Part shown: positions 1 through 64,000 of the stretch, piece by piece
Layout of the letters: each line of letters starts with the position of its first letter
Position numbering within the stretch: position 1 is the stretch's first letter
Assembly: GCA_001662655.1 (NCBI GenBank)
Contig: KV460218.1
Strand: one strand, 5' to 3'
Origin: Pseudogymnoascus verrucosus
Taxonomy: Eukaryota
Length of the DNA stretch: 64,000 nt
The notes under the pieces: generated by a model
The model's database searches: none
What the model saw: only the letters and a program-made list of their open reading frames with translations
What the model was told of the DNA's origin: nothing
Translations under genes and position numbers: made by a program

Positions 1-183
1 CCGCCGAAAGAAGGCCTGCAGTTTTTAAATCTGTTATTTAATCATACCTACTTTGACCACCTTAATTTCTTGCCGTGACATGGAAGCTGAAATGATAATC
101 AGCCATCCTCCCACCACCGCCCTCAAACCATCTACTTTCACACAGAACATCTATATTTAGTCCCCGACATACACATGACTATC

Positions 184-244
184 AAATACGACCATAGACT
201 CAAGAGAATTGGGCATCCCGTCCGCTCTGCCATACACAAGCTTG
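184..244 (+). rRNA. 5S rRNA gene, 5' half only (copy 1), interrupted after CAAGCTTG
   Basis: AAATACGACCATAGACTCAAGAGAATTGGGCATCCCGTCCGCTCTGCCATACACAAGCTTG matches nt 1-61 of fungal 5S rRNA; similarity stops at CAAGCTTG and an element left-end module follows. Confidence 0.85.
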
Positions 245-420
245 TAATCTACTCGCTCTATACTCTCAATCGTGCCAATAGGCATAGCGTGGAATTTGGG
301 CCCCTTGCCGCTTTGAAGGGTAAAGCGAAGGGTGAGCAGGGTGAGCAGTGCGTGAGCAGGGTGAGCATAATGGGGCGAAGTGAACTTTTCGTGTCATTTT
401 CGCGTTACTTTCGCGTTAGA
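245..420 (+). mobile_element. Element left-end module L1 (conserved end motif, GGGTGAGCA array, TTCGCGT repeats)
   Basis: Shares CTCTCAATCGTGCCAATAGGCATAGCGTGGAAT...CCCCTTGCCGC and the GGGTGAGCA tandem array (330-367) with 6000-6194 and, in part, 11725-11897. Confidence 0.75.
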
Positions 421-1847
421 CTGAAGTTTAGCCCTTAGTTTAAAACACCATGTAAGGCATTGCTCTCTTAACCTTTCCCAAGGTGATTCGTCATTGACCG
501 AGCCACGAAAGTAGAGACTCTACGCTTAGCTCGCTCTCACAAAAGTTGTGATCGGCGATTAGCTTGTTGCGGAAGATATTCACAGAGAGGAATAAGAGGC
601 TTCAAGAATTGAACCTACTTACCGCTTCAAATACAACGAGGGAGACATTTCTTACAAGTCCCCATCAATAGACTCGACAAATCTCGGTCATTCTCCTAGC
701 CAAGTGTAACTTCACACGCAACAAACCACATCAACGGTCTCTCGATCTGCTGGAATATTGTTATTCCGTAGCCGCTAATGCGTGGCTATCACATCTCATC
801 ACGAGCGTGAAGAAAACGTGGACTCCAACTATTGGAGCAATTGGAGCCTATGATGAGGAGGTAATACTAGCTATCTCATTACCATGTGGTCCTCTGTTCG
901 TTGGAGCTACGCCATCGTATCACCACCTATGCCGCGCCAACAACGCTCTCTCAAGTCTGACTCGATTCAGTTCTGGGTGGTCTTCATCGAAGAGACTTAG
1001 GTTCCCAGCCCACGGGGAGGTACGAGTCGTCGCAGGCCTACAACGATTAGGCCGTACACTGTAGACATGTGCAATGGACCTAATGACACATGCCTTCGCC
1101 CGCTTCGCTTGGGGGGCGCCGGCGTTGACAGGAGTGCCAGATTTGCCAAAGCGGATAATGCGTAGCGCCTAAATCCCCTAGTTTATACTAGCGGTGCGAA
1201 CCGAAGTCCTACCTTAAGCGGTTACACTCTGCAGGTGCAGCTGAGGGTGGATCGCCGCTGTCGATAAAGTGACTTGCGCAAGTCTCCGCGCGCCTGCCAC
1301 TTGTGGCGTCCTCCTTGTGGTTGGTGTGGTATGATGATTTTGGGGGTTACACAGCAGGAACACGTGCCAGACAACGTCAAAAATCATCGTGGCGAACAAC
1401 AAAATTGAATCTTTTGTTTCTAAGCCTTCCTTCAGCCATCAAGCAGCCTTGCGCCCGCAATCTGATATAGTTGGATTTACCTTCTTGAGCCAGAAAGCAA
1501 GGTTTCGAGGACCAGCTTAATAATCAGATCAAGATTTCCGATCCCGACAATACTCAACGATCGAAGGCCAGCCTTAAAGTATCTATGAGCCTATTCCAGC
1601 TGGTGATCCGAAGCATCAAAATAGGAAAAGATTAATGATAGTTGGCTAGTCTCGCTAAGAAGAAGAGCTGTCTGGCACCATTGCCCACGAGTCTGTTAGT
1701 ATGTAGGATTCGCAAACCCTTATTAATGGAAACACTGCCAAAGGCCCTATCACTAACTATCCCAACATGTTCGCTGTCCCGAAGTCAACTAGCTAAGAAT
1801 ATCAAGGACTAGCCCTTGCTAGACAGCCAGATTGTCCAGTCGTTAGG

Positions 1848-2489
1848 ATGAACCACAATGGCCCAGATAATTATGTTAGAAACCACGCATTGCAGGACTA
1901 CCAGATGCACTTGATGTTGCTTGAGCAGCAAAAGAAAAGAAGATTATTAATGGCAAAAGAAGCTCTTAAAGAGCAAGATACTGCGCTACAGACAATTACT
2001 TCGGTACTGAATCAGCTTAACATCGTACATATCTCTGTCAAAGAGTTGCTAGCAAATCTTCCCACTTATTTTCAAAATATTGAAGATTTCAAGTCATCCA
2101 TTCCCCGAGATATCAAGACTCTACAAGGCTATGAAGAGAAGCTCGATGAGAAGGAAGCCGAAATCAAAGCTTTAGAGAACAGGTACAACGAGCTGATTCA
2201 CATGACGCCAGAAGCCCAGCAAGGAGAGCTACGGCAGGTCAGGGATAAGGCCATGCTCACAATGCAACAAGATCGGGAAGAATTGACGCGAGATAGAGAC
2301 AATACTGTTGAAAAGATAGAAGAAAGGAATGGACGGATTGAAGGGTTGGGGGTGGCGTTGGGGAGGTCCAGGGAGTTGATGCCAGAGCTGATTGAAGACC
2401 TGAAGAAATTGGCTCCGAAATTGCGTGATGTGCAAATGGACAATTCTAATGATAGCACCGGAACGATTAGAGATACCCATAGAGGTTAG
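1848..2489 (+). CDS. Coiled-coil protein with an N-terminal Som1/Flo8-type 'ALQDYQMxLMLLEQQ.K.RL' motif (upstream exons possible)
   Basis: 213-aa ORF; motif NHALQDYQMHLMLLEQQKKRRLLMA followed by heptad-rich charged sequence. Confidence 0.55.
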   Translation: MNHNGPDNYVRNHALQDYQMHLMLLEQQKKRRLLMAKEALKEQDTALQTITSVLNQLNIVHISVKELLANLPTYFQNIEDFKSSIPRDIKTLQGYEEKLDEKEAEIKALENRYNELIHMTPEAQQGELRQVRDKAMLTMQQDREELTRDRDNTVEKIEERNGRIEGLGVALGRSRELMPELIEDLKKLAPKLRDVQMDNSNDSTGTIRDTHRG

Positions 2490-2739
2490 CATGTATTGTG
2501 GCGTTGCTGTGTACGTATTGAGTATCTAACCTTACGAAGAGAGGCATAATTGAGAACCATTTCTCTTTCTATAATTCCCTTGCTAGTCGGAGCAGCGTTT
2601 ATTTGTCTGTATATAACTTCTGTCGCTCCTTATACTGGACTGAGTGTCTGTCAGATGTATCAGGCATATTTGCCGTTGTCTCCTTTATGCGCATATCGAG
2701 CTCTCTGATTTCAGGTCGTGTTTACGCCATGAAAACGTT

Positions 2740-2990
2740 GGCTGAGACACCTTCTAAGCATCTTGCAGTAGCCGCTCTATCTGTTCTAGGCCATTGCAAA
2801 GCATTAGGCATGGAGGTTCTTAGACAGATGGATTATGGAGTATTGAGGGTTGGAATTGCAGATGTCGCATGTGTTGCAACTCGTCGTGTTGGAATACCAG
2901 CAAGCACACCTCCTCTTATATGACGAGCTGATGTTCACGGCGAGGGATATGATCCCGATGCAGTCGTGGAGGTTGAAGGACGACCTCGTC
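2740..2990 (+). pseudogene. Possible decayed fragment of a fungal RecQ-like (DUF3505-associated) helicase gene
   Basis: Disrupted reading ILQ*PLYLF...AIAKH*AWRFLDRWIMEY*GLELQMSHVLQLVVLEYQQAHLLLYDELMF...MQSWRLKDDL resembles my recollection of this family; stops are compatible with TGG>TAG, CAG>TAG and CGA>TGA changes. Confidence 0.35.
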
Positions 2991-3501
2991 GTCTCCAATG
3001 GCACAGCCATTGTCGGTCAACATACCTCGGTATGTCGTATCATGTTGGAACCCACATAGCTCTGCCTCAAAAATGATCACTCACATGTAACTCCAATGGA
3101 AATACGAATCTCATTGTGGGTCTGCCGGACGTAGCGTTGTTTGAACGGATAAAACGACAGAACCTCCACGTTATCAAGGACGGGGGTGAGGTAGGAAATG
3201 ACATATCTACGACAGAATGGAATTAATGTCCGCCACAAGAGTACCTAAACTTAATCCGATGACCCCCCCTTTCGTTAAGTCCCCGACTTTATCTCAAATA
3301 TTTAGATATAACAATCAAGCGATGGGGCAGAACTCAAGCCACCCAATAGCGACGCAGGCACTTGGAATAGGAAGTATCGTATTCACTAAACGCTCAGAAG
3401 GAGCTGTCGGGGCTAAATATCCCCTGTTAAAATAATCACGCAGGCTACCCGTAGTCGCGCTGTGGTTGAACGAAAGTTAAGATACCCTAGCCGCGATAGT
3501 C

Positions 3502-5076
3502 CTATTCACAGGAATAAACATATACAGTACGTTGTGGATGAGCTTTGATGCTAGGGCGAGCAGTGGATGTCATGAGAGTCGTATGTGCATCGCCCATCGG
3601 AATTGTGTCACTTGGAAAAAGGATGACAGAATCCGTCGCTGCGGTAAACACAATATCTGAAGAAAAGTGACCGATAGAAGATTCGTTGTTGGGAGCAATA
3701 GTTGAAATAGTCGATATAATAAAGGATGATGGACTGGGTGTAAGATCGCTCGCAGATGCAGAGGCAGCACTAGTAGGCAGCACAGGAGTGGTAGACGTAG
3801 TGGACGTGCTAGAAATATCAGAAACATCATCGGTATCGCGATGATAAAGCAATGAGCCCCAACCAAGCCCATCATAATGGCCCGAACCCTCGCCCCAAGA
3901 TCCGGCACCGCCTTCAAAGCCGCCCATTGATCTCACGGTATAATTCTTGTATTGTTCTGTCCAAGGCGCATCGACTCCTTTGATCTGGGCGTAATGGGCG
4001 TATAGTAACTCCCACGTTGGCCTATAGGCTCCACGAGACGCACTGCTGATCTCGGAATATGACACGATACCATTGGTATAAGGCACAAATGGCACCTCGT
4101 TGCCTAGGTTATATCGTGCATAGTATTCAGCTCTGTTACAATGTCAGTCGAGTTCTAGATTCTTCCTCGGTGTAACTTGGCCGAAGACGTACCCGAGAAG
4201 AATACGACTGTTATTGTAGCTGTACAGATCCACGCCTTGGTTCCAGGCCTGTTGTGCAATGACGCCAAGCATCTGGAAATCCAATCCCGAATGGCCTTGA
4301 TCGCGACCAGATTCTTGGCCTTGTCCAATTTTTTTCCCGGTTCCGGGCTCGTCAACAATGTCCGTAATACAGTTGTTGATTGCACCATTACCAATCCCAT
4401 TCTTGAAATATTCAACCGCAAAATCAAACAGGGTCGAGTTGTCTGTGAGTACTCCAAAGGCCATAACTGAAGCCATATTGCAAAGTTCCCAATTGGCAAA
4501 GAAATGTCGGACGTTGTGTTCCGAAGGGGCTTTATGATTGAGAAAGTATAGGTTCTTGGCTAGAAAAGTCCTGGAAAACATGTTGGCAAAAGTTTGCATC
4601 TCGCTCTCAGCGAAAGGCGCGTAGTCCCGGATCAGCTCGGCAGCATTGGCCAGCTCATGACCTTGTAGGCCAGCCGTTAGGTATTCGTCGTCCCCAATGT
4701 CAAAGTTCTCCAGAGTCTCTCCCCAGGCGACAAGGATGGCAGCTGCGGCTTTTGCATATTGTTCATCGCCCTCGATTTTCCAACGCAATCCGAGGGCAAA
4801 GGCTGCGGCGGCATCATGCCAGAGGAGCTGAGCATTTGCTATAGCACCGTTTGCAGTGTCACGATAGACGCCCGGCACAGCATTATTTGTATAGGTAGAC
4901 TGAGAATACACCAGACCAGTGAGTTTGACCCACGAGCTCTGCCAAGGGTCTAGCTGTGCAGCAAGCTTCGACTTTATGCGAGTGATGTCTGCATTGTTAA
5001 CCAAGAGCCCGGGATGAACGAAGGCAGATATCAAAGGCAGGAGACCGATGAGTTGTGAAATAAAGATTGAACGCAT
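3502..5076 (-). CDS. Secreted alginate-lyase-family (alpha/alpha toroid, chondroitin AC/alginate lyase-like) protein with Ser/Thr-rich tail; 2 exons
   Basis: Signal peptide MRSIFISQLIGLLPLISA; FVHPGLL start; motifs FFANWELCNMAS and GQGQESGRDQGH; ORFs 4144-5076 and 3502-4095 joined by a GT..AG intron at about 4133-4190. Confidence 0.8.
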
Positions 5077-5938
5077 ATTGAACTACGGAATCAAATTAAG
5101 TTGCAAACGAGTGACCAAATCGAGAGATAAATTGAGGAATAAGGCGCCGTTAAAGAGCGTGGTGAATTTGCGATTGAACAAAGAGAGGTGCAAAAGACTG
5201 GCATCAGAAGGTGAGTACTGGAGTGGCAACAGAACAGGCCTTAAGAAATTGCGTCGATAAATGGCTCCGGGAGCGATCTGCATGTGCAGTGACGCTTTCG
5301 GTAAAGTATATGACATTCCCTGAAATGATTGTTCCGTGTAACGGACCATCCTAAATGTTTCAAGAAGGAGGGTGAGGGACAGGACAGGACATTAGCAACT
5401 CGGTAGGTATGTTGGTCCTGCCAGGTGGGGGTTTCAGAAAGGTCCAGGGTCCAGGGTCCCGGGTCCAGGGTCCTAGCCCGACCCTCTGATAACAATCGAG
5501 GCGCCACGCTACCGTCTTGTTTGCTGCTCACTCAGAACCTAAAAGCAGCTAGCCATTGTTAAATGAGGGCCTAGATGAATGCATCACCGGGCTTCGGGGG
5601 AAATGCCGGACGTAAGAATGTCTAAGTCGAGCGGCGCGCGACGTGTTTCTAGTTGTGCGGCACTAGCAGAGAGAGGATGGAGCCGTTTTAATGACTGCCC
5701 GAGTAAGGCCAACCAAAAAGAATTCGTGGAAAAAACCTTGAAGTAACGGAATTTTTATTAAACGTACACCGGTATACGTATATTGTAACTCGCAACTGCA
5801 CGAATACGGGCTCCACCATACCGGAATCACAATGAAAGGAGACAGCGCAGAGCCTCATCGGGAGGGCATTGAAATTGTAAGGGCAGCCGCGACAGGCATC
5901 AAAACTTGCATATGTGGCTCAACATACAAGTAACTATC

Positions 5939-5999
5939 ACATACGACCATAGACTCAAGAGAATTGGGCATCCCGTCCGCTCTGCCATACACAAGCTTG
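5939..5999 (+). rRNA. 5S rRNA gene, 5' half (copy 2), interrupted at CAAGCTTG (5992-5999)
   Basis: ACATACGACCATAGACTCAAG...CATACACAAGCTTG; joining it to 11340-11397 gives a 119-nt 5S with helix I pairing ACATACGAC/GTTGTATGT. Confidence 0.9.
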
Positions 6000-6194
6000 T
6001 AGTTCAGTGGATTGATGCTCTCAATCGTGCCAATAGGCATAGCGTGGAATCTGTGCCCCTTGCCGCCTTAAGGGGTGAAGCGAGGGTGAGCAGGGTGAGC
6101 CAAGGGGTAAGCAGGGTGAGCAGGGTAAGTGGGGTGAGGCGACGTGACGTTTTCGCGTCAATTTCGTGTCAGTCTCGCGTCAATTTCGTAATAG
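6000..6194 (+). repeat. Element left-end module L2 (TIR, GGGTGAGCA array ~6073-6138, TTCGCGTCAA repeats)
   Basis: Highly similar to 11725-11897 and to 245-420. Confidence 0.8.
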
Positions 6195-6199
6195 TACTA

Positions 6200-6770
6200 G
6201 AGTGTGGCCGTTTTAGCTTAGTACCTTATTTAAGTGCCTTGTTCTTATTTTCTACAATCTACTACGTAGTAGCTACTTAAAGAGTAAGGGTTTCTATAAT
6301 ATATAAGTATATAAAGAAGCATAATATCTAACACTTTAATATTAGAGCTATAGTCTCTATAAAGGTGCCTTAAGAGAATAGAACCTTAACTAATAATAAG
6401 AGGATCTTTATATACATTCTAGAAGAGCCTTACCCTTATAGAGATTAGATTCTTACATACTCTAGTATTATATAACACCTTATACCTATATAATAACTTA
6501 GGGTTATAGAGTAAGCTCTATAGTCTAATATCCTAATTCTTCCTTCTATAAAGTAAGTAATACTAGGGCTTATAGCTAGAGAGGCTTTTATAAGTACATA
6601 GGTTAGAATATTATGCTAATATAAGGGTTAATGTAGTATAAAGAGGAGCTATTGTTATAAGGAAGCAAAGGAGTGTAGCGTATACTATTATAATGACAAC
6701 TATAACTATAGTAATTTATTAGGTCTAGCTACTCGTATAGAAATAGCTCTAGTTAAGAGGCTAAAGCGGA
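6200..6770. other. AT-rich, TpA-enriched, RIP-like degenerate segment
   Basis: Abrupt drop in GC, abundant TA/TAG/TAA, no ORFs. Confidence 0.65.
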
Positions 6771-7160
6771 AGCGGGCAAGAGCAGACACTACTGGAAATG
6801 TAGTATAGAGCAATCAATCTATTTACTATTCTATTATACTACTTTGCGAATGGGCCGGCCACTTAGCCAACTGGCCTACTTAGTGGCAGGGCTAGAACAT
6901 ATGTAACAGCTAGTTGCATTCGAGGGTGCAACTGCAGAAAAGGGAATCATTTATCTAACGAAGCACTCATATCACAGTTAATACGTTTGCAAGGAGTAGC
7001 TTTGCTAAGATGATTAGTCTCTCTCTACCCTCGATGTATTTATTATGCCCCTTCGTAAGAAACGTAAGCTATCTTTCATTCGACGACCCTGTGAGCGAGG
7101 GATTTCAGATGGTCACCGACACGTTTGGTATTGCTTCTATAGTGGGACTAAGACGGATAA

Positions 7161-7221
7161 ACATACAACCATAGACGCATTAGAATTAGGCATCCCGTCC
7201 GCCCTTCCATACACAAGCTAG
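7161..7221 (+). pseudogene. Degenerate 5S rRNA 5' half (copy 3)
   Basis: ACATACAACCATAGACGCATTAGAATTAGGCATCCCGTCCGCCCTTCCATACACAAGCTAG; same break point as copies 1 and 2, with several substitutions. Confidence 0.8.
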
Positions 7222-7290
7222 CAATTGATTGCTTCTTACTTGCTCTCAATTGTGTTAATAGGGTCAGCGTAGGATCTTGGCCCCTTGCTG
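7222..7290 (+). mobile_element. Degenerate element left end L3
   Basis: GCTCTCAATTGTGTTAATAGGGTCAGCGTAGGATCTTGGCCCCTTGC aligns to L2 GCTCTCAATCGTGCCAATAGGCATAGCGTGGAATCTGTGCCCCTTGC with several C>T and G>A changes. Confidence 0.65.
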
Positions 7291-7385
7291 AAGGTACCCT
7301 CTAATTGAGTCCCTCTCACAGTGCTCTAAGTGCAAGAGCTGGCAAGCCCAACTATTATCACGAAAGTTGAGTTTTAAGAAACACT

Positions 7386-9492
7386 TTACTGAGAGCGACG
7401 AGAATTAAGCCACCAATGTGACAATGCTGACAATAGACCCACCCCACCAGCGGCAATAATGAGATTATATCTATTTCCAAGTTAGCAATGCTTCCCTGAA
7501 GTCCCATACCGTGACATACATGCTCCCTATGACATCGATAATAACCGCGATAGCGAGTTCGCGATCTCCCCGGGACAGACCCGCCAATCCGTCTCCCGAG
7601 ATAATAGCCTTGATGTCCTCCAGCCCTAAGCGAGGCAACGCAGCCCCCAGACCCCGAAGGGACCTGTTTAGTAACACCATGTAGCTGATCCCCAGTGCGA
7701 CTAGGGCGCCCATCTCCTGCGCTAGCATAATGAAACCGACGCTCTGTGCCTGGGTGTCGGGTGCCGCGCCGGCAAGGCGTTGTGAGACGGAGAAGGAGAG
7801 CTGCTGGTAAAGGCCGGTGCCGAAGCCGATGAGAATAGAGTAGATGTAGATCCTAGTCGTGCCGCTGGGATTATTAACTGTAGCTGGGGCAGGGCGTCAG
7901 TACATGGTGCCTAATTGGGGTGTATGGAGTAGGCAGTGCGCTTACTGAGAAGGGTGCCGCCTATAAGAACCAGGGCTGCCCCTGTTAGGTAATATATGGA
8001 CGCTGGGATACGAGGGAACTTCGAGAGCGTGTAGCCGCTAAGTAGACAACTTGCTACCAGGAGTATAACTAGTGGCAGGAGTCGCACGCCAGCCATGATG
8101 GCGCTGTCACCCTAGTGTTCTTTAGCTTTGTAGGAAGTAAATGTGCAGGGGTGACCATACCCGTGTCAGCTGGAAGAATAGGGGCAGGTAGTAGATGGGA
8201 ATGAAGACGCCGGCCGAGGCGCAGGCTATGACTGTTAGCACAGTTGAAGCAGCACTTGCGGACTGTCGGTCTAGTTACCAGTAAGCAGGAACAAGATGAC
8301 CTGCCTAGCGGATCTCAGGTACGCGACTGGAAAAATGCGGTTGTTGGGCGAGGTGCATAGGGAGAGCCATTGCACAATGCAGAATGAACAGGAGAACATA
8401 AAAGCTAGCGCAAAGAGAGTGATGACCCTGCCGTGATCCCAAGGGTACGACACACCTCCAAGCGTAATTCCCATGAGAAATGTTGTTAGGGCGCCGCTCT
8501 GGAGAGCCCAACCTAGCCAGTCGATGCTCCAAAAGAGTGTCAGATAAGGTCTGCGGTGTGGTATTTCGGGGTCTTGAATGAGAAAGATGTAAGCTGGCAT
8601 CACCACCGCGCCAATGACCAGGTTGATGTAAAAGGCCTATTCTCAACATTAGAACTTACTAAAAAGCAATAGCGCTAAATATGGTTTCGATAAATATCAT
8701 ACCCATCTCCAAGTTGCAGAACTCGCGGCGAAGCCACCGCCGATGATGGGGCCGAGGACGGTTCCTGCACCCCATGACCACCCTGTCAAGGCGAAATACA
8801 TGGGCCTTTCATTCAAGGAGGTCATGGAGGTAATTAGGGCCATCACACCGAAATAGATACCCGTTCCCTAAACACTTTGATGTTAGTTCAAGAACCCAGA
8901 TCTGTGGGGGAAGTCAAGAAGATCACGTACACCTGCTCCAGCAATTGCCCTCCCAATGATCAACATGTCCATGCTAGTTGCAGCACCGCACAGGGCAGAG
9001 CCTAGCTCAAAGCAAAGCACAGTCTAACGGAAGCCGGTAAGTTAGCAAATATTTAAATAGCCTATAGCAAAAAACGCAATATCCATACCAAGACGAAAAG
9101 CCATTTCTGGCTTACGAGCGTGTAGAGCTTCGACCAGAGTAGTACAAATGCCGTTCCAGTCAGGACATATGCGTTTGGAATCCAACTGAGTTGGTCGATG
9201 GACTTGAATTGCTGGACAATGTGGGGCTGGATGTCGGCGACGATAGTGTTGTCGAGGGCATAGAGGAAGTTACCTACTATTAGGGAGGAGATTATCACGG
9301 CGAAACGGACCTTTGGTTGCGTGTTAGCGGTTTTTGTTGTAATTATGAGGTTTTTAGAGGGTTACGGACAGGTCCTGGCTTTTTGGTAGGCTCCTGTTCT
9401 TGGCTTTCCAGGCTGCGGTCTTCGTCTTCTGCTGAGTTTGCCATTTCTGATATAGTGTCCTGTTTTTCATGTCTAGCGGCGCTTCTTGACAT
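7386..9492 (-). CDS. MFS drug:H+ antiporter (DHA2/14-TM efflux pump), multi-exon
   Basis: Exons read FLYALDNTIVADIQPHIVQQF, LCFELGSALCGAATSMDMLIIGRAIAG, WGAGTVLGPIIGGGFA, IDWLGWAL, AGVRLLPL and YSILIGFGTGLYQQ, all typical of fungal DHA2 pumps; GT..AG introns with CTAAC-type branch sites. Confidence 0.85.
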
Positions 9493-9699
9493 TTATACAC
9501 ATGGTCTAGATGGAGTGAAGTGTTCATTTCCTAACTTTTGTTTGCCATTTTTTATTAGGTAGATGTTTTGTCAACACGCTAAGCTATACTATGAATTAGG
9601 GGAACTCAAAACCAGTTCTCACGACCTAGCACTTCTAGGCGCTTCTAAGCTTTAGGTGCCAAGCCTTTAATATAGATGGAAGGTTAGCATGCTAAGCAT

Positions 9700-9887
9700 T
9701 GTTGAGTCAACATTACGATGTTTTATGAAATTTAATTTTAAAGAAGAGTATGTTGAGTCAACATGGTGATAAGTAATGAGAACGTCGAAAATAAATATCC
9801 GCTAAATTAGTGTGCTGAGCTAATCCGACGAGACGTTTTGAATGGGTACTCATACTAGTTAGCCGATGTTGGCATGTTGAGTCAACA
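9700..9887. promoter_or_regulatory. Three palindromic TGTTGAGTCAACA (AP-1 core TGAGTCA) sites in the divergent promoter
   Basis: Exact copies at 9700-9712, 9751-9763 and 9875-9887; a partial copy TGTTTTGTCAACA lies at 9564-9576. Confidence 0.65.
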
Positions 9888-9960
9888 CGCACAACTTTCT
9901 TTCATCGAACATCATTTCCACGCGTTGCAACACAACTGTCTGAGATAGATAGAAATCGAC

Positions 9961-10915
9961 ATGAACAAGAAGATTACCATACCTACAGCTTTACTAGATA
10001 ACGGTATGTTCTGATTTGTGCTTGTAATATTACCGTTGTGATACCCATCCCTAACATGACACAACTTTAGTTAACCGTCGTCGAGAACAGCTTCGCCAAG
10101 GCCAGCGCGCTCACCGCGAACGCAAAAACAGACGGGTAAAGGATCTCGAAGCACGTGTTAAGGAACTAGAGGCAACCGTGTTGGATCTTGAAAGTCAGCT
10201 TCGATCAGCTCGTACCCTAGAATCCAGCCCGCATTCCCTTAGTGGTATCGTCACCAACGAGAACGTCGCTACTACCCCGCTGTCAACTTATATTCCCCCT
10301 CTGGACTTCGCAGCTCTAGGCGCAATAGAAACCTCTTGTTCTGAGCTCCCATCATTATGTTTATTAGGCGAGAGAGACGTTTCAATCCCCAACTATGACG
10401 TGTCCATGTCTTTGGCAGAGACGACAGAAGCTCAAGATGCACCAACAATACTAGCTACCCTTCCTACAGAGTCTCTAGCTCTTCATCAACGTCTTGAGTA
10501 CCGCACAGTCCAACGAACCTTAGAATACATCCTCACATACGACCTCGCGAGCCTCAACCGTGTGTTTATGTTCCACGTAAACGACCCCAGCATACGGCAT
10601 TCGTACATGCATCCCGAAGCCAGCGAGGCCAACAGACTACTCAGCACTGTTCTTCTACGAGGCTATTTTGCTTTCGAGTGGCCGCCCGTGATCATTCCGT
10701 TGGCGGAAGAGGCGTTAACCAAGCAGGGCAGCTATATGGATGCTCGTCAGGTGGAGAGCTATTTAACGACTTTCAAGGAGGCGTATCCCTTATGTCTGAG
10801 CCTACGAGCGGATGATTTTATAGCGAGTTTGTCTAGGCTAGCAGTGTGTTTTGGTTGGCACGGGCCGTACTTCACAGTTCAGGATGTGGTGGAGTGTGCT
10901 AGGAGGATTAGCTAG
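9961..10915 (+). CDS. bZIP transcription factor (Yap/AP-1-like basic region), 2 exons
   Basis: ATG at 9961, intron GTATGT..TTAG at 10004-10070, then NRRREQLRQGQRAHRERKNRRVKDLEARVKELEATVLDLESQL, in frame with ORF 10178-10915. Confidence 0.85.
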
Positions 10916-11060
10916 TGATGTGTAAATGGTAGTGTCACATGAAATATAATATGCTTATCATTCACGAAGAGCGGCTGTTCACTATAAATGGCTCCATACT
11001 TAAACCGGCTGTTTGCAAAATCTAGACATGGCGGGAGCGTGCCTTTTATACCATTTTCAA

Positions 11061-11331
11061 GCTCACCCTCGTTCACCCTCGCTAACCCTCGCTCACCCTG
11101 CTCACCTTCGCTCACCTAGGTACCGGATTATCCATGGCCATCTAAAGTCGCGGTGCATCGCGTTCATCGCGTTCATCGCGTCTTAATACAAGACCCACTT
11201 CGTGCGTGTCGACGTGGCCGCCATTAGGTAGCTGAGGGGGACAACCGGATTATCGTGAGGCATCAAAAACTTGAGGGCAGCGACGCTCACCCGCTAGTCT
11301 AAATGGCACCGTCCTGAGTATTAATCCACTT
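11061..11331 (-). repeat. Element right-end module (GCTCACCCT array 11061-11117, CATCGCGTT x3, ACCGGATTATC x2, TIR 11292-11330)
   Basis: Reverse complement of the left-end GGGTGAGC(A/G) array; the terminal 39 bp are an imperfect inverted match to 6006-6044. Confidence 0.75.
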
Positions 11332-11397
11332 CAAGCTTGAGATCGGTGGATTAGTAGTTGGGTGGGTGACCACCAGCGAATACCCACTGTTGTATGT
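11332..11397 (+). rRNA. 5S rRNA gene, 3' half, followed by a Pol III T-tract
   Basis: CAAGCTTGAGATCGGTGGATTAGTAGTTGGGTGGGTGACCACCAGCGAATACCCACTGTTGTATGT then TTTT. Confidence 0.9.
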
Positions 11398-11504
11398 TTT
11401 TGATTGTATTTTTTTTGCCATTTTTGTATGTTAAATTTTGGGGCCACTGACGCTTGACGTGTGCTTGGGAGAAAGGTGGGGGGACGGGGCTAGGTTGTTG
11501 TGTG

Positions 11505-11670
11505 TGGCCGCTACTCAATAAGGGCGCTAACGTCAACGCGCTCCAGTCAGCTTCGGCTCTAGGCCACAAGCAGGTTGTGAAGTTGCTTCTCGACAAGGGC
11601 GCTGAGGTCAACCAGCACGCAAGATGAGGAATATGATAGCGCGCCTAACGCAGCATTAGGAGGGCACAAC
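11505..11670 (+). pseudogene. Ankyrin-repeat fragment (NACHT-ANK-type repeats)
   Basis: Translates LLNKGANVNALQSASALGHKQVVKLLLDKGAEVN; no start codon and no flanking domains. Confidence 0.7.
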
Positions 11671-11724
11671 CGATTCTCAAGAACTGAGACCCCGTCTACA
11701 CTTCGAAGTCTTCGTATCTGAATG

Positions 11725-11897
11725 ATAGACATAGCGTGGAATCTGTGCCCCTTGCCGCCTTATGGGGTGAAGCGAGGGTGAGCATGGTAAGCAGGGTGAG
11801 CAGGGTAAGCACGGTGAGCAGAGTAAGCAGGGTGAGCGGGGTGAGGCGACGCAACATTCTCGTGTCAACTTCGTGACTCGCGTCAATCTCGTAATAG
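11725..11897 (+). mobile_element. Orphan element left-end module L4 (5'-truncated, no adjacent 5S half)
   Basis: ATAGACATAGCGTGGAATCTGTGCCCCTTGCCGCCTTATGGGGTGAAGCGAGGGTGAGCA... closely matches 6033-6194. Confidence 0.8.
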
Positions 11898-12269
11898 ATC
11901 CGTCGAAAGGTGTTGTCGCTAGCAATTCCCCATATCCCGACGTAGTCTTTTCAATTTCTACAGAGAAATTTATCTGCGACAAGAGGGAGCCATGGCGCCT
12001 GAATCTCCTCTGGGCGAGTCAGTGATCTCTGGACCTTTCAGCTTGTACGAGGGGAGTTTCATTTTAGAGTTTTTGGAGCCACATCCCTCGAGAGATGCAA
12101 CGTGAGTCGCAAAGCCAACAAAGCTAAGAACACCCGCTCAAAACTCTTTGCTAACCTTGATCTAGAGTTCTGATAAGAGCAACGTACAAACACGACCACC
12201 CTCTCTGCAAACAAGGCAAAGGTCATCCTCAGGTAGGTAGATACCTTAAGACGGATATCCTATCCCGTT

Positions 12270-12867
12270 TCCATGTGACATCCACCAACAAGAAATTCAG
12301 GCACCGCCTCTCCACCTCCATTTCAATCAATCAGAGACTTTCCAGGTCCTCCAAGGCCAAGTAGCCACCGTCGAGGGATGGTCTGTAACCACGAAGGTCT
12401 ATACCCGAGAGGACGGGCCGCATGAGATCAAGCCATGGGTACCTCATAGCTTTAACCCCGTGTCAGATAGCCCTGAAGATACCGTCCTGCTGGTCTGGGC
12501 GCACCCTGACGACGTCGATGAGATGATGGACAGAGTCTTCTTTACAAACTTGCTGATGTACGTCAGCGACGTGCATGAGAAGAAGGTTTCGCTAAACCCG
12601 TTCCAGATCATGCTAACCCAGTGAGTTCTCCCCTCGCCGAAATGCAAGATTAGGGCCTGAAAACTTACTCTTGCTAGGCATGTTTCTGCCACTGCCATGG
12701 TATGGTTTCCTACCGCGACGTGGCTGGGCCCGCTGCGCTGGTGGGTACCGTGGAAGGTGCAAGCCTTGTTTGCTGCGGCAGGGAGATTGATGGGGTTGAC
12801 CCCTATGATGAAGAGGTATACCTCGGATGAAGAGTTTGCAGAGATTCAGAAGACGAAGAGGACTTGA
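12270..12867 (+). pseudogene. Cupin-domain protein, 5' end missing or frameshifted; one intron
   Basis: QAPPLHLHFNQSETFQVLQG...HEIKPWVPHSF cupin motifs; intron GTGAGT..CTAG at about 12621-12677; stop at 12865-12867; no clear in-frame ATG. Confidence 0.6.
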
Positions 12868-13149
12868 AGGGTCGTTCTATGAAGGGTCGTTCTATACCTA
12901 AGAAAACGTGTCGATCCCGTAGATACATCGTTTGTAATTCCAGATTCTTGACGCTATGCAGGAGCTGGATTCCATCTTACATGCTTTACCTTTGAGTTTA
13001 TATTTCTATTTTATATAATGCTTCTAGATATGGTTCCATTGCAGTGTATTAGAGAAGTAGCAGGTACCGCTAGCGACATACTATCTATTTACAAGCGTCA
13101 CGGCGCCCATAGGTTACAACCTTCTCTCTTGTATTGTACTTATTGATCT

Positions 13150-13367
13150 TAGATTCCCATATACGGACTGGAGGTGCCATCGGCTCGAATCTTCAAAAGA
13201 CACAATGTCCAAAACTCACAGGTTCTGTGAATTCGAATTGTATTGCTGCATCGTTGCTACTCCATCTTACACCACAGTCATCAGCCTACATGGCTAACGT
13301 CTGGAAGTGGGTTGCTGACCATGACCTGGATATTAATACTCAAGATCAAATCTTAAACTTGGAGTAG
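13150..13367 (+). pseudogene. GH55 exo-beta-1,3-glucanase (pectin-lyase fold) fragment
   Basis: DSHIRTGGAIGSNLQ..CPK..CIAASLLLHLTPQSSAYMANVWKWVADHDLD is a characteristic GH55 C-terminal segment; isolated from the rest of the gene. Confidence 0.7.
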
Positions 13368-13507
13368 CTAGGACTAGTAGCACGTAGCACGTGGCACTAT
13401 GTTATTCATAGTTTCCTCAACTTCCCAATGGCCAAATGACTTGTTTACATGTGAGCCTAGATAAATATTAAGAAACAGATCTTGTTAATATTACACTAGG
13501 ACAATAC

Positions 13508-15060
13508 TTAAAATAATTCCATCTTCCTTAGAGGCATCCCCTCCTTATCCCAGGTTTCAGGAAGGAAATTCTCCCCAATGACCCCCAAACATGTACTAGT
13601 TTTAGAATTATAGATGTCATCAACAAGGGACGAGTCGACATCTAGAAGCTCTCTTGGAAAACGATCTGTTTTTCTTGTAGCAAATCTTGCGACCTCCTTT
13701 CGAGCTTCCTCGTGGCGAGATTTTATTTCTAAGGCCTGATTTTCTTGGCACCCACCTGCACCATAGGTAATGCGACGGTGGCTCTTTTCAACAAGTGCGC
13801 GAGTAATGACCATCTCTTCAAGTTTTGTAATATCGCGTACTAACGTGAAGAGCGTCTCAAAATGGGCCTGGATGAGAATCATATAGTTAAACCGCATTGT
13901 CTTCAGCGTCTTGCTATGCCGCCTGAGGAAGCTTTCTACGCTGTCAAGCGTGATAGTGCACCATTCCAGATCAATACTCTCCAATTGATCACTTGATATT
14001 GCATCCAAGATAGGAGAAAGTTCCAAGGGGGAAGTCTCCATGCTCTCCTTGGTATATATTCGTAGATGTCGCAAATGTGGAAGGCCACTAAGGAGCAAAG
14101 CGGCAAGGTTTTCGCGGTGGATATCGGTAAACCCAGGCCTATTCCAAGTCCTAGTTCGCATTGGAAGGGTTAGAGAAGAAAGGTTTCGAAGAGCGGGGAG
14201 AGATGCTTTAATGATGCTAGGGTCCAGTGTGGTAAAGTCGTCGACTTGGTAGAAGAATTCATTTTCTTTGAGTACTAGAGTAGAAAGGCTAGGAATCGTT
14301 GTTCTTGCTGCAGCTTGCAGAAACCTGTCGAGGGCACGGCCATTCTTGAAGGGATCTGGTTCTAAAATTTGAATTTTGACTATTGCGTTGACACTTGTCT
14401 TCCTAGCATATTCGCTCCAGTTGCACAACTGGACCTCAGTCAAACTAGTAAGCCTCTGGAGTAGCGCTGAAAGGATATCGATATCCGTCTTCTCATTGAT
14501 AAATTTGTTATACTCCTCAATGATTCGGCCATGTTCTTTGTATGCGCCAAACAGAGTCTCGGGTGTCCAGCCGAGCTGTTTAAGGCCGTCTGAAATCGCG
14601 GTCTCCGGAAAATCAGCCACAGTTGCACTCTGAAAGGCCTCACTAGTAATTGTTGAGCGGTCTACACCTCGGATAATACCTTGCGCGTAGCGAAATCCCG
14701 GTTGATGCTGAGCACTAAAAGTACTGAGGAATCCTCGTGGTTTTGGAGCTCCGGTTTGTAACATGCCATCCTGAATCAACAGAGTTGTCACATGCCGGCT
14801 GAGGCGAGCAGATTCCGAGATTGTGGCGAGTCTGATACATTGTTAAGAGGGTAATTGCAAGTATGATATAAGGGAGTAAGGGAGGTAGCGTACCTGTCAA
14901 GGTCTTCCGGGCCTAGCCAGAACGCGAGGCAAGAAAAGAACAGTGGTGTCACGCGGGCGTCAAGCTCCTTACACACAAGTGAGAGCGCTTTGAGGTCTGA
15001 AGTGGGAAGCTCTGAGAAGATTTGTTGAATGACTTCGTTTGGAAGTTTCTGGAAATACAT
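13508..15060 (-). CDS. F-box protein with LRR-like C-terminus; 2 exons
   Basis: MYFQKLPNEVIQQIFSELPTSDLKALSLVCK F-box; intron 14893-14832 (GTACGC..CAG) joins it in frame to the 427-aa ORF. Confidence 0.8.
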
Positions 15061-15263
15061 GTTCGTTGAGTTGTAGGTTATGGTTAACACTTGCTTGTGT
15101 TGAAGTGATGTCTCTTATTATATGGAAACACTCCTTAGCCATCCCTAGCCAAGAACTCTGCGTTTCGGGTAAGAGGAAAATGTACTATACTTCTTTCAGA
15201 CTAGTTTATTATCTACTAGCCTGTTGTTAATTGTGTATTAGTTACCTACCTAGGTAGGTCTCA

Positions 15264-16695
15264 TCATATAAAAAAGGCTTCCATATCTCGCTCCCTCTCC
15301 CCCATAAACTCAAACGCTTTCCACTCCATATTCTCCCCGTCCCCGCCCACAAGATCCTCAAACGCCCTAATGATTTCATCTTCCGGCCTCCAGTCCTCAC
15401 CAACTTGCCATGTGACTTTCCCTTTCCCATCTCCTTTAGGCGCATCGTATCTCACCCCCCATCGGAACAAAATGGTCTCCTTATCATCAATCGAAGGAGG
15501 CGCGTCATCACTCCCTTCATACTCTTGAGCCCGCTCTTCAGAGGGTCGCCAGGTAAGCCACGTGAACAGCTCAGCGTCTTGAAGGGAGGGCATCTTTTGT
15601 TGTTGGAGAGACGAGGCAAACGCTAAGAGCAAAGTGTTAATGCGCTCTGCAATAGGGAGCGTACGGAACATGTCAGGTTGGCGGTGGTCGTATATGTCCT
15701 CATCGCCCCTCTACCTTAAGGTGCTGCATTTGTGGCCATGATAAACCGTCACCACTAGAAGGGAAAAGATCTGGGGTGATGAGCGCGCAGATGTCTAGCT
15801 CCTCTAGGCGACTCCCTAGGTCCCGCAGCCCAAGAGACACAGGGTCTATGCCATCAAACTCGTTAGTCGATAACGGCGACGACAACGCTCTAACAAGGTC
15901 AGGCATCTGCGCCGCTTAGTCCGCCTCGTCCCCGCGGGGGTTAGGTGTCCAGAACCAGAGACGGACTTTAGTGAGGGAGGGTGGCAACAAGGGCATGACA
16001 TGGCACACACCCCGCCCGAACTCAGCGCGTTCATCGCGCCAAGGCCCTTCCTAAACGCGGGCAAATCTGCGTAGCGCCTGGGATGTGAAGGTAATGGGAA
16101 GGCGCTCCTATAGACAGGGGCAGTTCAGCTCGCGAAGGTGAGGGAGGCGGGTGGCGAGTTCGAGGAGCGTTCTCAAGGAGACAGGCCGCATGTTGGCCAT
16201 ATCCGAGGAGTAAGCTTGGTAGGGGACAACGCGTAGTTGGGTGCCGCGGTTTAATAGAGGTAGGCTATCCGGATTCTTAACGGTGAGGCGGCGGGTGTGG
16301 AAGGTACGGTGCCAGCAGTCTAGGTAGATGTCGAAAGACTGATCGACGATGCGGATGACGACAGGCTGAAGGTTTTCGTCTCGGCGAATAAGGTCCAGCT
16401 CGTCAGAGGACTGTTTGTCTGCCATGTCCTCGAGGATGTGCACTGCATTGAAAAAGGCATGCACTTGGGCTGAAAAGTGGGCGTTGACGGCCTTGAACTC
16501 GGCGACCGGCTCCCTGCACGCGAGGGGCGCGCTAGGTAGGTTGAGAAGCAGGGGCATTTCAGCGTCGAGATCGAACGAGTCCGTGCCGACGTAGAGGCGT
16601 GGTATGCGCGCGTTATAGGCGCGGATGCCTTCGAGGAGGGAGTTGAGGATGGCGTCTTGGGAGGGCGGCGTGGCTAGGATGTGTTGGGACGCCAT
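15264..16695 (-). pseudogene. Inactivated fungal hypothetical-protein gene (LRR/F-box-associated type)
   Basis: Reading frame continues through three in-frame stops (CPCL*ER, ARV*EGPW, EAD*AAQMPDL) consistent with TGG>TAG and CAA>TAA, plus a frame break near 15700. Confidence 0.7.
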
Positions 16696-17305
16696 CGTGA
16701 TTATCTCGGTACTCCGTACCGTCACGATGACTGACAGGTGTTATGTGATAGTATCTATTAGAGAGAAATTAGGTTGTGATTAAGTATGCAAAGGGAAGAA
16801 AGAGTCCCGGCTAAGATCAAGTTTACGCCAGCTGTAACTTATCTAATGGGACCCATTCTTAGAGTCCTAGCTAATATTAACACCACGTCTTTTGTCCCTC
16901 TGTGACACTATGTTCCCATAGCAACGGAAACGTTGTCAGGCCGTGGACTCGCTGTGGACCGGCAGATCATGTTAACGGTGAGAGCTGTGAGTGATGACAG
17001 TTTTGATCGGTGACAGTTGACTGGTGACAGCATTTGACCGGTGACAGCTTTTACCCAAACAAGATGACTTATGGACTGCACAATTAGTCCCACGAGCTCA
17101 CGTTCCGCCTCCTCCTCCTGACGCACCTGCTCGCAGAAAGCGTAGGCCTGATCGTACAAATCCTCAGGAATGCCGAACGCACAAAGGATCCAAACCAACA
17201 CCAGACATGTTATATATAGACCAGCACAGTTCCAACGATTCTATTCTCCAGTAAACCAGAATTATCTAGATTCACTCTCCCCTAACTAACCCCCCTCCAC
17301 CCCAC

Positions 17306-18067
17306 TCACTCCGCCTTCCCCCCCTCCGGCCACGTCAACACATACCCAAAAACCGTCTTCCTAACCTCCTCATCCCCCCTATCCTCCTCAAACATCACCC
17401 TCTCCATCTTCTCCTCCGACACCTTCTCCACCACCAACCCCGCCCCCCTCGCCCCCTCAAAAAACGCCATATCCGCCTCAAACAACCACGGTCTATACGG
17501 CGTGAAAAACACCAGCGCCTTCCCATCCCTCTTCAACATTTCCACAACACTCGCTATCAACTTCGCATGCTCGCTGTGGTTGAACAGTAAATCCGCCAAG
17601 ATCAAGATATCGAACTTCCCCCCTTCTTCCGCTGGCAGATGCGCGACCAACGGGCTCGAATCAGCACCCCAAAGGTACCCCTCTGCCACGACCTCCCCAG
17701 CACCCTCGCAATGCTCGATATTCCAGCGTAAATTCTCAATAAGGCTATTATCCGGATAATCCGTCACCACCACCCTTTTCGCGCCCAGCCTCCCAGCAAC
17801 AAGACTAGGCAGCCCCGCCCCAGCACCGAGCTCGAGAACAGTCTTCCCTGCGACGAGAGAGGGCGTGGTCTCGAGGTAGGTGGAAACGACGCGCGCGCCG
17901 TTCCAGAGGTGGTGGCCCCAGAGCGGGTTGTGCCCGACGAGGCGGAGGGTGAGGTCGCCGGCGGGGGTGGGGTAGGAGAGTGTGGTGGGTGGGGGGGAGG
18001 GGGGGTAGAAGTCGGGGGGGTCGGCGAAGAGGTCGTGGGTGTCGTCGCCTGAGTCGGAGGAGGGCAT
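17306..18067 (-). CDS. EFM7: Protein N-terminal/lysine methyltransferase (Efm7/Nnt1 family)
   Basis: LRLVGHNPLWGHHLWNGA, VLELGAGAGLPSL, VVVTDYPD, LADLLFNHSEH, FFTPYRPWL. Confidence 0.9.
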   Translation of the reverse strand: MPSSDSGDDTHDLFADPPDFYPPSPPPTTLSYPTPAGDLTLRLVGHNPLWGHHLWNGARVVSTYLETTPSLVAGKTVLELGAGAGLPSLVAGRLGAKRVVVTDYPDNSLIENLRWNIEHCEGAGEVVAEGYLWGADSSPLVAHLPAEEGGKFDILILADLLFNHSEHAKLIASVVEMLKRDGKALVFFTPYRPWLFEADMAFFEGARGAGLVVEKVSEEKMERVMFEEDRGDEEVRKTVFGYVLTWPEGGKAE

Positions 18068-20054
18068 GGTGGTGGTTTGGTGGGGGGTCTGGGAGGCGTT
18101 AGTTTGTGTTTCAGGGAGGATGAAAGGCTTGGGAGCTGCGCTGGGAGAGGGGATATGGCTTGGAATGTCTAGATAGGTCTGTGATATGCCTCTGATCTCT
18201 CATGGCGGGGTATGCCCCTGGGGGACGAGGGGAAAACACGTGACTTTGGAGGGGTAGAAGAAATTTTGCACCTACGTTGTCGGGACCGGTTTGCGGTATA
18301 CTCGTGTCAGATCTGGGGAGTATATGAGCCCTGATTCTCGAATTCGATATTTGCCTGTATATACACCGTATCTGCGTATATATGGCAGCCCTCTTTCCGA
18401 TTCTGGTACTGTTTTCTGCAAGAGGTAAGAATCTGTCGATATAATGTCACGTGCAGCCTTCGGTAATTGACAAGGCTGAAGATTGTTTGTTTGTTAGAAG
18501 GAGGGGTCGTTGGTCGTCGGTTTGTATGGGTTCCTTGTACCTGTACATATATAACTGTACGTATGGGTACTTACAACCACCACCAACAGCATCATTCGAC
18601 TTTCTGCCCTGCACCTCAGGCACTGTGCGATCCTTCCTCAATCTCAGCTTTCTTCTCTCTCTCCCTCTATCTAATGCATACATGGGCATTTTATCCATAT
18701 TAAGAGGCTCCTCCTCCTATAGTATCCAGCTTTCGTTGGTAAATATTGATAGTATTGATATTGATAGTACTACGATTTTATATCTTAACCCTTCATATTC
18801 CAATCAATGTACCACCAGCTCGGTTCTATACGTACGAGGTACTTCCAGTCTAATCCAGTCTCGCTCCTCCGTCCCTTCTTGCCACCACACACCACACTCC
18901 GGCCCTTGTTCCTTAACCTAAATTCCTCCAACCCACCAATCAAAAAAACCTGCTCAAAGTTTCAAAGCGGAAACGTCACGGCTGCGCTATCAAATGGAGC
19001 GACGACTAACTGAACGCCATGAGACCGGGAGAACAGAAGGAGGAAAAGCGAAGCCAGACAAGACAGGCCTGAAGACCTGAAGACCCTACGACCACAGGAG
19101 AGACAGACAAGAGGCGCTGACGACCGTCGATCATCCCACGTTGTTGATAGCCCGCAATTGGAAGACGACGAGAGAGGAATCCCGTACGCCGGCTAGGCGC
19201 ATACATCCCTACGTTGGACGGGGAATACAAACAAGGGCTAGCCCACAGAGAGGCCTTCAAGGTTACATACCTGCATATCTTCGTACTCGGGGAAGAAGCT
19301 GCATTCGCCTGAAATCTTTGTTGGCGCAAAGCTCACCGCATGAAGCCGGGTGCCGCGAATCTGATATAGCTCCTCTGACTTTGAATATACGCCCTAGGCA
19401 TCCCGCGGAGGGTCTACACGCTGCTCACCTTCCCCACCACCCCACTCACTAAGTATCACGACACCATCTCCAAATCTGGGTGCAAACGCCTCTTTGACCT
19501 CTTCGTTTCCTTTGCAACCTCGAAACCCCCGCCTACCCACGCCTCGGCCAGGATTCTCAACCCCCCACCTCCCTCCACCAACACAACAAGCCTTGGTGGC
19601 TGGAGCGTATGACAGTTCAGGTAAGTCAGCATTCTTCAGGCCGACCCTGCCGCTTACCCCATTCCTTCACTCATAACTAATTGGTGAAAAAGACATAATC
19701 CGCTCAATCCCCCGCACGCTCGTTACCCGACCCCCAACGATCGCGACTCCAGCAACGGACCTCCAATCGAGCCAAGCGCGAACAATAGGCCTCAATCCTC
19801 ACCGATAGCTACTTCCGAAGAACGATCAGACTACTACATCCAAATCCCTGGCACTGGAAAGCCAAGCCCCGTCGCAATCAACCCTCGACGAAAGCCGGTG
19901 CGACTGCCGCATGCGCTTTTCCGCGCTGTTCCGCAACAGGCCTGGAGACGAGAGATAGACGCTGCTCTGGAAAGTGGTACCGCGCATACGACGCGGCAAC
20001 ACCTGACGGGTTTTCGCTGCCGCATAGGGCCATATTGCTCATAATACCCTCAAA

Positions 20055-21649
20055 ATGCCGATCATAAACGGCATGAAGATGGCCTGGTATGATATATACC
20101 TTACCCCCGGCGCGCACGGAAGCTGACGTCCGTATTTAGTGAGCCATGCATTCGAGGCCATCGCTCTACGAAATGTACGCACGCGAGCGAACGCCTGATG
20201 GTGCCGGTCAAGAAGCCTGGCCGACCACTGACAGCATGTCCGCATTTACAGCCATCAAGCTGCGGATGCTCGAGCGTCACCGCCGCCATTCCTCGGAAAT
20301 CGCAGTGTGGGTGTGGACCAGGGAGCAAGACGGCCAAGACAGCGGTCAAGACGGAACCGCAACCTGTCGATTCGCCGATAACTGAATCGCCATCACCGGT
20401 TGCGCGCGACTTCAAGATCAAGAAGACGACGTCGAAAACAAAGAGCCGGAAACAGTCCTATGACGCCTCCGTGCTCAACAGGGTAGACCCGAACAGTGTC
20501 AATGTCGTCCCGTTCACCCCGAGACCTCAACAACTTATCGCACCGGCACTTCCAAATGAAGCAAAATCTGCGGCACCACTCGCGCCCTACACGAACGGAA
20601 ACCAAAACCATACATACCAACAGACACAACCTCCTCTACCTTACAACACCGACTCGCCATATGTACCAGTTAACGGGAACGGAGTCTATCCAGGTCTGAA
20701 CGGCAACGGCGTGAACCACCCATTCATACCACTCGACCAACTGCCAGGCACCATGCTCAGCTCCCGTTCAAACTCAACCGGATCGTCCTACGGCACCCCA
20801 GCAAACGGCGTCAAACTCGAAAACGAAACGCACGAATCCGAAATACCCCAGAGCAGCTGCTGCTCGAAACCCGCCACCTCCGCCCCCCTCGACGGCATGA
20901 TCTTCGCCAACGGCACCCCCCTCACCACAATGCCAAACTACACCTACGTCCCCACCTACCCCCTCCCCGCCCCTCTCTACCCCTACCCCCAACCAACCCT
21001 CTTCGCCTACCCCCCCTCCTACGGCTCCCACAACAACCCCCTCCAACCCGCCTCCTGGCGCCAAAACATTTACGCCGCCCCGCCCGACATCCCGTTATAC
21101 CCCCTCCAACCCGACCTCAACATGGCCCTCCACAGCTGCGGCTGCGGCCCAACATGCCAATGCGTCGGATGCGCTGCTCACCCCTACAATGACGCGACGC
21201 AGGAGTACGTGCGCTCCGCGTACGCCGAGCCCGTCTCCCCGCCCGACGCATACGGTGTCGTCTACCCGCCCGTATTCCCCGGCGACGATAGCGCAACGGT
21301 GCTAGAGCACGGCGCGAGCGCGAAGGAGAGCCCGAGTGAGGGGGGGTCAATGGCAGAGGACCAGGCGCTGTCGCCGAGTGATTTCTTCTTTGTGAGTTAT
21401 CCGCTTAGTGGGGAGGGGTGTGGGGGGGACACGACGAGTTGTCCGTGTGGCGATGGGTGTCAGTGTCTCGGTTGTACGATTCATGCGCTTGATGAGGTTG
21501 GGGAGGCGGTGGGGATGGCGCGGGGGGAGGGGGTAGTGGGACCGACTGTACCTGTACCTGCGCAGGTGGTGGAGAAGGAGACGGTGGAGGTGGAGGTGCC
21601 TCCTGTGGAGGGGGAGAAGGGGGAGAAGAAGAGTTGTTGTTGTGGATAG
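20055..21649 (+). CDS. Copper-fist transcription factor (Ace1/Mac1 family)
   Basis: Spliced N-terminus MPIINGMKMAC|EPCIRGHRSTKCTH...KKPGRP; Cys-rich motifs CGCGPTCQCVGCAAHP and CPCGDGCQCLGCTIH; C-terminal SCCCG. Confidence 0.88.
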
Positions 21650-22840
21650 ATTGGCCAAGGCGGGATATGATTATGGGAAAGAGAGGAGAAGGAAATATAC
21701 CCTCTATGTGAGTTAAAATGGCGAATTTGCTATGGCACGCACGCGCAAGGAGTTGGGGAGCACATTGTACATAGACATACTATTTCTGGCACGGCTCAGT
21801 GTCTTGGCCCATCACGAGGCTTGTTTTTTTTTGGGGGGGGGGGAAGGGAGAGGGTGAAGCCTTGGTTGGGGGATACCAGGGGGAAATGAAAGAGAATTCT
21901 TCACTTCTGATTAGTACTCCCTACTGCTGATTTTCTTGAAACCGCGCGGATGGTGATAAAATGTGATATCGCGCCCCTAACGAACGCAAGCTACCCGCGG
22001 AGTATCTAGAAACGACTTTCATTAAGCAGGAGGTGTCCTTGGCCGTTGAAGTTGGTTTTCAAGGAAGCTGCATTATAGACCGGCCGGTGTAGAAATTTGG
22101 AACTGCGGAAGCCTGAAGGCGAGGTGTGCCGAATTGGTATTGAAATAGTAAGGAAGTAAGCAAATAACTAGAAGCTTAAAGAACACTACTACCCCCTGAT
22201 ACAGAAGAGACGTAACTAACGGACCTACAAAGATACGCTAGGTCTACCCATATGTGTCAGTCCCCCCATCATGACAATTACATGCAGGACCTCTGCAGCC
22301 GTCCTTGAAGAATAGTTGCCAATTACTACCCATAGGTGAATTGATACCGTCATCGAGGAACGCTAGATATTCTTCATGCTGTGCTGCCTTACGAGCCGAT
22401 TTCTCCTGCTCTTCCTTTTCTTTCCACCACGCGTCGAGAGATGCTTCCATTTCCCGCCTTTCCTCCTCTTTCCTCGCGAGAGATGCTGCGGCTTCCTCCC
22501 GCCTCTCTCTTTCTCTCATCTCCTCAGCCCTTCTTTGTGCCGCTACGGCGTCGGATCGCCGGGAGGGTTCGGGTTGGTACACGCTGCGGTGAGGTGAGGG
22601 GTTATTAGGGCTGTTGATGTATGTGTGATAATTATTAACGATGTTGGCTGTGGTTTATCTCGTCAGCGGCGTGTGCGGTAACTGTTTGTCCGTAATATGG
22701 GGAAGCCGGCTGTGAGTAACTCATGCTCTCAACCATATCCCAAGCCGCACAGTTCCCAAAGTTCGACCTATCCCAGAAAATCACCCACAGCAGCTATCGA
22801 AAACCTCAGTCTCCACGACTGATGTCACTAGGCCCGGCGC

Positions 22841-24323
22841 TCAAGCCGATCCAAATCCATACTCCAAAATTTTCTCCCCTCTGCTAACCCACAGTCCCAC
22901 TCCCTTATCCCTCTCCACAAACCTCACCTGCCTAACATAATCCCCCTCCGGCTGCCCACCAGCCACATATCCAATCTCAGCCCCACTCTGCACATCAAAG
23001 ACCCTCACCCCTCCTCCCCCCTCCACCTGCGCCGCAGCAACAAGCCCAGTACCGCGATCAACGGCCAGATCAACATCATGCCTCGTCTCATTCCTATGTC
23101 CCCACATCCTCACCACCGGCCTCGTCGCCTCTTTCCTCCATTTCTCCTTCAAGAAACGGAGGTCATACACGCACATTTTATCCTGCAATCCCCCCACAAC
23201 CACCGAATTCTCCCCCACCTGTGCCACCCTCGCAACGCTCGAAGCATGTCTGATACCACTCCTGCCACCGCCCTCCACACGAAGATCAACGAGAGGGACC
23301 TTCCCAGACCGCTTTCCAGTAAGGAGAACATGCGGCGATTCCGCGAGGAATGTGAGCGCGAGGATAGAGGATTCGCCGCTGCTGGGGGGTGAAGGCGCCT
23401 CGTTCATCGACGCGTCGAGTAGGAAGATGGGGCGGTCGTCACAGGCTACGGCAAACATGTATGGTGAGCCGAGAGGCGCGGCGCACGCGCAACGGACTGT
23501 TGTGTCTTCACCTGCTTTGCTGGATTTTAGGTGGTGGGCGCTGATGACTGAGAAGGCGTTAGCAGGGATTTTTACCATCAAGCAGCTACGGTCGAGGTTG
23601 GAGGAGGGTACTTCTGCGGCCCAAGAGTCCGGAGGAGGATTGAGCGCTTTTGCTTTTATCATATTTGCTGCAACACTAGCTGTGGTGCACAGTCCTCCTC
23701 CCGACTTTTAGGCCCCGCGAGCAGGGGAAGGGGTTATACGCACTGTCGAGGGTTGGGAGGACACGAGTCAGACACACATTATGCCTCTGCGGTGGATCAG
23801 CCCACGTTGTAAGGACAATCGTCTTACAAGCCGAGAAGGTGATTGAGTTGACGGCCGCATCGCTAGCTAACATCAGACCATTCCAGCTAAGAGGTGCATG
23901 TGCATGCTCTCCCAGCCTAAGCAAATAGTCAAACTCCACCGCATCATTTTGCGCTGCCTTGCAATCAGGGAAACCCTTCACAGAAAGTAGCAGGTGAAAC
24001 TCACAGTAAACCAAATGTCCGGATCGTTCATTAAAGTCGAACACCCTCCATCTCGGCGTCCCACCCAGACTTCCAACGGGATTACTCTCCTCCCAGCTCC
24101 CCACAAACTCCTTCAGCGCGTCCAATCTCCCATTTCCCCTCCCAATCTCTCTGTCCAATTTTCCCACTGCCGCAGAACGCGTCACACGTTCTTTGTTAGC
24201 CTTCTCAACTCTCGCAGCTTCTGTGGCGACAACCTCATCGGCCTTGCGTTTCCGTACCGCGGTTTTGGAGTACAGTGCCGCGGGGTCGGCGACGATCTTG
24301 AAGTACTTGTTCTTCTCGGCATC
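22841..24323 (-). CDS. WD40-repeat protein, DCAF4-like (first exon not located)
   Basis: N-terminal DAEKNKYFKI motif; C-terminal LLTGKRSGKVPLVDLR and MCVYDLRF (DxR-type WD40 ends). Confidence 0.65.
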
Positions 24324-25460
24324 TGGGTAGGTTAGCAGGAGTAGATTTGCGGTTTATAGAACTTGTACCGCCCAAAAGTCGGGACAGGGACTATCCACAG
24401 CAGCTGGTATATACAGAAGCTATGATTAAAATATCGACGCCCAATCACCCAAGTCCATAATCGACAAGCCAGATACTTGGACATGGAACAAAGGAAATAA
24501 ATTCCAAGTAACTAACCTATTTACAATGGACATGAGTAACTGAGCGCCTGTGTTTCAATTATAGTTGCTATAAACACTGCTGTTATACATAGTCCCTCTT
24601 CACAACTTTGACGGGCAGAAGAACTCCCATTGACCGATCGCTGTCTTGCGCCTGTCAGGGCTTAAGATGCAGACTCACCAAAGTAATACCCAGGAATCTC
24701 CCTTCCCGCCATCTTCTTTACATAGTCGTTGTCACTCGAATCTCTGCGTGCAGTCCCTGTGCTGTCCTGGCGCGCGAATGATATATGGTAGTGGTATGGT
24801 GAGTGAAAGTGTGACGTTTGTACGTGGACCCTGTGCGCCAACTATTTTAAGCATATTTATTTGATCCTTATCGTTATCGGCCACCAAGGTGTCCAGACCC
24901 TCAAGCCATTTCCAAGTTAATCGACAGCAATCACTGATACTTTGACTGACGCTGGTATTCATGTAGAGAGGGGCCAGTGCATTAAGTTTTACTATTGCTA
25001 GATTCTATCATTCAGGATAGTGGCGTGATAATTTCCGGAACGTGTCAAACTACGGTGGTTATGGAAAATACAAGACTTCACGTGGTACAGATAAGTCTGG
25101 CACAAGTTTCTGAGAAATGATATTTATTACTACACTTCTGATTCCGAACGAATCTTCCCTTCTGAACTAGCCATCGAATCCCTGGCAGTTGGCTCGATGC
25201 CATTAAGCCTCTCACTGGCACTGTAGTTCGCTTCCATAGTATAAAAATCGACGCAAGGCCGAAGCGAAGCAAAGCAGAAACCGCTGTAAATAGTACATTA
25301 ACGTGTGCGCAACTAAGCAGCACATCCGCAACCCCCCCCCAATAAACACGCCATAAAACGCCGAGCCGTGCAGTCAATATCCGAGCCATGTTCTCTCCGA
25401 TGGTATACCCTGCGCCGTGCAAATGCCTATGATGAATATCCCGTCGACCTGACTAACCGC

Positions 25461-27990
25461 TCAACCTCTGCCTGGTGGCGGCGGCTGCTGTGGCTGGCTG
25501 CCCGGGAAGACGAATCCAGGAGGGAACATCGGAATCCCGTTGACCAGCTGCGGCATCCCCTGCGGCATCCCATACGGATAGCTTGGGATTCCCGACATGT
25601 TGGGGAGGTTGAACGGCGCTGATCCACCGTGGCCGCGATCCTTGCGATCGTCGTCACGACGGCGGTCACGGCGGTGCTCGTCCTCGTCGAAGTCGCGACC
25701 GGACTTGGGTCCCGATTGTCCGCCCTTGTCGGTCTGCATGCGGCGACTGATAGCCTTGGACGAGACGCCCTGGCCAATCTCGATATCGGGCTCCTCGACA
25801 ACCATCCCGCTCTCGATGGGCTTCCCACCGCTGCCACCGTACTCGGCGCTGAGCATCCACTTCCTGTCCGCGTCGGTGAGCTTGCTGATCGGGATGATGC
25901 TGACGCCCGTCTGGTAATCGCTGCAGTCACGTGGTCCGAAGCCGACGCCCCATCTGGTCTTGGGAGGTGTTAGTAATGGTAAACTTGTGTCTGGGGATGT
26001 GAATTTACCGAACGTACCCTCAGGGATGAGTCGGGGTTCCTGCTGCCTTCCATGGCTTCCTTGGCGGTGATGGCGTCTTGCCGGCTGACCATCTTCACAA
26101 ACGCGTGGCGCTTGTCTTTGTTGACGATACAGGTTTGCACGCGACCGAATTGGTCGAAAATGCGCCTCAGTTCCTGGTCAGAGCATCTGGGATGTGTTAG
26201 AGCCTTGCGGGATATAATTGGGACAATGGGAATCCTTACGTTACGCCACCAACAAATAGGGTGCGGCTGAGAACTGAAGACGGTTAGTTTGTGAACTCTC
26301 ATGCATACACCAGAAAAAAAACATACCTTTGATGCTTCCTTTGGGAATTGAATGGTCAAACTCGACCCATTTGGTGCCGCCAGACCGGCCGTCATAGAAG
26401 CCTCGTGGTGGGGATGGGCTACGACCCCGCCGGGCTGGGCTGCGTTGCCGGTACTCGTTGTGCCGATCTCGGCCATACGCTGGGGAATTTCTACCATAAT
26501 CACCAACGTTATCATCACGACGACGCGAGTTTGGAGAGTCACGAGGAGCATTCCATCCGCGCGCAGGAGACTGTGAACGAGAGCGTCTGCGGTAACGTCC
26601 TTGTGGAGATCTGACAGCCTCGTTGGGACCACCACGATCACGTGATTCAATGGGATTCCAGGTATTTGTAGGTGCTGCGCCATACGGTGCTGGAGGTGCA
26701 CCACCAACATTTACGCCGCTTCCAACTGGGGCTGCAGCTTGAGTCTGAGTAAGAGCAGCAATTATTCCTCCCCATTGATCCTGCGGGACTCCCGCATCGG
26801 ACAATGTCTTTATGAGCATAATCTGGCGCTGCAAGTCTGGGTTAAGAGCAGCCGCAGCTGCAGGTGCAGGGGCGCCCGCTCCAAGTGGCAAGTTTGGGTT
26901 ACTTGGGTAGTTCGGGACTCCGTTGTTCTGCCCCTGGGGTAACGATCCATAACTAGCCGCTGCAGGTGCTGGCACATTTACAGATTGCGTACTAGGTGGA
27001 AACGGATACGTAGGATTCAGAGCTGCACCATTACTCTGTGCCTGTGGCATACTGTAGGCATTATCTTGAACGGGAGCAGGAGCTGGAATGGCCCGGGGTG
27101 CTGCAGCTGCAGTAGTATTCTGTCGGGCCATGTTGGCCAGGGCTTCCAAAATGGACGAGGTATTTGGCGCGTTTGTCGCTGGTGGCGGGGCTCCAGGAAA
27201 GGACCTCCCTACATCTGCTGGTGGTGATCCTTCGGGGGTTGTGGACTCTACAAGAATTCCAGGTGTGGTTAGAAATTGCAAAAGAAACGTGGAAGATATC
27301 ATAAACCCATCGGCCAACTTACTGTTCAGTTTCTCCTTAAATGAGTTGAGCATGTCTGCGGGGAATGTCTCTCCCTTTACCCAGATTTCAACGAGCTTCT
27401 TGATCTTGTCCTACAATGAGAATGAAAAGGTAAGTGGGTGTACTCATAATATGTTTCAACAGTTTGCTCTTGTGCATCTTCAAATACGCCTCGTGTCTGG
27501 TCCCGAGATCCAAAGAACACGGCAATACAGTACAGTTCTGATATCAAGTTTATATGCGTACCTTTTGATCATCGGGTGCCGATGCAATTATGTCGTTCAT
27601 CAATACTGGTAATAGTTCCGTTACTCTATGGACTCCTGCAGCATATGTGCCATCTTGGGCAGAAACAGTTATGGGTTGGCCGTTGGCTTTGGCCTGTTCA
27701 ATCCATTTTCGAGTTACAGAATCTAGAACGTATAGAACGCCGAGCTTGTGGGTTGAAGGGGCTTTCCTCATGTGAGTGTACAGTTTCTGGACGAGGACAG
27801 ACTCTGACTGTGAGAAGGGGTTAGCATCCACTGCAAATGAGGGTTGAGAGTTGTGGCGGTGATGTCGTACCTGGACATTTGCCAAACAGAGGGCTGTGAG
27901 GGTGGCTATGCGCGATCCAGATACTCCAGGAGGTTTCAAAGACAACATAGCCTGCAGAGCAGCTTCAAGTTCTGCTACTGCTGATGACAT
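25461..27990 (-). CDS. NRD1: Seb1/Nrd1-family Pol II CTD-interacting RNA-binding protein (CID + RRM), multi-exon
   Basis: CID SLKPPGVSGSRI...HKLGVLYVLDSVTRKW; RRM FGRVQTCIVNKDKRHAFVKM; IVEEPDIEIG-like SGMVVEEPDIEIGQGVSSKAISRRM. Confidence 0.9.
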
Positions 27991-29287
27991 GGCGGATAAA
28001 GTGTTGATGGGTGTGATGAGAGAAAGAGTATAGAGTGTTTTTAAGCCCTGAAAAGGGTGTTGTGACAAAAGACCAAGATGGTTCTTCGCAGGACTACGAT
28101 CTATGTCGATCTATGTCGTGTATTCACTTTGTGTTTTTGTTTTTATCCCGATCAGATGTTACGGTGAATTTGAGAGCAGAGTACTATGGCGACTACAGCC
28201 TCCGGCCGATGATGAAAGAAGGTGGCTGGAGGTGAATCACTCAGTATCCTCCAACTGCCTGGATCTCCCCTGATAGACTGCAATGTACGAAAAGAGCTGG
28301 TTAGTTTGCGAATACACCTATCGCGATGGCGGCGACAATAATTTGATTGATTTTTATCGACGAAGGGGAAGTTGTCGATGGAGATTTGTTGGGGGGAGAA
28401 AGTGAAGAGATGGAGTTTAGTGAGGTTGAATGAGGAGAAAGAAGAAGATCGACGTTTGCCGCCCGAAACTGCGGCTATGCCCAAAGCGGATGGATTACGC
28501 TCGCTTACGCCGATAAGCTCAGCCGTAGCTGATAAGCCCCTAATTGAGTATCACGTGAAACATTCGTCATGGATGGGGAAAAGAGATTTTGTTGTTTTTG
28601 TTGTTGGGCGCCACAGGGTGGATTCGGGAATTTATGGAATGGGCGGCACGGGTGGTTCGGGGACTTATGGAATTTATGGAATTTATTTATGGAATTTCAG
28701 GAGAAGTCTACCCACGGATTAAGGGAGCACGAGCAAAATTAGGGAGAGACCAAAGGTTGCTGTGGAGCACGAATAGATTAGATGTATGGTGAGTGGTGAG
28801 GTCTTTTGATTTTTCCGAGATACAGCGCAGTGTGCCGTCTATCCCTCGGTGGTTTTTGGAGTAATCTGTGAACGTGAGAATGGAGTAATTGGAGTAAATT
28901 TGGAGTATTTTGGAGTTTATCCATACAAAAATCATAAATGCACCAACCGAGCTCCACGGCATAACGAATACCGGAAATGGGAAATGGGAAATGCCTTGGT
29001 ACTTCCTATCTTCATACATGTGCACGCTATTAGTGGAGTACTTTTGCATTTCCACCTCCCAAAGTACACCTGTCTTGTGAAAATCCAGGGATTACGTCAG
29101 GAGATGTGGCATAATTCCAGCCAATCATATTTCACTCCGGCCCACGCTACGGTCGGACCGAAGGACGGTCGCCGGTCGCGCCGTCGTTGCATCCCTGACA
29201 GACGAGATCATCACTTTTCGTTAACTTTCTTCCCGACCCTCCGTCTCCAACAACCCTTTCTCTCCATCACCACATACACAATTCAAA

Positions 29288-30816
29288 ATGGCATCAGCAG
29301 TTCGTTTTGGCTCTTCCGCCTTCAGGTCGTCTCTGGCCGCCCCAGCATTCAATGCTCGCATCGCAGCCTTCAATGGCGCGCGTTGCTACTCCGCCAAGGC
29401 CCAGGTAAAACAATTTCCCAACAATAATATGAGAAGCATCCGCTGATAGCAATCGTGATAGACTCTGAAGGAGCGCTTCGCCGAGCAGCTCCCTGAGAAG
29501 ATCGAGGAGATCAAGAAGCTCCGCAAGTCAGTATTCCCATTGTCCTGTCGCTCATAACAAGCCATTGACCCGTTTTCAGGGACCACGGCCACAAGGTCAT
29601 CGGCGAGGTTACTCTCGACCAGGTGTATGGTGGCGCCCGTGGCATCAAGTCCCTCGTCTGGGAGGGATCCGTTCTCGACTCCGAGGAGGGTATCCGCTTC
29701 AGAGGATTGACCATCCCAGAGTGCCAGGAGGCCCTTCCCAAGGCCCCAGGCGGCAAGGAGCCCCTTCCCGAGGGTCTCTTCTGGCTGCTCCTGACCGGTG
29801 AGGTCCCAAGCGAGCAGCAGGTCCGCGACCTGTCTGCCGAGTGGGCTGCCCGCTCCGACGTCCCCAAGTTCGTTGAGGAGCTCATCGACCGCTGCCCAAC
29901 CTCCCTCCACCCAATGGCTCAGCTCTCCATTGCCGTCAACGCTCTCGAGCACGAGTCTTCCTTCGCCAAGGCATACGCCAAGGGTATCAACAAGAAGGAG
30001 TACTGGGGACACACATACGAGGACTCCATGGACCTGATTGCGAAGCTCCCAACCATCGCTGCCAGGATCTACCAGAACGTCTACAAGGATGGAAAGGTTG
30101 TCCCAGTCCAGAAGGATAAGGATTACTCCTTCAACTTCGCCAACCAGCTCGGCTTCGGCGACAACAAGGCCTTCGTTGAGTTGATGAGACTCTACCTCAC
30201 CATCCACACCGATCACGAGGGTGGCAACGTCAGCGCTCACGCCACTCACCTGGTCGGCTCTGCTCTCTCCTCCCCCTTCCTCTCCCTCGCCGCCGGCCTC
30301 AACGGTCTCGCCGGCCCACTCCACGGTCTCGCCAACCAGGAGGTCCTCAACTGGCTCACCAAGATGAAGGCTTCCGTCGGCAACGATCTGTCCGACAAGG
30401 CCATCACCGACTACCTCTGGACCACCCTCAACGCCGGCCAGGTCGTCCCCGGTTACGGCCACGCCGTTCTCCGCAAGACCGACCCCCGCTACATGGCCCA
30501 GCGCGAGTTCGCCCAGAAGCACCTCCCAGACGACCCCATGTTCAAGCTCGTCAGCCAGGTCTACAAGATCGCCCCCGGTGTCCTCACCGAGCACGGCAAG
30601 ACCAAGAACCCCTTCCCCAACGTCGATGCCCACTCCGGTGTCCTCCTCCAGCACTACGGCCTCACCGAGTCCAGCTACTACACCGTCCTCTTCGGTGTTT
30701 CCCGCGCCATTGGTGTCCTCCCTCAACTCATCATCGACCGCGCGGTCGGCGCCCCCATCGAGCGCCCCAAGTCCTTCAGCACGGAGAAGTGGGCCCAGAT
30801 CGTGGCCAAGCTTTAA
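29288..30816 (+). CDS. CIT1: Mitochondrial citrate synthase; 3 exons
   Basis: Mitochondrial presequence; [49 protein letters not shown]. Confidence 0.97.
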
Positions 30817-32255
30817 ATTTGATTTTTGCCTAAGCGGTTTGTGTAGCAAAAATGGAAATGGAGTGTATATCTAGGAATGGGGGGGATTGGCTTTGGCTGT
30901 ATTTTATAGAATAATAGATAAGGATTAGACTATGAGTGCCTGTAGCCTTTATTGAATTTACAAGAGTGTCTGTCTTGCCTTTCATGTCTATGCTTGAGGG
31001 GAAGTGTGGATCTTGTGTTGCCCGTTTTCTTGCTTTCAAATGCAGTGTAGCTGGAAGCAAAAGCTGGACATAGTTTGTGTGCGCCCTGCCTCGGTTCTCC
31101 TACAGCCACTGCCATTGCCAGCCAGCTACAAAACAGCCGTTTATTGGGATAAGCTGATTTATGAGCACCGTGGTTTCAAGTAGACTGCAGTGTAGCCGAA
31201 ATACGGCTACCGACGTCTGGTAACCAAGTTGGCTAAATGTTTGCTTCGAGGTCTTACGCAGTAACTAAGCTGCCTAATGTTTGCATTGGAGTCTTACAAT
31301 AGTTGCACTGCTGTTGAAGACAAGGCTTATTTATGTGTTGCAAGACTCCAGAGGAGTCATTAGCCAACAGTTACCATCCGCGGACAGCATCATGTCTTGC
31401 AACGTAACATAAGCAAGAGGGGCAGCTGATATAAAAAACCAAACAAATGCATATAATCCACAAGTTTTAGGAAGACATATGTGAACTGCCTGTAAATAAA
31501 TAATATAAAAGGAAACGATATATTGGAGCGAAATCGGGGTATGCCGGGGCGGACGCGGCTACACCTCAAAGCCATTGATTCAGTCCCGATCTTATCCTGA
31601 CAACGAAACTTTGAATGGGGCTGCTGTGGGGGCTGTGAGACGAAGGATTGAACCATGAAATCCTTCCGTTTCATACTCTGCCGTGAAATTCACGATTCAC
31701 CCAGACAAAAACCGCCTAATACCTCTCACCGAAGTTTTCCGCATCAGCCTATGCATGGAGACGTATAGCTATGGTCGGACAAGCCAGGGGCTGCACCTGC
31801 TAGCCCCTGTCATTTCTCACAAGACATATCATATCACAACATATTCTAGAAATCGGGGAGGAGATCGACACTAAATCCCGATCTTGCTGGCACTACTGCG
31901 CCTCCTGCACGTAAGCTTACTCCCTAGTATTGATGGATCTAGACGCGATCTACGATGTGACAGGCGAGGCATCATATGCCTCAATGGGGCTCAATTGGGG
32001 TCCAAGGAGGACAATGGTGCCTGATGACTATTTCCAAATTGCAACTCTTGGTAGGTCGGTGTAACGTGGAACAGAACAGCCGTCGATCTCGGGGATATGA
32101 GGGGAATATGCGTATGATGAGGGTATATAAAGGGCAAGCAAGTCTGCTCTTTTGATTCTCATCATCCAAACACATCTCATACATTCAACAATCCAAAAAC
32201 ACGCCTTCAATACCACAAAACACCACAACCCACCACAAAGCCCCTCACAGCAACC

Positions 32256-32591
32256 ATGAAGCTCTCAGCCCTCCTCTCCGCTGCTTTAATCGCAGCGGCC
32301 CCGGCTCTCGCCTGTCTCGAGACCACCGGAGCCATCGACCTAGCCGGCAACGTCCAAAGAATCACCGCTATTGATAACGGCGTCCTGGTCTGTGACAGCG
32401 ACTGGGGCCACCGGATTGACAAGGACGGACACATCTCGTTGACGTGTAAGGCTGGTTATGTGTATGCCGTCACTAAGGATGGGAGAATGGGGTGGTTCAA
32501 GAACCCGACGAATGCTTTCTCGTTTAAGCAGGCTGTGGGAGGTAGCCACCAGACGTTTTATTGGAGTGAGAAGAGATATGGGTGCAAGTAG
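32256..32591 (+). CDS. Small secreted cysteine-containing protein (111 aa)
   Basis: Signal peptide MKLSALLSAALIAAAPALA; 4 Cys; TATAAA at about 32126 and a CA-rich leader upstream. Confidence 0.75.
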   Translation: MKLSALLSAALIAAAPALACLETTGAIDLAGNVQRITAIDNGVLVCDSDWGHRIDKDGHISLTCKAGYVYAVTKDGRMGWFKNPTNAFSFKQAVGGSHQTFYWSEKRYGCK

Positions 32592-33331
32592 TGGTGAGGC
32601 GGAGTTGGGAGGAATGGTTATATGGCTGTCGGTCTGGATTTATGGCAAGTATTTGGCCCGTGTGGGTTATCTGCTTGTTGTGTTGGCTATGAAGGGCAGA
32701 AGAGGAGAGCCCGATGGGATGGATTTATGATCGAAATAGCATTAAACTTATAAAACGGAATATCACCGAATTGATTCGTGAAACACTGTGCTTTAAAATA
32801 TATGAGAACATGGCTGACATAGATTGGCTTATTTATCCCATCAGGACGTATATTCTGTTGCTAAATCCGAAGAATTTCTCAATCATACCAGGCCACTCGC
32901 ATATGCCAAGCATACCGCAAACAGTTTTTGGAGTGATCGACAGGGCTTCCAAAGTTGCGATTGCGGGGGGATTTTTAAGACTACATAGTGTTTACCTTTG
33001 GCATATTGAAGAGTGAAGCAGTTGGCTAAATTAATCGGAATCTGTTTCTTATCACCTTGTGGCTGTGCACCCCTGCCGGTTATACTTCCTATTTAGTTAG
33101 ACGTTAAGTAACAGACGCATCAGCCGGTATACTAAGCCCCAATCACCTCACCACAGACTTCCCGCCTTGTAAGACGGCTTAACTACCAGATAAGAGCCTA
33201 CTATTGCAAACTTTTAAAATTGTCGGAAAATTATCTCTACAGTTAAAAAAACAGCACAGGTTTCAGCGTTGTGACCAAGAAATCACAGAGGACGAGAGGA
33301 AACCAGAAACCCCGCAGTGTAGAAAACCAAA

Positions 33332-35646
33332 ATGTCTCAACAACCTCCACCATCAGGATCGATGAAGATTTCAGCCACTGTTCCATTTGAGCAGTTGCGC
33401 GAGCTTCTAGCCTCGCCAGCAATAACCTCATCCGTTGGGAAAGCCCAAGACCTCATCAACATACAGCCACCTGACAAGGTGTGCACCGTGTGCGTGAACC
33501 TCGACCCGTTCCTAGCCTTCAAAAAAAGCAGTGCGGACCAGCACAAACTCTGGGCCGACAAAGAGTATAAAATTTCCAGCGGAAACCCATTCGGGAAAAT
33601 AACCATCGAAAAGTCGAAATACTTGCTTGATGCTGCGAAAGGTGGCTGCATTTATTGCACGATGGTTCAATCAGCACTCGGTGCTGTATCCCCGGGGTGG
33701 GAGACCGAAGGGTCATACATTCATATCTTCCTTGCGCTTGGCCTGCCCGTGGTCGTGCGGCTAGAGTTTGGCACGATTTCAAGCCTTCCTATCGAGAGGG
33801 AAGCTGCAGATGGTTTGTTCCAGATCGAGTTACCACAGGGCTTTGATTTGGATTTTGTTATCACTGTTGGCTCTGGTTCGGACGCTTCGAAAGCTTCGAA
33901 ACCTGCCATAGATGTTGAAATTTATCGGCCTCGACTCGCACCCGATCAGTCAATTGTTGGCGGTACGTCGTTCAATTATAGTAGGACCAAAGTTAGACAA
34001 GAGATTGCTAATGGAAATGGCTAGATGCTGTCTTGGCGGGACTTGTCCCCTTCGTGGGCTTTGCAGAAGAGATACCCCGACATGTTGGTGATAAAAGATG
34101 CCTTACCTTCATACAAAGTCAATTGTCCCACTGTCTCAACAATCAAAGTTGCTGGGCCCGCAAAGGCTTGCCTTTACTTCCAGATCGCGTCGTCTGGATC
34201 GAAGCCAACAATCCAAGTCGTATTCAGCTTATAGAACCCAAAGGCGTCCGTGCCATATATCTTGCACTCAGTTATTGCTGGGGGCCTGTGAGCTCTGACA
34301 CTTATCTGACAGATGCATCCACTTATGAGACTAGGAAAGCTGGTATACAGTTAGATGACCTACCGCCTCTTTTCCAAGACATCATTGCGTGTGCTCGTGC
34401 GCTTGGAATTCAATACATCTGGATTGATCGGTTGTGCATCATTCAAGGAAGCGATGCTGATTTCAAAACGCAGGCCCCAAAAATGGGAGAGATTTACGGA
34501 AATGCCACTGTGACCATAGCAGCCGCTTCTGCTAGTTCCGAACAGGACCGCATCATGGTGGAACGAGACAAGAAATGGGCTACTTCCAGCGTCAGCTTGA
34601 CTGTTAATGGAATTGGGGCCTTGAAGCTTCAATGTCGGAGGCGATCGCATCCTTTAGAAAAGGAGGACACAGGCGGTGACTATGGCAAGGTGTCCACTCG
34701 GGCATGGATCTGGCAGGAACGCCTCCTCGCTGAAAGAACGATATTCTTTACTCCTTCTGCCCTAAAATTCGAATGCCGGTGTCATTCCGTCTGGGAAGGT
34801 TTTGACCAGGGGATCTCAGGCCACTCATGGTCAGCGCAATTAGAAACTATATCACACAGCTCATGGACATTGTTAGTGGAGGAATTCACGAAAAGAGACA
34901 TCACTCGTCCTTCGGATCGGCTACCAGCCATGGAGTCTGTCATGAAGCGCATTGAAACGAAGACAAACTGGACGCCTCTTTGGGGTCTGTGGAAAAATAC
35001 ACTCATAAAGGGTCTAGCTTGGGAACCGCAGCCGTCTGGACACTGGGGAAGGCATGACTGCCGCATGAACCCTGGCCATTACGCTCCAACCTGGAGCTGG
35101 GCAAGCGTCGATGGCCCAATTTCCTACATCCATGCTAGACCTTTGGACATCATCTCCCAAATCGACCCCATTAGCTATGACCTAGAATATAGAAAGGTCA
35201 ATGCTGCTTCGGGTTCAATCACAGTGGCTGGCTACCTCGTTCCCGTCGAGCTCGGTGTTACTGTTAAGCGTGAAGAGCATGTTGAAGGAAACTCGGTCGA
35301 ACAGGAAGAATATACCTACGATTATAAGGTAAAAATCTCAAATAGCGAAGGTCTAAAAGATTCTACACTCAAGCCCGATGTCGCCTTGAAGCCGTGGAGC
35401 GGTGAGATCGGTGGGCAGCTGGTCTCGACTGTTGTACGAGTTCCATATGGAGAATCTCCTCCAAAAGCATCTTGGACTGGTACCTGCCACTGCTTATTAA
35501 TTGGTAAGACAAAGAGGCGATGCCTTGTCCTCTACCTGGGCCGCTCGTTACGGGAGCCAGGTGCCTGGGAACGGATTGGAATGGTGGATGGGATGTCACC
35601 AACAGTATTCTCGATGTCCCAAAGGGAAATCATTAATATTGCTTAA
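33332..35646 (+). CDS. HET-domain (TOL-like) protein; 2 exons
   Basis: YLALSYCWG, LGIQYIWIDRLCIIQ, MGEIYGNATVTIAA, TRAWIWQERLL, APTWSWAS; intron 33963-34024 joins the two ORFs in frame. Confidence 0.9.
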
Positions 35647-36472
35647 TGTTTTGTCAGGATAGCAATGTATGTTCCCTTCCCAAGACTATCCACTACCTCG
35701 CGGCATGGTGCACTCCAAAGGTCTGAGGAAACAATAACTAGGTTATTATCAACACTAAGAGTTGAATGATTGACAGAGGAGTTCTTTTCGAGACCGCTTG
35801 GATGAACATCAGGTTGGATTTGTGATGCATCATCCTTCGTGGTAGTTGAAGGACAACCTCTACGCAAAAGACGACGCTAGCCCTCAAAAGGATAATTTCA
35901 ATTTCAAGGCAGGTGCTTGGTTTAATGAAGTGTAGCTAGAGGAGACTTGCATGCCCCTATATACACACATATATAGATAGAATATAAATACGGACTACAG
36001 AAACCAAGGCGGGCTGATCTACACTAGTACCCCTAGTAGGGTAGCTCCCGAAGGAAATACCCCACTATGGATCAAAACCTTAATTGGTTCCCTTATGCCC
36101 CACAATTTTGACCGCACTAACATCAGGTCCAACATTCGCGACCCCTTCCTTCCTTCTGTTTGTCTTCTCTTCAAAGAATATGTAGGAGGAAGCTGGCAGT
36201 CTATCGTTGGTACTTTGATGCTTTCTCTACTTGCTACATTTCTAGAGGTCTGAAACTTTTGAGTGTCCTACGCGAAGGGGGTCTAACACAGCTTGTAGAT
36301 TAAGCTAGCTGTCTCTACATTTACTTGAATAAAGTGCCTACCATAGCTACCGCTTGCAATATTCAGATAAGAAGTGGCTGTCGAGGCGTCCGTTGTACAT
36401 CACTCCCATTCTCAACCCCACCCACATCTGAGATCAGGAAGTGCACTTTCAGAGCAAACAAACTCAACCACA

Positions 36473-36960
36473 ATGAGTCTACTCAGCCTGCCTTGCAATG
36501 TTCGCGATGATATTTTCAGAAGAGTTCTCCTTGTGGCCCATCCACTCTATCTGCTCCAAGACGGCGACTCTAGCATGGTAGAGACATTTGGACCAGAAAT
36601 ACGAGTTCGATGGCGAGCATTGCTGTACACCAATCGCCAGGTGCTCGATGAGGCTAGCGCAGTGCTCTATGGATCGAATAATTTTTCCCTGGTTGATACC
36701 ACACAGAAACAGGTTGTCCTCCTGCAATCCTTCTTAAACTGCATCGGGTCTACAAACGCAGGTCTACTGTCTCACATATGCATCAACTTCCCGTCGCAGA
36801 GCATGCGGATGGGCGACCAGGAGGAATCCTGCTCAGGATAGATGGCTTGTGAAGTTTAAAGCTGCTTCAAGACAAATGTGTTACTCTGAAGACATTAGAA
36901 ACTTCCATCCACAGCAAAAATTCTAGTGGTTTAATAGGGAATATAGAGAATCTAAATGGG
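36473..36960 (+). pseudogene. Frameshifted hypothetical gene with F-box-like N-terminus
   Basis: MSLLSLPCNVRDDIFRRVL...ALLYTNRQVLDEASAVLYGSNNF; the frame breaks near 36790 and runs into AT-rich sequence. Confidence 0.5.
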
Positions 36961-37450
36961 TAAGTAGCTATATTTAATGGGGGCTTTCCTTTTTTTGAAG
37001 TTTCTTATCTTTTAAAAATAGGGAAATAAACAGCTTTATTTAAAGGGAGGCCTCTTTTTAATTTTCTAGTTTTTTAATTTTTATAAATGAGAAACAGCTA
37101 GATATAAAAGGAGCTTTCTTTTATTTTCTAGTTTCTCATTTATAAAAACCAAGAAAATTATAGTTTTTATCCCTGTCCTTTGCCTCTCTTCCCCCTCATA
37201 TCCTCTAACCACCTTTATATTATTGTTTATTTTTACAAAGGCCATTATAAGTTCCGTTAGCTGCCCTATTACTTTATACACTTAATTTCCATCATCCATA
37301 GCCTCTTCTACCTGTTGTAGGGCTTTATATGCCTGCAACTCATTTTGAATGAAGTTTTTAAGATGCTGGAATCCGTCCATTTCATTTGTACCTACATTAA
37401 AAATGTAATGTTAGCAAATTTCTCTTAAATAGATGCGTAATTCCCCATTT
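36940..37450. other. AT-rich RIP-like degenerate segment
   Basis: Sharp GC drop with TA and poly-T/A enrichment, no credible ORF. Confidence 0.5.
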
Positions 37451-37650
37451 TCATAGAATGATAGAAATGGAAGCCCCTCTGTTATAAGACCATATAGTAT
37501 GCAATATGAAGCAAACATAGACTACTACAAGACCATGCATGGGATCTGTAATTACTTCATTGAGATTATATATACAACAGCCTGTAAACAAGACCATAGC
37601 ATATACCGTCAAACAGGAAGTAATTACAGATCGCAAGACCATGAACAAGA

Positions 37651-40600
37651 CTATCCTCTGTCTAAAGTCAAGAAGCTGCAATGTATACATACCCCTGCAA
37701 CTGTCATAAAAAACACGCAAAAACACGCAAAAATAGATGAAAAACAGGACAGCAACTTACTGAGGAATACACAATCCCCGCCACGTGGAAAGACATCCAC
37801 CATGTCTACAGCATCATCCTCATCTTGATCTGCCCCTTCCACGACACCAAGATCAGGCTCATAGTCAAAGTCATTCTCATCCTCAAAAGCAAAATCCACC
37901 CTTGATGCTTTGAGTTCCAGCGCCGTTTGAAGACTCAGCTGCCCCAGGTGCAGGTCCAGCATGTAATTCTTCTGATGCTCTGCCTCAGGACAAGGTTCAA
38001 CATCTCGCGTGGTGGACAAGACGAGCTGCTTCCTCTGATACCTCTTCTCCTGCTGCACCACAACCTCCCCCAGAGGCTCCGCATGCGGATCTCCACCCCG
38101 GTGAAGCTGGCGGCAAAACAATCCAGTGCTCACATAATTTCCCCCCTGCACCGCGCCAACATACGGATCAGGATGAATAACAACCTGTCCAGCATCCACA
38201 AACCGCTGCGCCATCTCCCTCGCCGTCGGCTCCGGGCTCGGCTCCACAAGATCCCCGCCCCCATAATCTGCAGACCTCGACGCCTCATAATGCGGTATAA
38301 TCGGCTGCTGTCGGCGCCTCGGGGGGAACTCCTCGTCCTCATCCAAGTCTCCGCATCTCAAAACATTCAGCTTCCCCGTCGCATCACCGACGAGGAGACG
38401 AGAATGGTCGCTTGAGAAAACACCCGCTGAGATGCCGCCGGATAGCGTGATGACATCCGCAACATGCACTTCGGCCGGAGGAGCACGCACATTCCATGCT
38501 TTGACCACGCCGTCTGAGGAGCCTGTGTAGAAACGGTCACACGTCCGTCCCCACGCGGCGAATTTCACACCGCTGTCTGTCCGCTCGTGGTCGTTGTCCT
38601 TGGTCTCGGCGTCATCCTGGGATTGATCGTCGATAGATTTACCATGGCCAAGGACATGGATGGGCTTCTCCTCCTGGGCGCTATCCCAGACATATGTATT
38701 CCCATCCGTGCAGCTCGCAGTGAGGTAGCAGTGCAATGGGCTGTTCGACATCAAGGTGATCTCATTGATATCCACCGCGCGACAATCAAACGTCTTAGTA
38801 TGGCTGAAGGTGCCATTCTCCGTCTGGCAAAAGATCCGCAGCTGCGTCCGCACCCCATCCTCATACTCCCCCGTCGCCGACGTCGCAGCCACGAAAACAG
38901 CAAGCGTCGGGTGCCACACGACCTCAAACACGTTCTGTGTGCGCGCTGAGGTGATTAGCACGCGCGTCCCCTTGTTGGTATCCCAGAGGCAGAGCTCTCC
39001 AGTGTCCTCGATGATTTTCGGCACTTCGTCGTGCACATCGAACGAGCGCGGCGAGTATCCGGTAAGAAGGAGATGGGCCACGCACGGAGCCTTGCCCCAC
39101 TGCAGCGTTGACGGGTAGTATACCCAGGATTGCCGGCTTCGGAGCTGCTCAGCTGACTGCACATCGGCGCGGGATCCAGAATACGACACGAATGGGGAAT
39201 TGGATACATCGTCTTCGTTCAAGTCGTAAACTCGGATGGCATCTCTGAAGACGTCGGCGGCGGTCGCGATTTTGCTGTGATGTGGTGAGGTGACGACAAA
39301 GTTTATAACGCCGCCATGATGCCATGTTCCACAGAGTGTCATTCCAGATCCATCGGCGTTGATATCCCAGACTTTCACGGTTTTGTCAAAGCTCCCTGTT
39401 AGCGCCTTTTGAGAGCCTTCATGGAACGCTGTAGCTGTCACCGAACAGTACAAATAAGGGTCCTGCGTCTCCCGCATGGACTCCAAGGCATTGCTGCCCT
39501 TCTCAACAATGGGCCGTATGATCCGATGCCCAGAGACCGACCTCAGAGAGCTCTTCTGTACTGACCCCAGAGCCAAATTTCCCGGCTTGTTGTATTGTTG
39601 ATTCGATTCATCAGAATGCGTAATCGCACCGCATACAAACTTGTCACCAGGCAGCCAGGTGATCGTGGCAATATCCCCAGAACAACCAGTAAACTCAATC
39701 TCCCGCACAATCGCATCATCCATAGATGTGAGGATGCGGGCTTTGGTCGATATACTGGCCCGTCCGAAGGTCCCACGAGACAGCTCTCGCTCACGCAGGA
39801 TAGATGATATCGAGGTATGGTTATTGCTTCTTTTGCCCGTGGCCGTGCCCAATTCTCTGGATTTCGGTGCGACGCGCAGCACAGAAGTTGTTCCAGTTGA
39901 GAACCTAGACCCATTGGACATATAGCCTTGCCAAATATCCTTGCCAAAATCATCGATGAAGTTCTTCAGGCTCTCCTCGGTGCGTTGCTTAATAAGCCGT
40001 GAACCCTCATCAGTTCCCAAAGACTCCTGTTGAGACTTCACTATCATTTGGAGCAGGCTCGGATAGACCTTCACACTCCCATTGATTATCCCAAGCCGCT
40101 GCCCCTTAGGCTTTGATTCGACATGATTTCTATGCCACACATCCATAACATTGCGCACAAACTGCACCTCTTCGCCCGTAAAGTCCACATGAACAATATG
40201 ACCATGAAGTATATGCTTCTCCTGTGGAGTCAATCGTTGTTCCGAAAGACCCCTTGCGATGTCTTTGCGCGCCGACAGACTGATATACGGCCTTGTGATT
40301 GCATTGGCAGCCAATCGCAAGGTTTCAACTTCCCGAAGGAAAGACTGCTTCGCCACAGCTTCCTGCGCGGCCGACCGAAGCGCCCGGGGTTTGTTTTGCT
40401 TCTGGATGCGATTGCCCGCTGTTTGCTTTCCAGGAGAGCGCGCGTTTGCAGGCTTTTGGATAGCAGGTGTGCGTGAAACAAAACTAAGAGTCCCCTGCCG
40501 ATAAGCCATCTTCTGGTGGTTCTGTTGGGGCGCTGGGTCTGATGCAGCTTCCTTCGCGGGAGACTCAACAGTATAAGACGTGCTTGGGGACGAGGAATCG

Positions 40601-41721
40601 CGCTTCTGCCGAGTAATTTCCCCCGCCCCAAGCCTTTCAACAGCATCCTTGAAATCATCCTTCTCGGACTCGCTCGAGCTGTCCGAAATAAAGATCGGCT
40701 CAGGCGGTGCGGCTTGCTTTGTCTGCCGACGAGCTGTTTGCCTGCGAGCTGCTGCAGGTGACTGCAGCTTGCTTTTCTGACCCTTTCCCAATTTGTGAAC
40801 ATGAATTTCCACCAGCAAAGCGCACTTATCAACGAGCCTCTTCCGCCTAGTTGCAGATAGCACCCCTTTATTCGAAGCCAGAGGTGCTAGGAATTGATCG
40901 TCGCAAAGATTCTTCGCAACCTGGTGCCTAATTTTCTTCTTGACAGCCTCATCGAGGCCCGCTCCCAATCTCTCGAGGCATGATTGAATTTCCGGGAAGA
41001 TAACCCGATGAAGCACATCCTCCGCCCCCTTCGGCGCAGGGCCAGGATTGGATGTCCCTGGGCCTGCGTTCGAAACTGGCCGCACCTGTGTATTGAAACC
41101 TTGTTGTGACCGCCCTGCACTCTGAACCCCCGGCAATTGCGGCTCAGAATCCGAATAAGAAATCACCACCGGCTTCGACTGAGTCTGAAACATATCATAC
41201 ACATTCACCTGGCCCTCTCTCCCAGCAGATGTAGGCGGCGGTTTGCTCCTTCTCCTCCCCGTATGTGATTCCACCTGTGATACCCGCGGCGGCGGCAGTA
41301 TGCGCGTTTCCGCCCGGTCCCTACTCGGACTCGATGACGCCCCCATCCCATCCCCAGCAAGCCTCCTCCTCTTCACCGAGCCCTCCACCGACCTCGACGC
41401 ATTCGGCGACAAGCTCAGCTCTCTCAAATGTGTTTTCCTCCTCGCAACCACAGGAGTATGTAATTTCGGCGGCGGTAGGGCGCCCGGAATATCGATTGGT
41501 GAGGGCAACCCCCCCGGGAGCAGTAAGCCATTATGTGATTGGTGATTCGTGAAGCCATTCTGCAGTTTCCGTGGTGATGGTGAATGGTAGGGTAAAGTAG
41601 TCGTCCCTGTGAAATCTGGGCCGGCGGCATTGGGGGCCCGTATCTGGGTTGAAGTTGCGGCGGGTAATTCGTCGTCGCTGTCGAGGGTGAGGTCGACGAA
41701 GGAGGCGTGGGCTTGCACCAT
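37651..41721 (-). CDS. Large WD40 protein, Raf1/Dos1 (Neurospora DIM-9)-like DCAF
   Basis: 1356-aa ORF; disordered N-terminus; SGDIATITW..HSDESNQQYNKPGNL, TGSFDKTVKVWD, FYTGSSDGVVKAWNVR; the 3' end may be spliced. Confidence 0.7.
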   Translation of the reverse strand: MVQAHASFVDLTLDSDDELPAATSTQIRAPNAAGPDFTGTTTLPYHSPSPRKLQNGFTNHQSHNGLLLPGGLPSPIDIPGALPPPKLHTPVVARRKTHLRELSLSPNASRSVEGSVKRRRLAGDGMGASSSPSRDRAETRILPPPRVSQVESHTGRRRSKPPPTSAGREGQVNVYDMFQTQSKPVVISYSDSEPQLPGVQSAGRSQQGFNTQVRPVSNAGPGTSNPGPAPKGAEDVLHRVIFPEIQSCLERLGAGLDEAVKKKIRHQVAKNLCDDQFLAPLASNKGVLSATRRKRLVDKCALLVEIHVHKLGKGQKSKLQSPAAARRQTARRQTKQAAPPEPIFISDSSSESEKDDFKDAVERLGAGEITRQKRDSSSPSTSYTVESPAKEAASDPAPQQNHQKMAYRQGTLSFVSRTPAIQKPANARSPGKQTAGNRIQKQNKPRALRSAAQEAVAKQSFLREVETLRLAANAITRPYISLSARKDIARGLSEQRLTPQEKHILHGHIVHVDFTGEEVQFVRNVMDVWHRNHVESKPKGQRLGIINGSVKVYPSLLQMIVKSQQESLGTDEGSRLIKQRTEESLKNFIDDFGKDIWQGYMSNGSRFSTGTTSVLRVAPKSRELGTATGKRSNNHTSISSILRERELSRGTFGRASISTKARILTSMDDAIVREIEFTGCSGDIATITWLPGDKFVCGAITHSDESNQQYNKPGNLALGSVQKSSLRSVSGHRIIRPIVEKGSNALESMRETQDPYLYCSVTATAFHEGSQKALTGSFDKTVKVWDINADGSGMTLCGTWHHGGVINFVVTSPHHSKIATAADVFRDAIRVYDLNEDDVSNSPFVSYSGSRADVQSAEQLRSRQSWVYYPSTLQWGKAPCVAHLLLTGYSPRSFDVHDEVPKIIEDTGELCLWDTNKGTRVLITSARTQNVFEVVWHPTLAVFVAATSATGEYEDGVRTQLRIFCQTENGTFSHTKTFDCRAVDINEITLMSNSPLHCYLTASCTDGNTYVWDSAQEEKPIHVLGHGKSIDDQSQDDAETKDNDHERTDSGVKFAAWGRTCDRFYTGSSDGVVKAWNVRAPPAEVHVADVITLSGGISAGVFSSDHSRLLVGDATGKLNVLRCGDLDEDEEFPPRRRQQPIIPHYEASRSADYGGGDLVEPSPEPTAREMAQRFVDAGQVVIHPDPYVGAVQGGNYVSTGLFCRQLHRGGDPHAEPLGEVVVQQEKRYQRKQLVLSTTRDVEPCPEAEHQKNYMLDLHLGQLSLQTALELKASRVDFAFEDENDFDYEPDLGVVEGADQDEDDAVDMVDVFPRGGDCVFLSKLLSCFSSIFACFCVFFMTVAGVCIHCSFLTLDRG

Positions 41722-42660
41722 TTTGGGTCTGTGGGGGGGGGGGAGGAGAAGTTAGCGCTTGTTCACTTTGTCTCCCTGAATCTTTCTCGAGTTTAGTATG
41801 GGGAGAGGAGTGTAATCAGTGTGGGAGGAGGGGAGAGGAAGTGGGGTGTCGCGTGAATTTCCTCGTCGTACCTTCTTGGGCAACTAGATCGCGCTGTGAC
41901 GAGCTGCTGCTTGAAGGCGGATCTTGAGGCGGTTCATGGCATGGATGTGCAGTGGAAGTGAGGAGTGGTATGTGAGTTTGTTTGCAAAGAAGGGCAGCAA
42001 GGCAGCAGGCTCATCGCCTTTGAAAGTGTGTGCTTTGTTTGAGGCTGTGTGTGAATGGGGCGCGGCCTTGACGGTCGCGGTCGCGGTGGTGGATGGTATA
42101 AAGAGATGTCGGTTCAATGATGTTCCGTTGTAGATGGGCAAGGCTGAGCGGAAGGCTACCAGGGGTGAGCCGTGATAAGTGGAAGCAAGGAGTGGTGGTG
42201 AAGAAAGCCAACGTTCATATCCCTTTATAAGCAATAAGAGGATAGAACCAGGTCAATTCTTGGAGTTGACTATAAATCCCATATCCGTGACTTAGAATGA
42301 ATGAATGTGACCCCTTGAAATATAATACAGCCATAAACTACTGCACTGAGACAACTTGGTGTGCGGGCACGACACTTTGGTCTCACATGTAATCTGCAAC
42401 ACAAACCCCTCAAATCCCCCCCCCGACGATTACACAGGACCTCACTTCACTCTGACAAAACCCAAAAGTCCAGGTATATACCTCATCTTCTGTACAATAT
42501 ATAGCAGAATAACGTTCTAATCTAACAAAATGGCATCAATGTACAGCTCGTCTCTATGCATCAAGATCGCCAGCACGCGCGCCTACAAGCAATAGTATGT
42601 ACCAGCACCCTTCCAATTTACAACCCCTCCTTCTGAAGAACCTCCACATGAGCTGCAGCT

Positions 42661-44887
42661 CTACAATCTCGGCTTGCTCTTGGACTTCTCCTCCTCCAGG
42701 GCCTCGGCGTACATCCTGTCCAGCTCATCCCTGAACATCTTGACAGCCTTCGGTCTCTTCATCTTAAGACTGTATCGAAAAAAAGTCAGCAAACTGTCCC
42801 AGTTCTCACGGAGGTGGTGATAACAAAGGTTGTGAAGGGTGGGGGTGGGGGGATAAAACTCACGTAGGCGTCAAAGTCTCATTATCAATCGAGAACGGCT
42901 CAAGCGCCAAATGCACCTTCCTAACCCTCTCCCAGTTATTAAACTTCGCCTTCTTCCCAATCTTCTCCAGCTCGGCCAAGAACGCCTTATTAACCCTCTG
43001 ATCCTTACACGCCTCCCTGACCGCATCCGCATCAAGCGGATCAATAGTCTTCTTCAAGATTGCTCCCGCGAACGGCGCAAACGCCACCGGATCCACGCTG
43101 AACACCGACACCAAGAACGCCTCGGTGCTATCACCATGCACGAACGCGATGTTGGCCAGGTTCGTGTTGGCGAGATACACGTTCTCGAGGCGCTCGGGGG
43201 AGACGTACTCGCCCTGTGCGAGCTTGAGGAGGTTCTTGACGCGGTCGACGATCTTGATGCGGCCGCGGCTGTCGATCTCGGCGATGTCGCCGGTCTTGAA
43301 CCAGCCGTCCGAGGTCATGGCCTTGGCCGTCTCGGCGGGGTCGCGGTAGTACTCGCGGAAGAGGGCGGTGGTCTTGACGAGGAGCTCGCCGCGGGGGTTG
43401 GGCTTGTCAGTCACGAGGTACTCCATGTCGGGGACGGAGGAGAGGCAGACTTCCACGGAGGGGAGGACACCGCCGGAGTTGCCGGTCGAGGTGTCGGAGT
43501 CATCCTGGCACGAGCCGATGGCGTATGTCTCCGTCATGCCGTAACCCTGCTTGATTGGGTTTCCGAACGCCGCGCGCAGGAGCGTGTGGAGCTGGGGGTC
43601 GATAGGCGCGGAACCAGAGACCATGCGGTTGGAGTTCTGCAGACCGAAAGCCGAGCGCAGCTTGGGGGTGTACAGGCGATCGTAGACGGCGTGGAAGACG
43701 GTAGCCTCGCCCTCGGGCTTGCGCAGATTCGCCAGCTTAGTATTAACGACGTGGCGGCCCATGACGCCCTTGAGACCCTCAGCCTCGAGAGCCTGAGAGC
43801 GGATAGCACCACCGAAGCGGTTGTACAGGCGAGGCACGGACACGAAGCCAGTGGGCTTGAGCACTTTCATGTCGTCAACCAGGCCGAGGATGTCGCCGCG
43901 GAAGTACCCGATAGAAGAGCCGCAGAGCAGGGCACCGCCCTCGGTGACGCGCTCGTAGATGTGCGCGAGCGGGAGGTAGGACATGACGACGTCCTTGGGA
44001 GTGCCGTGAGACACGAACCTGCCGGTCGAGACGGCGGCCAGGGCGTTAGCCTGGGTGAGGACGACACCCTTAGGGTTGCCGGTCGTGCCGGAGGTGTAGT
44101 TGATGGTGATGATATCGTCAGGCTTGGGTGGGTTCATCGGGATAGATGACTTGGCACCAAGCTCCTCGACATCGCGGATGTAGTGGATAGCAACACCGAC
44201 CTCCTTCCCGAGGGTGTTGAGCAGCTCGCCCATGGAGTTACCCGGCTTCTCCGAACCAGTGAGCGGGTCCAGGCAGATAATCAGCTTCATGGACGGCACT
44301 CTCGGCGCGAGCTTCAGCAGCAGCGGGATATGCGGCAAGCTGGTAACCACGCAGGCCAGACCGGCATGGTTGATGATATACTCCGTCGTCTCCGGTCCGA
44401 GGGTATCGTAGATCGACACGGTGAAGAGGGACTGCGACATGCACCCCAGATCCGCAATCTGCCACTCCGGCCTGTTTTGGCACCACAGCCCAACACCATA
44501 CCTGTCCCCCGTAATCCCAACTCCCTTGTGCAGCTCGACAACCCCAGCGCCGAAGTTGCGACGCCTCTCGGCAACCTGCGCGTACGTCTCCCACGTATAC
44601 TTGCCCCACGTCTTCTTTGCGGCGTCGTAGCCGCGCTGCCCCAGACAGTTGCGGCTGCCGTACTTCTTGGCCGAGGCCTCGAAGACGTCGTGCGCGGTGT
44701 GGAGCGACGGGTCGATGGTCGAGAAGAGGGGGCCGTTTTGGAAGCGCCAGTGCCGGTACACGGCGCTGCGGCCTTCGACGGCGGTGCCGGGGATGGCGAC
44801 GGAGTAGGGCTTCAGGCCTGGTGGGGGGGAGGCCAGCTGCTTGTAGTTGGCATCCTGGTCTTTGGTGAGGGTGAAGGCGGACGGCAT
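42661..44887 (-). CDS. Long-chain fatty acyl-CoA synthetase (AMP-binding); 2 exons
   Basis: ITINYTSGTTGNPKGV, SYLPLAHIYER, QGYGMTET, GWFKTGDI, IVDRVKNLLKLAQGEYVSPE; last exon LKMKRPKAVKMFRDELDRMY. Confidence 0.93.
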
Positions 44888-46497
44888 TGTGGTGGTTTGG
44901 TTGGGGAGTCTGTGAGGATAGGGAGAGTGGTTAGCTGGGGAGTGTTTTGTTTGTTTGTTTGTTGGTTTTTGGAAGAAAGGTTTGAGGGTCGTGTCGCCCT
45001 TCTTCATGGCTTCTTTCTTCCTTTCGTTCTTTCTCTTTCTCCAATTCCGGGGATGGCGGGAACTTACAAAGGCTAAGTTGTATCGCAGGAACTCGCAATG
45101 CCAGAAAAAAGTGAGACAGGGTTCGACAAAGAAGAAGAAACACAAAAGGAGGGAATCGAGAGAGCGTATTCGAAAAAGGAGGAGGGAGGGGGATATGTGC
45201 AAGATAGGAGAGGAGATGAGATGGTATATGGAAAGAGTAGACCTCTCTCCGTTGGCATCTGATCCTAAGAAACCCTTTCTTCCTCCACCTCCGCACGCTG
45301 CATTTGGGGGCGTGCGGCCGCACCTACCAACTTTATCCCAGGGACCGAGGCTCGGCCGATTTGCTGAGGATTTAGGCGGCGCTAATTGGATTAGAAGGCT
45401 GTTTTCTCCACCTATTAATGAACCCCACCACCCACGGATTTGTACGGGTGCGGTACAAAGTATAGGGACGCGATGGGGGATTGTGTTAGTTAGCTCGTGG
45501 CGTTCATGTGAAAGCGAGGGTGTTAGAGATTGTATGTGTGGTAGTAAATCCTAGTATCCTAGGGGTGTGTGTGAGACTGTAATACTATGATTACCCACGC
45601 GATAAATAGTATAATTGTATATTAAGGGCTGAAAAGTATAACTTATAGTACAGTACAGTACAGTCAGCCCGTTCATATAATAAGGATCAATCAAATACAA
45701 CCTCATACACCAACACACCATCAAGCATACTTCCATCCCCTCCACTCCCCTCCCATCCACCATAAATCTCACCCGCCTCCTCCCCATCCCATCCCATCCC
45801 CCTCTCCCACGCCCCACACCCAAGCCCATGGCCTCTTATTTCGTGCCGTGATACTCCTCCGCACCACCTTTGCCCCGCGTTTCCCCAACGTGGAGTTTTT
45901 TCGGGGTTCGGAGGTGCCGGGCCTTGGCGAGAAGTGCTGTACTAGTACTGTACTGTACGTACGTACTCGAGAACCAACTGTGCTGTGCTGGACTGGACTG
46001 TGCGTGCGTACTGGGATGTAAGGGGGTGTGCGGCTGGGCTGGGTGTGTGGTGTGTTGTGGTGTTGCACGGCAGCTGAGCGACACGTTTATTTGGTGTGCG
46101 CGTGCACGTGGTGTTGCTTTGTCAGGCTGGTCGGGGGGGGGGGGGGGTCGGGGGGGGGGGGGGGGGGGGGGATGTAAGGGATATATGTATGGGATGGGAT
46201 GGGATGTGATGCGATGGCGAAATGGATCTTTAGCTGGAATACTAGTTTACGTGTTGGTGATGGATAGGATGGTGGTGAGGAGCGTGGTGTTGAGGGAGTA
46301 GCACGTACATCACGGTAGGAAATCACGACTCGCGACTAATTCTCGCGATGACGGCGCATACTCTTTCTCAAATTACCAGTTACCTGGTTGGACACAGTTG
46401 AGGCGACAATTTATACACATGCACTCAAACCTCAATCATGGACCATAAATCATTCATTCGCTACACGCCATGATGCGCATCTATTTCATCAGACGGC

Positions 46498-48171
<1,674 letters not shown>

Positions 48172-50909
48172 GATTGCTGTCTAATAAAGATTCAAAGCTT
48201 AAAAGGTATAAAAGATGTAATATACTCGAGGTATATATCGTATTCTTCGCAAGTTTTTTGTAGGGCTGGTAGGCAGGGCAGGGAAGGGGGGGGTTTATGA
48301 TTAAAGACAAAAGGGCTAAAGGCGCGATGTCGGCGGGGTAACTATAGCTCCCTCCCAACGCGGCTGCGTCCCCTCGATCACGCAATAAGGGTCACCACCC
48401 TCCAGACCACCCAACGGAAAGGCGAGGAGAGGGGGTCTAGCTTCTAGTGTCGCCATATCAGGGGAACGGGTGGGCGCCTCTTTTTTTTTTTACTCTATCC
48501 CACTCTGTGCTCTCTCTCTGTGCCGCCCGGGGTTTGCTTTTTTTTTGGGAGGGAAGGGTTATTTTCCTCATATTTGCTCGATTGGTGGTGGCTGGTGGTG
48601 ACGTGATGGATGATCTTGGGGTGTTTTGGGATGGAGGGGTGGTTGGAGGGGGGGGATGGGGGGGAACTAAGAGGATTGCGGTATTTGGATGATATTGAGG
48701 TGATTTTGAGTTTGTATAGATATATACTGTATAAAAAGGGTTTCTATTTCCACAAACACTCTTCTCAACACTCACTCACCAGAGGTATAAATCTCACAAA
48801 TTCCCACCCCACCTCCACGTGACCCAAACTCAATTTTTGGAGGGGCAGTTATCATCACGTGTTTCCCACACCCAAACTGCCTGGTGCAGATCTCCCCTCC
48901 CCCCACGCTGCACCTTCGTCTGCCACTTACCCAATATATTGCCCCTTAGTTTATTAAACTTCTAAATTCTTTCCTTTTTCGGAATGATGGGTTGGGAGGG
49001 AGGTTTAGGTTTAGGTTTGTATGGGCGGCGGAGGTGAAAGGTGTATGGTAATCGCGATGACATCTCATGCGTGCGCGGGGAATCTAGCCAGGCAATTTAT
49101 ATTGAAGAAGTTTAAATGCCTCAATATATGGGGGGGGAATATCTCTAGATAGTACTGAAAAATCCCACGCCGTCGTGTCATGGAGAGATGTTCACGCAGT
49201 GGTATAAATAAAGCGCAGGATATCACTCAGACTCACCCGCTGGCGGGCTATGTTTGGGAGTCGTAATCGCGCCAGAACACAGCTCGAAGGCCCCCATCCT
49301 CACACAACCACCACAGCGCCAAGCAGCTTAGGATATGCTCCAGAACACCAAGTGTTACTAATCCCACTATCGCCATCACCATTCTCTAGTCACGCCTCTG
49401 AGCTGTCAAACCGCCACGCCACCAATCGTACATCGCCGTACGTGTCGCCGTGGTGTGTGTATCAATCCAGCACAGCGTGGGTTGGACTGGACTGGACACA
49501 CCGGCGAATAGTGGTGGCGGCTGGTGGCGTGCCGGTTTCGCGGCCTTCATGCGCGGGGGACTTGAGACAGGGTCGCCGGAATGAGAGGGGGTGACATGCT
49601 GTACGGTGTGTACGGCGGCGGCGAGGAAGTGTGGCGCCAAGGTGTTCCAGAGAGGACGACGATTTTATGCTAAAGTAAGATAGTTAGGGAGTTAGTTTGG
49701 AGAGTGAAATTTGGTTGTGGACACATGGGTTGGAGGAGAGTTGGAGGAGGAGGATTTTTTGAGATTGGGAAGGTGGGATTACAGCCAAGTTGCCAAGAGG
49801 TGAGAAGTCATCTCCGGGGGGTTGTTGGTGGTGAAGTGGTGGTGGGAGGGGACATGTGTTATTTCAGAGTGAGAGAGAGGTGTTTTCTTACGACTATCAG
49901 AGATCAGAGAATCTCAAGTAGAATACCAGAATAGATTCCCATAATAGAAAAATGAGGACTAACAGATAATCCACGATTGTGCGTACCACGATCAATCCCC
50001 CTCCCTGTGCCAACACCCAACAGCATGATTTCGTCGGTTTCGCCCTGGATCAAACCGGCCCCTGACACTGACCACACCAGTACTAACTAACTTACCCGCC
50101 GCCCCTGCCAACCACCAACCACACCGTCTTCAGCATCCAAGACACCACCAACCAATCCCCGTGCCTGTAAAAAAGATCTCGAATCCAGACCTCTAGCGAC
50201 ATCCAGTTTCAACACCGTTGCAAGCTGCGACAACCAGATCAAAGCAAGATAATAATAATAATACAGCAATCTATTAAAAAAATATTCCCATTAATAGCAA
50301 CATAATATTACCATAATAAACACACATAACAACCACCCTCTCCCCATCCCATCTCACCCCTCCTTCTGCTTCTGGACTCACGCTGGACGGAACTGTTAAA
50401 ATCGATAACACCGAGATCGATGTATCCCGTCTCACGACTCAGACCCTCATCTCCGCTGTAGACAGCACGTCTCCGCAACCGCATTTAGCATCATCACTCA
50501 CTAACACAAACACCAAAAAACAAATGAATTGAGAGTCTGCGACTTTCTTCACCACCACAATCACCAACAAGCGCCCATACACTCACTCACCTACTCAACT
50601 CTCCAGCCTCTACTCTACTCACATCCACTCCTCCTACCTTACAACCCACCAATCCCACACTCACCCACCAACTCCACCACCACTCCCAAACCCGCTCCAA
50701 TCGCCAACCGCACCCACGCCCACCCCCTGGTAACCTCCCCAGGTACCCACAATACCCGCGGCGCCTCTCTCCACCCGCCTCCTTGCCCATTCCATTGATC
50801 CTACCCGCCAACCGCTCAAAAAAAATCCACTGTCACCACCACCACCACTCTCTCCCAACGACGACCACGACAAACAACGCCGCTGTGAGATAAAGGCAAC
50901 GACGAGACG

Positions 50910-51686
50910 ATGGGCTACGCATTCCTTTTCCCGCTGCGCGTCTTGCAGGTCGTGACAGCGAGCATGGTGCTGATTCTGTCTTCTTATGGTATGCCCCCCC
51001 TTATGCCTTTTGCGCGCGACCCCGAGTTTGGCGCGGGCGGTTGCTAGTTTGGCGCAAACCACTACCGCAATCACAATCCAGCAGCGGCGCGTGGACGGTG
51101 GTGTGATGAGAGATTAGATTGAGGATTGGGAGAGGAAACGGACAGGAGGCTAACGAGGAGATAGTGGCGCATTGGTACGATGCGGATACGCTCACAGCAT
51201 CGCCGTCGCAGTTTAACTTCCTCATCTTCACGGGGGTGTGGAGTTTGTTGAGTATTTTCTATCTGGAGATTGTGCCGAGGAGGTGGCCTAGAGGTATGTC
51301 CTTTTTCTTTCCCCTCCATTTGCCCTCCCCTCCTCCCTCCCCCCCTTCGCCCCGATCAACCCCAGACCACTCAAAAGGCAGAGACCAAAGACTAACAACT
51401 GGTGTTCCCCACAGGCTCCCACCCCTACGCCTCCTTCGCCCTCGAATCCCTAACAACAATCTTCCACCTCTCCGGCTTCATCGCCCTCGCCGTCTTCCTC
51501 TCCAAACTCCTCTTCTGCCGTGGGAGCGTCTGCAACGCCGCGCGCGCCGATGTAGGCGCCGCATCTTTCGGCTTCGTGTTATGGGTTGTGTCTACGGCGA
51601 CGGTGGGGATGGAGATCTTTAAGGGCGGGTTTAGGAGGGCTGGTGCGGGTGGGAAGGTTGAGATGAGGGGTGTTGGGACGGCGTAG
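50910..51686 (+). CDS. MARVEL-domain (4-TM membrane-associating) protein; 3 exons
   Basis: MGYAFLFPLRVLQVV.., AHWY..SPSQFNFLIF, FALESLTTIFHLSGFIALAVFLSKLLFCRGSVC. Confidence 0.8.
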
Positions 51687-51699
51687 CTCATATTGATGG

Positions 51700-51880
51700 G
51701 GAGGAGGGGGAGGGAGAGGTGGAGGGGGGGTGGGGGGGTTGAGTTTTGATTGGGGGGGGGGGGGGGGGGGGGGGGGGTGGTGGGTGGGGAGGAGGGGGGT
51801 GGGGGGGGTGTGGGGGGGGGGGGGGGAAGGAGGGGGGGGGGGGTGGGATGGGAGGGGGAGAGAGGGAGGGGGAGGTGGTG
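51700..51880. repeat. Poly-G / G-rich low-complexity tract
   Basis: Multiple long G runs; a similar run lies at 46133-46171. Confidence 0.85.
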
Positions 51881-52771
51881 ACTTTTTTTGATACCCGCGA
51901 GGGCGGCAGACACAGAGCAACAGAGGCGAACGAGGAGTGGCTAGCGACGACGATATCACCGATTGTGCATAACTACACGAAACGGGCGAGAGACACAGAG
52001 AGATGGATGCATGTACGAACAACGGCGCGAAACGGCGTGAGGGGGGGATTTTATGGGTGGTTATATAAGAATTTTGTAGGATTCATATACCTGGGGCGCT
52101 TTTTGTTGTTACTTTTTTATACATGGAGGGAGGGGAGGGGGTTTCATAGCATGGGGGGGACTTTGAGCGATTTCCGAGAGAGGATATTTGGGAATGAGAA
52201 TTGTATATCTGGATACTGTTTTAACAATTACATTCTCGTTGATATACAATTTTTGTTAACTAGAGAATCTGTGATAACAAAATAATCCGCTATATTTGAA
52301 AATCCTTGGGTATAAGTCGATCAGGAGTCGTGGTTCCGTGGTGGGGTTGAGACGTGGTGAAACCCCTTACGTCGGGTCAGCATAATGCCGTCTTTCCCCT
52401 CTCAGTTATAGGCTGGGCACAATAGCCTGATGGAGGTTGGTAGTGTGGGTGGAAGGAGTGATTGATGCTGGGTGAGAATGAGAGCTATTCTGGAGCTGTG
52501 CGTGGTGGTTTGGGAGATGGTTGGTTGGTATTGGGGCCGGGCGTAATGTTCTCGGTTGCTGCTGAAGATGTAGAGATATCCCCCCTCGAATGGTATTGAG
52601 TGTGGAATGGCCTGAATTATTCAACCGGTATTATGACCTGGTATCGACTGCCCTTGACTATCCCTCGGAAAATGAGCGACCCGACGTATCCCTTGATGGC
52701 TCTTCCGCCTTATGCTATTCCCTCCCCTCTTCTCAGCCTCGGTATATTCGTAGACAGTGCAATTAAATAGC

Positions 52772-53546
52772 TTATTGATCCTTTTTCTGACCACCCGTCT
52801 TCGCAACCCTCGCCAGAAACCTGCTCATAAACCGCGCCACGAAGAAGCTTCCAATGGCAACAATCGTGATGTATCCTGCTGTCGGAACAAGCGATCGCGG
52901 GAACACATTGAGTATGAACGGGTCCAGGATGATGTCGACGAATACCGGCGACGGGTTCTTCATCAGATAGGCATCCGTGGTATAATAGTCTGCCGCAGTA
53001 GAGATGCTCAAGAGCAATAATGACTGATCGGTCGCACCGTGCGTTGGTCGCATGGCGGACTTCAGCGAATCCCCAACTGACTCCGGCTTGCCCTGCTGCG
53101 TCTCAGAGTACTCTGCCAGAGACATGATGAGGCTCGGGTTTTTGAAGACATCAGCTACTTCGTATGTTTCGAGATGGAAGGAAGTCGGTTTCTGGAGTGT
53201 TGCTGTTAGCTAATGTAGTGGTGTAATGGGGAGAGCGGAGCTGGTTACGTACGGTGGCTGGCCAGCAGATGCGAACCTCGTACCTCTGCCCCTCCGTCAA
53301 GTCGCTGAGGATGAACCATGATGCTGGACCACGAGGGTAAGTATCGGAAGGGAACTCAGAGTGCAGCTGCGTTCGAATTGTCGAGTTCTCTGGAGATAGA
53401 GTCTGGAGGTGTAGATTCTCGAAGGTGGGGTGGTCTAGAGGAATCGTAAGGGCACTAGGAGCTATGAATATCGTCTTTTCCACGTTTGCAACGGCCGCCT
53501 GCGTACAAACTGCCAAAATCACAGAAACAATACTGTAGAGCTTCAT
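52772..53546 (-). CDS. PGA1: Pga1-like GPI-mannosyltransferase II co-activator; 2 exons
   Basis: Signal peptide then ANVEKTIF, RYEVRICWPAT|QPT, and a C-terminal TM segment after ILDPFILNVFPRSL. Confidence 0.7.
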
Positions 53547-53912
53547 CTTGACATATACGACATAGATTTGTATAGCTGTATTCCCATGGACCCTGTGAAA
53601 TGAAGCTCTGACGTTCCCGAAATCTGATAGCTCCTCACCAAAAGTCGCGCGGTTCCCTGAAAGCAAGACGCGCTAGCCGTGGGACCCCTGCCTGTTTTGC
53701 GCGCTATCCCAATTAATAAACAAACCCACAAAGTGCTGAAGCGACAACAACTCCTCCTCCTGCACGGTGCCTTCTTCCCCACCAACGCTTCTGCTCTTCC
53801 CATACCTCAACAGACCAGCACCGCTGCCATCTTTTCGAGAGTTTAACCCTCGAATTCCTTCACTCCATCGCATCTACAACACATACTTGCTACGCTCGTA
53901 AACTCATTCAAA

Positions 53913-55591
53913 ATGAGAGAAATCATCAGCATCAACGGTTCGTTTAGCCCCTGACGCGACGTTCACCGCTCCTGATAGGGTCAACATCAGGCCTCAAAAT
54001 ATATCCTTGCTGACAACATTTTTCTCAGTCGGCCAAGCTGGTTGCCAGATTGCTAACTCGTGCTGGGAGGTGAGCTTCACCCTGAGCTCAAAGCTCGAGA
54101 TGTGGTACGATGGACATTGAATACTGACGCCTAATTGTGTAGCTTTACTGCCTTGAGCACGGTATCCAGGTACGTTACCGATCCCCTGAACTTCCGAGAT
54201 TCCGGAAACAGAACACTCCTTTACTTTACTTGACTCACCTACTGACGCGTGATACCTTTACAGCCAGATGGATACTTGACCGAAGAGCGCAAGGCCGCCG
54301 AGCCTGATCAGGGGTTCAGCACCTTCTTCTCCGAGACTGGTAAATATTCACCTTCGATCCACGACAGCTTCATCGGTAACGAACTGTGAACTGACACCAT
54401 ACCTTCATAGGTCAGGGCAAGTACGTTCCCCGCACCATCTACTGCGATCTCGAGCCCAACGTGGTCGATGAGGTCCGCACCGGTACCTACCGCAGCCTTT
54501 TCCACCCGGAGCACATGATTACCGGCAAGGAGGATGCGTCCAACAACTACGCCCGTGGTCACTACACCGTCGGAAAGGAGCTGATCGACCAGGTCCTCGA
54601 CACCGTCCGCCGCGTTGCCGACAACTGCTCTGGTCTCCAGGGTTTCCTCGTCTTCCACTCCTTCGGTGGTGGAACCGGATCTGGTTTCGGAGCCCTCCTC
54701 ATGGAGCGTCTGTCCGTCGACTACGGCAAGAAGTGCAAGCTCGAGTTCTGCGTCTACCCAGCCCCACAAACCGCCACCTCGGTCGTCGAGCCATACAACT
54801 CCATCCTCACCACCCACACCACCCTCGAGCACTCTGACTGCTCCTTCATGGTCGATAACGAGGCCATCTACGACATCTGCAGACGTAACCTTGGACTCGA
54901 GAGACCCAACTACGAGAACCTGAACCGCCTGATCGCCCAGGTCGTCTCCTCCATCACCGCCTCCCTCCGCTTCGACGGCTCCCTCAACGTCGATCTCAAC
55001 GAGTTCCAGACCAACTTGGTGCCATACCCCCGTATCCATTTCCCTCTCGTCGCCTACGCCCCAGTTGTCTCCGCAGCCAAGGCATCCCACGAGGCCAACT
55101 CCGTCCAGGAGATCTCCATGTCGTGCTTCGAGCCCCACAACCAGATGGTCAAGTGCGACCCCCGCAACGGAAAGTACATGGCCACCTGCCTCCTGTACCG
55201 TGGTGACGTTGTCCCCAAGGACGCCCACAGCGCTGTTGCCACCCTCAAGACCAAGCGCACCATCCAGTTCGTCGACTGGTGCCCAACTGGTTTCAAGCTT
55301 GGTATCTGCTACCAGCCACCCCAGATGGTCCCCAACGGTGACCTCGCCAAGGTCAACCGTGCCGTCTGCATGTTGTCCAACACCACCGCCATCGCCGAGG
55401 CCTGGTCCGCTCTCTCCCACAAGTTCGATCTCATGTACTCCAAGCGTGCCTTCGTCCACTGGTACGTCGGTGAGGGTATGGAGGAGGGTGAGTTCTCTGA
55501 GGCCCGTGAGGATCTGGCTGCTCTCGAGCGCGATTACGAGGAGGTTGCTGCCGACTCCCTCGAGGGTGAGGAGATCGAGGCCGAGTACTAG
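53913..55591 (+). CDS. TUB1: Alpha-tubulin; 6 exons
   Basis: [27 protein letters not shown]-terminal EEIEAEY. Confidence 0.97.
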
Positions 55592-56286
55592 ATGCTCTCT
55601 GGCAAGAATAATTGTTTTGTGCAGGTTATAATCTATGGAGTACACTTTGGCTGTGGAATGGAGCTGGATGATGTTCTTTAGGGAGCGTTCTATGGCTTTT
55701 TATTCATGGTCAGTTTGGTGTCTAGAATGTTTGCTCGGCGGTCTTTGCTAAATAGCGAAGCGCCTTCCTTTTCTCAACAGAATGAATGATACTCAATTGC
55801 TTTCGAATGCAATAAATGTAGCTCCCGCTTTGTACCCATGGTGACGTGATACCGTGTAGATGTAGTGTAGCAGAATGGTTAAAGAACAATTCCGTAAATT
55901 AGAAAAACCGACAGCCTGGACGTCGCACATGGTGAAAATTTCCCAAATGCAGCTAAAATGTAGAAATCTAGATCATGTGAGACAGTCTCGTATTTGACCG
56001 CAATGTAATTTAAATTGGGCGATACCAAATTACCCCAGATTGGGTGATTGAATGACGCGGCGGCAATTGCCGCGGTTGCCGCTTGACAATCTACCGCAAC
56101 CACCGTTGGCGACGTGGTTGCAGCTCCCCCCATCAACAATCCAAACCCCCCTCTTTGTTTTTTAGCCCTCCGGAATCAACTCCAACGCGAGCTAGCATTG
56201 GCAAGAGCAGTTACAGCTTCTCATTTAAGAAAATCAACACTTAGAGGCCCTGTTGCGCTGGTGGATCAGTTCCTCTGGCGAGCGCG

Positions 56287-59200
56287 ATGGCGGACACCAA
56301 TGTCGACTCTGGTAAGACCCTTGAATGCTCCCTCAGGGACGCAATCCTGAAGTCCTTTCATCACAACTTGATATCGACATTATGAAGGCGATATGTGTGT
56401 TCGACTGGATGCAGGCTGATGATAGATAGGTGCGCCGAACTTGAATCTGACACCGGAGGAGGTACGAGTGTTTGGGCAGCTGTTCCGCGAGGCGGACTCT
56501 GAGAACATTGGCGTTGTTACTGGCGAGGTTGCCGTGACTTTCTTTGAGAAGACGAGGCTTGATCCACAGGTGTTGGGCGTGGTAAGTTCATGATCCGAGT
56601 GATCCCGTCGTTCCATTGAGGGATGGCAATGTCACCTGTTGGACGGCTAATCTGACTACTGTTTACACAGATATGGAACATCGCCGACAAAGAAAATAGA
56701 GGACTGCTTACTCCTACTGGCTTCAGTATCGTGCTGAGATTGATCGGTCATGCACAAGCAGGAAGAGACCCGACAGCAGAGCTTGCATTCCGACCAGGAC
56801 CGATCCCTAAATTCGATGGCGGCGTGCCGAGCGGCGCTGTACCGCCACCTCCCCAAGGGCCACCGCCTGGACCGATACAACCGCAGACGAGTGGAAACCC
56901 CATACGAGTCCCTCCGTTGACTCCAGACAAGGTCCAGCAGTATGCTGCTTTATTCGAGAAGTCTGGCGCCCAGGAGGGCATATTAGGTGGCGAGCAGGCT
57001 AAACAAATATTCGAACGCGCAGGGCTTCCGAATGAAGTTCTTGGGAGAATTTGGTACCTTGCGGATACTGAGCATCGCGGAGCTCTCACGGTTACTGAGT
57101 TCATCATCGCTATGCATCTGTTGGCATCGTCCAAGTCAGGGGCTATGCGCACACTACCGAATGTTCTCCCAGCTGGGCTTATAGAGGCTGCCGCGAGGCG
57201 TCCACCTTTAAGACAACTATCTGGTGTCACCGGTGGACCGCCTGCGGTACCTCCGATTCCGAGGCAATTCACAGGTCACAATCTGGGAAGAACGGCCAGC
57301 CCTCTGAGTAAGCCTGCGTTTGGTCAAGTCCCTCCTTCACCAGGTACTTGGGCTATCTCTCCCGCCGACAAGAATCGCTTTGATAGCATATACGCCACCA
57401 TTGACAAGACGAATCGCGGTTTCATCACTGGCGATGAAGCCGTGCCATTCTTCAGCAACTCTAAGTTGCCTGAGGAGGCATTGGCACAGATTTGGGATTT
57501 GGCTGATATCAACTCGCAAGGCCATCTGTCAAGAGACGAATTTGCCGTAGCTATGTATCTCATCCGTCAACAGAGAGGCAAGCGTGACGGGAGAGATGCT
57601 TTACCTGCCACCTTACCGGCAGAGCTAATTCCCCCGAGCATGAGATCGCAAATCCGACAACCCCAACAACCGACCGCGCCTGCTTTTGAAACTGCTGCAC
57701 CAACCATTCCTAAGTCTGCCGCGGACGACTTGTTCGGACTTGACGCGATGGCTTCCGCTACTCCACCACCAGCTCCTGCACAACAGGCTCTGTCCACTGG
57801 TGGATCTAATTTCGGAGACCCATTTGCAACCAGCAGAAGCCCGATGACACCAAGCAGCCCTGTTGCTGGCAGCCCTCAGCATATTCCAACCCAGAATACC
57901 GGCTTCAAGCCATTTGTGCCATCGTCGTCCTTTGGCCAGTCGATATCGTACAATGCTACTGGCGGATCCAATGCGTCCACGCCGCTGGCACGATCTGGAA
58001 CCATGGACGACCTCTTGGGGGATAACGATCCGGAGATTAGCAAGAAGCTGACTAGTGAGACTAGTGAACTTGCTAACTTGTCGAACCAAGTTGGTACGCT
58101 GTCAAAACAGATGCAGGAAGTCCAGGGCCAGCGCTCAACTTCGCAGAATGAGCTTACGCAGGCAACCTCTCAGAAGAAGGAATTTGAGACTAGACTTTCT
58201 CAGCTTCGCACTCTCTATGAGAAGGAGGCCAAGGATGTTAGAGCTTTGGAGGAGCGCCTTACTGCCTCCAGGAATGAGACTAGGAAGCTACAACAAGATA
58301 TTGCCATGGTTGAGGGTTCTCACCAAGACCTTCAAAATCAACATCAACAGGTCTCAGTTGCCTTACAAGCCGACCAGCAAGAGAATGCTAGCCTGAAAGA
58401 ACGTATCAAGGCTTTAAACACAGAGATCTCTCAATTGAAGCCTCAGCTCGAGAAGTTAAGGTCCGAAGCCCGTCAGCAAAAGGGTCTGGTTGCAATCAAC
58501 AAAAAGCAGCTGCTGACTAATGAAGGGGAACGCGATAAACTGAAGACCGAGGCTGGGGAGCTGAACCAGAGCATCGAGCAAGATACAAGGGCGCTCTCTG
58601 AGAGCTCGGCAGCCACCTCGAAAGCACAAAGCCCTGCCCCAGCGGCCGCAAGCCCAGCTCTGTCGACGATGAGCACAAGCAACCCATTCTTCAGGCGGCA
58701 AGGAAGCAGCTCTGATATCGCCTTTTCTCCCTTCCCTTCTCCACCTGTAGCTCAGCAGCCAGGAAATTCATTTGAGAACATCTTTGGACCAACATACGAG
58801 GCGCCTATGAATGCATCGCCGGCTGCTTCCCCAATGCCGCCGACTACATTTAAGCAAGCTGTCGACGCCCAGGATAAGTCTGCCCCACTATCAGCAGAGA
58901 TGCCAGCTCGAGAAGGCCTTACTCCCGATCCCCCCCAGTCAAGACAAATCAGTTCGAGCTTCTTGCCTTTCTCGCAGCCAGACAATGAGTCTATCAGCTC
59001 ATCTCGCCAAGTCTCTGTGCCAGGGAGCAGATTTGGAGATGGCTCTGAAACACCAAAGAATGTTGCGTCAACGCCGACAGGATCCTCTGTAGCAGATCTC
59101 CAAGAGAATCGACCAGGATCAGCCACGTTTGATCGTAATATCACTGCATCCCCCGCAAGCGAGTCCTTGTCCATGGGCAGCCGCAAGGAATCCATGCCCG

Positions 59201-60393
59201 GCGCATTCCCAGATACTCAACCAGCAGCTGGCACCGCTTTTGGTGATTCCAGCGAGCTGTTCCCCTCAGGCAAAGGCCAGGTCTCATCCAAGGATGACTT
59301 CGACTCCGCATTCGCTAGCTTCGGTGGAGGTAGTAGCGCCGTCTCGCAAGGCTCCGAGAAGAGCGTCGAGCCTCCTACCAGCCGGTTCCACCAGGAATTC
59401 CCACCACTAGAGGAAATTGGCGACGATGACGACTCGTCTGCTAGTGAGGGCGGATTCGACGATGACTTCATCCCAGTATCTGCCAGCCAGTTCAGATCGG
59501 AAACTTCTGACCAGGCTGCTTCTTTAAAGGTACCTGATGAAAGACGCCCCAGTGTCTCAAAATCCTCTTCTGCAATGAGTGTCGGTAGCCAGCCGCCTGC
59601 TGTCACTGCCCAGTCTTCTCCGCCTACTTATGACAAGACTGTATCCCCCAAGGATATCGCCCATGCCGAAGCTGCCGAGTACTCCGGCCTGCTCCCATCT
59701 CGCCAGGACCTTCCACCTGCTGCGGACGTAGTCGCTGCTCCCTCAGGAACGACCGCTGCGCAACCCCCTCGTCCCCCTAAGACTGCCTTCGACGACTTCG
59801 ATGATTTCGATGACCTTGAAGATGCCAAAGAAGGTGACTTAGACGACGACTTTGCGAACCTCTCCGTCCACGACCGCTCCGCAATGGACGAGTTCAACCC
59901 CATGTTTGACAGCCCCGCTGCCTCCAAGACCACCGGCCACGGCAGCGCGTTCGGATCTGCAAACGGATTTGGTGACTTTGCGCACTCCCCATCGGCGTCA
60001 ACTTCGCAGCCTGCTGCCGCGCCCGCACCGACTAGCGCCAACCAAGACTGGGACGCCATATTCTCCGGCCTTGACGGAGCGCCGAACCCAGCCGTGGCAG
60101 CTGTTGGTGACGAAATCAAACCTGGCACAGCGGTTGAGAATGGTGTAGCTAAGGCAACGGCTAAGGAGGAGAGGCCGGTGATTGGAAGGGCTCTGACCGA
60201 AAATGGAGAGCACGATGATCCCCTTTTGAAGAACCTGACCATGATGGGCTATTCGCGCAAGGATGCATTGGCGGCGCTCGAGAAATATGACTATAATCTG
60301 GATAGGGTAAGTCGCTAGAGTGTCTATTGATATAAAGAGTGATGCTAACGATTACAGGCTGCGGATTTCCTTGCGAGTGGGGGAACTGCTTGA
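56287..60393 (+). CDS. EDE1: Ede1/Eps15-like endocytic adaptor (3 EH domains, coiled coil, UBA)
   Basis: EH repeats (VLGRIWYLAD, ALAQIWDLAD), coiled coil, NPF/DPF motifs, UBA LTMMGYSRKDALAALEKYDYNLDR. Confidence 0.92.
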
Positions 60394-60859
60394 GCAGTGA
60401 TGGATGTGTGCACATATTGAAGCTACTTTTCGCGTTGGTTCCTTACGTTTTCCAGGGCTTCGTCTCTGTTGTTCATGTGCTGCCCCTGCGCACTCTACAT
60501 ATCATGTCGATAGTTGTATCATACTGAGATAGCACCATCATCTTCTAATGGAAATTTTATCTTCTTTAATTCTTGATTTAATTTAATGGCTTGGGTTTTG
60601 CCAGTCTATATATGCCGTGTTTGTACTCTGCTTACTGATGTGATGAAAAATGAAATATTTACAGAAGAATTGTTACATCTGGTGTGCAACATGGCGTGGC
60701 AGTACTACGACGCCTCCTTCGTTGAGTATTGGTACTTGGAAACGCGTCAATACGTTTCCCTGGCGTGCTCTTTAACCAGTCTATCCTCCACTACGCCCTA
60801 TGGTGGCTATCTCTTACACTCCGCTGCTAGTGGTGTTCTAGCCGGTCATTATTGCTCCT

Positions 60860-61889
60860 CTATTTGGCAATGGCCTTGAGAGCTGCCTTTTGGCGGAGAA
60901 GAACGGTCTGCGCATATAACGCGTCCTTGAAGGCGAAAAGGAACGCAGCAGTCAACACGCTCTGCGTAACCTTTGGTCCGATTCCTGTAGTCATCAGTCA
61001 GTCTCCCTCCTTTAGGTTTATGCGCCAGACAGAGGATACATACCGCGGTACAGACCGGCCCATCCCTCCTCCCTGATAATACGGCTCATGGCCTGTCCCA
61101 TCCCCTCCTTGTCTCCCCCACGTCCAGCAACGTGCATACGCGACTTGAGCGTGATATATGGGTATGTCACACTGGTAGCGACGAGCTTGCCCAACGCGCC
61201 CAACAGGAACGCGATGAACGGCGTAACCTTGCGCCTCCGCTCCACCACATTCCGCAGCTGCTCAAACAGCGTATACTGCAGGATGGGGTTGATGACCAGC
61301 ACCAGCGCGGGCAGAACACCCGAGAAAAGCGCCAGCGGCCCCTCCTCCTTCAGCAGCGCCAACAGCGTGCCGATGGTGGACGGCGCCTTGGCCTCTGGGG
61401 CGCCGGGGAGCGCGCCGACAGAGTTGGCTCGCTTGCGCGTCGTCATGCGCGTGTTGATCACCCAGATGGGGTTTGTGAGCATGACGGTTGCGGAGCCGGC
61501 GAGGGCGCCCGCAAGCATGGACTCGAGGGTCGAGAGGCGCGGGGTGGCGCGGGCCTTGAGGAAGGCCGCGCGCGACCACTCGTAGTAGTAGTAGTACACG
61601 AAGTTGGTGAGGGTGATGCCGACGAGGGCGGAGTCGAGGCCGGCGTAGAGGCCGGAGGGGCCGTCGCGGGCGAGGAGGGCGCGCGTGCTTTCGAGGAATG
61701 TGGTGCGCTTTCGGGTGGATTCGACTTGGGCGCGTGTGGAGAGGGTTATGAGGGGGTACCTGGAAAGAGAGGGTTAGTTGGTGATGGTGGTGGGAGGGTA
61801 ATGGGGGCGTACGTGAGGGCCATGGAGAGGAGGCCACCGCCTGCGCCGGAGAGGGCGTGGGCTACATTGTCGGATTGCTGAGCTGCCAT
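60860..61889 (-). CDS. Peroxisomal mitochondrial-carrier-family protein (PMP47/SLC25A17-like); 3 exons
   Basis: HALSGAGGGLLSMALT|YPLITLSTRAQ, TNPIWVINTR, LVLVINPILQY, YPYITLKSR, GIGPKVTQSVLTAAF. Confidence 0.88.
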
Positions 61890-62432
61890 TGTGATGATGG
61901 CTTCGATGAGTTCAGGAGGTGGGGTTCGTCGGTGGACGTGTAGCAAGTGATAAGCTTGTTTTGTTTATGATGGGTGAGGTGTGGGGTATTGTATTATACA
62001 AGTGAAATTTGGCAGCAGGTTATTGTCGACTATTGAAGGAACGTAAGGAATAGTTAAGGGTGAACTGAAATAAAATATCGGGATATGAAGGGCGACGACT
62101 TGAGGAGGACCCGAGGAACGTCTAGAGGCCGCGATAATAAACTGGGGAGCCGACGTCAGTTGTTCATGCCTCGGTAATTTAGAAGTCACGTGTGCTGTTA
62201 TATTGCTGTTCTGCTATTGGTGGGCTAGGCTTTTGCATTAATTGGATTCATGCACAAGTCACGTGTGTAGTTTTGTTAAGGTCTAGCATGTGATTATAAT
62301 TATCACTTTGAACTATTTATGCAAACACCGCCTTTTCGTAATATATATTTCAAAGTTGCTGCCTCAAAGTTTAAAAAATATGAAACAACCATGGGATGAG
62401 CTAATTGATTAATGTAGAGAGTTTCCTCTTTA

Positions 62433-64000
62433 TCATCCATTGCCTCGACAGCCGCCACCATCACATGGGCCTCCAGCGGCACACTGGACGTTGTTGTTGT
62501 CAAAGCACCGACGACGAGTTCCAATCGCAGTATGAAAGAAGGCGTGCCACTTCCCCATTTATCAGCTTATGTTTGAGTCACAATGGTGTTTGTACTTACC
62601 TCATATCCATTCTCATCCGGTTCGTCAAAGTAGTCAAATGTCCAGCCAGTTAAACTTCCTGAGAAAATGTCAGCATCAACTACTCTCGAATAAACTGCCC
62701 AGAAGATATCTTACCAGAACCACAGCACGGATTTATTTCTTTCATTAATGACTTTTGCCCGTAGTCGTATGTTGCCCATCCAGCACCGTACATATCATAG
62801 GACTGAAATAGAAACTTGTACCACCCTTCGCAAGCTTGTGTTGACTTATCTGGCGGGGGCCATGGTCGATTCGTCCGATAAATGTTGATTGTATAAGTAT
62901 ATTCGCCCTCGACTCTCTTACCACCACCCTTCCAATTCATTGGGTTGTCTCCTCCGCTAGGCACATCACAGCCATTGATAATCGTACCTATAGCATCCTT
63001 GCATTCACTTTCGTCAAATGAGGCGGCGTTGTCAGAGAGTGATACAATCATCGTGTACTCATCTAAGGTACCTTCATAGTACTTTTTGCTGCGTGTCCAG
63101 CCTGACTCATTTTCTGGTACATTGTCCTTTACATAACTGCAGAAATCATCGATTTGGTTGTTGAGGGATTCGGCACTTGCGTAAGCTTTGCTTCCCTGGC
63201 TTGAGTAGCATGTTGTCTTATCAACAATGGGGCATACAGGCCCCTGCCCAAGTATTTTAGCACGAGCATCTGCAATGGCATCGAGGGCGAATGCGGCAAT
63301 GACTTCGTGACCAAGGCCATTGGGGTGGAATATTTTCCCGATCCAGTCAGGGAGAGAGAGGGATGAGCTCCCACAGCCGGGGTCGACAGGGTCGCGCTTG
63401 CTCATTTCAGAAAGGTACGGCTCGGGGATGGACGACGTGTCATTGTCGTATCGGATAGTATTAAGGCTGCGGCTCTCCAAAGGGGGGGTTTTGCCGGTGA
63501 ATAGCTTGAAGAACATGACATTATTGTTGCTGTCGTCTTCAGGATCCTATAAAATATTAGTTCCTTTGCCATTGCAACCGAAACAATTGGACTTACTGGA
63601 CTTGCATCTGGCTCACCTGGAATTATATTAGCCTTATAATTCTGTGTTCAATATCTGAGGTTCCAAAAGTAGAAATCCAGGTACGTAGATCTCTTTAAAT
63701 ATAGAAAACCTACAGAATTGTCCACCAGTGAGCGGTGCCCAGACATCCCAATCAGCAGTTACGAGGGTCATTGTTTTTGCGTCGGCCGCGACCTCTTCTA
63801 CAACCTCCTTTATTGCCTTATTAGTGTCAACTACTAGCGAGTTGAACTGTGTACGTCTTTTTTTGCTCAGAGATACACCAGCTCCAGCATCCAGATCGAT
63901 GATCTGCCAATCTTCGCTTGTGCAAGCATCTGTCTTATCGTTGAAGTATTGGGCATACAGGACTTGGACCACAATCCCATTTTTGGCCATTTTAGAACTG
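62433..64000 (-). CDS. SGNH/GDSL-hydrolase-like protein with Cys-rich C-terminal extension (5' part outside window)
   Basis: YAQYFND...C, R.QFNSLVVDTNKAI, KIFHPNGLGHEVIA (SGNH block V-like); C-terminal domain IINGCDVP..NPMNWKGGG. Confidence 0.65.

What the first reader, a model, noticed from the sequence alone, without database searches (positions are those of the whole stretch)
184..11897. Stacked array of '5S half + left end' junctions, each followed by different cargo
Three 5S 5' halves (184, 5939, 7161) break at the same position (nt 61) and each is followed by a homologous left-end module. A fourth, orphan left end sits at 11725, but only one right end and one 5S 3' half are present. The segments between junctions hold different cargo: coiled-coil protein + polysaccharide lyase; RIP-like debris; MFS + bZIP; and, after L4, cupin/GH55/F-box remnants. 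Simple tandem integration would not duplicate the 5S 5' half. This suggests Russian-doll nesting into element-borne 5S targets followed by use of a hybrid end pair, or an integron-like accretion of cassettes at 5S sites.
Basis: partly seen in the sequence, partly recalled or inferred. Interest (0 to 1): 0.85.

Follow-up and report, generated by a model that had tools for sequence, protein, structure and literature searches.

The report
Mobile elements stacked in 5S genes
A fungal locus holds several insertion scars of one family of mobile DNA that lands at a single spot in 5S rRNA genes, and one young enzyme-less copy carries a transporter and a regulator gene and is almost identical in a diverged relative.

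Summary
Three 5S 5' halves (184-244, 5939-5999, 7161-7221) end at nt 61 in the palindrome CAAGCTTG. Each is fused to a homologous left arm (L). A fourth, truncated L lies at 11725-11897. There is one right arm (R, 11061-11331) and one 5S 3' part (11332-11397).

This is not an integron-like array, nor three intact nested elements. It is a cluster of junctions of different ages from one 5S-specific element family, in a fungus whose best protein hits are named Pseudogymnoascus.

Only 6000-11331 (L2...R, 5.3 kb, 8-bp direct repeat) is a complete element. It has imperfect terminal inverted repeats and inverted subterminal 9-11-mer arrays. It encodes no recombinase or transposase. It carries an MFS pump and a bZIP gene.

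The third junction lies inside this element as a decayed fossil, so the element is a composite made from a hybrid end pair. A 5.3-kb contig from another organism holds the same unit between two 5S halves. In a relative whose flanks differ by 6-13%, the cargo differs by 0.4%. The first and fourth L arms are old and inherited vertically.

The mobilising enzyme is unresolved. A Starship-type tyrosine recombinase acting in trans is favoured and a DDE transposase is the rival. I rate it a new variant of a known kind, of moderate interest.

The parts
184..244 (+). J1: 5S rRNA gene nt 1-61; the core CAAGCTTG is 237-244
   Evidence: differs from J2 at 1 of 61 positions
245..416 (+). L1: left arm with about 4 copies of the AGGGTGAGC 9-mer (329-367) and about 3 copies of the TTTCGCGTTAC 11-mer (387-418)
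   Evidence: 83% identical to L2; a contig of X3 runs from 274 into segment 1 at about 6% divergence
417..5921 (.). Segment 1: coiled-coil ORF 1797-2489 (+) and alginate-lyase ORF 4144-5082 (-); no right arm
5939..5999 (+). J2: 5S nt 1-61 of the gene split by the complete element; the left core copy is 5992-5999
   Evidence: identical to a 63-nt multi-copy 5S contig of X4 (record 25)
6000..6254 (+). L2: functional-looking left arm. It has a TIR of about 40 nt, a CCCCTT/AAGGGG hairpin, 9-mer array 6073-6138 and 11-mer array 6151-6188
6255..6953 (.). AT-rich multi-copy repeat with RIP-type composition
   Evidence: GC 33%, TpA/ApT 1.69, (CpA+TpG)/(ApC+GpT) 0.59; many contigs lie on it in X2, X3 and X19; in the X4 contig 577 unaligned letters stand in its place
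7161..7221 (+). J3: decayed 5S nt 1-61 (8 of 61 positions differ from J2; core reads CAAGCTAG), internal to the element
   Evidence: spanned by X4 record 26 and reached by X3 record 17
7222..7288 (+). L3: 67-nt stub of a left arm, without repeat arrays
7474..9492 (-). Multi-exon MFS (TRI12/DHA2-like) transporter gene, cargo
   Evidence: MFS_1 E=1.9e-5; TRI12 E=0.0011; exon chain read (gene model inferred)
10055..10915 (+). bZIP protein, last exon, cargo; transcribed divergently from the MFS gene
11061..11331 (-). R: right arm. It has an inverted GGTGAGC array at 11061-11116, CGCGATGAA x3 at 11156-11181 and a TIR in the last 40 nt or so
11332..11397 (+). Right core copy CAAGCTTG (11332-11339) plus 5S nt 62-119
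   Evidence: (joint 236->11332, 8 letters fit both sides)
11725..11897 (+). L4: orphan left arm lacking its first 33 nt; 8.8 copies of the 9-mer
   Evidence: an X3 contig runs from 11822 to 13111 at 7% divergence

Best explanation
**What it is.** The region is a cluster of junctions left by one family of mobile DNA elements. The family integrates at a single site in 5S rRNA genes, the 8-bp palindrome CAAGCTTG (5S nt 54-61).

**The one complete copy (shown).**
- It is 6000-11331: left arm L2, right arm R, and an 8-bp direct repeat.
- Its ends are imperfect inverted repeats.
- Both arms carry arrays of the same short motifs in inverted orientation.
- Both termini carry GTGGATTA, which also lies just 3' of the core in 5S.
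- It encodes no enzyme of its own. Its cargo is an MFS efflux-type transporter and a bZIP regulator.
- It contains an older, decayed 5S half with a 67-nt L stub (J3/L3).

**How it arose (inferred).**
- An earlier element (L3-cargo-R) sat in a 5S gene and lost its left arm.
- It became mobile again when the left arm of an upstream insertion (L2) was paired with its R. That made a composite that took the fossil junction along.
- J1/L1 and L4 are ancient solo left arms inherited vertically.

**How it moves (inferred).**
- It is mobilised in trans. Most likely a Starship-type tyrosine recombinase exchanges strands in the core (about 0.5).
- Otherwise a target-specific DDE transposase makes an 8-bp duplication (about 0.3).

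**Spread.** The composite has spread recently between diverged lineages.
For: **Same junction position**
- Four independent junctions break at the same 5S position: J1, J2, J3 and L001 from another record.

**Single core and element ends**
- An intact 5S is the two halves sharing one core. This is joint 236->11332, with 8 letters fitting both sides, in multi-copy contigs of X2, X3 and X19.
- TIR: L2 against the reverse complement of R scored 21; 2 of 300 shuffles reached that. L1 (68 of 300) and L3 (88 of 300) were not significant.
- The inverted 9/10-mer array lies at 11061-11116.
- L2 matches 5S nt 62-74 at 11 of 13 positions (28 of 2000 shuffles). R matches 10 of 11 (17 of 2000).

**No enzyme**
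- Pfam gave no recombinase or transposase hit in 102 ORFs of 120 aa or more across the window.
- None in 48 ORFs of 60 aa or more within 1-16.7 kb.

**Composite**
- X4 record 26 (5,293 nt) runs 5970-6092, 6132-6268 and 6954-11369, with 30 other letters in the last piece (99.3%).
- That is from a 5S 5' half, through L2, J3, the cargo and R, into a 5S 3' half.

**Ages (X3)**
- 7170-11064 differs at 15 of 3,895 positions.
- 274-2717 differs at 145 of about 2,440.
- 11822-13111 differs at 94 of 1,290.
- 15722-16570 differs at 108 of 849.

**Cargo identity**
- The bZIP residues are 281 of 281 identical to a protein recorded under two other Pseudogymnoascus names.

**Family is multi-copy**
- 9 contigs at 6109 in X2 and 16 at 6561 in X3.
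- R-core-L head-to-tail joints in X2 and an L+R short form in X3.

**Literature**
- 5S-targeting Starships have DRs of 6-16 bp and at least 5 target sites, and Enterprise targets a palindrome (PMC11162782, passages).
- The DR of Osiris is ttaagccac (PMC12153272, Table S3 rows).
- tyr genes are listed for Pseudogymnoascus genomes (PMC11162782 supplement).
Against: - No captain (DUF3435) or any other recombinase lies next to L in five cases: L1, L2, L3, L4 and the first 10 kb of L001. So the link to Starships is indirect.
- The element is 5.3 kb, far below published Starship sizes.
- Subterminal repeat arrays, arms of about 200-270 bp shared by otherwise unrelated copies, short L+R forms and an 8-bp duplication are the classic anatomy of hAT- or Mutator-type non-autonomous DNA transposons.
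- The TIR and the mimicry of 5S are each only modestly significant.
- The extreme termini differ between copies.
- Contigs break in the generic 5S halves. So the placement of the element in this particular 5S gene, and the locus of the copies in X3 and X4, rest on the source assembly alone.
- Near-identity in X3 could reflect introgression at the same locus rather than transposition.
Confidence: 0.6

Rival explanations
1. This is a non-autonomous family of a DDE-type TIR transposon, hAT-like or a Dada-like target-specific lineage. The transposase binds the subterminal 9- and 11-mer arrays, cuts at the TIRs and makes an 8-bp target-site duplication in 5S. The composite arose in the same way, by use of a hybrid end pair.
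For: - The duplication is 8 bp.
- Motif arrays sit in inverted orientation in both arms.
- Arms of about 200-270 bp are the only part shared by L1, L2, L4 and L001.
- An L+R short form (joint 6220->11131) occurs in X3.
- The element is 5.3 kb.
- Dada shows that DDE transposons can be specific for small-RNA genes and occur in fungi (PMC3706591, passages).
Against: - No transposase was found.
- The only DDE ORF seen, in L001, has its own perfect 37-bp TIRs and is a nested Tc1/mariner.
- Dada makes 6-7-bp duplications.
- A DDE mechanism gives no reason for both termini to copy the GTGGATTA motif of the target, or for the duplicated site to be a fixed palindrome.
Confidence: 0.3
2. This is true Russian-doll nesting. 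Three complete elements each inserted into a 5S gene carried by the previous one. The inner right arms and 3' halves were later lost in one deletion between R/3'-half repeats.
For: - It accounts for one R and one 3' half with three 5' halves.
- Nesting of Starships and 5S-rich hotspots are in print (PMC12153272 and PMC9156397, passages).
Against: - Nesting predicts that the innermost junction is the youngest. J3 is the most decayed (8 of 61 differences, broken core, 67-nt L stub), while J2 has 0 differences to multi-copy 5S contigs.
- The L1-segment 1 junction is as diverged as the flanks in X3, whereas J3...R is 0.4% diverged.
- L1 and R show no TIR similarity (68 of 300 shuffles).
Confidence: 0.08
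3. This is integron-like or genomic-island-like accretion. Circles carrying a 5S 5' half, L and cargo are added one after another at one 5S site.
For: - The repeated unit is '5S half + L + different cargo' in one orientation.
- R-core-L head-to-tail joints exist in X2.
Against: - There is no integrase.
- The units are of very different ages and two are vertically inherited.
- J2, L2, J3 and L3 travel together on one contig in X4.
- L3 and L4 are truncated.
Confidence: 0.03
4. The stack is an assembly artefact. Units flanked by generic 5S halves were threaded into the wrong 5S gene.
For: - All Logan contigs break inside the 5S halves. For example, X2 and X19 contigs end at 5958 and others start at 11376.
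- No independent contig links segment 1 to L2, or R to the right flank.
Against: - The repeats are only 58-61 nt, shorter than ordinary reads.
- X2, a separate data set, holds all parts at about 99.7%.
- The internal J3 junction and the 5S-half-to-L2 link are each spanned by a contig in X4.
Confidence: 0.06

Closest known systems
5S-rDNA-targeting Starships (Enterprise family such as Osiris in Aspergillus fumigatus; Voyager in Macrophomina)
   Same: - Site-specific insertion inside the 5S coding region.
- Fixed orientation.
- A direct repeat of 8-9 bp that is part of 5S.
- Short TIRs.
- Variable cargo.
- Clusters of insertions where 5S genes are dense.
- Near-identical copies in diverged hosts.
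- As I recall the Aspergillus 5S sequence, the DR of Osiris (ttaagccac) lies at the same 5S position. This was not tested.
   Different: - No captain tyrosine recombinase in the window or next to any of five L arms.
- 5.3 kb rather than tens to hundreds of kb.
- Arms with tandem 9- and 11-mer arrays.
- An internal fossil junction shows composite formation.
- The genus has no Starship boundaries in print that I could find.
Non-autonomous hAT/Mutator-type elements and Pack-MULE-like gene carriers
   Same: - 8-bp duplication.
- TIRs plus subterminal repeat arrays.
- Only the arms are shared between copies.
- Short L+R forms.
- Host genes lie between the arms.
   Different: - Strict specificity for one site in 5S.
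- The duplicated site is a palindrome.
- The termini mimic the target.
- No transposase was seen.
Dada DNA transposons (PMC3706591)
   Same: A DNA element specific for one position in a multicopy small-RNA gene.
   Different: Dada makes 6-7-bp duplications. The targets reported in the passages read are U6, U1 and tRNA genes. No Dada-like DDE was found here.
Tandem accretion of genomic islands at bacterial tRNA genes, and composite transposons
   Same: - Repeated partial copies of the target gene mark successive junctions.
- A left end of one element and a right end of another can move everything between them.
   Different: - Eukaryotic host.
- The repeated piece is the 5' half of the target.
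- No integrase at the site.
- The junctions are of unrelated ages.
Classical 5S pseudogenes of filamentous fungi: a 5' half followed by a conserved unrelated block (recalled from 1980s Aspergillus nidulans work and Rooney & Ward 2005; not held)
   Same: A 5S 5' half truncated at one position and followed by a conserved non-5S block.
   Different: Here the block is shown to be the arm of a TIR-bounded insertion, with a matching right arm and a single shared core.

Membership tests
Starship | Captain tyrosine recombinase (DUF3435) as the first gene at one end | tested here: not met
   No DUF3435 or other recombinase in 102 ORFs of 120 aa or more across the window, in 48 ORFs of 60 aa or more within 1-16.7 kb, or in 19 ORFs of L001. 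A captain acting in trans cannot be tested without the genome.
Starship | Direct repeats at both boundaries that match the target site | tested here: met
   CAAGCTTG at 5992-5999 and 11332-11339. Intact 5S contigs carry it once.
Starship | Empty versus occupied site polymorphism | tested here: inconclusive
   Only generic multi-copy 5S contigs join across the site. No locus-specific empty site was shown.
Starship | Large size with many cargo genes | tested here: not met
   5,332 nt with two cargo genes. The element in L001 is at least 10 kb.
hAT superfamily | 8-bp target-site duplication | tested here: met
hAT superfamily | hAT transposase, and short TIRs starting YARNG (motif recalled) | tested here: inconclusive
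   No transposase was found. The termini differ between copies: L2 starts TAGTT and then CAGTG, and the reverse complement of R starts AAGTG.
Dada | 6-7-bp duplication and a Dada DDE transposase | tested here: not met
   The duplication is 8 bp and no DDE lies in the element. The feature is taken from PMC3706591.
Integron-like cassette array | An integrase next to the attachment site, with cassettes that are exchanged one by one | tested here: not met
   No integrase was found. J2...J3...R sit together on one contig in X4, and the junctions have unrelated ages in X3.
5S-derived SINE / retropseudogene | A 5S head with body and tail, dispersed with variable duplications and no right arm | tested here: not met
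   A right arm with an inverted repeat and a 5S 3' part follows. One shared 8-bp core links the halves.

The most novel reading that the evidence does not exclude
Small elements without their own enzyme are a working vehicle for gene capture and lateral spread in Pseudogymnoascus. They are bounded by repeat-rich arms and aimed at a palindrome in 5S rDNA.

Wherever two insertions lie in neighbouring 5S genes, the left arm of one and the right arm of the other can move everything between them. The fossil J3 junction inside 6000-11331 is a direct record of such a capture.

This would supply the 'vector' that earlier comparative work on the genus asked for (PMC4438637, passages). It would also give a general route by which Starship-like elements gain cargo.
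Probability: 0.35. Interest if true: 0.75.

Novelty: new variant of a known kind. Interest (0 to 1): 0.55.

Why it matters
**Already in print**
- Site-specific insertion into 5S rDNA by cargo-carrying fungal elements.
- Hotspots where such insertions pile up.

**What this locus adds**
- A small copy with no enzyme of its own has clear arms: TIRs plus subterminal arrays. That defines what is needed in cis.
- A junction fossil inside a mobile unit shows how a hybrid end pair captures host DNA.
- A transporter-plus-regulator cassette differs by 0.4% in a relative whose flanks differ by 6-13%.

**If the enzyme turns out to be a Starship captain**
- This would be a natural mini-Starship, useful for dissecting the reaction.
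- It would be a concrete mechanism for the exchange of small fragments reported between Pseudogymnoascus lineages.

Tried and rejected
**Searches that gave nothing or could not run**
- No whole genome is held. So 5' versus 3' half counts, a census of L/R pairs and a search for the autonomous copy could not be done.
- Rfam gave no hit to the halves in the window or in L001.
- The record behind L001 could not be searched for DUF3435 or for R.
- Earlier findings of the scan returned nothing.

**Parts without cover (no evidence either way)**
- X19 has no cover over 7201-10800. Its contigs stop at 5958 and restart at 11376. That would fit an empty, intact 5S gene there, but no locus-specific contig joins across.
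- X3 has no cover over 3001-5400 and about 13800-15000.
- X4 has no cover outside 5932-11416.

**Sequence tests that were negative or marginal**
- A purine/pyrimidine (RIP-tolerant) alignment of 6200-7160 against L001 scored no better than shuffles: 103 against a median of 100.
- An R-like 16-mer upstream of J2 (AGGCATCAAAACTTG) was marginal, with 5 of 300 shuffles. I dropped it.
- The roughly 17-nt similarity upstream of J1 and J2 is probably a shared 5S promoter element. Loose ends upstream of 5S in the other runs resemble it. It is not evidence of segmental duplication.
- L2 folded as single-stranded DNA is not unusually stable (z = -0.46).

**Explanations rejected**
- Tandem segmental duplication: homology stops at the arms.
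- SINE or retropseudogene: a right arm and a shared core are present.

**Literature limits**
- The supplements of PMC11162782 and PMC12153272 contain no DR with AAGCTTG. Both files were cut when stored.
- The search 'Starship' + 'non-autonomous' + 'captain' listed 4 papers. I read passages of one (PMC12506042, about ToxTA) and saw only the listing for the other three.

Full report
**1. What is in the sequence**

The window is fungal. It holds tubulin, citrate synthase, HET, NLR-like WD40 and fungal lectin genes. The best hits of one cargo protein are all named Pseudogymnoascus.

Three 61-nt copies of the 5' part of 5S rRNA lie at 184-244 (J1), 5939-5999 (J2) and 7161-7221 (J3).
- All end in CAAGCTTG, an 8-bp palindrome. 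J3 reads CAAGCTAG.
- J1 differs from J2 at 1 of 61 positions. J3 differs from J2 at 8 of 61.

Each half is followed by a homologous left arm (L).
- L1 and L2 are 83% identical over 260 nt.
- L3 is recognisable only to 7288 (67 nt).
- L4 (11725-11897) has no 5S half and lacks the first 33 nt of L.

L contains three features:
- a CCCCTT/AAGGGG hairpin;
- a tandem array of GGTGAGCAG-type 9-mers (4.1, 6.8 and 8.8 copies in L1, L2 and L4);
- about 3 copies of TTTCGCGTCAA.

Homology between the copies stops at the end of the arms. The sequences that follow are unrelated.

One 5S 3' part exists.
- The core is repeated at 11332-11339 and 5S nt 62-119 follow to 11397.
- Rfam sees no intact 5S in the window.

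**2. The right arm and the ends**

Read as reverse complement, the sequence before 11332 aligns with the start of L2. The score was 21, and 2 of 300 shuffles reached it. L1 (68 of 300) and L3 (88 of 300) do not align.

Further in, R carries the same GGTGAGC array in inverted orientation (11061-11116) and three CGCGATGAA units (11156-11181).

Both termini contain GTGGATTA, which also lies 7 nt 3' of the core in 5S.
- L2 matches 5S nt 62-74 at 11 of 13 positions (28 of 2000 shuffles).
- R matches at 10 of 11 positions (17 of 2000 shuffles).

So 6000-11331 is a 5,332-nt element with imperfect terminal inverted repeats, repeat-rich arms and an 8-bp direct repeat. It sits inside one 5S gene.

**3. 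Independent data (Logan contigs of four coded runs laid on 1-18000 at 85% or more)**

- **Intact 5S.** Multi-copy contigs of X2, X3 and X19 join 236 to 11332 with 8 letters fitting both sides. The intact 5S is the two halves with one core. The joined 119 nt folds as a three-way junction.
- **X2** holds all parts at about 99.7%.
- **X4.** One 5,293-nt contig covers 5970-6092, 6132-6268 and 6954-11369, the last piece with 30 other letters.
  - It starts in a 5S 5' half, runs through L2, J3, L3, the cargo and R, and ends in a 5S 3' half.
  - J3/L3 is therefore inside the mobile unit.
  - 577 unaligned letters stand in place of 6269-6953.
- **X3.** The piece 7170-11064 differs at 15 of 3,895 positions (0.4%). 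The flanks are far more diverged:
  - about 6% over 274-2717;
  - 7.3% over 11822-13111;
  - 12.7% over 15722-16570;
  - 11% over 17320-18000.
- **Old junctions.** The contigs that cross L1 into segment 1, and L4 into its downstream DNA, show the flank level of divergence. Those two junctions are old and inherited vertically. The J3...R part is at least 15 times younger.
- **Multi-copy family.** Many contigs lie on L and R. There are head-to-tail R-core-L joints in X2 and an L+R short form in X3.

A fifth junction came from a metagenome-collection contig, L001.
- It has 30 nt of flank, 5S nt 1-61, then an L arm 88.5% identical to L2 over 323 nt.
- Unrelated DNA follows: a methyltransferase fragment holding a Tc1/mariner with perfect 37-bp TIRs, LysM genes and a GH18 chitinase.

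**4. Coding content**

No tyrosine recombinase, DUF3435 or transposase was found:
- in 102 ORFs of 120 aa or more across the window;
- in 48 ORFs of 60 aa or more within 1-16.7 kb;
- in 19 ORFs of L001, apart from the nested mariner.

The element carries two genes.
- A multi-exon MFS gene of the TRI12/DHA2 type lies on the minus strand at about 9492-7474. I read the exon chain, and Pfam hits are.
- A bZIP gene is transcribed divergently (10055-10915).
- The bZIP residues are 281 of 281 identical to a protein recorded under two other Pseudogymnoascus names. Further homologues are 82-93% identical, and all hits are from this genus or unnamed.

The stretch 6255-6953 has RIP-type composition and is multi-copy.

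Segment 1 holds a coiled-coil ORF and an alginate-lyase ORF.

After L4 only a weak cupin hit was seen. GH55 and F-box were not confirmed.

**5. Reading**

The stack is a cluster of junctions of different ages from one 5S-specific element family. It is not a series built step by step.
- The complete, young element is L2...R.
- J3 is decayed and L3 lacks the repeat arrays. I infer that an older element (L3-cargo-R) lost its left arm.
- The pairing explains how a 5S 5' half came to be duplicated, and how host DNA can be captured.

The alternatives fare worse.
- Strict nesting predicts that the innermost junction is the youngest. The opposite is seen.
- An integron-like series is contradicted by the ages, by the co-mobility seen in X4 and by the lack of an integrase.

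**6. Mechanism**

Shown: the target, the single shared core, the arms, the lack of an enzyme, the composite nature, and near-identity across lineages.

Inferred: mobilisation in trans.

I favour a Starship-type tyrosine recombinase (about 0.5) for these reasons:
- Published 5S-targeting Starships have 6-16-bp repeats taken from 5S, and Enterprise targets a palindrome (PMC11162782, passages).
- Osiris has the repeat ttaagccac (PMC12153272, Table S3 rows). As I recall the Aspergillus 5S sequence, that is the same position.
- The termini mimic the target arm, as attP does attB.
- tyr genes are listed for Pseudogymnoascus genomes.

A DDE transposon (about 0.3) fits the 8-bp duplication, the subterminal arrays, the arm-only homology and the small size. 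Dada shows such target specificity is possible (PMC3706591, passages).

**7. Caveats**

- All contigs break in the generic 5S halves. The placement of the element in this 5S gene, and the loci of the copies in X3 and X4, are not independently confirmed.
- Near-identity in X3 could be introgression.
- Parts without cover are listed under Tried and rejected only.

**8. Novelty**

5S-targeting cargo elements, hotspots and nesting are known.

New here:
- the small enzyme-less form with defined arms;
- the fossil junction as a record of capture;
- the genus. The search 'Pseudogymnoascus' + 'Starship' found one paper, a review, seen in the listing only.

Earlier work on the genus reported small exchanged fragments and asked for a vector (PMC4438637, passages).

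Noticed in passing
window 5996-11352 (tables 5 and 5c, run X19): A second, high-depth 5S variant in X19 replaces the 15 letters from the end of the core through the GTGGATT motif with CTCAAATCGGCAGTC. It lacks both the palindrome and the arm motif. It could be a 5S variant that the element cannot use, like the two 5S variants reported for Macrophomina (PMC9156397).
   Followed up: no
window 762-1038: A 277-nt stretch of segment 1 is absent from the otherwise 99.7% identical X2 contig, which joins 761 to 1039 (record 9). This is a small indel polymorphism of unknown nature.
   Followed up: no
L001 1937-3404: A 1.47-kb Tc1/mariner-type element with perfect 37-bp TIRs and an open 456-aa HTH_23/DDE_3 ORF is nested in a methyltransferase fragment. 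It looks young.
   Followed up: partly
window 11500-11625: Between the 5S 3' end and L4, the + strand reads like a fragment of ankyrin repeats ending in a stop. This was read by eye and not tested.
   Followed up: no
proteins P0005, P0006: In two other named Pseudogymnoascus strains the bZIP homologue (91-93% identical) is predicted as a fusion with a FAD_binding_2 (PF00890) domain. This hints at a different, perhaps original, genomic context of the cargo gene.
   Followed up: no
window 46133-46171 and 51752-51858: Long G runs and G-rich 32-38-nt repeats of 39 and about 107 nt lie in intergenic DNA.
   Followed up: no
window 34012-35646 and 37651-41751: A HET-domain ORF and a 1,366-aa ORF with WD40 repeats (NLR-like) lie 20-30 kb from the array. 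These are typical accessory, non-self-recognition genes.
   Followed up: no
table 5c (X2 11405->6020; X3 11401->6018): In two other genomes a 5S 3' end is followed, after about 33 T-rich letters, by an L arm. This resembles the 5S-3'-end/L4 arrangement here and suggests a recurrent second type of L placement that I cannot explain.
   Followed up: no

Follow-up and report, generated by a model that had tools for sequence, protein, structure and literature searches.

A 5.3-kb insert within a Pseudogymnoascus 5S rRNA gene: a candidate non-autonomous mobile element with a transporter and a regulator as cargo

What kind of sequence interrupts a 5S rRNA gene at a single nucleotide, carries two genes and brings no recognizable enzyme of its own? 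The question arises from a locus in a Pseudogymnoascus fungus, where 5,332 bp (6000-11331) are integrated between nucleotides 61 and 62 of a 119-nt 5S gene. All coordinates refer to the window, by which we mean the whole 64-kb stretch of DNA that was analyzed. The reading we place first, with evenly balanced confidence, is that of a non-autonomous, site-specific, cargo-carrying mobile element in the 5S gene, for which the captain of an Enterprise-family Starship, acting in trans, is the most likely enzyme. The locus matters because an enzyme-less element of 5.3 kb would occupy the 5S spot that is used by the giant Starships of Aspergillus, together with a transporter and a regulator that, judged from their sequence, look like working genes.

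The interrupted 5S gene and the ends of the insert

The two halves of the gene and the two ends of the insert are arranged as follows.

5939..5999, + strand: 5S 5' half, nt 1-61; terminates in the left CAAGCTTG copy (5992-5999)
6000..6254, + strand: left end (LE), conserved terminal module of ~255 bp, defined by similarity, contig depth and inverted-repeat statistics
6006-6059: LE inverted repeat, core AGTGGATT
6038-6075: LE conserved core
6079-6138: LE GGGTGAGC(A) array
6153-6189: LE, two copies of TCGCGTCAATTTCGT
11040..11331, + strand: right end (RE), ~290 bp, defined by similarity, shuffles and contig depth
11061-11116: RE inverted GCTCACCC array
11122 and 11244: RE, two copies of ACCGGATTATC
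11156-11185: RE, three copies of CATCGCGTT
11272-11330: RE terminal inverted repeat
11332..11402, + strand: right CAAGCTTG copy (11332-11339), 5S nt 62-119 (11340-11397) and T-run terminator, from the Rfam alignment

When the halves are put together they restore a 119-nt 5S gene. CAAGCTTG is a perfect palindrome of 8 bp that corresponds to 5S nt 54-61; it stands at both junctions and occurs five times in the 64 kb. The 5' half is identical at 59 of 59 nucleotides to a second 5' half at 186-244. The 3' half (11340-11398) matches positions of about 55-120 of the Rfam model 5S_rRNA (RF00001) with 23.6 bits and an E value of 0.17, the RE tip included. In that alignment the AAG of the right CAAGCTTG copy falls on model positions 55-57, and AAGC, which is nt 55-58 of the 5S gene, on model positions 55-58. 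At the gathering threshold (38 bits) the same model has no match in the 64-kb window, and the 3' half scores below it because the gene is split. The rejoined 119 nt are predicted to form the three-arm fold of a 5S rRNA (-35.9 kcal/mol), with a z score of only -1.7 against 200 shuffles.

In contigs from all four public runs, position 5991 is joined seamlessly to 11332, with 7-8 shared letters. These contigs are intact 5S paralogs that hold exactly the rejoined sequence, and their sides are only 21-23 nt long. We found no empty allele of this particular locus, which counts against reading the insert as a mobile element.

The ends of the insert are imperfect inverted repeats. Aligned to the reverse complement of 11272-11330, the repeat at 6006-6059 scores 17, a value reached by none of 2000 shuffles, and BLAST reports 69% identity over 39 nt. 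It lies 6 nt in from the left tip of the insert and 1 nt in from the right tip, which makes an offset of 5 nt. Further inside, the subterminal arrays at 6074-6129 and 11061-11116 are inverted relative to each other and 83-89% complementary (0 of 300 shuffles as high). The inverted repeat at each end has the core (A/G)GTGGATT, a motif also present in the 5S gene 6 nt beyond the crossover, and the reverse complement of the RE tip aligns to 5S nt 68-90 with a score of 11 (1 of 2000 shuffles as high). The first-pass annotation had described a 5S gene split by about 5.3 kb, a repeat duplicated at both junctions, imperfect 39-bp inverted-repeat ends and inverted subterminal arrays, and all of this anatomy holds.

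One could also argue that there never was an insertion and that halves of different 5S genes were joined, either by ectopic recombination or by mis-assembly across the 5S and left-end repeats. 5S 5' halves and left ends are indeed repeated in the genome, at up to 100% identity (61 nt), and the Logan contigs of two public runs, X1 and X2, break within these repeats, which leaves the link between left flank and LE without an independent bridge. However, the halves meet at an exact single nucleotide, where the octamer stands on either side, and restore a full 5S gene, and the inverted-repeat ends of the unit point towards each other. Moreover, an independent contig from run X4 holds both 5S junctions, which makes an assembly chimera unlikely. 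We regard the absence of an insertion as very improbable.

A more serious question is what type of element the ends belong to. The classic signature of DDE transposons such as hAT, P and Mutator elements consists of a flanking repeat of 8 bp, terminal inverted repeats and subterminal arrays, and what we see at the two junctions fits a DDE transposon equally well. The main rival to our reading is a non-autonomous DNA transposon of the cut-and-paste type (hAT-like, or from another DDE superfamily with 8-bp duplications) that captured host genes in the manner of ToxhAT or Pack-type elements. Its transposase would bind the subterminal repeats and the GTGGATT of the 5S gene, and it would be a fungal counterpart of the Dada elements of fish. 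The significance of the imperfect inverted repeats and the inverted orientation of the short-repeat arrays favor this rival. So does the 8-bp repeat, the length of a hAT target-site duplication, although length alone fits the crossover core of a recombinase too. The positions of the inverted repeats at the two junctions, however, differ by 5 nt, whereas DDE ends are cut at the repeat tips and offset inverted repeats are unusual, and CAAGCTTG is unlike the hAT target pattern nTnnnnAn. On balance we consider a DDE transposon unlikely.

Cargo genes and the search for a recombinase

The insert carries two genes on either side of a common promoter.

7404..9444, - strand: MFS transporter gene (DHA2/TRI12-like), ~6 exons, intact; from tblastn with the protein P0010 and Pfam
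9564..9887, no strand: shared divergent promoter with three exact and one degenerate TGTTGAGTCAACA palindromes, TGAGTCA core
9962..10915, + strand: gene for a bZIP transcription factor, in which a single short intron lies between exon 1 (begins with the ATG at 9962) and exon 2 (from about 10070)

P0010 is an annotated P. verrucosus protein of 530 aa. Its residues 1-525 are covered by tblastn over all exons of the MFS gene: identity is 85-100% in four ungapped segments, residues 100-382 form a single alignment with intron gaps, and the exon 8271-8636 matches P0010 at 100% over 98% of its length. P0010 matches Pfam MFS_1 at 9.5e-34, and the frame of the gene is intact across exons. Both MFS_1 and TRI12 match the exons, for one of which the TRI12 match (E 0.0011) lies below the cut-off. 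The bZIP gene starts with MNKKITIPTALLDN at 9962, and 10070-10912 is 100% identical to residues 15-295 of the protein P0018 (295 aa). Against Pfam bZIP_1 the protein reaches 18.5 bits (E 0.0022), less than the cut-off of 27.6; in UniRef the identical protein is called 'BZIP domain-containing protein'.

The exact TGTTGAGTCAACA copies all lie in the promoter, at 9700, 9751 and 9875. If up to two mismatches are allowed, there are nine copies in the window compared to 1.47 expected, and none of 100 shuffles gives nine. The TGAGTCA-core palindromes are probably the bZIP regulator's own sites, and we infer a regulatory link between regulator and transporter. The two genes are intact and adjacent in at least five Pseudogymnoascus genomes (consecutive locus tags), in two of which the gene context is a different one. 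The idea of a functional gene pair thus survives to the extent that reading frames can tell, since both genes look intact.

A recombinase or transposase was not found in the element, whose seven longest ORFs match only MFS_1, TRI12 and bZIP_1 in Pfam; the insert is recombinase-free, as had been proposed. No match to DUF3435 was obtained in the window (Pfam, 87 of 123 ORFs of at least 110 aa), and L002, an unrelated public contig with another copy of the LE, likewise had none in its first 10 kb (17 of 42 ORFs scanned). If the family has the orientation of Osiris, a Starship of Aspergillus fumigatus, a captain would be expected directly after the LE. There is none downstream of the five readable LE copies (four in the window, and L002 for 10 kb), which counts against a captain as the enzyme. 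As to the DDE transposon, the ORFs scanned in the window and in the first 10 kb of L002 include no transposase except an unrelated pogo-like one; autonomous copies may lie elsewhere in the genome.

The first-pass annotation had seen a Starship-like, non-autonomous element whose ends should recur at other 5S loci or beside a DUF3435 gene. The insert is indeed bounded, site-specific and recombinase-free, with recurrent ends and an Osiris-type target, and copies of its ends do lie at other 5S junctions, but no DUF3435 gene adjoins the element or the copies examined. Lacking a captain, which is expected if it is non-autonomous, the element cannot be filed as a Starship proper. Starships measure tens to hundreds of kb and carry many cargo genes, whereas the insert has 5,332 bp and two genes; its boundaries, with direct repeats that match the target and terminal inverted repeats, are those of a Starship.

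Copies of the ends and a composite interior

Membership in a repeat family is confined to the two ends, the left one of ~255 bp and the right one of ~290 bp. In the four public runs examined, the ends have multiple copies and the interior has one, a pattern detailed for X1, X2 and X3. Summed contig depth in X1 is ~4070 at 6002 and ~4460-4500 at 11156-11257, compared to ~206-211 in flanks and interior. X2 and X3 show the same pattern, and in all three runs the RE is multi-copy at 11032-11315. An end depth of ~20-fold is high for Starships, which usually have low copy numbers, and multi-copy ends around a unique interior are found in families of deletion derivatives, as the DDE transposon would have it. 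Distinct X1 contigs number at least 13 over 6002, 5 over 11156 and 7 over 11072.

The LE junction occurs at the identical 5S nucleotide three times in the window, the element's own included, and once in L002, which confirms, together with the X1 contigs over 6002, that the ends are present at other 5S loci. L002 reads 5S nt 1-61, CAAGCTTG and LE, and its positions 26-336 are 89% identical to 5934-6254 of the window. Within the window, the 5S 5' half at 186-244 continues into an LE copy at 245-420. LE copies at 260-416 and 11725-11897 are 80-81% identical to the LE of the element, and a further LE fragment (11690-11900) lies behind an ankyrin-like gene fragment. Besides 11040-11331 the window holds no RE copy; a marginal RE-like remnant at 5837-5910 has a score that is reached by 4 of 500 shuffles. 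Three 5S 5' halves with an LE thus stand against a single RE that continues into a 5S 3' half, so some of the structure must stem from rearrangement and not from clean insertion.

The genes past the LE of L002 differ from those of the element: a methyltransferase fragment, the pogo-like DDE ORF, two LysM genes and a GH18 chitinase gene with a chitin-binding domain. Varied gene sets behind one LE, and whole genes with introns and promoters, are more typical of Starships than of DDE transposons.

The whole unit is found in another organism. A contig of 5,293 nt from X4 contains the element with both 5S junctions (it spans 5970-6092, 6132-6268 and 6954-11369) and differs at 30 positions in the aligned block 6954-11369 (4,416 nt). 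In X3 there are 15 differences over 3,895 nt of the element (~0.4%), compared to 84 differences and 28 gaps over ~1,180 nt of the right flank (~7-9% diverged). The element is far more similar than its flank, which speaks for the small unit having moved or been transferred recently. X1 and X2 have the flanks of the element in common. They also contain, at single-copy depth, a joint of RE, 7 nt, AAGCTTG and LE, as tandem or attP-like arrangements would give.

The left part of the interior has a history of its own.

6269..6953, no strand: AT-rich, RIP-like, nested multi-copy repeat, from composition and depth
6954..7160, no strand: unique spacer upstream of the inner 5S half, without another match in the window
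7161..7290, + strand: older inner junction, '5S nt 1-61 + left-end remnant', which uses the identical 5S nucleotide

The nested repeat has a GC content of 0.33, a TpA/ApT ratio of 1.68 and a (CpA+TpG)/(ApC+GpT) ratio of 0.60, and its summed depth in X1 is ~13x that of the interior. In the X4 contig it is replaced by 577 nt that do not align at 85%. The spacer resembles neither the outer left flank nor the RE. The inner junction is 83% identical to 5939-6009 (71 nt) and 79% identical to 6016-6063 (48 nt); in a separate alignment its 5S half reaches 88% over 59 nt. Hence the element is composite: it acquired a RIP-degraded repeat and contains an older junction of a 5S 5' half and a left end. This build suggests that it probably arose by recombination of two left junctions, or that an earlier insertion was re-mobilized with its upstream flank. 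Of the simple mini-cassette proposed by the first-pass annotation the bounded, site-specific insert remains, but it is composite and lies amid a cluster of solitary junctions.

Such a patchwork could also mean that the 5.3-kb unit never moved. Under this explanation one or several large captain-bearing 5S Starships, perhaps nested, were whittled down by deletion and LE/RE recombination to an immobile relic, later spread by vertical inheritance or introgression. It would account for a locus with three left junctions, one RE, the LE fragment at 11690-11900 and the RE-like remnant at 5837-5910, and it agrees with the RIP-like decay inside the element and with the common flanks of X1 and X2. Yet both ends, both octamers and both cargo genes are intact, the X4 contig has the same small unit between both 5S halves, and in X3 divergence is confined largely to the flank. 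We think a relic quite unlikely.

Candidate mechanism and comparison with known systems

How might the element have moved? Its ends would act as a binding platform for an enzyme supplied in trans, which would recognize one motif common to element ends and 5S target. That enzyme could be the tyrosine-recombinase 'captain' of an Enterprise-family Starship; we propose it because such captains occur in Pseudogymnoascus genomes and because Osiris integrates at the 5S AAGC motif in Aspergillus fumigatus. The octamer CAAGCTTG would then be the crossover core common to attP (RE-CAAGCTTG-LE) and attB (the 5S gene), and not a staggered-cut duplication. The cargo is a self-contained module of an MFS transporter and a bZIP regulator that are transcribed divergently. 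Against a captain it must be said that we found no description of subterminal arrays of this kind for Starships.

More tentatively, the element may represent a natural 'mini-Starship' family: captain-less cassettes of a few kb that need in cis only their ~255- and 290-bp ends with arrays of repeats to which the captain binds, are mobilized by a resident Enterprise-family captain into the 5S AAGC site and recently moved between Pseudogymnoascus species with a self-regulated efflux module. Suppose this were true. The family would be the Starship equivalent of MITEs or mobilizable islands, and its solitary left junctions would be what has long been known as truncated '5S pseudogenes' in filamentous fungi. 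Rooney and Ward, as well as papers from the 1980s, reportedly described fungal 5S 5' halves followed by a conserved non-5S block, and these resemble the solitary junctions of our window. The block in Aspergillus is said to be similar to immunoglobulin switch repeats, and would in this respect resemble the GGGTGAGC arrays. These pseudogenes are not known to have been interpreted as transposon junctions.

Among DDE transposons, Dada-5S of ray-finned fish also inserts specifically into 5S rRNA genes, and ToxhAT shows that a cargo-carrying hAT-type element exists in fungi. Dada-5S is reported from animals, with 6-7-bp duplications (8 bp here), a transposase of its own and no host cargo (PMC8869645). 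ToxhAT, with its 14 kb, resembles our element in that it is small, has inverted repeats as its boundaries, lacks a working transposase and moves a functional gene between species (PMC12506042). It differs by having no rRNA-gene specificity and by its identifiable hAT transposase remnants, of which the element has no trace. In the literature compared, nucleotide-precise targeting of the AAGC 5S site in fungi is documented only for Starships.

Trans mobilization of a Starship has an experimental precedent. Urquhart et al. (2023) report that a captain-defective mini-Starship was mobilized in trans: miniH-phi, an engineered minimal HEPHAESTUS, is small, has its captain complemented in trans and excises without a footprint (PMC10104507). 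In contrast to our element it is artificial, belongs to the Hephaestus family and targets TTAC(N7)A and not 5S; its retained flanks are 3.8 kb and 1.9 kb long, compared to conserved ends of ~255 and 290 bp in the element. Voyager of Macrophomina phaseolina has the same strict 5S rDNA specificity and disrupts the targeted copy, but it inserts 20 bp from the 5S start, is ~70-90 kb long, bears a captain and is present in 0-4 copies (PMC9156397). Among Starships, 5S targeting arose at least five times, and direct repeats of 6-16 bp are typical of it (PMC11162782); Enterprise captains belong to fam06, a family catalogued for the Pseudogymnoascus assemblies psever1, psesp.10 and psesp.2 (PMC11162782).

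Osiris, of the Enterprise family, is the closest comparison. It is 11.7-139 kb long and encodes its captain, compared to 5.3 kb without one here; its host is a Eurotiomycete and ours a Leotiomycete, and subterminal arrays, present in our element, have not been reported for it (PMC12153272). The inverted repeats are unlike as well (gaacgcggtcaataccc compared to AGTGGATTGATGCTC): the ends have no clear sequence in common with those of Osiris. The one resemblance, a short motif of the type CGYG(G)TCAAT, falls short of significance. On the other hand, Osiris lies inside 5S rDNA, has terminal inverted repeats and carries host-type cargo that includes MFS transporters and transcription factors (PMC12153272). 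Both integrate at the 5S AAGC motif (about nt 53-64), the repeat of our element being nt 54-61, and the direct repeats of Osiris are ttaagccac, aagcc and aagccacacg (PMC12153272, Table S3). Placed by the AAGC motif and by the Aspergillus 5S sequence, these repeats and CAAGCTTG appear to cover the same 5S nucleotides, and the right edge of CAAGCTTG would be that of ttaagccac.

A split 5S rRNA gene and its insert

The split-5S insert is a real feature. It lies between nt 61 and nt 62 of a 5S rRNA gene and consists of a left end (LE), a cargo of two genes and a right end (RE), with an additional 5S-LE junction inside.

Features of the split 5S gene and the insert
5939–5999: 5′ half of the 5S rRNA gene (nt 1–61)
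5992–5999 and 11332–11339: octamer CAAGCTTG, a perfect palindrome, at both junctions
6000–11331: insert, 5,332 bp
6000 to about 6254: LE; conservation with other copies extends to this point
6269–6953: AT-rich segment with RIP-type dinucleotide bias (TpA/ApT 1.68; (CpA+TpG)/(ApC+GpT) 0.60)
6954–7160: unique DNA, 207 bp
7161–7290: diverged second copy of 5S nt 1–61 plus the first 70 nt of LE (83% and 79%), joined at the same 5S nucleotide
9444 to 7404, minus strand: MFS transporter gene, about six exons; the annotated Pseudogymnoascus protein P0010 (530 aa) covers residues 1–525
9564–9887: divergent MFS/bZIP promoter, roughly 520 bp, with TGTTGAGTCAACA palindromes (three exact, one degenerate)
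9962–10915: bZIP gene, two exons, 100% identical to residues 15–295 of the annotated Pseudogymnoascus protein P0018
about 11040 to 11331: RE
11340–11397: remainder of the 5S rRNA gene, then a T-run

The first-pass annotation had claimed that the two halves rejoin into a 119-nt 5S gene and that a repeat is present at both junctions. Both claims hold. An Rfam search found no complete 5S in the window; under permissive settings it aligned 11340–11398 to the 3′ part of RF00001 (23.6 bits) and placed the AAG of CAAGCTTG at model positions 55–57. The 5′ half is identical in 59/59 nt (nt 3–61) to a second 5′ half at 186–244. The rejoined 119 nt take up the three-arm 5S fold at −35.9 kcal/mol, with a z of only −1.7. 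Contigs from 4/4 public sequencing runs (X1–X4) contain the joint 5991 to 11332, with 7–8 letters in common and sides of only 21–23 nt. Hence, intact 5S genes with the exact rejoined sequence exist in those genomes.

The ends also have the structure that was first ascribed to them. Both have an imperfect inverted repeat (core AGTGGATT(G/A)AT(G/A)CTC...GTGCC), whose score of 17 was reached by 0/2000 shuffles; its start is 6 nt in from the left tip versus 1 nt in from the right tip. Inverted subterminal arrays of GGGTGAGC(A) units lie at 6079–6138 and 11061–11116 (score reached by 0/300 shuffles). Short direct repeats are found in LE (two copies of TCGCGTCAATTTCGT) and in RE (three copies of CATCGCGTT and two of ACCGGATTATC). 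The repeat core GTGGATT is present in the 5S gene too, 6 nt past the octamer. In reverse complement, the RE tip is similar to 5S nt 68–90 (score 11, reached by 1/2000 shuffles), and the LE tip shows a weak similarity to 5S nt 62–80 (57/2000 shuffles; 143/2000 for the LE of the public contig L002).

No recombinase or transposase family was matched by the seven longest ORFs inside the element, in agreement with its initial description as recombinase-free. The MFS gene matches P0010 in ungapped segments that are 85–100% identical, with the exon at 8271–8636 at 100%. Exact copies of TGTTGAGTCAACA are absent from the rest of the 64 kb outside the divergent promoter; allowing up to two mismatches there are 9 matches where 1.5 are expected, and 0/100 shuffles reach 9. 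The palindromes have the core TGAGTCA, the bZIP site of the AP-1/Gcn4 type. The three exact palindromes are probably bound by the element’s bZIP protein, which would drive its own gene as well as the transporter. Such control would make the two genes a portable, self-regulated export module.

Copies of the ends and of the whole unit

Two further LE copies lie in the window outside the element. At 184–420 the second 5S 5′ half (nt 1–61) is followed by CAAGCTTG and then by LE (81% identity). It has no matching RE; the only RE in the window is that of the element. We may be looking at the left junction of an element that is larger or has been rearranged. The next 5S half follows after about 5.5 kb of genes, an alginate lyase (4144–5082) among them. 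Another LE copy, at about 11690–11900 (80%), lies just ~300 bp downstream from the split gene; it has no 5S half and lacks its first ~30 nt. It is preceded by an ankyrin-repeat-like gene fragment (11500–11640, read by eye). Directly upstream of the split gene, 5837–5910 weakly resembles the subterminal part of RE at 11237–11308; the match is marginal (4/500 shuffles) and may be a remnant of a neighbouring element’s RE.

The window is otherwise an ordinary filamentous-ascomycete chromosome arm, with HET, copper-fist, citrate synthase, tubulin and Nrd1 genes. Its proteins match annotated ones of Pseudogymnoascus verrucosus and Pseudogymnoascus sp. (Leotiomycetes) at 100% identity. The region 33323–41751, with a HET-domain gene (34012–35646), a 1,366-aa WD40-repeat ORF (37651–41751, minus strand) and an adjoining AT-rich stretch at ~37000–37700 (GC 0.33–0.37), looks like a typical fungal non-self-recognition neighbourhood. 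The ORF at 13508–14842 (444 aa) was considered as a captain, the DUF3435 tyrosine recombinase of Starships, and rejected: it matches no Pfam family and looks by eye like a protein of the leucine-rich-repeat type.

When public metagenome and WGS contigs were scanned with a 22-nt LE pattern, two loci matched; genome contigs and viral contigs gave 0 matches each. One, on a high-GC, bacterial-looking contig, is a chance match. The other, L002 (RCNJ01000357.1), contains 5S nt 1–61, CAAGCTTG and LE, at 89% identity over 323 nt. LE is joined to the same 5S nucleotide in L002 as well as at 184–420 and 7161–7290 in the window. The genes after LE differ in L002 (1–10155): a methyltransferase fragment, a pogo-like DDE ORF (1937–3307), two LysM genes and a GH18 chitinase that also has a chitin-binding domain. 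Genes of the LysM and GH18 types are listed among the Starship cargo of Aspergillus fumigatus (Table 1 of PMC12153272). No DUF3435 was seen in the first 10 kb of L002 (17/42 ORFs scanned), and no RE lies within those 10 kb.

Logan contigs of the four runs were aligned to 4500–13000. X1 does not differ from the window. X2 represents the same locus in a close relative, with 11 differences in 4,773 nt of element sequence and with 6/1,459 and 4/1,268 in the flanks. In X3, 7170–11064 shows 15 differences over 3,895 nt, versus 84 differing positions and 28 gaps in the right-flank contig (11822–13000), so that the element is far less diverged than at least one of its flanks. X4 has a single 5,293-nt contig with 5970–6092, 6132–6268 and 6954–11369, that is, part of the 5S 5′ half, LE, the whole cargo, RE and part of the 5S 3′ half, with 30 differences over the 4,416-nt block 6954–11369. 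Cover at ≥85% is absent on the left flank 4500–5635 (X3, X4) and on 11600–13000 (X4), which we did not count as evidence. Likewise, X21, a second run of organism D, contains next to none of the sequence words; none of this was counted as proof that the locus differs or of a presence/absence polymorphism. No insert-free allele of this particular locus was observed.

The AT-rich segment is multi-copy in X1–X3 and replaced in X4 by 577 nt without alignment at 85%. Together with its dinucleotide bias, this suggests that RIP-like mutation is active on repeats in these genomes.

The ends are far more abundant than the interior. In X1 the depth of 6772–11031 equals that of the flanks (about 206–211), versus a summed depth of ~4,070 at 6002 and ~4,460–4,500 at 11156–11257; these are summed k-mer depths, not copy numbers. 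Distinct X1 contigs covering 6002, 11156 and 11072 number 13, 5 and 7, and X2 and X3 are alike. Hence, there are many diverged copies of the ends. In some contigs RE runs into LE through the octamer; this joint links 11325 to 5993 across 7 other letters and has single-copy depth in X1 and X2. In others an LE follows shortly after a complete 5S 3′ end. Copies therefore also stand in tandem or in rearranged settings.

One could also argue that the insert is an immobile relic of larger elements, or that it results from rearrangement or assembly artefacts. Both junctions lie on one molecule, confirmed by the independent assembly of X4. We consider these explanations doubtful even when taken together; they share the probability left by the two enzymes discussed below.

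Consecutive locus tags place the MFS gene next to the bZIP gene in at least five Pseudogymnoascus genomes. In two of these (82–93% protein identity) the gene models extend into a second, TRI12-type MFS and a FAD_binding_2 fragment, neither of which is in the window. The pair therefore occurs in another gene context too, possibly the donor locus.

Which enzyme may move the element

The unit is bounded and has no enzyme of its own, its ends form a family, the same 5S nucleotide is reused and the content behind LE varies. We infer that the element is moved in trans. For a Starship captain as the responsible enzyme we see about an even chance. According to PMC11162782, 23% of curated Starship sites are in 5S rDNA, with direct repeats of 6–16 bp that match 5S motifs; the Starship direct repeat is DNA common to the element termini and the target (PMC10104507). 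The manually curated Osiris elements of A. fumigatus, Enterprise-family Starships of 11.7–139 kb, have the repeats ttaagccac, aagcc and aagccacacg (Table S3 of PMC12153272). These contain the 5S motif AAGC, nt 55–58 in the split gene; going by this motif, the element’s 8-bp repeat would occupy the same 5S nucleotides. Enterprise captains belong to fam06, and fam06 captains are present in P. verrucosus and two Pseudogymnoascus sp. assemblies among the starfish-catalogue entries listed (PMC11162782), at psever1_KV460230:4001–5783, psesp.10_KV455007.1:22530–24673 and psesp.2_contig875:13590–15363. Among the entries listed, the catalogue’s direct- and inverted-repeat strings gave no relevant match to the element’s motifs. 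Finally, the captain-defective mini-Hephaestus has been moved by its captain supplied in trans (PMC10104507).

Two side observations concern Starship motifs. The LE repeat TCG(C/T)GTCAAT (6153–6189) is similar to gaacg(c/t)ggtcaat, the inverted repeat of Osiris, which has one extra G and the same C/T variation; the match is too short for significance, and a common captain-binding motif is conceivable. In X1/X2 a contig joint (5958 to 6630, opposite strands) brings 5S nt 20 next to the AT-rich repeat in inverted orientation. Voyager Starships insert at 5S nt 20 in Macrophomina (PMC9156397), and these genomes may hold a second kind of 5S-targeting insertion.

If a captain is at work, RE-CAAGCTTG-LE would be attP and the 5S gene attB. 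The GTGGATT motifs would be core-type binding sites common to element and target, with the GGGTGAGC arrays as accessory sites of the arm type. The stacking of three left junctions (5S 5′ half, core, LE) ahead of a single right one would then be explained by recombination between such left junctions, as would the composite nature of the element.

A DDE transposase also fits and is the less likely of the two, at roughly a one-in-five chance. Its textbook signature comprises an 8-bp duplication, inverted repeats at the ends and arrays of subterminal repeats. There are 5S-specific DDE transposons in fish (Dada-5S; PMC8869645) and cargo-carrying hAT derivatives in fungi (ToxhAT; PMC12506042). Four points speak against it. 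First, the inverted repeats are offset by 5 nt. Second, the target sequence is not hAT-like. Third, the cargo consists of whole genes that differ between copies. Fourth, the target matches a documented Starship target.

Relation to known elements

Under either enzyme, a mobile transporter-plus-regulator module is documented in the genus of the bat white-nose pathogen, and a mechanistic origin is offered for the many 3′-truncated 5S pseudogenes of filamentous ascomycetes. Such truncated pseudogenes were already the subject of older work in Aspergillus. Truncated “5′ half” pseudogenes are known in filamentous fungi (PMC5555474, citing Rooney and Ward 2005). The solitary 5S-LE junctions in the window suggest that these pseudogenes are transposon junctions. 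In the literature searched we found no paper linking Pseudogymnoascus, 5S genes and Starships or transposons. If the enzyme is of the DDE type, this family would, within that literature, be the first among fungal DNA transposons to combine nucleotide-precise 5S specificity with a cargo of whole genes.

Starships that target 5S genes are already known, and mobilisation in trans is known from an engineered element only (PMC10104507). We found no description of a natural captain-less or non-autonomous Starship in the literature searched. Starships are described as giant elements with their own captain; if the insert is a natural 5-kb captain-less relative, then captains also service small cassettes. 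A relative of this kind would define minimal cis-acting ends with candidate captain-binding repeats, and offer a compact, 5S-targeted gene-delivery vehicle for fungi.
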